A DNA stretch of 64,000 bases from Macrostomum lignano (GCA_002269645.1 NIVC01002003.1:62001-126000), one strand, 5' to 3'; positions 1 through 64,000 are shown, counted from the stretch's first letter. Translations and numbers: made by a program. The notes: generated by a model from the letters alone, not told the origin.

Positions 1-48
1 AATTCAATGTTACACATATATGTCCCCTATTCTCTCTACTGCCCGTAG

Positions 49-13417
<13,369 letters not shown>

Positions 13418-13614
13418 TTTGAAAAGTCTAACAAATCCTGTTAGCTGGCTAGAGGGTGTTTCTTTCCTGCATGGGGGACTAGATTTTGCCATGGTGAAGA
13501 GTTGTCTGCTGGCTGTACTTTAGTGGATAGATAAGATTGATGGATAGATACAGAATTGAAGTTCTTTAAGAGACCAGGACGTTAAGGTAGATATGTAAAT
13601 ACTAAAGGGCATCA

Positions 13615-14215
13615 GATAGACTAAGAAACTAATTAGCTAAGGCACTAAAATCAAGGCTAATGTATAAAAGTTAATGTACTAAGAAGCTCATGTACTAAGA
13701 ACCTAATGCACTAAGAAGCTAATAGACTAAGAAGCTAATTTAGTAAGAGACTAATACACTAAGAAGCCAATGCACTAAGAAGCTAATAGACTAAGAAGCT
13801 AATTTATTAAGCGACTAATACACTAAGAAGCTAATGCACTAAGAAGCTAATAGACTAAGAAGCTAATTTATTAAGAGACTAATACACTTAGAAGCTAATG
13901 CACTAAAAATCTAATAGACTTAAGAAGCTAATGTATTAAGAGACTAATACACTAAGAAGCTAATGCACTAAGAAGCTAATGCACTAAGAAGCTAATGCAC
14001 TAAGAAGCTAATAGACTAAAAAGCTAATTTATTAATAGACTAATACACTAAGAAGCTAATATACTAAGAAGCGAATAGACTAAGAAGCTAATAGACTAAG
14101 AAGCTAATACACTAAGAAGCTAATATACTAAGAAGCTAATGCACTAAGAAGCTAATATACTAAGAAGCTTATGGACTAAAAAGCTAATAGACTAAGGATA
14201 TAATGCACTAAGAAG
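13615..14215. repeat. 16-bp minisatellite (ACTAAGAAGCTAATGC) downstream of the POLA1 stop
   Basis: About 35 degenerate copies. Confidence 0.9.
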
Positions 14216-15192
14216 CAGACACTAAATGACAGTCAGACCTACGAGTTGCTAGGCAAGTCTAAATAAGCTTCATTCAATTTTTATTGCACTATCAAACTTT
14301 ATATTTAAAACTTATAATATTTTAGTAAAAGTGCAATTCGCACAAATTTTATTTTAAGTGGCATTTTGCAAACTAATAAAACAATTAATGCATTATTTTT
14401 CTACCAATTTTTTACTCGTTAAACTTAACTACTTATTGCATTTTAAAGTATCTATTTTCAATTCAATCAATATGGTTGTTTACTAAAAGTAGTAGTACAA
14501 GTAATGAAAGCATTTCAATTTTTATCCCACTGTTCTATATTTACTGTATTATGCATGCTATATTAGTAATATATATGTGTATTCATTAATTTTCACTAAT
14601 AAATAAATTCGTTTTTATAAACTACAATTTCAATTGTAATGATTAATTTATTTGGTAAATGTTTTTCATCAATAGGATTTTGTGTGTATATGGAAAAGTT
14701 TTTTAGGTCCTCTTAGTATTGCAGTGCAGTGTACTGCAGTCTCAAATGTACATTGGTGTACACTCAACTTTGCACTTCTCTCCCCCTCTCTACTCTCTCT
14801 CTCTTGTGTGCAATGATTCTAAAAATAGACATAACGCTATCACGGGGGCTTGCGAGGGGTGGAAAACGAAAATTAGCCCTTAACCATTCATCACACCCTC
14901 AATTCTGTCTCTAGCCTCTAGCCTCAACCAAAAAAAACAAAATCTACAAACGTATTTAAAACGTGTTGCCTATGTACTCGTTTTTTCTCTTCTTTCATGC
15001 TTTCTATAAGGAGGATATACTATTTTATGTTCTCTGCTTTCTGCAATGTAATACGCGTACACAAGCGCAAGTCTTGCCTCTGCTCGTTATAAGGTACCAA
15101 ATAGAAGAGAAAGATACAGACAGCTTGGAAGTGTACAGTCCGGTCTATTCAGTATAAATTGTGTCTCCTATAGTCGCTCGCTTTACGCCTTT

Positions 15193-18100
15193 ATGGATGC
15201 TCGAAGTGTTGGAGTTGGGCCAGCAGCAATGTCACGAGCTAATGCGGCTGCGGCGGCGGCTGCGGCAACCGCCGCTGCTCAATCCAGTCCTCGACGAGGC
15301 GCCTACAACCTGGTTGTGGCTGGCAATTACACCTGGTGCCCGGACTTGGACTATTTAGCTGATGGAGTCACATCCTCGGTTTATCGTTGTCGGGACATCC
15401 ATACTGGCGACTTTTACGCTGTGAAAGTGTTCAAAGGTACACCGCCACGGCGAGAAGTGGAACTTTTGAAGAAATTGAAGCACGAGAATATTGTGCGACT
15501 AATTACTGGAGTCCAGTTTCAGGTGCGTTGATAGTAGAGTTCGAACCTAGGACCTTTGGACATAGATTGTCTGTCTGCGGCGCCAAAATGAGTGCCTGCA
15601 GCGCCAAAAAAGGTGCCCGTGGCGCCAAAATGAGTGCCTGTGGCGCCAAAATGAGTGCCTGTGGCGCTAAAATGAGTACCTGCGGCGCCAAAATAAGTCT
15701 CCGTGGCGCCAAAATGAGTGCCTGCGGCGCCAAAATGAGCTTCTGTCTGTGGCGCCAAAATGAGCTTCTGTATGTGGCGCCAAAATGAGTGACTTTCTGT
15801 GGCGCAAAAATGAGCGACTTTCTGTGGCGCCAAAATGAGTGTCTGTCTGTGGCGCCAAAATAAGTGCCTGCCAGTGGCGCCAAAATGAGTGTCTGTCTGT
15901 GGCGCCAAAATGAGTGTCTGTCTGTTGCGCCAAAATGAGTGTCTGTCTGTGGCGCCAAAATGAGTGTCTGTCTGTGGCGCCAAAATGAGTGTCTGTCTGT
16001 GGCGCCAAAATGAGTGTCTGTCTGTGGCGCCAAAATGAGTGTCTGTCTGTGGCGCCAAAATGAGTGTCTGTCTGTGGCGCCAAAATGAGTGTCTGTCTGT
16101 GGCGCCAAAATGAGTGTCTGTCTGTGGCGCCAAAATAAGTGCCTGTCTGTGGCGCCAAAATGAGTGTCTGTCTGTGGCGCCAAAATAAGTGCCTGCCAGT
16201 GGCGCCAAAATAAGTGCCGGCAGTACTGATTCTCAAAATAAAATAGGGATTAGCAATGTACAATTCTTGGCTTTGCCCCCCCCCATAAAATCTATGACGA
16301 CCAAGACTGCTTGGAACAAAGAGTCTTTACCCTTCCTTACAAACTGCAAAAATTTTCAGGACAACATGAGAGTAGACAAAACCGGTCTAATACTGGAGTA
16401 CTGCTGTGGCAACAGTTTGCACGAGTATTTGAAAAAGCCAGACAACAAATTAGGCATGCACGACAGAGATTTTCTTTCTCTGTTGTACAACATGTGTAAG
16501 TGCTACTATATTAGTCTGTAGTAAAGATGAATAAATAATTACTTTAATTCAGACGTTTATTGTTCCCTTTTTTTCTGTAGGCGACGGGTTGGCCTATCTT
16601 CGCGAACAGCTCAAGATTGTTCATCGCGATATTAAGCCAGGTATGGCAACTGTATTAATTATGTTTATGATTTGTTATTCATTGTATTTGATCTTTGTAC
16701 AAGCAAAGTAACCGTTATACAACCTGAACCCAAACCTGAACCCAAACCTCAACCCAAAAGTGAACCCAAACCTGAACCCAAAAGTGAACCCAAACCTCAA
16801 CCCAAACCTCAACCCAAAAGTGAACCCAAACCTGAACCCAAACCTGAACCCAAACCTGAACCCAAACCTGAACCCAAACCTGAACCCAAACCTAAACCCA
16901 AACCTGAATTCAACCTGAACCCAACCTGAACTTAACCTGAGCCCAAACTTAATCCAACCTGAACCCAAACTGAACCTAAACTGAATCCAACCTGAACCTA
17001 ATTTGAATTTAACCTGAGCCCAACCTGAACCCAAATCTGAATTCAAACCTGAATCCAACCTGAACCCAAATCTGAATTCAAACCTGAATCCAACCTGAAC
17101 CCAAATCTGAATTCAAACCTGAATCCAACCTGAACCCAAATCTGAATTCAAACCTGAATCCAACCTGAACCCAAATCTGAATTCAAACCTGAATCCAAAC
17201 CTGAACCCAAATCTGAATTCAAACCTAAATCCAACCTGAACCCGACCCAAACCCGACCTGAACCCAACCCGAACCCAACCTGAACTCAACCTAAACCCAA
17301 TTTAAATTTAACCTGAACCCGACCCGAACCCAAAATGAACCAAAACCTGAACCCAAGCCTGAACCCAAACCTGAACCCAAACCTGAACCCGACCCGAACC
17401 CGACCTGAACCCAACCTGAACCCTTGCCTGAGCCCAATTTGAACCTAATCTAAGCTGAGCCTATATCGCGATGAGCAATATCCAAGCCAACCCGGCACCC
17501 CAATGGTCACCAAGGCAACATCATGATCAGCTACGACAACCGCCGTCAGCCCGTATTCAAGCTGGCCGACTTCGGCTCCAGCCGCGAACTCGAAGACGGT
17601 GCAGATTTTCAAAGCCTAGTTGGCACCTACGAGTTCCTGCATCCCAGCATCTATCTGGAGGTGCACCAGCGAATGCACGCTGGCATGGGCGACGGCGCCA
17701 GAGGCGGTCACAAGCCGGAGTGCGATCTCTGGTCCCTAGGCGTCAGTTTGTTCATGGCCGCTACCGGCCGCCTGCCATTCGCTCCCTTCGAAGGCGTTCG
17801 AAGCAACCACGCCCAGATGATTGACATGATGGTGAAGAAACCGCCGCATGCGATCTGGGCTACTCAGGACACTTTGAATGGTCCAATTAATTATCACAAC
17901 AGCCTGCCGCCAACCTGTCCGCTGTCGGTGACGCTACAAAAACTTCTAGTTGAACTGCTGCAAGGCATACTAGTGTCTAATTTCAACGAGCAATGGACAT
18001 TTCCAAAGTTCTTCGAGACCGTTAATTGGTACAAATGTCAGCATTGTACTTATTATTTCGTTGCTGGCAATATGATTATGCCCGATTTGGTCTTCTCGCA

Positions 18101-21100
18101 GAAGCAGTGAGTTGGACTTTGTTAAGACTGCGTCTTTTCGTCTCTTTTTCTCAGCCTTAATCTGTCTACTTCTATCACAGCTTTAATCTGTATACTTCTA
18201 TCTCAGCCCTAATCTGTATACTTCTATCTCAGCCTTAATCTGTCTACTTCTATCTCAGCCTTAATATGTATACTTCTATCTCAGCCCTAATCTGTCTACT
18301 TCTATCTCAGCCCTAATCTGTCTACTTCTATCTCAGCCTTAATCTGTCTACTTCTATCTCAGCCTTAATCTGTATACTTCTATCTCAGCCTTAATATGTA
18401 TACTTCTATCTCAGCCCTAATCTGTCTACTTCTATCTCAGCCTTAATCTGTCTACTTCTATCTCAGCCTTAAATCTCTCTACTTCTATCTCAGCCCTAGT
18501 CTGTATACTTCTATCTCAGCCTTAATCTGTCTACTTCTATCTCAGCCTTAATCTGTCTACTTCTATCTCAGCCTTAATCTGTATACTTCTATCTCAGCCT
18601 TAATCTGTCTACTTCTATCTCAGCCTTAATCTGTATACTTCTATCTCAGCCTTAAATCTCTCTACTTCTATCTCAGCCTTAATCTGTATACTTCTATCTC
18701 AGCCCTAATCTGTATACTTCTATCTCAGCCTTAATCTGTCTACTTCTATCTCAGCCTTAATCTGTCTACTTCTATCTCAGCCTTAATATGTATACTTCTA
18801 TCTCAGCCCTAATCTGTCTACTTCTATCTCAGCCCTAATCTGTCTACTTCTATCTCAGCCTTAATCTGTCTACTTCTATCTCAGCCTTAATCTGTATACT
18901 TCTATCTCAGCCTTAATATGTATACTTCTATCTCAGCCCTAATCTGTCTACTTCTATCTCAGCCTTAATCTGTCTACTTCTATCTCAGCCTTAAATCTCT
19001 CTACTTCTATCTCAGCCCTAGTCTGTATACTTCTATCTCAGCCCTAATCTGTATACTTCTATCTCAGCCTTAAATCTCTCTACTTCTATCTCAGCCTTAA
19101 TCTGTATACTTCTATCTCAGCCCTAATCTGTATACTTCTATCTCAGCCTTAATCTGTCTACTTCTATCTCAGCCCTAATCTGTATACTTCTATCTCAGCT
19201 TTAATCTGTCTACTTCTATCTCAGCCTTAAATCTGTCTACTTCTATCTCAGCTTTAATCTGTCTACTTCTATCTCAGCTTTAATCTGTCTACTTCTATCT
19301 CAGCCTTAATCTGTCTACTTCTATCTCAGCTTTAATCTGTCTACTTCTATCTCAGCTTTAATCTGTCTACTTCTATCTCAGCCTTAAATCTGTCTACTTC
19401 TATCTCAGCCTTAATCTGTCTACTTCTATCTCAGCTTTAATCTGTCTACTTCTATCTCAGCTTTAATCTGTCTACTTCTATCTCAGCTTTAATCTGTCTA
19501 CTTCTATCTCAGCCTTAAATCTGTATACTTCTATCTCAGCCTTAATCTGTCTACTTCTATCTCAGCTTTGATCTGTCTACTTCTATCTCAGCCCTAATCT
19601 GTCTACTTCTATCTCAGCCTTAATATGTCTACTTTTATCTCAGCCCTAATCTGTATACTTCTATCTCAGCCTTAATCTGTCTACTTCTATCTCAGCCTTA
19701 ATCTGTATACTTCTATCTCAGCCTTAATCTGTCTACTTCTATCTCAGCCCTAATCTGTCTACTTCTATCTCAGCCTTAATCTGTCTACTTCTATCTCAGC
19801 CTTAATCTGTCTACTTCTATCTCAGCCTTAATCTGTCTACTTCTATCTCAGCCCTAATCTGTATACTTCTATCTCAGCCTTAATCTGTCTACTTCTATCT
19901 CAGCCTTAATCTGTATACTTCTATCTCAGCCTTAATCTGTATACTTCTATCTCAGCCTTAATCTGTCTACTTCTATCTCAGCCCTAATCTGTATACTTCT
20001 ATCTCAGCCTTAATCTGTATACTTCTATCTCAGCCTTAATCTGTCTACTTCTATCTCAGCCTTAATCTGTCTACTTCTATCTCAGCTTTGATCTGTCTAC
20101 TTCTATCTCAGCTTTGATCTGTCTACTTCTATCTCAGCCTTAATCTGTCTACTTCTATCTCAGCCCTAATCTGTATACTTCTATCTCAGCCTAATCTATC
20201 TTATCTATCTTATAGCTTCCCATCCGAGTGTATCTATCTAAACCAGATTTAAATTTTAATTACCCGATAATAAAAAAACTAATACAAATGCGCAGAAGCC
20301 TGGACTCCCTTCTGACAAGCCTGGCCTCAGTCACCAGCTTCCCCAAGGAGGAGATTGTCGTGTTCTATCGATCTCAGGAGGTGTCGGCATTTCCAACCGG
20401 ATCTACGCTGACGAGTCCCGTTATTGTGCTGTCCAAGCAGCAGTTTACCTGTACGCTGGACATTGGCAAGTTCGATGTTGGTAAGTTATTTAATGTCTGG
20501 ATGGAAACAGATATTGCAGTAGAGATCCCATCCCTTTCAGTGGAGATCACATCTCTTTCAGTGAAGATCCCATCTTTTTCAGTAGAGAGATCCTATCTCT
20601 TTCAGTAGAGATCCCATCTCTTTCAGTAGAGAGATCCCATCTCTTTCAGTGAAGATCCAATCTCTTCCAGTAGAGAGATCCTATATCTTTCAGTAGAGAT
20701 CCCATCTCTTTCAGTAGAGGCCTTACTGCTTATTCGCATTTGATAGTAATAATATTCCCTCTTCCCAACAGGCCACGTGAAATCCCGTCCCCGCGTACCG
20801 GATCCCAACCAGCCGAAGGAGATCAAGGATTTCGTTGACGAGGCCCATCGCCACGCTCTGGTTTGCCGTCAGCTGGCCTCGGTCTGCCACGTGAATCACG
20901 CGCTCACCCTGGAAGCCAAGGACGCCGCCCTGTGCCTCATGGATCGCCGCGGACGAGAGGCCTATCAAAGAGTGCGAGCGAAGCTGGCGGTTGTGAGCAG
21001 CTCTGAGCAGAAGGTTGGCAGACTGATGGAGCTGGCCCAGCTGGTTCGAACTCAGACTGGCTGTCAGGTGAGAGTTATTTACTGCTGGATTATTGTTTAG

Positions 21101-22339
21101 TTATTTCTCTAATCCCTTAATTCAGCTTAAAACTCTTACCATACTATTCTCAAATCTTCTAACCAAATCTCTGGATTAATCAAATTCCCTAATCCCCTGA
21201 TTCACATGCACATTTGATCCCATTCCCTAATCCTCACTGCTCCCTCATCCCATTCCCTAATCCTCAATGATCGTTTATATCATTCCTTAATCCGCAGCGA
21301 TCCTTAATCACTTCTCTAATCCTCAATGATCCGTAATTCCAATCCCTAATCTTCAATTATCCCTACACCCATTCTTTAATCCTCAATTGTCTCCTATCCC
21401 ATTCCCTAATCCTCAATGATCCTTACTCCCATTCTTTAATCCTCAATTATCTCTTATCCCATTCCCTAATCCTTAATTATCCCTTATCCCATCCCTAATC
21501 CTCAATTATCCCTTATCCCATCCCTAATCATCAATTATCCCTTATCCCATCCCTAATTCTCAATTATCCCTTATCCCATCCCTAATCCTCAATTATCCCT
21601 TATCCCATCCCTAATCATCAATTATCCCTTATCCCATCCCTAATCCTCAATTATCCCTTATCCCATCCCTAATCCTCAATTATCCCTTATACCATCCCTA
21701 ATCATCAATTATCCCTTATCCCATCCCTAATCCTCAATTATCCCTTATCCCATCCCTAATCTTCAATTATCCCTAACCCATCCCTAATCCTCAATTATCC
21801 CTTATTCCATTCCCTAATCCTCAATTAAGTTCCTAGTCAGATCTAATTCTCCCCAAATCCTCAGCGATCCCTAAATCGAGTTAATCACATTCCTTTAATT
21901 ATCTATCCCATATTTTAAATATTAAATCCGTCTCTATTTTCTATCCCATAAATTTTCGGAGCACCTATCGGCTTTCCAAAGAGTTTTCGATTCCTCATTT
22001 ATAAACCTCGCAAAAATTTGCAGGAGCTGTCGGACAAAATCAGTCAATGGCAGCGCAAATTGGAAACCGTGGTGTCCCAGCAGTCAAATCTGAAACCCGA
22101 TGCTGCTTCTAATAGCGGCTCCGCTCTTGCCGGCATGTCCAACGAGCAATCGTCTTTGGTGCCGTCGCTGCAGCTGGCCAGCAATTTCAACGGCATCTTT
22201 GCCAGACTGTTGGCGCCCAAGCAGGGGGCCGAGTGTCTCAGTGCCGACTTTCATCGGGTTGAGCAGGTCTACGAGCGCTACGGCCAGATGATTAACAAGT
22301 TTATGTGAGCACTGCCGGCGCTCAGAGCTGGTCTGTGTT

Positions 22340-22429
<90 letters not shown>

Positions 22430-22442
22430 TAGACAGACACTA

Positions 22443-22511
<69 letters not shown>

Positions 22512-22633
22512 CACAGACACACAGACACACAGACAGACAGACAGACATACAGACACAGACAGACAGGCAGATCGACAGACAGATCGACATACAGACAGAC
22601 AGACAGACAGACAGACAGGCAGACAGGCAGATC

Positions 22634-22701
<68 letters not shown>

Positions 22702-22811
22702 CACAGACACACAGACAGACAGACAGACATACAGACACAGACAGACAGGCAGATCGACAGACAGATCGACAGACAGACAGACAGACAGACAGATAGGCAG
22801 ACAGGCAGATC

Positions 22812-22867
<56 letters not shown>

Positions 22868-22887
22868 GGCAGACAGACAGGCAGATC

Positions 22888-22931
<44 letters not shown>

Positions 22932-25900
22932 CTAACACAGACACTAAGACAGACAGACATACAGACTTTTAGTATCCCTTCTTTTCTACTTACATCGGTA
23001 GAGTAGTTTGTGCGTAACATAAAAACATGCAAATGATTTGCAACAAATCCATTCCAATTGCAGGAAGAAAGATTCGCAGCTGCTAACAGACCTGATGCGG
23101 CACTGTTTCAAGTCGGACCAGCACCTGCTGAACAGCTGCCTTGACGACTGCCAGAACGTCGTACTGCGTTGCTGCATAGAAACGCTTGGCAACGTGCAAG
23201 CCGGCCTGTCCGAATGGATGCAGGACGTGCAAGCGGAGGTCAAGAAGCTGGAACGCTTGGAGACGGCTTTGGCCGCGCAGGATTTGGAGGCCGATTTGGA
23301 CATGCTGCACGATAATGTGAGTGCCTGGGAAACTGATGTGACGGGTTAGGGGTGGAGTGGAAGAAGTAGAGTAAGGGGTGGAGTGGAAGAAGTAGAGTAA
23401 GGGGTAGAGTGGAAGAAGTAGAGTAAGGGGTAGAGTGGGAGAAGTAGAGTAAGGGCTAAAGTGAGAGAAGTAGAGTAAGAGAGTGGGAGAAGTAGAGTAA
23501 GGGCTAAAGTGAGAGAAGTAGAGTAAGAGAGTGGAAGAAGTAGAGTAAGAGAGTGGAAGAAGTAGAGTAAGGGGTAGAGTGGGAGAAGTAGAGTAAGAGA
23601 GTGGGAGAAGTAGAGTAAGGGCTAAAGTGAGAGAAGTAGAGTAAGAGAGTGGAAGAAGTAGAGTAAGAGAGTGGAAGAAGTAGAGTAAGGGGTAGAGTGG
23701 GAGAAGTAGAGTAAGAGAGTGGAAGAAGTAGAGTAAGGGGTAGAGTGGGAGAAGTAGAGTAAGGGGTAGAGTGGGAGAAGTAGAGTAAGGGCTAAAGTGA
23801 GAGAAGTAGAGTAAGAGAGTGGGAGAAGTAGAGTAAGGGCTAAAGTGAGAGAAGTAGAGTAAGAGAGTGGAAGAAGTAGAGTAAGGGGTAGAGTGGGAGA
23901 AGTAGAGTAAGGGGTAGAGTGGGAGAAGTAGAGTAAGGGGTAAAGTGGGAGAAGTAGAGTAAGGGGTAGAGTGGGAGAAGTAGAGTGAGGGGTAGAGTGG
24001 GAGCTGAAGTAGAGTAAGGGGTAAAGTGGGAGAAGTAGAGTAAGGGGTAGAGTGGGAGAAGTAGAGTGAGGGGTAGAGTGGGAGCTGAAGTAGAGTAAGG
24101 GGTAAAGTGGGAGAAGTAGAGTAAGGGGTAGAGTGGGAGAAGTAGAGTAAGGGGTAGAGTGGGAGAAGTAGAGTAAGGGGTAGAGTGGGAGAAGTAGAGT
24201 AAGGGGTAGAGTGGGAGAAGTAGAGTAAGGGGTAGAGTGGGAGAAGTAGAGTAAGGGGTAGAGTGGGAGAAGTAGAGTAAGGGGTAGAGTGGGAGAAGTA
24301 GAGTAAGAGGTAGAGTGGGAGAAGTCAATTAAGGGGTAGTGGTAGTAGTATAGCGACACAACAGAATATATGTTGGAAACGCTTCGAAGATTAACAACTG
24401 TATCTAATTTATACACAACAACCATCCCGCAGGTGTATCGCGGAATATTTGAAGCCCTAACCGCCTACTTCAAAGCGACTAAAGCCAGCAAAGAGAGCGA
24501 CTTAACCGCTCTGAGCAAGTCGTGAGTGCCAATTCTAAGTCTGTTGAATAAAATTTATTCTAACGTATAAAGTGCGGTATTCTGGAATTTTTATTAACAT
24601 TTCTGCTTTTGCCTCATCAGTTCATGTCTGTTTTTTTACTCTGTTTGTCCAGAATCCGGGACCTCATTTTGTCTACTGACCTAGTTCAAGGCGAAATGGA
24701 GCGAAACACCAAGCTGCTCAAGGAGTAAGTTGGTTGTTGCTAAATATTTTTTCGGTGTGTTCAAAAGTTGCTGGAGGAAGTTTATTTACTGTGGATTTTG
24801 GTGTCTTGTTAACTTTTACACGGGTTGACCTCTTCTGAGAAGTCACAGTTGACCTCTTCTGAGTTCTGAGAAGTCACAGTTGACCCCCACCGAGAAGTCA
24901 CAGTTGACCCCCCCTGAGAAGTCACATTTGACCCCCTCTGAGAAGTCACAGTTGACCCCCTTCGAGAAGTCACAGTTGACCCCCCATCTGTTTTAGAAGT
25001 CACAGTGGAAGTAACTAATCCAAAAAGTCACAGTTGACCCGTTCTGCGAAGTCACAGTTGACCCCCTCCAAGAAGTCACATTTGACCCCCTCCGAGAAGT
25101 CACATTTGACCCGGCCCCTCTGAGAAGTCACAGTTGACCCGTTCTGCGAAGTCACAGTTGACCCCCTCCGAGAAGTCACATTTGACCCGGCCCCTCTGAG
25201 AAGTCACAGTTGACCCGTTCTGCGAAGTCACAGTTGACCCCCTCCGAGAAGTCACAGTTGACCCCCTCCGAGAAGTCACAGTTGACCCCCTCCGAGAAGT
25301 CACAGTTGACCCCCTCTGAGAAGTCACAGTTGACCCCCTCTGAGAAGTCACAGTTGACCCCCCTTCGAGAAGTCACAGTTGACCCCCTCTGAGACGTCAC
25401 AGTTGACCCCCCTCTGAGAAGTCACAGTTGACCCCCTCTGAGAAGTCACCGTTGAACCCCACCGAGAAGTCACATTTGACCCGGCCCCTCTGAGAAGTCA
25501 CAGTTGACCCGTTCTGCGAAGTCACAGTTGACCCCCTCCGAGAAGTCACAGTTGACCCCCTCCGAGAAGTCACAGTTGACCCCCTCCGAGAAGTCACAGT
25601 TGACCCCCTCCGAGAAGTCACAGTTGACCCCCTCTGAGAAGTCACAGTTGACCCCCTCTGAGAAGTCACAGTTGACCCCCCTCCGAGAAGTCACAGTTGA
25701 CCCCCTCTGAGACGTCACAGTTGACCCCCCTCTGAGAAGTCACAGTTGACCCCCTCTGAGAAGTCACAGTTGACACCCCTCTGAGAAGTCACAGTTGACA
25801 CCCCTCTGAGAAGTCACAGTTGACCCCTCTGAGAAGTCACAGTTGACCCTCTCCGAGAAGTCACAGTTGACCCCCCTCTGAGAAGTCACAGTTGACCCCC

Positions 25901-26566
25901 CTCTGAGAAGTCACAGTTGACCCCCCTCTGAGAAGTCACAGTTGACCCCCTCTGAGAAGTCACAGTTGACCCCCATCTGAGAAGTCACAGTTGACCCTCC
26001 GAGAAGTCACAGTTGACCCCCCTCTGAGAAGTCACAGTTGACACCCCTCCGAGAAGTCACAGTTGACCCCTCTGAGAAGTCACAGTTGCCCCCCCCCGAT
26101 GAGAAGTCACAGCTGACCCCCTCCGAGAAGTCACAATTGACCCCCTCCTCCCCTATGAGAAGTCACAGTTGACCCCCCTCTGAGAAGTCACAGTTGACCC
26201 CCTCTGAGAAGTCACAGTTGACCCCCCGATGAGAAGTCACAGCTGACCCCCTCCGAGAAGTCACAATTGACCCCCCCTCCTCCCCTATGAGAAGTCACAG
26301 TTGACCCCCTCTGAGAAGTCACAGTTGACCCCCTCTGAGAAGTCACAGTTGACCCCCTCTGAGAAGTCACAGTTGACCCCTCTGAGAAGTCACAGTTGAC
26401 CCCCTCCGAGAAGTCACAGTTGACCCCCTCTGGGAAGCTGACCCCCCTTTGAAAAAGTAAGTTAACTTTGGTTTGCTTCAAGTTCAAAATATGGTTAACA
26501 AAACGGTGTTATTTAATTACACATTCCAGACTTGACGAGCTGGGCCTACAGAACACTAGGCCATAA
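15193..26566 (+). CDS. TBK1: TBK1/IKK-epsilon-like (IKK-related) Ser/Thr kinase, 11 exons, about 776 aa
   Basis: Exons 15193-15522, 16360-16495, 16581-16640, 17515-18106, 20296-20480, 20772-21067, 22024-22304, 23064-23316, 24433-24521, 24653-24724 and 26530-26566 sum to 2331 nt with all phases compatible. Motifs: YAVKVF, HENIVRL, HRDIKPG|[54 protein letters not shown], followed by a likely ubiquitin-like domain and a coiled-coil tail, as in TBK1. TBK1 versus IKBKE orthology cannot be resolved. Exon 8-11 boundaries are less certain. Confidence 0.88.
15577..16215. repeat. 21-25-bp minisatellite (TGGCGCCAAAATGAGTGTCTGTCTG) in kinase intron 1
   Basis: About 26 copies, each built around TGGCGCCAAAA. 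Confidence 0.95.
16720..17450. repeat. Hexamer-based repeat (AACCTG/AACCCA variants) in kinase intron 3
   Basis: 6-bp periodicity; gives the spurious PEPK ORF. Confidence 0.9.
18150..20195. repeat. 26-bp minisatellite (TCTATCTCAGCCTTAATCTGTCTACT) in kinase intron 4
   Basis: Roughly 78 near-identical copies. Confidence 0.95.
20515..20720. repeat. Degenerate ~21-23-bp repeat (CAGTAGAGAGATCCCATCTCTTT) in kinase intron 5
   Basis: About 9 copies. Confidence 0.85.
21215..21830. repeat. 29-bp minisatellite (CCCATCCCTAATCCTCAATTATCCCTTAT) in kinase intron 6
   Basis: About 20 copies, homogeneous in the centre and degenerate at the edges. Confidence 0.9.
22339..22965. repeat. (GACA)n microsatellite with higher-order variants in kinase intron 7
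   Basis: Seen directly. Confidence 0.95.
23350..24325. repeat. 26-bp purine-rich minisatellite (AGTAGAGTAAGGGGTAGAGTGGGAGA) in kinase intron 8
   Basis: About 38 copies. Confidence 0.95.
24825..26430. repeat. ~24-25-bp minisatellite (GAAGTCACAGTTGACCCCCTCTGA) in kinase intron 10
   Basis: About 60 copies with a variable C-run. Confidence 0.95.
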
Positions 26567-27299
26567 AGTGCGGACAAGCATCACCTGGCATGGTAGGTTG
26601 GGCCATAGACAAGTTGGTTAACATCGGATGTGACTGTCGAGTGATTACTATAGGTCATCTGAAAGTTAAACTGTGTATAACTGTTTCAAAGGCATCTTTA
26701 ACGTAATAAGTCATTTACTTTTTCTTTTCTATTAGAAACCGTCATCATGTATTACTACTATAAATTTATAACTTTGAAATGATAAACGCATATATTTACA
26801 TTTAAAACTCTTTGAAACTATTCCTATTATTCAAGTTTCGCCAACTCAATTGGCACTACACAATTTCTAAGAAATTGCTTGGTCATCTCTATTGAAAACA
26901 TATTCATTCAGAGCCTGCAAATCTAGATTATGCTGGAATGATTTAGGTTTTTTATTTTGTATATACTCAAAAATTTCGAGTCGCTAATTAAATTGACTTT
27001 CAATATGTCTATAAGTATAATCGTGGTTTTTTATTTATTTGTTATAACGCTTTATTCAGATTAAATTTCTTTCGTTTACTGTAGGTATTCTTTTTATGTT
27101 TTTGATCAAATTTACTTTTCTGTCTCATAAACACAAGCTTAAATAAATTGAAGATTTAGTTTAGCTGTCGTGAAGTTAAAAAATCGTGTACATGTCTTCT
27201 CATTTTGTATGGCAAATATATATTCTGTACCGTTAAAAATATGTATATAGAATTAGAATTTTTTTGGCCACTTAGTACGCTATTAAGATTCGGCCATCA

Positions 27300-28535
27300 T
27301 CCTCCCAGATCCTCAGTTGCTGGGCCAGCCTCCCAGATCCTCAGTTGCTGGGCCAGCCTCCCAGATCCTCAGTTGCTGGGCCAGCCTCCCAGATCCTCGT
27401 TGCTGGGCCAGCCTCCCAGATCCTCGTTGCTAGGCCAGCCTCCCAGATCCTCGTTGCTAGGCCAGCCTCCCAGATCCTCAGTTGCTGGGCCAGCCTCCCA
27501 GATCCTCGTTGCTAGGCCAGCCTCCCAGATCCTCGTTGCTAGGCCAGCCTCCCAGATCCTCGTTGCTAGGCCAGCCTCCCAGATCCTCAGTTGCTGGGCC
27601 AGCCTGCCAGATCCTCGTTGCTAGGCCAGCCTCCCAGATCCTCGTTGCTAGGCCAGCCTCCCAGATCCTCAGTTGCTAGGCCAGCCTCCCAGATTCTCAG
27701 TTGCTGGGCCAGCCTCCCAGATCCTCAGTTGCTGGGGCAGCCTCCCAGATCCTCAGTTGCTGGGCCAGAGTCCCAAAGTGTCAGTTGCTGGGCCACCAGC
27801 CTCCCAGATCCACAGTTGATGGGCCACCAGCCTCCCAGATCCTCGTTGCTAGGCCAGCCTCCCAGATCCTCGTTGCTAGGCCAGCCTCCCAGATCCTCAG
27901 TTGCTGGGCCAGCCTGCCAGATCCTCGTTGCTAGGCCAGCCTCCCAGATCCTCAGTTGCTAGGCCAGCCTCCCAGATTCTCAGTTGCTGGGCCAGCCTCC
28001 CAGATCCTCAGTTGCTGGGGCAGCCTCCCAGATCCTCAGTTGCTGGGGCAGCCTCCCAGATCCTCAGTTGCTGGGCCAGAGTCCCAAAGTGTCAGTTGCT
28101 GGGCCACCAGCCTCCCAGATCCTCAGTTGCTGGGGCAGCCTCCCAGATCCTCAGTTGCTGGGCCAGAGTCCCAAAGTGTCAGTTGCTGGGCCACCAGCCT
28201 CCCAGATCCTCCGTTGCTGGGCCAGCCTCCCAGATCCTCAGTTGTTGGGCCAGCCTCCCAGATCCTCCGTTACTGGGCCAGCCTCCCAAATCCTCAGTTG
28301 CTGGGCCACCAGCCTCCCTGATCCCCAGTTGCTGGGCCAGCCTCCCAGACTCAGTTGCTAGGCCACCAGCCTCCCAGATCCCCAATTGCTGGGCCAGCCT
28401 CCCAGATCCTCAGTTGCTAGGCCACCAGCCTCCCAGATCCTCAGTTGCTAGGCCACCAGCCTCCCAGATCCTCAGTTGCTGGGCCAGCCTCCCAGATCCC
28501 CAGTTGCTAGGCCACCAGCCTCCCAGATCCTCTGT
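27300..28535. repeat. ~28-bp minisatellite (CCTCCCAGATCCTCAGTTGCTGGGCCAG) upstream of TRNT1
   Basis: About 43 copies; same family as the array at 35513-36238. Confidence 0.95.
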
Positions 28536-28686
28536 TGCTTGGCCTTTTAGGCTTTTGAAAACAGTACTAAACTCAATAAGCTACTATCGTTAGTACGGGT
28601 TAAATATGAATAAAGTCTTAGTTTATGCTTTAAATTTTGCTTCGCTTCATGTCAGTTGATTGACAGCTCACATCAGCAAGCCACAC

Positions 28687-31600
28687 ATGCTGCATCGCTG
28701 CCTCAGCGGTCTCGCCAAACGCTCTATCATACCTCGCCTAGTAGTCATGCAGTTGGACGAAGCCACCTCAGCGACATCCTCATCAAACACTGATGTGAGA
28801 GATCGATTCAAATCGCTGTTCACTCCAAATCTGCAACAATTATCTAGCATATTTGCTAAGCACGGATTCGAACTCCGGCTAGCCGGTGGCGCCGTACGAG
28901 ACTTACTGATGAGTAAGACTCCGCATGATTTGGACTTTGCCACTACCGCCACACCCGAAGAGATGGTCAGTATGTTCAATGCTGAAGGTGTTCGAATGAT
29001 TAATTCTAACGGATTGGCCCATGGCACTGTCACAGCTAGGATTGGAGATGCCGAGAACTTCGAGGTGAGGTTTCTATGGAGATTGAAGTTAGATTTCGTT
29101 CTGGGGGGTATAAGTGAGATCCCGGTTTCTCACTAAGGAGATAGGTGACATTCTACGTTTAGTTATATTATGAGATTCCAGTTTGAGATAATTGGAGATT
29201 CCTGGTTGAGATAATTGAGATTCCGGGTTGGGATAATTAAGATTCCGAGTTGAGATAAGTGAGATTCCGGTTTGATCTAAGTGAGATTCCAGTTTGCGAT
29301 AGTGAGCTTCTGGGTTGAAATAGGTAAGATTCTAGGTTGAAATATGTAAGATTCTGGGTTGAGATAGGTGAGATTCTGGGTTGGGATAGGTGAGTTTCTG
29401 GGTTGAGATAGGTGAGATTCTGGGTTAAGATAGGTGAGATTCTGGGTTGAGATGGTGAGATTCTGGGTTGGGATAGGTGAGATTCTGGGTTGAGATAGGT
29501 GAGATTCTGGGTTGAGATAGGTGAGATTCTGGGTTGAGATAGGTGAAATTCCGGGTTGAGATAGGTGAGATTCTATGTTGAGATAGGTGAGATTCTATGT
29601 TGAGATAGGTGAGATTCTGGGTTGAGATAGGTGAGATTCTGGGTTGAGATAGGCGAGATTCTAGGTTGAGATGGGTTAGATTCCGGTCAACAAGCCAAGC
29701 CATCCCCTCCACCCCAATACCATACAATCGCCAGGTCACCACACTGCGCATCGACCGGGTCACCGACGGTCGCCACGCCATCGTTGAGTTCACTCGCGAT
29801 TGGGCTCTGGACGCTTCACGTCGCGATCTCACCATCAACGCGATGTTTTTAGACTTGGAAGGCCAGCTCTACGACTACTTTAACGGCCGCAACGACTTGG
29901 CAACCCGACGCGTTCGTTTTGTCGGCGATGCCGGCGACAGAATTCGAGAAGATTACCTGCGAATATTGCGCTACTTTCGATTTCACGGCCGAATTGCCGA
30001 GCGACGCTTGATGCCAAGCAGTGTCGCTGATGAGGCTGATAAGGAGACTTTGGCGGCGGTAGCTCAGAATGCGGCTGGACTGGGCGGCATAGCCGGGGAG
30101 AGAATCTGGGTGGAGCTGAAGCAGATCCTTGCAGGTCGGCGACCTGACGATCTCATTGGAGCCATGGCAAGCTGCGGTGTGTGCGCCTTCATTGGCCTAC
30201 CAGCGGAGCCCAATGTTCAAGAGCTCAGCGTCGTTTTAAACCGCCTGCCGCTGACACCGACAATGTCGGAGTATCGACCAGTGCCGGCTGTGTTTCTGGC
30301 GGCACTGCTCAGATCTAATGACGAGTTGGAGACTGCTCATGCCAGACTGAAGTTTTCCAATGAAGAATTGGGCGTGTTGAGGTTTGTGCTGGAGCATCGC
30401 GGGGCTGCGCTGGCTTTGGTTGACAACTCGGTTGAAGAGCAGAGGGATTTTTATCAGGTAGGCGCTGTTTGAAATCGCCCCTCCCCAGCTATCAATAAGA
30501 ATCGCCCCTCAGCCATCAATAAGAATCGACCCTCAGCCATCAATAAGAATCGACCCTCAGCCATCAATAAGAATCGCCCTTCAGCCATCCATAAGAATCG
30601 ACCCTCAGCCATCAATAAGAATCGACCCTCAGCCATCAATAAGAATCGCCCTTCAGCCATCCATAAGAATCGACCCTCAGCCATCAATAAGAATCGACCC
30701 TCGGCCGTCCAAAAAAATCGCCCCTCGGCCATCCATAAGAATCGCCCCTCAGCCATCCATAAGAATCGCCCTTCAGCCATCAATAAGAATCGCCCTTCAG
30801 CCATCCATAAGAATCGCCCCTCAGCCATCCATAAGAATCGCCCTTCAGCCATCCATAAGAATCGCCCCTCGGCCATCCATAAAAATCGCCCCTCGGCCAT
30901 CCATAAGAATCGCCCCTCAGCCATCCATAAGAATCGCCCCTCAGCCATCAATAAAAATCGCCCCTCAGACATCAATAAGAATCGCCCCTCAGCCATCAAT
31001 AAGAATCGCCCCTCAGCCATCAATAAGAATCGCCCCTCAGCCATCAATAAGAATCGCCCCTCAGACATCAATAAGAATCGCCCCTCAGCCATCAATAAGA
31101 ATCGCCCCTCAGCCATCAATAAGAATCGCCCCTCAGCCATCCATAAGAATCGCCCCTCAGCCATCAATAAGAATCGCCCCTCAGCCATCAATAAGAATCG
31201 CCCCTCAGCCATCAATAAGAATCGCCCCTCAGCCATCAATAAGAATCGCCCCTCAGCCATCAATAAGAATCGCCCCTCAGCCATCAATAAGAATCGCCCC
31301 TCAGCCATCAATAAGAATCGCCCCTCAGCCATCAATAAGAATCGCCCCTCAGCCATCAATAAGAATCGCCCCTCAGACATCAATAAGAATCGCCCCTCAG
31401 CCATCAATAAGAATCGCCCCTCAGCCATCAATAAGAATCGCCCCTCAGCCATCAATAAGAATCGCCCCTCAGCCATCCATAAGAATTGCCCCTCAGCCAT
31501 CAATAAGAATCGCCCCTCAGCCATCAATAAGAATCGCCCCTCAGCCATCAATAAGAATCGCCCCTCAGCCATCCATAAGAATTGCCCCTCAGCCATCAAT

Positions 31601-32465
31601 AAGAATCGCCCCTCAGACATCAATAAGAATCGCCCCTCAGCCATCAATAAGAATCGCCCCTCAGCCATCAATAAGAATCGCCCCTCAGCCATCAATAAGA
31701 ATCGCCCCTCAGCCATCAATAAGAATCGCCCTTCAGCCATCCATAAGAATCGCCCCTCAGCCATCAATAAGAATCGCCCCTCAGCCATCAATAAGAATCG
31801 CCCCTCAGCCATCAATAAGAATCGCCCTCAGCCATCAATAAGAATCGCCCCTCAGCCATCAATAAGAATCGCCCCTCAGCCATCAATAAGAATCGCCCCT
31901 CAGCCATCAATAAGAATCGCCCCTCAGCCATCAATAAGAATCGCCCCTCAGCCATCAATAAGAATCGCCCCTCAGCCATCAATAAGAATCGCCCCTCAGC
32001 CATCAATAAGAATCGCCCTTCAGCCATCCATAAGAATCGCCCCCCAAACCGCCGATCCCGCAGGACCTAGCCGCTCTAACCTCGGGCAAAGACCCCCGCA
32101 CCAAGCAGAGAGTAGTTCAGCTGCTGCTGTACACAGGCCAAGCCGCTACCATACTGCCAACCATATCGCAGTGGTGGCCGCCAAAGTTTCCAGTGAACGG
32201 TCACAGCATTTTATCCAATTGGAGATTGTCAATCGCTGGCAAAGGCCCGATTCTCGGCCAGATCATTGATCTGTTGCGATTAGAATGGCGAGACAGTCGC
32301 TACACTGCCGATGAGGCCACGCTATTAAGAGAAGAAGTCCGAGTCCGCGTGCTCACACAGCTGGGTCAGTCAACTGTTAAACGGTCCAACGATTCTTTTG
32401 GCGACGCTACCTGTGGCGCAATTGATAGAAGCGATAAAACAAAGAAGAAAATCAAAAATAAATGA
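28687..32465 (+). CDS. TRNT1: CCA-adding tRNA nucleotidyltransferase (class II), 3 exons, about 500 aa
   Basis: Exons 28687-29064, 29735-30457 and 32064-32465 are all phase 0. Motifs: AGGAVRDLL..DLDFAT, HGT, NFE|VTTLR, RRDLTINAM, RIREDYLRILRYFRF, ERIWVELKQIL, PKFPVNG. Confidence 0.95.
29165..29680. repeat. 22-bp minisatellite (GAGATAGGTGAGATTCTGGGTT) in TRNT1 intron 1
   Basis: About 23 copies, degenerate at the 5' end. Confidence 0.9.
30474..32045. repeat. 24-bp minisatellite (AATAAGAATCGCCCCTCAGCCATC) filling nearly all of TRNT1 intron 2
   Basis: About 65 copies; source of the spurious MAEGRFLL ORFs on the minus strand. Confidence 0.97.
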
Positions 32466-32539
32466 CTTGTGTTTAACAAAGTTGCTGCTTGTTTTGAGGT
32501 GTTATAACGCATTGTAGCATTTAGAATGAGCGATTTTCC

Positions 32540-33300
32540 TAAAACCGCTAGAAAAATCGCACTCAAGATTGCTAGAAACGAAAAATCACCCTCAAGATCG
32601 CCAGAAAAATCGCCCTTAAGATTGCTAGAAAATCGCCCTTAAAATTCCTAGAGACGAAAAATTGCCCTTGAGATTGCTAGAAACAAAAAATCGCCTTTAA
32701 GATCGCTAGAAAAATCGCCCTCAAGATCGCCCTCAAGATTGCTAGAAACGAAAAATCGCCCTCAAGATCGCTAGAAAAATCGCCCTCAAGATCGCTAGAA
32801 AAATCGCCCCAAGATCGCCCTCAAGATTGCTAGAAACGAAAAATCGCCTTTAAGATTGCTAGAAACGAAAAATCGCCCTCAAGATCACTAGAAAAATCGC
32901 CCTCAAGATTGCTAGAAAATCGCCCTCTAGATTGCTTGAAAAATCACCCTCAAGATTGCTAGAAAATCGCCCTTAAAATTCCTAGAGACGAAAAATTGCC
33001 CTTGAGATTGCTAGAAACAAAAAATCGCCTTTAAGATCGCTAGAAAAATCGCCCTCAAGATCGCCCTCAAGATTGCTAGAAACGAAAAATCGCCCTCAAG
33101 ATCGCTAGAAAAATCGCCCTCATGATCGCCCTCAAGATCGCTAGAAAAATCGCCCTCATGATCGCCCTCAAGATTGCTAGAAACAAAAAATCGCCCCGAG
33201 ATGGCCAGAAAGATCGCCCTCAGGATTGCTAGAAAAATCACCCTATTAAATTGAAAGAAAAATCACCCTATTAAATTGAAAGAAAAATCACCCTAAAATT
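32540..33300. repeat. Variable-length repeat (TAGAAAAATCGCCCTCAAGATCGC) just 3' of the TRNT1 stop
   Basis: Seen directly; shares an AATCGCCC(C)TCA core with the intron-2 array. Confidence 0.9.
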
Positions 33301-33939
33301 GCACCAAAGTATTCAGTACTTTGCTGTGCTTTAAAATCAATTCAACCGTTTGTTATTCCTCCTATTTTAAATATACATATATTTTACTTTTAATAAATAA
33401 AATGACTTCAGTGTGTAAGAAAAAAGCTATTTTGCTTATATGAACTGCATTTTAATATAAATAGCTTCGATTTTTTAAACCTCATTGTCGGTCAGTGTTG
33501 CGTCATCCATAATATAAGTATCATTTTCACCGGGCTTATATTTTTCATAGCTGGAGCTGTCAGCTACAGACACAGGGCATATTAAGAAGTCTTAAAGCAG
33601 AAATCTAAAAGCTCCCGGCCTCTTAGCTCGATTAATCAAGCTCTATTAAGATTGTTCGGATTGGAAACCGATTGGGGAGATAATGGGCGAAATGTGTCAG
33701 TCCAGATACCTCAATTCAGACATCCATGCGTGTGTGCCAATTCAATTAACCCCCCCCCCGTTCGATCTTATAATCTTATCTCTGTTTCTCTTTTTTGATC
33801 TTCAGTCTTCTTCCGATGTTTTATGTAGCTAAGCTGTCTGTCTGCCTTAATTGCTCATGTGTATCTCCTAATTTTTTTTCCCCTGCGTCTATACGTATGC
33901 ACTGTATCTTCACAGCGTGCTTGTATCCTAATCTCCAAT

Positions 33940-34840
33940 CTCCATCCCTAATCCTTGTCGCCCCACCCCTAATTTTTCTCCCTAACCCTAATCCTTGTCG
34001 CCCCACCCCTAATTTTTCTCCCTAACCCTAATCCTTGTCGCCCCACCCCTAATTTTTCGCCCTAACCCTAATCCTTGTCGCCCCACCCCTAATTTTTCTC
34101 CCTAACCCTAATCCTTTTCGCCCCACCCCTAATCCTTGTCGCCCCACCCCTAATCCTTTTCGCCCCACCCCTAATCCTTGTCGCCCCACCCCTAATTTTT
34201 CTCCCTAACCCTAATCCTTGTCGCCCCACCCCTAATTTTTCGCCCTAACCCTAATCCTTGTCGCCCTAACCCTAATCCTTGTCGCCCCACCCCTAATTTT
34301 TTGCCCTAACCCTAATCCTTTTCGCCCCACCCCTAATCCTTGTCGCCCCACCCTTAATTTTTTCGCCCTAAACCCTAATCCTTGTCGCCCCACCCCTAAT
34401 TTTTTGCCCTAACCCTAATCCTTGTCGCCCCACCCCTAATTTTTCGCCCTAACCCTAATCCTTGTCGCCCCACCCCTAGTTTTTTCGCCCTAACCCTAAT
34501 CCTTGTCGCCCCACCCCTAGTTTTTTCGCCCTAACCCTAATCCTTGTCGCCCTAACCCTAATCCTTTTCGCCCCACCCCTAATCCTTGTCGCCCCACCCC
34601 TAATTTTTTCGCCCTAAACCCTAATCCTTGTCGCCCCACCCCTAATTTTTTGCCCTAACCCTAATCCTTGTCGCCCCACCCCTAATTTTTCGCCCTAACC
34701 CTAATCCTTGTCGCCCCACCCCTAGTTTTTTCGCCCTAACCCTAATCCTTGTCGCCCCACCCCTAGTTTTTTCGCCCTAACCCTAATCCTTGTCGCCCTA
34801 ACCCTAATCCTTGTCGCCCCACCCCTAATCCTTGTCGCTA
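33940..34840. repeat. ~20/40-bp satellite containing CCCTAACCCTAA (telomere-like) units
   Basis: Unit approx. CCCTAACCCTAATCCTTGTCGCCCCACCCCTAATTTTTCG. Confidence 0.9.
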
Positions 34841-35512
34841 ATCCCTAGTCATTGTCGGTCAATCTCTAATCCTTTACCTTAATCCTTCGCACCGCCGTAC
34901 ACTTGGTGCCTGATCGATCGCTTTAGATTTTTCATTTCATTTCATTAAAGCACGTGTCTTCTAAAAGTGAATAGCAGCTAGTTAACATGCCACTTTTCTA
35001 TGCGTAGCATAAATTATTAACTTGACATTTCACTTCAATTTTAAAAGTACATTATCCTTCAAAATAGTTATTCCCTGGTCGCTCAATCCATCCATCTGAT
35101 TGGCAGATCATCAAATTCCAACCATGTTGTTCAAGCCTCTCTTTCTCTTTCTCTCGTTAATACCGATTTTAAGTCGCGTCAAAGTCATCAAAAATGGATT
35201 GGGAACTACTGTTTTTGAAGTCCCCCCCCCCCTACAGCTGAGAGTTGAGACCTCGGCTGAAGAAGCAATGTTCAATTATAAATTGACGTCAAAAAGATTG
35301 CAATCTAATTCTTTTATACAAATTCCGAGTGCACATTAAATGCAGATATCTTATCGTATGTTACTAAGCGTGAGCTTGTGTTTGATAGTTTGCCCTTTGC
35401 CTTTTCTCAAAAGCGATATCTCTGTCAAAATCGCTTCTTATTAGTGCGTGCACATTTTCTAATTGAATTGAATCTTTTTTTGATTAAAAATAAGTCCTAT
35501 TCATTCATATTC

Positions 35513-36238
35513 TCAGTTGCTGGGCCAGCCTCCCAGATCCTCAGTTGCTGGGCCACCTGCCTCCCAGATCCTCAGTTGCTGGGGCCACCAGCCTCCCAGA
35601 TCCTCAGTTGCTGGGCCACCAGCCTCCCAGATCCTCAGTTGCTGGGGCCACCAGCCTCCTAGATCCTCAGTTGCTGGGCCACCAGCCTCCCAGATCCTCA
35701 GTTGCTGGGGCCACCAGCCTCCCAGATCCTCAGTTGCTGGGGCCACCAGCCTCCTAGATCCTCAGTTGCTGGGCCACCAGCCTCCTAGATCCCCAGTTGC
35801 TAGGCCACCAGCCTCCCAGATCCCCAGTTGCTGGGGCAACCTCCTAGATCCTCAGTTGCTGGGCCAGCCTCCCAGATCCTCAGTTGCTGGGGCAACCTCC
35901 TAGATCCTCAGTTGCTGGGCCACCAGCCTCCCAGATTCTCAGATGCTGGGCCAGCCTCCCAGATCCTCAGTTGCTGGGCCACCAGCCTCCCAGATCCTCA
36001 GTTGCTGGGGCAGCCTCTCTGATCCTCAGTTGCTGGGCCAGTATCCCAGATCCTCAGTTGCTGGGGCAGCCTCCCAGATCATCAGTTGCTAGGCCAGCCT
36101 CCCAGATCATCAGTTGCTAGGCCAGCCTCCCAGATCCTCAGTTGCTGGGCCAGCCTCTCAGAGTGTCAGTTGCTGGGCCAGCCTCCCAGATCCTCAGTTG
36201 CTGGGCCAGTCTTCCAGATCCTCAGTTGCTGGGGCAGC
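35513..36238. repeat. ~28-31-bp minisatellite upstream of TRAPPC2 (same family as 27300-28535)
   Basis: CCTCCCAGATCCTCAGTTGCTGGGCC(ACC)AG units. Confidence 0.95.
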
Positions 36239-36351
36239 TTTTTAAATGTCTTTTTAGCAAGGTAATCACGCTATTAGAAATGTTTCTAACCAGATCTTTA
36301 TATTCCCATTTCAGCAAGGCTCCCATTAATCAACAGTTGCTATCCAAAAGC

Positions 36352-36765
36352 ATGTCTTATTACTTTGTCATCGTGAACCCAAAAGACGAGGCCATCTACG
36401 AGTTGGAGCACTCAGCTTCTAGGACAGGTGACAGAAGAGATGACCACCGACACCTCAATCAGCTGGTTGCCAACTCCGCCTTGGACATTGTCGACGAATC
36501 GCTTTGGTCGTCCAGTTCGATGTACTTGAAAACTGTTGACAAATTCAACGACTTGTTTGTCAGCGCTTTTGTCACGCCGAGCCGGTTGCGGCTGCTGATT
36601 CTGCACGACACCAAAAATGAGGACGGAATCCGGCACTTCTTCTCAGAAATGTTTGAGACCTACGTTAAGCTGGCATTGAATCCGTTTTATCAGCCTCAGT
36701 CACCGATTAAATCTGCGGCATTTGATAGGAAAGCCCAGCAGTTTGCTAGGAAATTTCTCAACTAA
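36352..36765 (+). CDS. TRAPPC2: TRAPP complex subunit 2 (sedlin), 137 aa, no intron in CDS
   Basis: MSYYFVIV...DDHRHLNQLVANSALDIVDE..W....MYLKTVDKFNDLFVSAFVT...NPFYQPQSPIKSAAFDRK matches sedlin over its full length. The longer ORF from 36142 merely reads in from an upstream minisatellite. Confidence 0.95.
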   Translation: MSYYFVIVNPKDEAIYELEHSASRTGDRRDDHRHLNQLVANSALDIVDESLWSSSSMYLKTVDKFNDLFVSAFVTPSRLRLLILHDTKNEDGIRHFFSEMFETYVKLALNPFYQPQSPIKSAAFDRKAQQFARKFLN

Positions 36766-36944
36766 AAAAACTTGAGTAGCTTTTCTCGTTGGCAAAAAGA
36801 AAAAGTACTTTCTGTTACTTTCTAGTAGTTTTGATTCAGTATTCTATATTATGCGATTTTTGGGGGATCTAGGTCTATAAGACAGAGACAGCTCAGATTT
36901 AGATACATAGATAGGGTCTGGGGAAATCTGGAGGATCTAGATAG

Positions 36945-37563
36945 GAGAATCAGGGGGAATTTAGATAGGAGAATCAGGGGGAATCTAGATAGGAGAATCA
37001 GGGGAATCTAGATAGGAGAATCAGGGGGAATCTAGATAGGAGAATCAGGGGGAATCTAGATAGGAGAATCAGGGGGAATCTAGATAGGAGAATCAGGGGG
37101 AATCTAGATAGGAGAATCAGGGGGAATCTAGATAGGAGAATCAGGGGGAATCTAGATAGGAGAATCAGGGGGAATCTAGATAGGAGAATCAGGGGAATCT
37201 AGATAGGAGAATCAGGGGGAATCTAGATAGGAGAATCAGGGGGAATCTAGATAGGAGAATCAGGGGGAATCTAGATAGGAGAATCAGGGGGAATCTAGAT
37301 AGGAGAATCATAGGGAATCTAGATAGGAGAATCATAGGGAATCTAGATAGGACAATCAGGGGAAATCTAGATAGGAGAATCATAGGGAATCTAGATAGGA
37401 GAATCAGGGGGAATCTAGATAGGAGAATCAGGGGGAATCTAGATAGGAGAATCAGGGGGAATCTAGATAGGAGAATCTGGGGGAATCTAGATAGGAGAAT
37501 CATAGGGAATCTAGATAGGAGAATCATAGGGAATCTAGATAGGACAATCAGGGGAAATCTAGA
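36945..37563. repeat. 24-bp minisatellite (AGATAGGAGAATCAGGGGGAATCT) 3' of TRAPPC2
   Basis: About 25 copies. Confidence 0.95.
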
Positions 37564-38029
37564 GATAATTTTCAATATTTCAGTTTCTAAACTATGCAAA
37601 TAGTAACTTGTAATTTTATTACAAAATTGTTAATATTGTTGTATGTATATACATGTGGGTATATTTATCTATAAAAAATGTTAAAAGTAATTTATGTATT
37701 ATTTAAATATTTAATAAAATCTACGACTATAATTATTTCATTTTGTTTGTATTCATCTTTTTTTCTATTTGTAAAGTCTAATTGATGAGCGTTACACAGT
37801 AGTTGCCTTAGTGTCAGTAACGCACTCTAAGCAATAATTTAGCCCGACCCATCAATTATAAGTCGGCCTTATTAAGGTGAATTCGTATCCAATTACTGGG
37901 TCAATTTTGGGTGTTTGCTTTGCTTTATTATCAGCAATAATTCAAAATATTTTTAGCCAAGTAGAACTCTGAAGGATGATTTGGAGTGTCAATAGTTCTG
38001 GAGAGCTGGTAATTTTTTTATTTTAGCTG

Positions 38030-38520
38030 GAAATCATCAGCTGGTAATTGTTAGCTGGCAATCATTAGCTGGAATCTGAAAATTGTTAATTGGCAATTGT
38101 TAGCTGGCAATCATTAGCTGGCAATCATCAGCTGGAATCTGGAAATTGTTAATTGGCTATTGTTAGCTGGCAATCATTAGCTGGCAATCATCAGCTGGCA
38201 ATTGTTAGCTGGCAATTGTTAGCTGGCAATTGTTAGCTGGCAATCATTAGGTGGCAATCATCAGCTGGCAATCATTAGCTGGCAATCATTAGCTGGCAAT
38301 CATTAGCTGGCAATCATTAGCTGGCAATCATTATCTGGCAATCATTAGCTGGCAATCATTAGCTGGCAATCATCAGCTGGCAATCATTAGCTGGCAATCA
38401 TTAGCTGGCAATCATCAGCTGACAATCCCTAGCTAGAAATTGTTAGCTGGCAATCATTAGCTGGCAATCATTGCTGGCAATCATTAGCTGGCAATCATCA
38501 GCTGGCAGTCATCAGCTGGA
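38030..38520. repeat. 14-bp minisatellite (TTAGCTGGCAATCA)
   Basis: About 33 copies. Confidence 0.92.
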
Positions 38521-39239
38521 AAAGTAGATGAAAAGGCTGTCTTAGGCATCCAGCTGTTACTGTCAGGTAATCCATCAAAATTCTCCTTGAATTAGCTAAA
38601 TTCGGGATATATTTTTCTTCGTGTGTGGCCGTTTATTCTTGACCCTATATTGGTTATGGGAGAGAGAGAAAACAGAACAGATCTTTTCTATTACGAAGTT
38701 GTATCGAAAAAAGCCTCATAGGTCAATGCGGTGCATAGAACAAACAATACACAAAAAATTGATGGTAGTGGGAGGAGGGTGGCTTGAAATTGTTTATCAG
38801 CCTATTATAGAGGCTAAGTATTCTTCTATGACTATAAATATGCCAATGCGCGCGTGCGTGTGTGTGTGTGGCATCTGAGCCTGCGTGATGAAGCGCCTGA
38901 GTCGGTCTGGGCGGTAACTCTGACTTTTTTTCTTCCAAGCCCTGCTAGCTCTCTATCGTATTGTTTGATTGTTGGCCGTGAGCTCCCTGCTGTACTGTGG
39001 GGCTAGAATTGATCGCCGACTATTTAGCTTTTGATAATTGTCGGGCGTCTTTCAAACGGAGGCAAAATAGCAGACGGAAAAGTTGTAGGAATAGTGGAGC
39101 TAATAATAACCACACGTTTTAACTTTAGTGTCATGCGCCTAAAAAACATAATTTAAAATATTTTAAAACAATTTCATTCATTAGCGACTATTAAATGATC
39201 GACTCTCTATGATCCTTGTTTTTTCTTTGAAGTTTTGCA

Positions 39240-40140
39240 TATCAGTAGTTCCCCATTTGATATGTGGTATCTCAGTAATTCCCATTTGATCTGTGGCATC
39301 TCAGTAATTCCCCATTTGATCTGTGGCATCTCAGTAATCCCCCTTTGATGTGTCGCATCTCAGTAATTCCCCTTTGATCTGTGGCATCTAAGTAGTTTCC
39401 CTTTGATATGTGGCATCTCAGTAATTCCCCATTTGATCTGTGGCATCTCAGTATTCCCCTTTGATCTGTGGCATCTCAGTAATCCCCCTTTGATCTGTGG
39501 CATCTCAGTAACTCCCCTTTGATCTGTGGCATCTCAGTAATCCCCCTTTGATGTGTCGCATCTCAGTAATTCCCCTTTGATCTGTGGCATCTAAGTAGTT
39601 TCCCTTTGATATGTGGCATCTCAGTAATCCCCCTTTGATCTGTGGCATCTCAGTAACTCCCCTTTGATCTGTGGCATCTCAGTAATTCCCCATTTGATCT
39701 GTGGCATCTCAGTAATTCTCCTTTGATCTGTGGCATCTCAGTAATTCCCCTTTGATCTGTCGCATCTCAGTAATTCCCCTTTGATATGTGGCATCTCAGT
39801 AACTCCCCTTTGATCTGTGGCATCCCAGTAATTCCCCATTTGATCTTTGGCATCTCAGTAATTCCCCTTTGATGTGTGGCATCTCAGTAATTCCCCTTTG
39901 ATATGTGGCATATTCAGAGTAATGTCTCTTTGATCTGTGGCTTCTCATTAATTCCCCTTTGATCTGTGACATCCCAGTAATTCCCCATTTGATCTGTGGC
40001 ATCTCAGTATTCCCCTTTGATCTGTGGCATCTCAGTAATTCCCCTTTGATATGTGGCATATTCAGAGTAATGTCTCTTTGATCTGTGGCTTCTCAGTAAT
40101 TCCCCATTTGATCTGTGGAATCTCAGTAATTCCCCATTTA
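39240..40140. repeat. 29-30-bp minisatellite (CATCTCAGTAATTCCCCTTTGATCTGTGG)
   Basis: About 30 copies. Confidence 0.95.
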
Positions 40141-41858
40141 ACTTTTGCATCTAAGTAACATCCATTGAGCTGTTGTATCCCAGTGCTTCATCATACGCAT
40201 TGGCATCTGGGAAGTCCGATCCGACGAAATCAGAATTTATATTGTATTATGGTATTAGCTTGATTTATTAATTTTTTCTTCTAATAATAAACAGTAATAT
40301 TTGTTTTGCATTGCGTGCTTTGCCTCGTTAAATTAGATTAGATTCCGCGCTTTCCTCTTGTGCATGACGCCACCACCATCATGTTTCTGTCTGGTTGGGT
40401 TTTTGGGGATTTGGGTGGGAAACAACCTGTCGCCATCTCCTTTGTGACACTATTATTTTTCTCTTCTGTTTGGTTCTCTCTTCTCATAAGCTTCTCGTCC
40501 GGTCGATAGAATCAGATAGGTCATCGGTCAAGCGGTTATGCCTGGTTGCTCAAGCAATTCGAAATTGAGGGGGAGAGAGTTCTAAAGTGGAGTTTCAGAG
40601 TTATATGTATATATGCAGGGTAGGCTTTCTTAGCTTCCGTTTGAAACTAAGTAAAATTGGTTTTTGTCTTCAATATGGTTGACCTTTAGCTCTATATAAT
40701 GCAATATACAGCATTGAGGTATTGGATTTGGCTGCAGTTCAGGTCACTGACGATCCCTGTTCTCCGCTCTTCTCCGTACTGTATGTGACTAAGTATGTGT
40801 TTTGCCTCCGTTTACTTTCCTGTCCTTGCGCTTGGAGTGTCCCGGGCCGCGGTCAAAACCTCGGCTGGAACTTCTCCGTCAAGAGTTTTTTTGAAGTGTC
40901 GCTTAATTAGAAATCAGCGAAGGATGATAGAGCACAACACTTTAACTTTGGGTTGCTATGATCCCATGAGCTGTACAAATTATCTAGGTGGTTTGCCTTG
41001 AAATTTGTCAATAGCTTCTTGCTGTTCGTGCTTGCGTGCCTGTGCGCCCGATAATTGCACCTTACTAAAGAACCATCTTATCGCTCAGTGAAGTAGCTAC
41101 CTTAGTCTAAAATAAAATGTTACTTTCAACTATCGCATCTTGTAATTTGTATATGTTTAGTCTATTTGGATTATTAAGACTAGCAATTCTCGCCCCCCCC
41201 TCAGGGAAATAGGGAAAAACAAAGGAGAATGAAAGTCTTTATCAGCGTTTTCATCGTACTTTAAAGCATTACCTCAATAAACTTTCACATTAGAGATTAA
41301 GGATTAAGTTGTTTTTAAGACTACCTTGGTTGTAAATCGTGTCATCAGTCAGTAGTATGTTGCATGAGAGAATCTAGACTGATCTATATACTAGCTATAT
41401 TCCCATTGGTCGTTAATCCAATGTTATTCTTGCACCAGAGATCTGCCTTGCGACGCTCCGCACGCCTCTGGCCAAATCAGCCTCCGCCTTTCATTGGCGG
41501 CAGTTTTTCAGGCCAATAATATTTTTTGACACTGGGGAAATGGCAACTGGAAGAGAGTGGAGAAGACAGAATGGGTTGGGGAGGGGATAGCGGAGATGGG
41601 GTGGGATGGCAAGGTGCCGGATTCCCGACTCATAAGGTGGCGAAGCCTGTCAATATCCTATTAAATCCCCCTTCTGGTATTCGGCGAGTGCGCTTGACCC
41701 AGCGGATTTTAAAACATTCGAGTCTACTGAAGTACCTCAGATCAGATGCGTCAAATTTTTGCATCCGAGCGAAACCTACTGATTATATAATATTGGCTTG
41801 CTGAAGATCTTCAATAGACAATCATATTCTTTTAAAAACCAACTAACAAGCAAAAATC

Positions 41859-44800
41859 ATGGATCGACATCTTCTGTTTACAACAGTTTTCTTCTGCATC
41901 TATTACTGCTGCTTTTTTGCAACTCGTCCAGCTTGGTCTTTGTCGCTCGCGTCAGCTGCAGCAACGCCAGCTGTCTCATCAGCATCTGGCAGTTCGTCCC
42001 CTTCGCTAAGCAGCACTGGTGGCAGCTATTCTCGAAGCGTCAACGCTCTGTCGCCTTTGCCATTTCGGGAAGGTCACGCGTTGAAGAAACTTATCGGTTT
42101 AGACATTCGTCTGCCTTCGCCGCTCCAACCAGTCAGAGCCTATCTAGGTCTGCAGTATGCCGCTGTTGGAAAACTCGACGCTAAGACTGAGCATCGTTTC
42201 GGTCGCTCCGTTGCCACGATGAAGTACAACTATTATCCAACGGAGGGCACGTTCTATTGCAACAGTTTTAAACCGGTTTGTCCTCAGAATAAGCCCAGCT
42301 TAGCCGAAGTTAGGGCCACATCGTCTGCCGCTTACGCCAATCATGTGCAACGGATTCTCCCGTATCTGCGGCATCAAGATGAAGAGTGTCTGTACTTGAA
42401 TGTCTACAGGCCGGCTGAATCGGATACTGCAACAGGTGGTGCTTCGGGTGCTGGTAATGCAAGTGAGTTTGTCTATCAGGGCACGTGTACTGTAATTGAT
42501 TGCAGATGCGATAATTAAATTTGGCAATAACCATTTAGATGCCAAAACTCACGGGGGGGGGGGGTTCTGAAAGGCTGTAGCTCATAAGGTAATCGCTGAA
42601 ATGTCAAGACTAATGAGGGTTGCTCAGATGCCAAGGGTCAATTAGGAGTTTTATGACAGTGAGTGTACGCTCGTACAGGGTCAAAAGCAACATGTAGTTT
42701 TTTTGAGAAAGTTATTTCATTTTTGTTGCTTTCCCAACGGGGGCGATGATTGCTAGTCCATATATACTAAATACTAAGGTATAATGACTGATTTCGAAGC
42801 TGTTTATAACAGTCCGGGGTATAGTCCAGCAAAATAGTACGGTAAACAATTTTATGACCGTTTCGCTTCGTCAATTTAAAAAATTGACTTTATAAATATG
42901 ATTTTAATATTAACACTATCGATCACAGTGGCGTTTAAAAAGTGTCTGGCTGCTTGCGATAACTCTAAAGCAGGAGACATTCAATCGGATTATTCTCTTA
43001 AATATTTCCGCTGGGATAAACTTTTCTAAAGCTGTTTTTCTTTCAGTGACAGTAATATCGTATAATGTTCTCTCTTGGGGATGTCTTAAATTCTGGGGAA
43101 GTCATGCTAAATTTGAAAGCCCAATATAAAAAATATACTGTTTGAGACAACACGCAAATTTATCTGACTGAGAAAAGCTGACATAGAATCGGACATCCAA
43201 ATTTACAAGTTGCAATGTGAGCGTATATTTTAAAGAAGTTGATTAAGATCAATACTGCGAGTAACAAGTCTGACAAGTCATAACTTTCGGCCATAGACTA
43301 CCAAAGCGTATTTTATTTAAGCTTTTTATCTATATCGCAGGAAATAACAGAGACATCCAGAAAATTAAGTTCATTTGACTTTTTCACATCAATTAAGGGT
43401 TACATTATACATACTATATTTTGTTGTATAGAGTCAAAGGCACTTTGTGTCTTACTCATTGATATTGGCTGCATTTAACGATATTATATTGACTTTCAAC
43501 GTTGAATATCTGAATGCCCGTTCTCTAACTTTCCACGACAATCCGCTATACTCATATACGAGTATATCAATTTCACTTTCAGTATAATCAAAATGTAATT
43601 TGCACTTTACATTTTTGCTTTTCTTTGTACCTTCAATTTTAGACACGTACGTAGCAGATAAGGTTTTATAAATTATTTATTATGAACAGTCAGGTTTTTT
43701 TAATGAAAATGGAGATTATATTTTTTATCCCTTTGTTTGTAGTCTAGGACACGTTTGCTTCTACAGAGCATATCGGTATGGGTGATACAGTTCTTCCAGC
43801 TGATTTTTACTGTTGATATATACTTTTGATTGAGTTGGTTGACTGTACAGAGTACACAGATCCGGATAGGAAATAGTAATAGTCAGTCTAATAGGAGAGA
43901 AGGGGTTACGCAGTGAAGCTACTGTTGGCAACTGAGCATGGAGTGGAGAAGAGACTCGCTTGGTTGTGTGTTTCTGTCTTTCTATCTCTGAGGCTACTGC
44001 AAATCGTTTCTGGTCTCTATCCATTCTTATTAATCAATTTTTTGGCCCACGCCATCCGCCGCTCCCGGCCTGTTCTATGGCGTGCTTTTTGAGTCGCAAT
44101 GTCGCCCCCCGCCGCTGCTATTAGACTGCTCCTCTCTTCCACCGGCTGTGCGTATCTGTTCCACCCGGGTTGCCATCCTCCCCTCTGGAAAAGGTCTAAA
44201 AAGTTTACTGTAAAAATATGTCATATATGTTTGCTTTATTGCTATACAAGCTTAGATACCTAAGGTTTTTACACCTAGCGCTTGTACTCTACAGTGATGA
44301 TGCTTGAGTAGGTGAATCAACCGTGTTTTATTCATTCTTAAGGCTGTGTAGCTGTCTTCATAAAAGCTGAGGAATTGATTTTTTTGCAGGAAATCCTAGT
44401 TCTGGGACAATTAGCTTCCGTTATAAAAATATTTGGAAGAGACTTTCACAACTTTCTTTTGTAACGTTTTCTGCAACAACTTTCATCTGAAAAGTTTTCC
44501 TCTTAAGGTGTTTTGTGCGTGTGTTAAAGGAAATGGCGTTACCAGCGCCTCTGTTGTGCTTCCCTATGTACAGTAGCATTTCCCTTCTCCCAAATCCATT
44601 GTACCTATATGCCTGTATTTAAGCTGTTTGCCTTTATTGTAAAGTTTCTCTTTAGCAATTAGTTAAGTGGCCACTATTCATTTATGAACCCATACTGTAC
44701 TTTTTATATTCTAATCACTATTTCGCGGCAAATATTTCAGGCGGAAATGTACCCTTATAGCTCTTGTACTAGTTTTGTTATAAAATAGCATTTTGCTTTG

Positions 44801-47800
44801 ATTTGTCCAATCCTGTTCACTACAAAGGATAATTAAGTGGCCGACGGAATGAATAGCAAACATAAGCGGTATATAAAATAGATAAAGCGTTTGATACATC
44901 AAACTCTATTAGCTATTCTGCTGGGTAATGCTGCTAATTCTGGATAAACTGCATACATGTGAGCGGAGACTAGATCCAGGGGTTGGCAAAGTCCGATCTA
45001 TGAGCCACATGCGACCCACAAAGCCTTTCTACCTGGCCCTCTGGTCCTTTTAAACTTCACAATAGCAATCATGGCCGCTCAAAGTCTTTATCCATTTTCC
45101 TTTCACCTCCTCTCCTCTCCTCCTCTACCTTTCTCCTCTCCTTTTTCCTCGTAATCTCTTCTTACCTCTCGTCTCCCTTTATTCCCTCGCATCTCCTTTC
45201 TTCTATCTCCCTTTTCTCTTCTCTATTCTCTCTTTTTTCTGTCTCCCTTGCAAAAAAGTAAAAGTACGGCAGAATCTGTTAAACTTTACCGGGTACCTAT
45301 TTGAGTCTTTGCAGACCGAAAATCACTTTGTGCTATTTGAGCGCAAAGATTCTACACTCTGAAGTAAAGCTTTGGTGCGCTTGCCAAACTCGCCATGTTC
45401 ATCTGCGTGGCGCACGCGCATAAACAAATTGCTTGGATTGGAATAGGGACCTCGGGGAGATCTTGGAGTGCAACTCACTGTGTGTGTGTGGGTGTGGGTC
45501 TGTGTGCTCGGGACAGTAAAGACAAGAGCAAAAGGAGTGAAGGGGGAAAGAGCTGGGAATTCAGCCTGTGTGCAGTATATATGAGTATATATGAGTAATT
45601 GAAAGAAGAGAAATGCAAATTGAATCGGCCGGCGTGCTCGACTTTCCCTGTTTAGGATCGCGATTAGGTCGGATTTGCGTTTCTGACACACCAGCGAATT
45701 CTTTGTATTGCATTATTATGCCGAACTCGCTGCTTCTGTCTGCTGCTACTAAAAGAGATTTTAGCGCTGGGACCCCATTTATAATGCGGATGAAAATGGA
45801 TCAGCCAAAGCAGGTTGGCAGGTGAATAGGCGAAAAGTAGAGTGGGTGAAAAGTTCATCAGACTATAAGCCATAGAAAATCTCCGCTAGCAATGAAATTG
45901 AAGGCAGCGCTTTTATGTCGCTTAATTCAGTTTAGCGGAAAACAAATCCCTACCTACCGACCGACTGTAGCATTGCGACGTCTGTTGTCTTCTTGGCTTT
46001 CCAGACCGCCCACGCGAGATTTAATATTTTTCTGCTGTTTTGTAATGAACCATTCCCAATGGATTTGAAAGCCAGTAGCGAGATTTCCAACAGAAAAGAA
46101 ATTCAAAATTTACTTTCATGAATGAGGCTCTGTGGAAAGACAAGGGAGGGGGAGAAGGGCTTGCCAATTAATCATAAATCTTGTTTAATATGCTGGCCCT
46201 ATGAATGATAGCTATTTATCTACAGGCCGCAGTGTGCGACGTCTTGGGAATCCGCTGGGAGACGCTCGCTTATTTTTCTGGGGCACAAATATTTGGAACT
46301 TTTATATATTTCGGAAGAGTTCATTCATCCGTACAACTCCCTGACTGACGACTCTGGCGTTAATATAGTTTTGCGCTCGGGTTGGCGGCCGAAGGCGACA
46401 GCGACAGATAGATAGGCTATTGGGAAAGTGGGAGACACTCTGGAGGACATTGGGTCGGAAAAGTGTAAGGAGCGCTAGATAGAGAAAGAGAAAGTAAGAA
46501 TAGAGTAAACCGCCAAAGCAGGAAATGAAGTTCATTTTCCTGGGGTTCCGTCATTGGGCCTCTTATAGCCTTATATACCGGTAGCTATACTAGTTTACTA
46601 CTGTAGTCTACCTACCCTAGTATTTTCCCCTCTTCTTTTTTGTTCTTTGAAATCCTTTTACTCGATTTGTCTATTTTGTCCACCGGAGTCTCGGCAATAT
46701 CTGCATCTAAATTTCTATTTTAAATCGGTTCCTTCTTAAACTATATAATATAGTTTTGGTCGTCTGGCTCCAATACTTGATTGCTTTCCTCTTACTGGTG
46801 CAGTGTTAGCCTTGTACTCGTAAGCGTATTGTAGTAAGCGCTTATTTATTTATTATGCATGTGTATGGCTGGGCACTTTTCCTCCTCCATGTACCAGGCT
46901 TCCAGATTGATGTTAAAAAAGAGAGAAGAACTTCAAGGGAATAAAAAGTTAGGCGGACGGGCTAAGAGTGGTTATACGTCGTAGGTGGGCAGAGAAATCA
47001 CTGAACTTTTCCTTTGTTACTAAGCATGCGGCGACAAATTGGTCCATCAAGAGAAGCGCGCTTGGTAGAGAGTCTTCTCTCTTTTATGGGCCTAAGTTTA
47101 ATAGTCTACCGTAGGCTTCAGTGAGGTATTGAGGCAGTCTGAGAATGGTTGAGAGCGAGAGAGGAAGTGGGAGAGTGGGAACCGCTTTTAGGCATTCGCA
47201 GAAACTTTCCATTTACTTTGTCCGTACTAATATGGATTTTTTCTAAGTCATGCCGCTTATTTTTTTATTCTATTATCAGTCAGAAATCAACTCAAGTTAG
47301 GAACTTATTTCTCCCTGTATTTGTCCTCTATCGAATGATGATGACGTAATCCTCCATATCCTCGATCCGACAATACACACTCTAATTTGCATTCCCAAAG
47401 TCAAATATGCTTTCATTAGTCATCGTATTTGTCAAAAAGAATTTTTCTCCACTTTCGCGGGGCTGTGTCGTGCAGAGTTTCGAGTTGTTTTTCGTGGAGA
47501 GCCTCCTATGAATATGAGAGAGAAATCGAATCGCATGCTGCTTCGTCTATTCCAGAAGAATGATTCATATCGATACTTGAATACAGTCTGACATTTGTTA
47601 ACCTGTGTTTTTTCCTTAGTCTTCTTTAGTACAAGAAATGATTGAATTAAAGCTAGTTTTTTTACTGACTCTCATTCTGCTGTGCCAGTAATTGAAATCC
47701 TAAATCACTGCGCACCAGTGCAGCTATGGGTTTTGACAGTTCGAAAATTAGTTTTTCTTCTGCTTCCAACGGAACACCTTGCCAAGCCGAACATATTGCT

Positions 47801-50800
47801 TGCTTGCGCGGTCTTTTCCGTCACTTTTTACTCCTTTATACCGTCCTTTCACTCGACTTGAGAGTGGACACAGGGACAGTCTTGCTTCCTTCCTGGCAGG
47901 GAGCGGCGTCCCGCAGAGATTTATCCTCCAGGCTAGAAGGGCCGAGAACACGGCTAAGAGGTTGCATCATCGCTTCTGTTGGCTGTTAAAGCGAGCAAAA
48001 AAATTTTTGGTTGTCAATCTTTCTTTTTGCTTTCCAGCCTTAATTCTTCCCGTCTTTTTTCTTGCGCAAATTGAAAACACGCAATTCCCTGAAGATGAAT
48101 TCTGGTAACGGTTTTATTTTGGTTTAAGAGTTTTAAGCTTAGTAACAATGTGCAATATAGGTGTGAATCATTCCTGTCCATTTTGTGTGCGTGTTCTCCA
48201 CGATGACTCAGGCAAGAAACGTATTGCATATTGTGTTTAGTCTTTCACTCTCTTTATCCTTACTTCCTCTGCGATCTAATTGTTTGGTTATTGGGGTGTT
48301 TTTTAGTTTTTTTTCTATTTTCTTTGCCCATATTCCCTCGATGGCTGTCTATGGCCCAAACTATCCTTATTTTACATGTATATACTCGTATATAGGATTA
48401 TAACTTTGTGTGTACGTTTTCCAACTTAGCATGACAAAAGCAATATTAACCAGTGTTAAAGCACTCGGGTTTGGTTTTGTGGGGGGGGGGGTGCACATTA
48501 ATCTGGGACTGCTATGTAAGCATGTGCCTGCGTACGCATCCGTGAGCTTGTTCGTGCTCCGAGGTCAGCAGAATTGACATGAGCAAGTGGACTGACCCCT
48601 TTATTTGCGGCAGCGCCCACAGCTCCACATACTCTGCAAAATGACTTATCTAGCTCGTATAGAAGAAAGAACTGACTTCTTTGCCATATTTCTTTGGGAA
48701 TTATTTTACTAATGAACATATTCGTGTACGAATGTAAATTTCAAGCCTGGCTTCCTGCGTATGTGCAGGTTGTTTAACCTCAGGAGTGTATTATGCCATC
48801 TCATTTGCATTCTGCTTTTTCCTCGCAATCTCTCCTATCCATCTACTGTAGACTCACCTCCCGTTTTGAGTTATGGGCACGTTCGTTTGTCTTCAGCTGC
48901 TGTCTTTTTGGTCATGTAGCTTAAGGTTTGTTATATGACTGATGATATTGATTGAAGTATGATTTGGAATAAAATTTGGCTGCAGGTTATAATATCTTGG
49001 TACTGTTGAATATTTTCTCATTATTTCATTACCTATGCTTATTGCAGCTTGTATGTATACATGTTGGAATCAATAAATTTTCAATCAGCACAGCAGATGA
49101 ACCGAATAACACGCGTGCATATAAATAAATAAATATATGCTCCTGACTGTCTCCTCTACATGCCTCTATCGCTCGCATGATTGTTAATAGAAAAAAAATC
49201 TTATCACATCGACAGTAAATAATGGACAAAAAATGTGCTTCTTTCTTTCTTCCAAAGGGGAAAAAACATTTTTTATTCCGTTGACATTTCCATTGCATCC
49301 GCTGGTTAATCTCCGGGTGCTATTGTGATCTAGTTCCTCCATTACCAGATTAAGTAGGGTTTGATCTTTCATGTGTCCTATTGAAATAGGCCCCTTTAGT
49401 TAGTTACCTTGATAATCTTTCCGCAACATTGTCAGTTCAATAGGAGCATAATATTAGAAGTCGAGGGCATTTTATCGCGAGCAAATTATGCTGTATACCC
49501 ATGGCTTGACACTTTCTCTCCTTTTTGTTTGGTTTTTTTTCATTTCACCCCATGGGGCCCTGTCCTGTCCAGTCAAATCTGCTGCTACTCAAAGCTCTGA
49601 CCATTTGCTAATGAACATTGTCACACAGTCCGCCGCCAACCCCTTCTGTCCTGTTCTCTGTCGCCTTCTCTTTGTCTCGTCTCGCCAAAAATCTCGCACC
49701 ACGCGCATGCATACTTCACTTTGCTTTGCTTTACTGCCTGTTCCGCCCTGACTAAAGAAGTCTGCGTCTCCATCTGGGTTGCTGGGTACCCCTGCTCCCC
49801 CCTTCATTTTTGTTGTCGACCTCCGACTTACCCCCCCCCCCTCATCCAGACTCCTCAGGCCGCCCGCAATTCCTCAATCTCAATCGATGCTGTCAATCAA
49901 GTCTAGGCGGAGAGTGCGCGGTCGTCAGTCTCCTGTGGGCCCACTACAGTATAGCTGCAGCTCTGGACCTCTAATTCCTTTGGCTGCCATCATGCGTTCC
50001 ACTCACACACTCTCAAATTTTCTCCTTTTATCGTGTTATGTTTCTAAAATTCTACCGGAGCTACTCCCGGGTCTCCAGGCTAAGTCAGCATCTCCGCCCA
50101 CTTTGCCCTGCCGCATTGGAGTGAGGGAGAGTTTCACTCAGATGTTGAGGATGTTGAGTTTTTTCTTCAACCAAAGATTCTTCTTTCAACGCTTGTGGAT
50201 AGAGAAAACACTTGTGCACCCCCTACTGAGCTCAATGTCAAGCAACAAAAAAGCCGAGTAAAAAATTGAAAAGAAGAAAAATCTCTTCAAAGAATGAATG
50301 GCGCCAAGTGCAAGTCAAGTTAACTTTCAAAGTGCAAAAAGCCTGGCTTCTGTATTACAAGAAAAAACACTTCTTTCGCCGTTAAGAGCTGTTTACTTGT
50401 ACTATCTTGCAGAGGCAAGCCCCCTTTTCCCTCAAGTTGCTCAACTTATAACTACAGGGTGTGAACGGTTGACATTGGAGACTTGTACAAGTCGTCAAGA
50501 AAGTCAAAACACAAGTCACAACCAGCACGTCTACTAACTCCATGTCTCTTCGTGTCCTCCATCTATTTGGCTAGTGTAGTCAACTTCTAGGAGCTTGTCC
50601 GACTTTATTTTTATTGGCTTTTCCTCATCCACTTCTTACTAGTGCAATACATTATATATTTAACGCTGGTTCGAGGTTGTTTTTAGCTTAGCTTGAATTA
50701 CAGTACCTACCGAACTACTAAAGTTAGCCAGCAATTCCAAAGTGTGATTGCTTGAATAAAAGGATCGAAAAGTTCTGTGTTGGTTTTTAAATAATCGAAG

Positions 50801-53800
50801 ATGACCCGGCATGACCTGACCCTCTCGACTGTTATGTTCCGAATCAGCTATGTGATTATTGTCATTATTCTATAAAGAATTTCTGGTTCTTATTTACCGT
50901 ATCCGTATTTCATCACTATTATTTTTATAAAGCCACCCATTTTATTCGCGCTTGACTAACTTCTCCGCTTTCTTTCCTCTCTATTCAACACCTGACAGAT
51001 GCCAAAGTGTGAATGGTTCTACAGGTAGAAATCGTCCCACACTTTTGCCCCTCCCACCAGTGCCTTTCCGCACTACTTCACCATGCTGCAGCTCTTCCCT
51101 AGCAGTCGCGCCAGTGTAAAATAAACACCCCGACAACCCAATATACTCGCTGGTGGCTGCAGCTGCTAGGTGAATTCATGTCGACCTTAACAGCCAACAG
51201 CCTCTGTTTAAACACCACTAGCCTCTTGTAGAGTATTGGCACTTTAGTGCGCCTGTTGCAGCAGTTGCTTCTCTATTTCTCTTACGCTTCTCCAGTTTTT
51301 TTCGTTAGAGTTTGTTCTATCTGAAAATTTTCTATAAAAGTTTTCTACAGTCTTCACATAGTGGATTCATATGAGTGATTTTTTATTAAAATATAAAATT
51401 TCTATTTTGGGTAACTGTTTCTTTCGCTTATAACTATGCATCTTATCCCACTCTGCACGTCTTTGAACATCAGTTTACACACAGTCTAATTGGTCTTTCT
51501 TCTTTTTTCTAACCCCTGGTTGCACCCACCCACTTCCTGCCCCATGCGCACAAGTTTGTTTGTCTTATCTGTCCATTTCTAACTTTCTAACCCCTTGGCT
51601 GCACCCACCCCACTCTTTGCCCCATGCGCACACGTCTTTTGGTCTTATCTGTCCCTTTCTAACTTTCTAACCCCTTGGCTGCACCCACCCCACTCCCTGC
51701 CCCATGCGGACTAGCTTGTTTGGTCTTATCTGTCCCTTTCTAACTTTCTAACCCCTTGGCTGCACCCACCCCACTCCCTGCCCCATGCGCACACGTTTTT
51801 TGGTCTTATCTGTCCCTTTCTAACTTTCTAACCCCTTGGCTGCACCCACCCCGACTCCCTGCCCCCGTTAAGTAAACCCGCCTAACTCTTATAGTTATAA
51901 GTTATCAGTGGCCTAGGATTTCTTTTACAGTCCGTTTTGTTCCCTTGCCCTAGTTCATCCCACCAGTGCCCAATATGCCACAGCTTCCAACAAGGAATCA
52001 TGGACAGCCAGCATATTTGCATTTTGACGCAATTTCTTTTAGTGTCATAAATCATATTGATTTGATTCTGAATATATAGTCGATACTATTTTATCAAAGC
52101 TAGATATTTGTCAGGGAAGAAAAATGTATATATAAATCAGGTGAAATTCGATCCTTTACACTTGACCAGTTGTCGAATAAATGCCCATATATTCCTACTG
52201 TTTTTTATATATTGGCAACAAATGCTGCTAACACCTGAGATAGCCACTTGCTCTCGCCTCATTAGCAAAAAGCACTAGGCATATAATCCGGCCATGACTA
52301 ATCGCGAATATAATACAATATCCATAATCGCCAATAATAATATATCTCGCCCTAACACCTTGACTAGATCTTTACCTTTATTTGATTTCTCGCACTGCAT
52401 GGGCTAGATCGGGTAACGCTTGATTTATTCCCTCCCTAGCTCCCGGCCTCTATGAGAACTCGGATTTCTCTTCATATCCTCAAACTGGTCAGGCGTGCAA
52501 AAATTATTATTGCTATAAGTATATTGCTAAATCAGATGTAAGAAGCGAATTTCTTTGCATTCATTGCACGCTTCATTTATCTTGTGTCAACTAAAGTAAG
52601 CTAAGATTGGCGATTAATTGTAGTTGTAGCCATGACAACCAGAAATTGTTCTGGAATGTTGATGATGAGACTGCATCTATATGTATAATATTCATCAGTG
52701 TGTGTGTGTATATGTGATTTAGCAATTTTCTTTTCCTAATTCCTCCCATCGAATCGCCTAATTAGGCTTGTTAGTGAGGCTGTTATAATAGAGAGAAAGA
52801 GAGAGAGGGGCAAGGATTACGAATTGAGTGTCTCTACCGGCTGACTGTTGATGCAGGCGCTGGAAAAAATGAATATAAAAAGTAAGGGATGGAGGTGTCT
52901 TTATAGGCAGGAATAGGTTCTTGTTTACTTGAACTTTCCTGGAAAGAAAAACTCTGCGGTAAACGGTTTTTTGAGTTTCAAGCGCCACGACCACCTCACC
53001 CCCTGTGTATATTACATATTACATGTATTACATGTGTGTGTATGAGTGCGTGTCTGTGTACAGTTTGTGTGCTCGTGTGGTTGGACGATGTCGCTAAAAG
53101 TGCGCACAAATCCTGTGAATCTATAATTTAACTAAATGGTTGTTTGCTTGTGTAGCCAGGAATGGATTGCTAGTCTAGCCAATCAAATTTAAAATAGTAT
53201 AATAGTTATAGATTGGATTGATTGGTCATTTAGTTAGTCTTTCGGCCATAGAGTATATTATATCCTATATTCTAAGCTTTAAAGCTTAATTATAACTCGT
53301 ATCAATTAATTGCTGGTTTCTGCTTATTAAATTAAAGTCTGATTATGAGTTATCAATCGACTAGTTTGTTAATCCGCGCACTACTACTGCCCAACGCTTG
53401 GCAACGCTCCTGCTGCTTAGCAACCGTTGCTGCGGTGAAGCGTCATCAACCGTTGATCAAATTTCCCAGTAGGCGAAACGGTGGTGTTGCCTCGTCAACG
53501 GGTAGTCAGCGATCCGCGCGACCGAGCCTGTCAGCCAGCCAATCAGGAAATTGGAAAGAAGATTTCATGACTCTGGAGGCCAGGTACCAGCGACAGCGAA
53601 TCGACGACCGAGAAATTGAAGCCATCAACTCTGGCGGCGCCAGCTTGTACTGACTGACCTGAACTGTGTCACCTGTGTGTGTGTGCGTTCGATGTAGCAA
53701 TTAGTTTCAATACTGTGGCGGATTTGATAGGGGGAGTAAGACAAATTTGTTTTTTGGTGCCATTTTGACGCATTCTGGCGCCACTATCACCTATTTTGCT

Positions 53801-56800
53801 GCGCCACTAACAGATCCAGTTTGGGCGCCATTCACAGCTCCAGTTTTGGCGCCATTTACAGATCCAGTTTTTGCGCCATTTACAATTCTGGATTTGGCGC
53901 CATTTACAGATCCAGTTTTTGCGCCATTTACAATTCTGGATTTGGCGCCATTTACAGATCCAGTTTTGGCGCCATTTACAGCTCCAGTTTTGGCGCCATT
54001 TACAGATCCAGTTTTGGCGCCATTTACAGCTCCAGTTTTGGCGCCATTTACAGATCCAGTTTTGGCGCCATTTACAGCTCCAGTTTTGGCGCCATTTACA
54101 GCTCCAGTTTTGGCGCCATTTACAGCTCCAGTTTTGGCGCCATTTACAGATCCAGTTTTGGCGCCATAAGCAGGTCCAGTTTTGGCGCCAATAAATAACA
54201 CACCTAATTTGTTGAGGCAATTAAAATGCCATCCGTTTTTACGATCCGCCACTGTCATCTTCAGTTATTTTAATTATTTGAATTTACAATTCACAAGACT
54301 ATTAGCTGTTTTTGTACTAAAATTAGCAGTTGTAAAATATATAACTTAACAGTGCTCAGAAATCTTCTTTCAATACAAAAGTAATATAGATTATAAGAAT
54401 TTTAAGTCGGCACATTGTAGAAGAGTACATAAGTGCCTAGTTTCAGTTCATTAATTGAATCCAGTTTCAACAAGTTTGAATTCTGTGCTTTTGTATTTCT
54501 TTCCTGAATTTATGAATTTAGTCTAAGACAGAATTATAGCTCTGCAGTCGATGACTCACTCTGCCGAAATGCCGGCAAGACTTAAAGAATTATCGAGTTC
54601 GGTATATAATCCAGTTTAGTCAGACTTAAGGAAGTTTTTCTTTCGCTAGAAAATCTATCAATACTCCACTCTGGAGGATGGGTTATTGAATTCCATTTTT
54701 TTATCTTTCAACTCTTCGGCTTTCGTCTCTGCCTTTTTTCTGTCTGATAAGTATTTTTTTCGTCCTATTCTCTGTCTGCCTCAATATACAGTTCTTTTTT
54801 TCTCTAGTGGTAATTGCATTGGGAATTTGACTTGATAATTGTATTTGCAGTTATCTCTCAATAGTATTTTATTACGTATTATCACTTGATGGTGAGTTTC
54901 TCCTATCGTCATGCTTTATCATGAGATTGTACATTCTCATGCAGAATCATTATTCAAAGGGTGAGATTCTCATACAGGATCATATTTCCCAGGGTGAGAT
55001 TCTCATGCAGGATCATCTTTCCCAGGATGAGATTCTCATATAGGACCATCCTTCCCAGGGTGAGGTTCTCATGTAGGAGCATCTGTTCCAGGGTTTAGAT
55101 TCTCATATCAGATTACGAGTATCATTCTCAGGATGAGATTCTCATGTACAAGCATCTTTTCCAGGTTGATCTTTTCATATCAGATTATCATTCTCAGGGT
55201 GAGATTCTCATGTAGGATTATCATTTTCAGGGTGAGATTCTCATGTAAGAGCATCTTTCCCAGAGATTCTCATATCCGATTGTCATTCTCAGGGAGAGAT
55301 TATCATGTAGAAAAATCTTTCCCAGGGTGAGATTCTCATGTAGAATAATCTTTCCCATGGTGAGATTGTCATATAGAAGCACCTTTCTTCTGGTGTAGGA
55401 GCATCTTTTTCCTACTGAGTTTCTCATGTAAAGTAATCTTTCCCAGGGTGAGATCTCCTGTGGGATCATCTCTCTCAAAGTAAAATTCTCATATCCGATT
55501 GCCATTCTCAGGGTGAGATTTTCATGTAGGGTTATCTTTCCCATGTTGAGATTTAAACGCAGGATCATAATTTTTGGAATGAGATTCTCGTGGGATTATT
55601 ATAATTACTGGGTATGATTTTTTATTATGATATGTGGGATTATCATCCCCATGATTTAGGCTTTCCTGTAGCATCCAGTATTTGTTTAAGTATGCAGATT
55701 GTGACTGTCTGTAATTTAATATAAACAGTGCATCTTTTCAGCGAGTCGTAAGTTTCTAAAAAGAAATCTAAGAGTTTGAAACGGACTAAGCCATGAAGGC
55801 GTTGCGCGGTCTGCCAAACAGGGCGCCACTGCCTCCAAAATCGCCTTCTGCAACTTCACAACACGGCGTTAATCCACAGTGCTTCGATCCGTTGCCATGG
55901 GAAACGTATTTTGATAAGCGCGATTTTGCTAGAGTTGAACGAACTGATTGCTCCGGCTCATTTTGCTACTACGTTAAAGAGACTCAACCAGAGGATGCCG
56001 CTAATGCTGCTCACAACGATATGCCAGCCTCTCCGGGAGGCATCTCAGCTCCTCCTGTCCAGTCGCCTCCGTTGGTGTTTCTGCTTCACGGCGGCGGCTT
56101 CTCCGGCCTGTCCTGGGCCGCCATGAGCGCCAGTCTTGTCGGCAAGGTTGTCTGTAGATGCGTATCGTTCGACATTAGAGGTCACGGCGACAGTGTGTTA
56201 GATGAAAAAAGTCCAGAAGATGATGGAAGACACAATGATATGGACTTTTCTCTTGACGCGCTCACTAACGATGCCGCATCACTGTTGAACTGCCTGTTGG
56301 AGTCGTCTGACTTTTCTGCTAATCCCCCGTCTGGTGTGGTACTGATCGGTCACAGCATGGGCGGTGCCATTGCTACCCACCTGGCTTACAGCGGCCTGTG
56401 CCCTCTGCCAGTCTGCGCATTAGTTGTTATCGACGTTGTGGAAGGTTCCGCTATGGAAGCCCTGAGCAGTATGAGAGGCTATCTGGCTAGTAGGCCGAGT
56501 AGGTTCCCCAGTCTCCAGGCTGCTATTCAGTGGTGCTATCGGTCCGGCACAGTGCATAACTTGGACTCTGCTAGGGTCAGCTTCCCAGGCCATCTGAAAC
56601 TTGTCAATCCGTCCGAACGGCAACAGCAGAAGCAGAAAGACCAGGAGGAGCCGAAACAACCTCGTCACTCAGTGGCAAGTTCAGCTATCACAGAGGAACC
56701 AGAAGAAGAAGATGAGGAACAAGCAGACTCTGCAGATTCCATGCAATCAAAACAGCTATCTTTGCCTGGCCTTTCACTCCGGGGTCCAGCCTTGCTGAAT

Positions 56801-59800
56801 TCTCGCTCAAATAAGCCTCCATTGCCGATGGCTGCTGCTACAGCTGCCGACAACAGGCCTAGTTATCGATCTGCTCAGCAGGTTGATCCAACTCAGCCCT
56901 ACTACACCTGGCGAATCGATTTGAGCAGTACAGAGTCGCATTGGTCAGGCTGGTTCCACGGAATGTCGCGTAAATTTCTTGAAGTACCTGCGGCAAAGAT
57001 GCTACTGTTGGCGGGTGTTGACCGGTTGGATCGAGAGCTGACAGTCGGTCAGATGCAGGGCAAATTTCAGATGCAGTTGCTGCACCGGTCTGGCCACGCG
57101 GTTCACGAGGATCATCCGGAACACGTTGCGGAGGTGCTGGCCTCGTTTCTCGTCCGGCACAAGCTGGCCAGAGCTTTAGCTGACTTCCATCCTGCACCGC
57201 CAGGCTGTTGACCTTATTGTTGACTGCCTCTCTTCATCTGAGAATGCAAATTTCTTTGCTAATACGAGACACTTCCGACTCAATGGGGTATTTATTTAAA
57301 GTCAGATTTTTACAGTCAAAACAATGCATTGGCAAGATTGAAATTTGGATGATATTAAAAACGAATATTTTAATACGTAACATCTTCTGGACTGTCAAAG
57401 ATTAACTGAATTTGATGTTGAAAAGCTTGTAAACGAAAATTGACCCGTTGGATTGTCACACCTAAGTCGCAAGGGCCAGGCCTGACGATTAGAACGGAAT
57501 ATATAAATTGGCAGAATTACCTCACTGCTTGCTGTGGGACGAAACTTATCAGAGGTAGAGGTCTGTGTGCACCCTGGCGCACTTTAAGCGACATGCATTG
57601 TCACACAACCGTTTCGCCGACTTCCCTGAGCAGGCACACAAGCGCGCGGATACGTACGCAGTCATACGCACAGGCACACACTCACACAGGAGTGCACAGC
57701 GGCCCTAACTTTACAACCGCTAGAACAATGGGCTACGGCCCCCTAAAATACTGTAGCTCATTACAAAACACCTTTTTAACGAAATAAGATCTACAGAAAA
57801 ATCTTTTTGTAGAGAAACGCACTTTTTCTGCTTTTTTTCAATCTTGCTAATGTATTTCAAATCGAAAAAAATATTATGATTTCGTGTTAAGCTCTCTTTG
57901 TAGACGTCGGTTTTTGCACCTTGGAATGTTTTCAAAGCAATTATAGAAAGACACAAAGGAAGGCCTTTTTCTTTGTTGAGCTCAGCGACTCAACGAGATG
58001 AAGAATTAGAAAGAAAAAGTTGAATTAGAGTTCAGGGGATGCATGCTTCAAGACCTTAAGTCGAACCGTATTTCCGGATATTTTTATACCTTCATTATCA
58101 AGTTTGAAATTTGCTCGAACAGAAAAATTTCTGTTTGTCACGAAAGCTGTCGCGATGTCATTTTGTCTGTCGCTTTGTATTATCAAACACAATAAATATA
58201 AATATAAATTTCGAATGTCTTTGTTGTACTCTTGTGTATAAAAAATTATAAAAAGTTTTAAAATGCACACAATTTTTGCAAAAAAAACTCAATCATATTT
58301 TGGGATTTTCATTTTCCAATGTGTTTTTCATTTAAACGAACCTGAGCGTCTCGTGGTCAAAACATGCTTTAGAAATTTTTAGATTTTGATTACCGGTATA
58401 TCAATTTCGACTAGATGCTCAGCTATTATAACTAACTGCATTCGGCATTATGAAGGTATCGAATTCCTCCTAATTGTTCTGTCCAAGCCAATTATCGATT
58501 TAATTACAGGCTCAGGCAGTGTGGCTTGCCCTAACCCCGCCTCAGCACACCCCCTGGCAACCAAATCTCTGATGACGATTGACTAGAAAAATTATCATCC
58601 TTTTTTACCTTTCTCTGTACCTAATTTTCTTATTGCCTTTTGAAGTTCTTTCCGCGGAATACATGAGGCTTTCGATTGGCATTTCGATTGGCACTAACAA
58701 TCTTATAGCTGCTCACAATTGGATACCGACATTTCTAAGCCTCTGAAGATAGGGAATCTATTATTTTACAGTCCTAAAATATCAATAGTTATGATAGTTA
58801 TAATTCCCGTCATTTTGAGGTCAGCCAGATTTGAAGTTCAAATACTAAGTAGCTGTCCGACGAAATATGGGTCTAAATCTCTCGCAGTAAAAATGCTGTC
58901 AATGCAAGTTTCCATACAGACCCTGCGACAATTCAACTGACAAGATGGCAGAGGCAGATGTACGAGCCTAAGTCAATTTTGCCTAAAGAGAAATATCATC
59001 TAATAGAATCTAATGCAGGCGTCAGGCCAGACCGCCTCGAATATTGAATTCCGTTTCTAATTTGAACAATTCGACTTGTGATGTCTGCTTTGAAAACGAA
59101 AAATTGGCAATTTTGCTTCCTTTGTCCGCCCGATTGCTTAGCCCACGCAAAAGGAATAAAGCGAAAAGAGGTCTGAGGGTAGCAGATCCCACCGAAGGAT
59201 CTGAGAGGATAGCAGATCCCACCGAAGGATCTGAGAGGGTAGCAGATCCCACCGAAGGATCTAAGTGGGTAGCAGATCCCAACGAAGGATCTGAGAGGGT
59301 AGCAGATCTCACCAAAGGATCTGAGAGGGTAGCAGATCTCACCAAAGGATCTGAGAGGGTAGCAGATCCTACCGAAAAATCTGAGGGTAGCAGATCTCAC
59401 CGAAGGATCTGAGAGGGAAGCAGATCCCACTGAAGGATCTGAGAGGGAAGCATCTGAAGGATCTGAGAGGGTAGCAGATCCCACCAAAGGATCTGAGAGG
59501 GTAGCAGATCCCACCGAAGGATCTGAGAGGGTAGCAGATCCCACCGAAGGATCTGAGAGGGTAGCAGATCCCACTGAAGGATCTGAGAGGGTAGCAGATC
59601 CCACCAAAGGATCTGAGATGTACAAACGTACTCTGAAAGACCATTGCAAGCCGTGCCTTGTTAAATTTGGTAGTTAAAATAAAGTTACACTCAGTACATG
59701 CTCCATAAACCGCCACAGAGTCCGGACCAACTGTATCCGAGCGCAAGCTGCCAGTCGTGATATTTGTTCACGGCGAGAGCTACGAATGGGGCACCGGAAA

Positions 59801-60721
59801 TGCCTACGATTTGAGCGTCTTTGCCAGCTACAATCAGTTGGTTGCGATTTCGCTAAATTATCGAATTGGAACACTGGGTAAAATTATGTTAGACATAAAG
59901 CACTTATTCTACTCATGCCATTCACACCTGTTAGAGCTCCTCATGGTCAACACCCACACGTGTTAGCCGCATATGCTAGACGTCCGTACCTGTTAGACAT
60001 CCACACCTGTTATACTAGACATTTACACCTGTTAGACATCCACACCTGTTAGACATTTACACCTGTTAGACATCCACACCTGTTAGACATCTACACCTGT
60101 TAGACATCCACACCTGTTAGATATCCACCCTGTTGATATCCACACCTGTTAGATATCCACACCTGTTAGACATCCACACCTGTTGGATATCCACACCTGT
60201 TAGACATCCACACCTGTTAGATATCTACACTTGTTAGACATCCACACCTGTTAGATATTCACACCTGTTAGATATTCACACCTGTTAGATATCCACACCT
60301 GTTAGACATCCACACTTGTTAGATATTCACACCTGTTAGATATTCACACCTGTTAGATATCCACACCTGTTAGATATCTACACCTGTTAGACATCCACAC
60401 CTGTTAGATGCTGTTAGATATTCACACCTGTTAGATATTCACACCTGTTAGATATCCACACCTGTTAGACCTGTTAGACATTCTACAACACTTAAGTCAC
60501 CTCAAGTCCCCCCAATCTACACTGTTTTTTCACAGGCTTCTTCGCTACAGAAGACGGTTCAGCCAAGGGCAACTACGCGCTGATGGATCTGAGAGACGCG
60601 GTGCAGTGGGTGCACGCCAACGCTGCACAGTTCGGCGGTGACCCCGCCAGCATCACCCTGATGGGTCACGGCTACGGTGCAGCTCTGGTGTCGCTGCTTA
60701 TGGCATCCAAGTTTGCCCAGG
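41859..60721 (+). CDS. Neuroligin-like, catalytically inactive cholinesterase-fold protein; 5' exons only, continues beyond the window
   Basis: Exon 41859-42462 has a hydrophobic signal peptide, YLGLQYA, VCPQ and QDEECLYLNVYRP. It joins in phase 1 to exon 59719-59877 (KLPVVIFVHGESYEWGTGN..LNYRIGTLG) and then exon 60536-60721 (KGNYALMD..FGGDPASITLMGHGYGAALVSLL). The nucleophile elbow is GHGYG with no Ser, typical of neuroligins. Confidence 0.85.
51427..51901. mobile_element. Putative MITE or Helentron-associated-type element with 11-bp inverted repeats and an ~80-bp tandem core
   Basis: CTTATAACTAT (51427-51437) and ATAGTTATAAG (51891-51901) are a perfect inverted pair. They enclose 4.5 copies of an ~80-bp unit starting at 51509, 51587, 51667, 51748 and 51828. 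Confidence 0.5.
53345..53653 (+). CDS. MRPS36: MRPS36/KGD4-like alpha-ketoglutarate dehydrogenase adaptor subunit, 102 aa, nested in neuroligin intron 1
   Basis: N-terminal VKRHQPLIKFPSRR and C-terminal LEARYQRQRIDDREIEAINSGGA match the two conserved blocks of MRPS36/KGD4 (human approx. VKPHTPLIRFPDRR ... YRRKLVSQEEMEFIQRGG, recalled from memory). Size matches, and there is a mitochondrial-presequence-like N-terminus. Confidence 0.8.
   Translation: MSYQSTSLLIRALLLPNAWQRSCCLATVAAVKRHQPLIKFPSRRNGGVASSTGSQRSARPSLSASQSGNWKEDFMTLEARYQRQRIDDREIEAINSGGASLY
53750..54190. repeat. 24-bp minisatellite (TTTTGGCGCCATTTACAGCTCCAG) 3' of MRPS36
   Basis: About 17 copies. Confidence 0.95.
54892..55741 (+). 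other. Putative 5'-UTR intron of PPME1
   Basis: Strong donor G|GTGAGT at 54892 and acceptor CATCTTTTCAG| at 55741 bracket the repeat. A candidate 41-nt non-coding exon lies at 54851-54891 (preceded by TTTGCAG). Confidence 0.4.
54895..55650. repeat. Degenerate ~33-bp repeat (GGTGAGATTCTCATGTAGGATCATCTTTCCCAG) upstream of PPME1
   Basis: About 22 diverged copies. Confidence 0.85.
55793..57211 (+). CDS. PPME1: Protein phosphatase methylesterase 1 (PME-1), 472 aa, no intron in CDS, nested in neuroligin intron 1
   Basis: Alpha/beta hydrolase with LLHGGGFSGLSWA, DIRGHG, GHSMGG (nucleophile), IDVVEG, YTWRIDL, LLLAGVDRLDRELTVGQMQGKFQMQ and GHAVHED. Confidence 0.95.
   Translation: MKALRGLPNRAPLPPKSPSATSQHGVNPQCFDPLPWETYFDKRDFARVERTDCSGSFCYYVKETQPEDAANAAHNDMPASPGGISAPPVQSPPLVFLLHGGGFSGLSWAAMSASLVGKVVCRCVSFDIRGHGDSVLDEKSPEDDGRHNDMDFSLDALTNDAASLLNCLLESSDFSANPPSGVVLIGHSMGGAIATHLAYSGLCPLPVCALVVIDVVEGSAMEALSSMRGYLASRPSRFPSLQAAIQWCYRSGTVHNLDSARVSFPGHLKLVNPSERQQQKQKDQEEPKQPRHSVASSAITEEPEEEDEEQADSADSMQSKQLSLPGLSLRGPALLNSRSNKPPLPMAAATAADNRPSYRSAQQVDPTQPYYTWRIDLSSTESHWSGWFHGMSRKFLEVPAAKMLLLAGVDRLDRELTVGQMQGKFQMQLLHRSGHAVHEDHPEHVAEVLASFLVRHKLARALADFHPAPPGC
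57590..57745 (+). repeat. Dispersed repeat (SINE/MITE-like fragment), copy A
   Basis: CCTGAGCAGGCACACAAGCGCGCGGATACGTACGCAGTCATACGCACAGGCACACACTCACACAGGAGTG is identical at ~60850-60920. Both copies are followed by GGGCTACGGCCCCCT. Confidence 0.8.
59172..59618. repeat. 30-bp hairpin minisatellite (GAGGGTAGCAGATCCCACCGAAGGATCTGA)
   Basis: About 15 copies; each has CAGATCC-N7-GGATCTG. Confidence 0.95.
59985..60480. repeat. 17-bp minisatellite (CACACCTGTTAGACATC) in neuroligin intron 2
   Basis: About 29 copies. Confidence 0.95.
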
Positions 60722-60799
60722 GTGAGCCAATATTTGTGCTAAAAATTCCCTACCAAAGTGCCTGCACCCCTAAGTTCGATTCGTCGCTGAGTGTACAAC

Positions 60800-61045
60800 C
60801 CTGTGTCACACAACCGGCGAGAGGCATTGCTGCCGATTCCGCAGACTCCCCTGAGCAGGCACACAAGCGCGCGGATACGTACGCAGTCATACGCACAGGC
60901 ACACACTCACACAGGAGTGTACACTTCACTGCGCCTTGGGGGTTGGCCCTCACAGCCGTTAATTGCACGAGCAGAGCCAAGCCGAGATTCCAATTCAGCC
61001 CTAAATTAATGCGACTGCACTTGGAATCGAGCCTGGGCTACGGCC
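60800..61045 (+). repeat. Dispersed repeat, copy B (neuroligin intron 3)
   Basis: See copy A. Confidence 0.8.
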
Positions 61046-61626
61046 CCCTTCAAAGCTACATGGTTTTATTTGACTAAAAGTGCAGGACATGCGGACACAG
61101 CAGTCCGAGGCCGGTGATTTATTTCCCAATGATGTCTTAAAATATTTATTGCAGCATCAGGGAGTGTGGCTTGGAGCGCAGGTTCTAGAGAACACCGCCA
61201 CAATGATATCCTAATGTACCGGTTTTGATCCAGAGTCTGTCCAAGGACCATTGTTAGACAAATGTAGATCGTGGCTGTACTTCATTCTTTTGATGTTGGC
61301 GCGCGGTTCCGGATATCTGGGATATACGCGCAGTCTGACACGTTGATTTACGGTTGGTCATGAGGAATTTATTGTATGGGGAAAGCATTGAACACTTCAG
61401 TTAGTGGACTTGAGACCGCTGTGAGCTTCATCTGCCTTGTTAACTCTGCAATCTGGGATCAAGTCACTGGTGCGTGCGGTTTGAGGTCAACCATTGAGAA
61501 TTCTCAGTGGCTTCATGCTGATTTAATGCTTGGCAAATATTGGCTTTGGAAAACTTGGATTTTGATTCTGAATTATATTTATTGTCCTAAACGTTCCGGT
61601 CTCACTCACTGTCTGTCTCCCAACTC

Positions 61627-61825
<199 letters not shown>

Positions 61826-61864
61826 TTTGATCTATTCATCTAGTATTCTTCTCTCTAGTAATTC

Positions 61865-62260
61865 TCTCTAGTAAGCCTTGACATCGCAGAAATTCTCTCC
61901 AGTAAGCCTTGACAACTCAGCAATTCCCCCAGTAAGCCTTGAAATCCCAGCAATTCCCCCAGTAAGCCTTGACATCTCAGCAATTCCCCCAGTAAGCCTT
62001 GACATCTCAGCAATTCCCCCAGTAAGCCTTGGCATCTCAGCAATTCCCCCAGTAAGCCTTGACATCTCAGCAATTCCCCCAGTAAGCCTTGACATCTCAG
62101 CAATTCCCCCAGTAAGCCTTGAAATCTCAGAAATTCCCCCAGTAAGCCTTGACATCTCAGCAATTCCCCCAGTAAGCCTTGACATCTCAGCCATTCCCCA
62201 GTAAGCCTTGAAATCTCAGCAATTCCCCCCAGTAAGCTTTGACATCGCAGCAATTATGCT
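61865..62260. repeat. 30-bp minisatellite (AGTAAGCCTTGACATCTCAGCAATTCCCCC)
   Basis: About 13 copies. Confidence 0.95.
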
Positions 62261-63002
62261 TGAGTCTTGACATCAAAGCAATTTCCCACACCAGCCTTGA
62301 CATCTTAGCAATTCCCAGTGATTATTTTATGCTCGACAGGTAGCTTCTCTTATGGTTGACATGGTGATTCTTTTTCGCTTTTTCTTGCGTTGAGTCTATA
62401 AGTTCTGTCCCGCATTTAGCAGTTCCTCATTTACTTTCAGTTCTCCTCAGTCGCCATCACTCTTATCCTCTAGCAGCAAATGCAGTCCAGCTCTTTTGTC
62501 CCCTCTGCCTCTCTCTCCCATGTTTCTGTGCAACAGCCCTAACCCCGTTAAAGCAAGGAAATCGTTTTGCATAATTTATCCCCCCACCACTGTAGGAGAA
62601 GTGGCCTTGTGGCGTGAGTAGACCTCTCAAAGAATTAGATAGTCCATCCATTTCATTCACAGGTAGCAGTATGAGTGATATGTTTTAGCAATAAAAACGC
62701 ACATATACAAGCTTTGGATAGGCATGTCAGAAGGACAGGAGACTCAAGGGGGAGACAAACGGGACTGGGGTAACTTTGGTGCGTTTTTTTTCCAAAATAC
62801 TTGAGTCATAGTTGATTCTTTTTCACATTTTTTGTGGTAATTCACATGCGTTAACTGAATTATTATTTTTTAATGCTAAACTGCGTTTTTTTGGAAGGCA
62901 GCTTTTGATGTTTTGCGCTGGTTATACTAAATCAATAGCTTCTGTCAGAAGGACATGCAACTGGTGTTCTCAGTGCCAAGCTTGGTTTGTCAGGGGCTGT
63001 GC

Positions 63003-64000
63003 TAATATTTGTGTCAGGATTGTGCTAATATTTGTGTCAGTAGTGGGCTAATATTTGTGTCAGGAGTGTGCTAATATTTATGTCAGGATTGTGCTAATAT
63101 TTGTGTCAGTAGTGGGCTAATATTTGTGTCAGTAGTGGGCTAATATTTGTGTCAGGATTGTGCTAATATTTGTGTCAGGATTGTGCTAATATTTGTGTCA
63201 GGATTGTGCTAATATTTGTGTCAGGATTGTGCTAATATTTGTGTCAGGATTGTGCTAATATTTGTGTCAGTAGTGGGCTAATATTTGTGTCAGGAGTGTG
63301 CTAATATTTGTGTCAGGAGTGTGCTAATATTTGTGTCAGGATTGTGCTAATATTTGTGTCAGGATTGTGCTAATATTTGTGTCAGGATTGTGCTAATATT
63401 TGTGTCAGGATTGTGCTAATATTTGTGTCAGGAGTGTGCTAATATTTGTGTCAGGATTGTGCTAATATTTGTGTCAGGATTGTGCTAATATTTGTGTCAG
63501 TAGTGGGCTAATATTTGTGTCAGTAGTGGGCTAATATTTGTGTCAGCAGTGGGCTAATATTTGTGTCAGGGGTGTGCTAAAATTTGTGTCAGGGGTGGGC
63601 TAATTTTTGTGTCAGCAGCTGGCTAATATTTGTGTCAGGAGTGTGCTAATATTTGTGTCAGTAGTGGGCTAATATTTGTGTCAGCAGTGGGCTAATATTT
63701 GTGTCAGGGGTGTGCTAATATTTGTGTCAGTAGTGGGCTAATATTTGTGTCAGCAGTGGGCTAATATTTGTGTCAGGGGTGTGCTAAAATTTGTGTCAGG
63801 GGTGGGCTAATTTTTGTGTCAGCAGCTGGCTAATATTTGTGTCAGGAGTGTGCTAATATTTGTGTCAAGGGTGTGCTAATATTTGTGTCAGGGGTGTGCT
63901 AATATTTGTGTCAGGAGTGTGCTAATATTTGTGTCAAGGGTGTGCTAATATTTGTGTCAGCAGCTGGCTAATATTTGTGTCAGGAGTGTGCTAATATTTG
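63003..64000. repeat. 23-bp minisatellite (GCTAATATTTGTGTCAGGATTGT) running off the window end
   Basis: More than 40 copies. Confidence 0.95.

Follow-up and report, generated by a model that had tools for sequence, protein, structure and literature searches.

The window analysed here, a 64-kb stretch of contig NIVC01002003.1 in the Macrostomum lignano assembly GCA_002269645.1, contained three exons assigned to a neuroligin-like gene and, between what are probably the first and second of these, two single-exon genes, KGD4/MRPS36 and PPME1. All host and nested open reading frames (ORFs) and splice signals lay on the + strand, as did every other recognisable gene in the window, and the window contained 0 N runs. 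Neuroligin-like exon 1 (41859..42462, + strand) comprised an ATG, a hydrophobic N-terminus that by eye resembled a signal peptide, and the first part of a cholinesterase-like domain; it was an intact 201-codon ORF that ended with ...GAGNA plus an additional A, in phase 1, and was followed at 42463 by the consensus donor GTGAGT. Exon 2 (59719..59877, + strand) was preceded by the acceptor CCACAG, entered and left in phase 1, and had neither a start codon nor a signal peptide of its own; its phase-1 start equaled the phase of exon 1. The split codon A|AG across the two exons would encode K, after which the frame reads SGPTVSERKLPVVIFVHG. Intron 2 (59878..60535, + strand; 658 nt) consisted mostly of a 17-nt tandem array (59988-60469). 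Exon 3 (60536..60721, + strand), with the donor GTGAGC, reads GHGYGA where catalytic esterases have the GESAG serine motif. Exon 4 lay outside the window and was found in a sister copy at L003:20566-21411, ending still within the esterase domain.

In the Pfam COesterase profile (PF00135), exon 1 matched positions 23-97, exon 2 matched positions 99-146, and exon 3 matched positions 162-208; positions 147-161 were filled by the first residues of exon 3, and the domain sequence is therefore continuous across exons 1-3. These positions bore out an earlier note on this DNA, which had claimed a matched phase with no cholinesterase-domain sequence missing. In tblastn searches with two homologues (P0002 and P0003), the only matches in the window were exons 1-3, in collinear order, and no other N-terminal esterase piece was found there. 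The composite protein, made of exons 1-3 and the sister-copy exon 4, matched NLGN1-4 at 177-188 bits (best E value, about 1e-54), the next family scoring 1e-32 and lipases and cholinesterases reaching at most 114 bits. The alignment with the neuroligins ran without a break through the exon 1/exon 2 junction, which fell in the splice-site-A loop. Vertebrate neuroligins NLGN1-4 (PDB 7CEG, 3BIW, 3BL8, and 2WQZ) were the best match over the whole esterase-like domain. Like them, the host has a glycine for the catalytic serine and a predicted intron in the splice-site-A loop, where vertebrates have cassette exons flanked by constitutive exons (PMC7486126). Unlike them, it was assembled to about 600 residues only, partly from a sister copy. 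The transmembrane helix and the cytoplasmic tail with its PDZ-binding end, by which neuroligins are defined, would lie beyond the sequence covered, and the loop sequence at the junction shows no relationship to the A1 and A2 inserts. By sequence, then, the host is a predicted neuroligin-like, non-catalytic protein of the cholinesterase fold, known here from the esterase-domain part only. No discussion of Macrostomum neuroligins was found in the literature. A UniProt entry that fuses PPME1 to neuroligin exon 3 (P0064) was considered as a case of exon capture and rejected; it is frame-shifted and comes from an older, error-rich assembly.

The predicted intron 1 (42463..59718, + strand) spans 17,256 nt from the donor GTGAGT to the acceptor CCACAG and lies at the loop aligning with vertebrate splice site A; introns in M. 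lignano have a mean length of 1.1-1.4 kb, and a gene contains 4.9 of them on average (PMC5730564). We infer the junction 42462|59719 from homology, phase, and splice signals. Both nested coding sequences (CDSs) lay between the end of exon 1 at 42462 and the start of exon 2 at 59719 without overlapping the host exons. Beyond these two genes, no further Pfam match was obtained in the intron when 10 stop-free ORFs, taken from the longer ones lying off the tandem arrays, were scanned; the region likewise yielded no Rfam family, no tRNA, and no copy of the spliced leader (SL) sequence.

The first nested gene, KGD4/MRPS36 (53345..53653, + strand), is a single exon of 102 amino acids located 10.9 kb from exon 1. 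The ORF matched Pfam Kgd4-YMR31 (PF10937) over residues 21-99 with 35.4 bits, above the curated cut-off of 22; no match to a solved structure was found by sequence. The gene was intact in all three copies of the locus, and the two sister copies correspond to GenBank BOX15_Mlig032594g1 and BOX15_Mlig032594g2. No [T/C]TNCAG motif was found near the ATG of MRPS36 in the window, and an upstream TTTCAG was present in copy L004 only. In L004, the annotated 5'-partial MRPS36 CDS begins 1 nt past this TTTCAG, as an SL-trimmed end would.

The second nested gene, PPME1 (55793..57211, + strand), encodes the PP2A methylesterase in a single exon of 472 amino acids with intact catalytic motifs. It showed about 40% identity to named PPME1 proteins over 99% coverage (E value, about 1e-90) and aligned to the human PME-1 structures 7SOY and 3C5V, with the Ser-Asp-His triad motifs GHSMGG, IDVVEG, and GHAVHED all present; a low-complexity insertion occupied residues ~276-368. 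A putative SL acceptor, TTTCAG (55736..55741, + strand), which matches the M. lignano motif [T/C]TNCAG (PMC8629364), preceded the PPME1 ATG by 51 nt; it occurred in the window and in L004 and read TTTATG in L005. A candidate poly(A) signal, ATTAAA (57354..57359, + strand), was located 143 nt past the PPME1 stop in three of three copies. The 2.1-kb spacer between the two nested genes was about 1 kb tandem repeat, made up of a 24-nt array (53801..54190) and, upstream of PPME1, an array with a 33-nt period (54933..55553). Retroposition was considered as a possible source of the two intronless genes, and no poly(A) tract was seen in the 3' flanks. The sister-contig copies of PPME1 and MRPS36 bear the GenBank names BOX15_Mlig026503 and BOX15_Mlig032594; the gene IDs Mlig026503 and Mlig032594 were not found in the literature, and neither these IDs nor NLGN or PPME1 were found in the supplements of two M. 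lignano papers.

Two sister contigs, NIVC01000208.1 and NIVC01002433.1 (copies L004 and L005), were compared with the window from the window-equivalent positions 43218 and 43071 onward, that is, from 600-750 nt short of exon 1. MRPS36, PPME1, exon 2, and exon 3 occurred in the same order and on the same strand on the three independent contigs. The upstream intron was collinear for about 10 kb across all three, and identity to the two other contigs was 95-99% from about 43071, with collinearity over 43071-61600. The coding parts contained 0 indels and 0 stops in the three copies, and the splice sites were identical. Among 5 variable sites in exons 2 and 3 across the copies, one changed an amino acid. 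The linkage of exon 1 and the interval 42463-43070 were supported by NIVC01002003.1 only, and no annotated paralogue of the upstream TRAPPC2 was found in the assembly.

Because domain continuity, phase, and splice signals agree, because there is no other esterase exon, and because two further contigs concur, the interval reads structurally as an intron containing genes. We consider it likely that KGD4/MRPS36 and PPME1 are nested, on the same strand, in the first intron of a neuroligin-like gene, the host junction being the one that we infer. The corresponding claim of the earlier note, two complete + strand genes within a neuroligin intron, was upheld by the domains, the phase, the splice signals, and the sister contigs.

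It is unlikely that the genes are simply neighbours, with exon 1 as a remnant or as part of a truncated gene of its own, and with a neuroligin that either starts from an unrecognised first exon downstream of PPME1 or is decaying and unexpressed. GenBank calls MRPS36 and PPME1 genes on NIVC01002003.1, and its transcriptome-based annotation of this locus has no neuroligin model; in UniProt, the models covering it start with exon 2 or exon 3, and when the joined exons 1-3 were used to look for homologues, no M. lignano transcript or protein bridging exon 1 and exon 2 was found. The missing GenBank model and the starts of the database models would suit such an arrangement, as would the fact that exon 1 is seen on one contig, the sister flanks stopping short of it. 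However, exon 2 lacks a start codon and a signal peptide and fits exon 1 in phase 1, exon 1 provides exactly the missing Pfam positions 23-97, and no other N-terminal esterase piece lies in the window. Exon 1 itself is an intact ORF of 201 codons with a consensus GTGAGT, and exons 2 and 3 are intact in three copies, with conserved splice sites and one amino-acid change among 5 variable sites.

The nested reading places the locus in a known class. The earlier note had described nested genes as usually antisense to their hosts, which holds for Drosophila, where 71% lie on the opposite strand (Lee & Chang 2013, PMC3814207), and in mouse and human the bias to opposite orientation is only slight (PMC11694760). 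The rarity that it implied for same-strand nesting was overrated, since same-strand cases make up about 29% of nested genes in Drosophila (PMC3814207) and, in a ctenophore with spliced leaders, such parallel nesting is reported to be common (PMC8527503). In Drosophila, 72.5% of same-strand nested genes are single-exon, and the including genes are brain-enriched (PMC3814207). Like the same-strand nested genes of these studies (PMC3814207, PMC11694760, and PMC8527503), the genes described here are complete protein-coding genes in one long 5' host intron; the host belongs to a neuronal family, and the nested genes are single-exon, co-oriented, and functionally unrelated to it. Unlike those catalogued, the locus has two nested genes in tandem, its nested mRNAs may acquire their 5' ends in another way because SL trans-splicing occurs in this organism, and the host junction was deduced from genomic sequence rather than taken from cDNA. 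Because the nested genes are single-exon, which is the signature of the class, no special mechanism is needed beyond the one already discussed for it. Neither nested CDS contained the donor motif GTRAG; without GT[G/A]AG, no internal exon is therefore available for capture. The arrangement is real, the probable nesting is ordinary, and the findings suggest no new mechanism.

SL trans-splicing of the nested genes is plausible for M. lignano, in which 30-39% of genes are trans-spliced, about 15% belong to operons, and polycistronic precursors account for about 7% of transcriptional units (PMC8629364 and PMC5730564); the trans-spliced set is enriched in conserved genes (PMC8629364). Like the SL operons of this species (Ustyantsev & Berezikov 2021, PMC8629364), the nested genes are co-oriented and conserved, the downstream gene PPME1 has a [T/C]TNCAG motif upstream, and the spacer between the genes is inflated by tandem repeats. 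Unlike those operons, the MRPS36-PPME1 pair lies wholly inside the intron of another gene, and the evidence for trans-splicing is a motif match. Operons were defined in that study by the same orientation and a repeat-adjusted intergenic distance of <1 kb (PMC8629364). From the MRPS36 stop to the PPME1 acceptor there were 2088 nt, or about 1077 nt after subtraction of 1011 nt of TRF arrays, a figure that still includes the MRPS36 3' UTR and that places the repeat-adjusted spacer at or just above the 1-kb operon threshold of PMC8629364.

Quite improbable, by comparison, is an operon embedded in the intron, in which MRPS36 and PPME1 would have no intronic promoter and would be cut, by SL trans-splicing and polyadenylation, from the neuroligin pre-mRNA or from a longer precursor of the co-oriented upstream genes. 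The frequency of trans-splicing and operons in the species (PMC8629364 and PMC5730564), the enrichment of conserved genes among trans-spliced ones (PMC8629364), the TTTCAG upstream of the PPME1 ATG, the + orientation of all recognisable genes in the window, and a repeat-adjusted spacer of about 1.08 kb, near the published 1-kb threshold, would be consistent with this. Nevertheless, the promoter of a neuronal adhesion gene is implausible as the sole driver of a housekeeping pair, and with a cis donor upstream, here the exon-1 GTGAGT, such an acceptor should be used for cis-splicing rather than for adding an SL, by the rule of Conrad et al. 1993 as cited in PMC8629364. In addition, MRPS36 is separated from exon 1 by 10.9 kb, far more than the mode of roughly 100 nt for operon spacers; in the window, MRPS36 lacks [T/C]TNCAG near its ATG, and the acceptor motifs differ among copies. 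That the housekeeping mRNAs are SL-trans-spliced and polyadenylated from the neuroligin pre-mRNA, or from a longer co-oriented unit starting upstream, seems very doubtful. If it were true, one primary transcript would serve both a cis-spliced host and an SL-resolved operon, and which product is made would depend on whether the intronic acceptors are spliced in cis or in trans.

An assembly artefact that misjoined exon 1 to the rest is scarcely credible: the genome is partly polyploid and rich in tandem repeats, several near-identical copies of the region are present in the assembly (PMC8629364), and 42463-43070 is found on NIVC01002003.1 only, but the window has no N runs, no dispersed repeat was found at the critical stretch, the phase and domain-position fit of exons 1 and 2 is unlike a random misjoin, 43071-61600 is collinear on three contigs, and a misjoin is unlikely because the two other contigs carry the same order, intact ORFs, and identical splice sites.

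Under the favoured reading of genes nested in an intron, the 17.3-kb interval would be the first intron of the neuroligin-like gene, and the nested genes would be expressed as their own mRNAs from intronic sequences, probably in most cells. For PPME1, maturation might involve SL trans-splicing at the TTTCAG that precedes its ATG by 51 nt, perhaps with MRPS36 and PPME1 forming a two-gene unit in which PPME1 comes second. Expression of the host is probably weak and neuronal; whenever the host is transcribed, the polymerase would have to pass through both nested genes, and splicing would have to join the strong donor of exon 1 to the acceptor of exon 2. A chimera of exon 1 and the PPME1 acceptor has a stop after 12 codons, and mis-splicing at that site would be non-productive. 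On this reading, the arrangement is older than the duplications behind the three assembly copies.

For the annotation of M. lignano, the analysis adds a neuroligin-like gene that is present in three copies at the locus and missing from GenBank, in a region for which older UniProt models are fragmented or chimeric. The locus is one more probable same-strand nested case and fits the published intronless rule. It may also be a convenient locus on which to study how an organism with SL trans-splicing deals with acceptors and poly(A) sites that lie in an intron, on the sense strand of the host.

Two plus-strand genes, KGD4/MRPS36 and PPME1, lay inside one probable intron of a neuroligin-like gene, as the earlier note had proposed; the arrangement was confirmed by splice phase, COesterase continuity, and the identities of the open reading frames (ORFs). 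Exon 1 of the host (41859 to 42462, plus strand) had an ATG start and a hydrophobic N terminus and ended in CLYLNVYRPAESDTATGGASGAGNA and one further base, followed by the donor GTGAGT. Exon 2 (59719 to 59877, plus strand) had the acceptor CCACAG and the donor GTAAAA, and exon 3 (60536 to 60721, plus strand) had the acceptor TTTTTTCACAG, the donor GTGAGC, and the motif GHGYGA at the place of the catalytic serine of esterases. Across the first junction, the split codon (A plus AG) encoded lysine and was followed by SGPTVSERKLPVVIFVHGESYEWG, with the phase kept at 59719. Because the Pfam COesterase positions ran on over the three exons (23 to 97, 99 to 146, and 162 to 208), no part of the cholinesterase domain was absent at the junction, which bore out a further point of that note. 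The inferred intron 1 (42463 to 59718, plus strand) measured 17,256 nt, more than 10 times the mean for Macrostomum lignano introns (1.1 to 1.4 kb; PMC5730564). A 17-nt array (59988 to 60469) took up most of intron 2.

Two homologues (database proteins P0002 and, from Bugula, P0003) matched only exons 1 to 3 within the window, collinearly. A composite of these exons and an exon 4 from the UniProt model P0005, which maps to positions 20566 to 21411 of the sister locus L003, aligned with solved neuroligins 1 to 4 at about 1e-54 (177 to 188 bits); the second-best family was bile-salt lipase (1e-32). The neuroligin alignment was unbroken over the exon 1/2 junction, which fell within the loop of vertebrate splice site A. 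Since site A comprises two cassette exons flanked by constitutive exons (PMC7486126), an intron would be expected here for the family. That exon 1 is not spliced to exon 2 is unlikely, with the kept phase, domain continuity, and unbroken alignment on one side and, on the other, no transcript or gene model found that links the two exons. The GenBank annotation of the contig had no neuroligin at this locus, though neighbors were annotated: the called genes in window 26328 to 67211 were only the kinase, CCA-adding-enzyme-like, TRAPPC2, MRPS36, and PPME1 genes, all on the plus strand.

UniProt fragments from an older assembly began at exon 2 (P0001) or exon 3 (P0005), and P0064 joined PPME1 to neuroligin exon 3 in a frame-shifted chimera; these three were taken as prediction artifacts. 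An 87-nt dispersed repeat had two copies (95% identical), one downstream of PPME1 (57612 to 57698) and one in neuroligin intron 3 (60837 to 60923); P0001 translated the latter as coding. The low-complexity insertion of PPME1 was spliced out in P0070 and P0072 and kept in the 472-aa product called on Mlig_3_7 contigs; these two older-assembly M. lignano models, like P0064 and P0190, are likely prediction artifacts.

The MRPS36 ORF (53345 to 53653, plus strand; 102 aa) matched PF10937 at 35.4 bits (cutoff, 22). The PPME1 ORF (55793 to 57211, plus strand; 472 aa) was about 40% identical to named PPME1 proteins over 99% of its length and aligned along its full length with structures of human PME-1, with GHSMGG, IDVVEG, and GHAVHED all present and the low-complexity insertion corresponding to a disordered loop of the human protein. 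Both were called genes on NIVC01002003.1, and their sister-contig copies are named BOX15_Mlig032594 (MRPS36) and BOX15_Mlig026503 (PPME1) in GenBank. In a sample of longer stop-free ORFs outside tandem arrays, no other intron 1 ORF had a Pfam match, and no Rfam families, tRNAs, or spliced leader (SL) genes were found in the intron 1 region. A 24-nt array between the nested genes (53768 to 54189) had an inverted relative, about 67% identical, 38 kb upstream (15726 to 16165).

M. lignano adds one 35-nt SL to 30 to 39% of its mRNAs at [T/C]TNCAG acceptors, about 15% of its genes are in operons, and the trans-spliced set is enriched for conserved genes (PMC8629364, PMC5730564). A candidate acceptor, TTTCAG (55736 to 55741, plus strand), lay 51 nt upstream of the PPME1 ATG, and the SL-terminal ATG would open an upstream ORF of just 6 codons. 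At MRPS36 in the sister locus L004, TTTCAG lay 22 nt upstream of the ATG, and the annotated 5'-partial coding sequence started one base past it, as expected if the SL had been trimmed from the transcript end. The candidate motifs were not conserved over the three copies: the MRPS36 site (window 53320 to 53345) read TTTCAG in L004 and TTTCTG in the window and L005, and the PPME1 site (window 55730 to 55745) read TTTCAG in the window and L004 and TTTATG in L005. To judge from these motifs, some copies may be expressed differently from others, or not at all. From the MRPS36 stop to the PPME1 acceptor was 2,088 nt, 1,011 nt of it tandem arrays; the distance adjusted for repeats, about 1.08 kb and including the MRPS36 3' untranslated region, was at the published 1-kb operon threshold. 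A candidate poly(A) signal, ATTAAA, followed the PPME1 stop by 143 nt in all copies, and no canonical hexamer was found within 537 nt after MRPS36. Against these acceptors and spacings, cutting of the nested mRNAs from the host or from an upstream polycistronic precursor is quite improbable: 10.9 kb separates exon 1 from MRPS36, expression patterns are expected to differ, and an acceptor with a cis donor upstream should be more readily cis-spliced than trans-spliced (Conrad et al. 1993, cited in PMC8629364).

All recognizable genes from about 17500 to 57211 were on the plus strand, a co-oriented cluster in a species that has operons. Upstream of the host were a protein kinase (776 aa, ending about 26566, plus strand), a CCA-adding/poly(A)-polymerase-family gene (28687 to 32465, plus strand), and TRAPPC2/sedlin (36352 to 36765, plus strand), with a TTTCAG acceptor 38 nt upstream of its ATG (window about 36308 to 36352). 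In the MetaClust protein P0314, a 113-residue upstream segment was fused straight to TRAPPC2 at this TTTCAG, which may point to a polycistronic precursor or be an artifact of prediction. The window was repeat-rich animal DNA with many minisatellites. Satellites were unusually dense, one 2-kb block (4001 to 6000) having a GC skew of 0.80 and an AT skew of 0.73; an (ATCT)50 run occupied 61627 to 61826, and a 23-nt array (44 copies, 62988 to 64000) continued past the window end.

Two more copies were present in the assembly, on NIVC01000208.1 and NIVC01002433.1. On each, MRPS36, PPME1, exon 2, and exon 3 followed one another as in the window and with matching orientation, so the arrangement is older than the duplications. 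About 10 kb of upstream intron, compared up to a point 600 to 750 nt from exon 1, was collinear with the window at 95 to 99% identity, which makes a misjoin anywhere past about 43071 very unlikely. Misassembly within the remaining 42463 to 43070 is hardly credible. No annotated paralogue of the upstream TRAPPC2 was found to extend the sister copies. The coding parts were free of indels and stops. Exons 2 and 3 had identical splice sites in the three copies and five variable sites, among which there was one amino acid change. The segment from 45863 to 51703, especially 47000 to 49000, was 98.4 to 99.8% identical in the three copies, at least as similar as the coding exons, with flanking intron at only 95 to 97%. 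It had no ORF, Pfam, or Rfam signal and could reflect gene conversion or a conserved noncoding element.

We infer that the nested genes form their own 5' ends inside intron 1 and that the host, when transcribed, would be read through them and spliced from 42462 to 59719. The nested genes have acceptors to offer but lack donors, which would keep mis-splicing low; a motif search found GT[G/A]AG absent from both coding sequences, and a transcript with exon 1 spliced onto the PPME1 acceptor would reach a stop after 12 codons. In Drosophila, about 10% of genes are nested and 71.27% of these are on the opposite strand (PMC3814207), leaving about 29% on the same strand, and mouse and human nested genes lean only slightly toward opposite orientation (PMC11694760); the rarity of same-strand nesting had therefore been overstated. 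Many parallel nested genes also occur in a ctenophore with trans-spliced leaders (PMC8527503). Single-exon genes constitute 72.5% of same-strand and 37.4% of opposite-strand nested genes in Drosophila, an excess ascribed to selection against mis-splicing, and the host genes show enrichment for expression in the brain (PMC3814207). At the M. lignano locus, likewise, the 5' intron is long, the host comes from a family of neuronal genes, and both nested genes are intronless and share its orientation, in a species averaging 4.9 introns per gene (PMC5730564). The locus fits the known same-strand class exactly, and the call for a special mechanism had accordingly been put too strongly.
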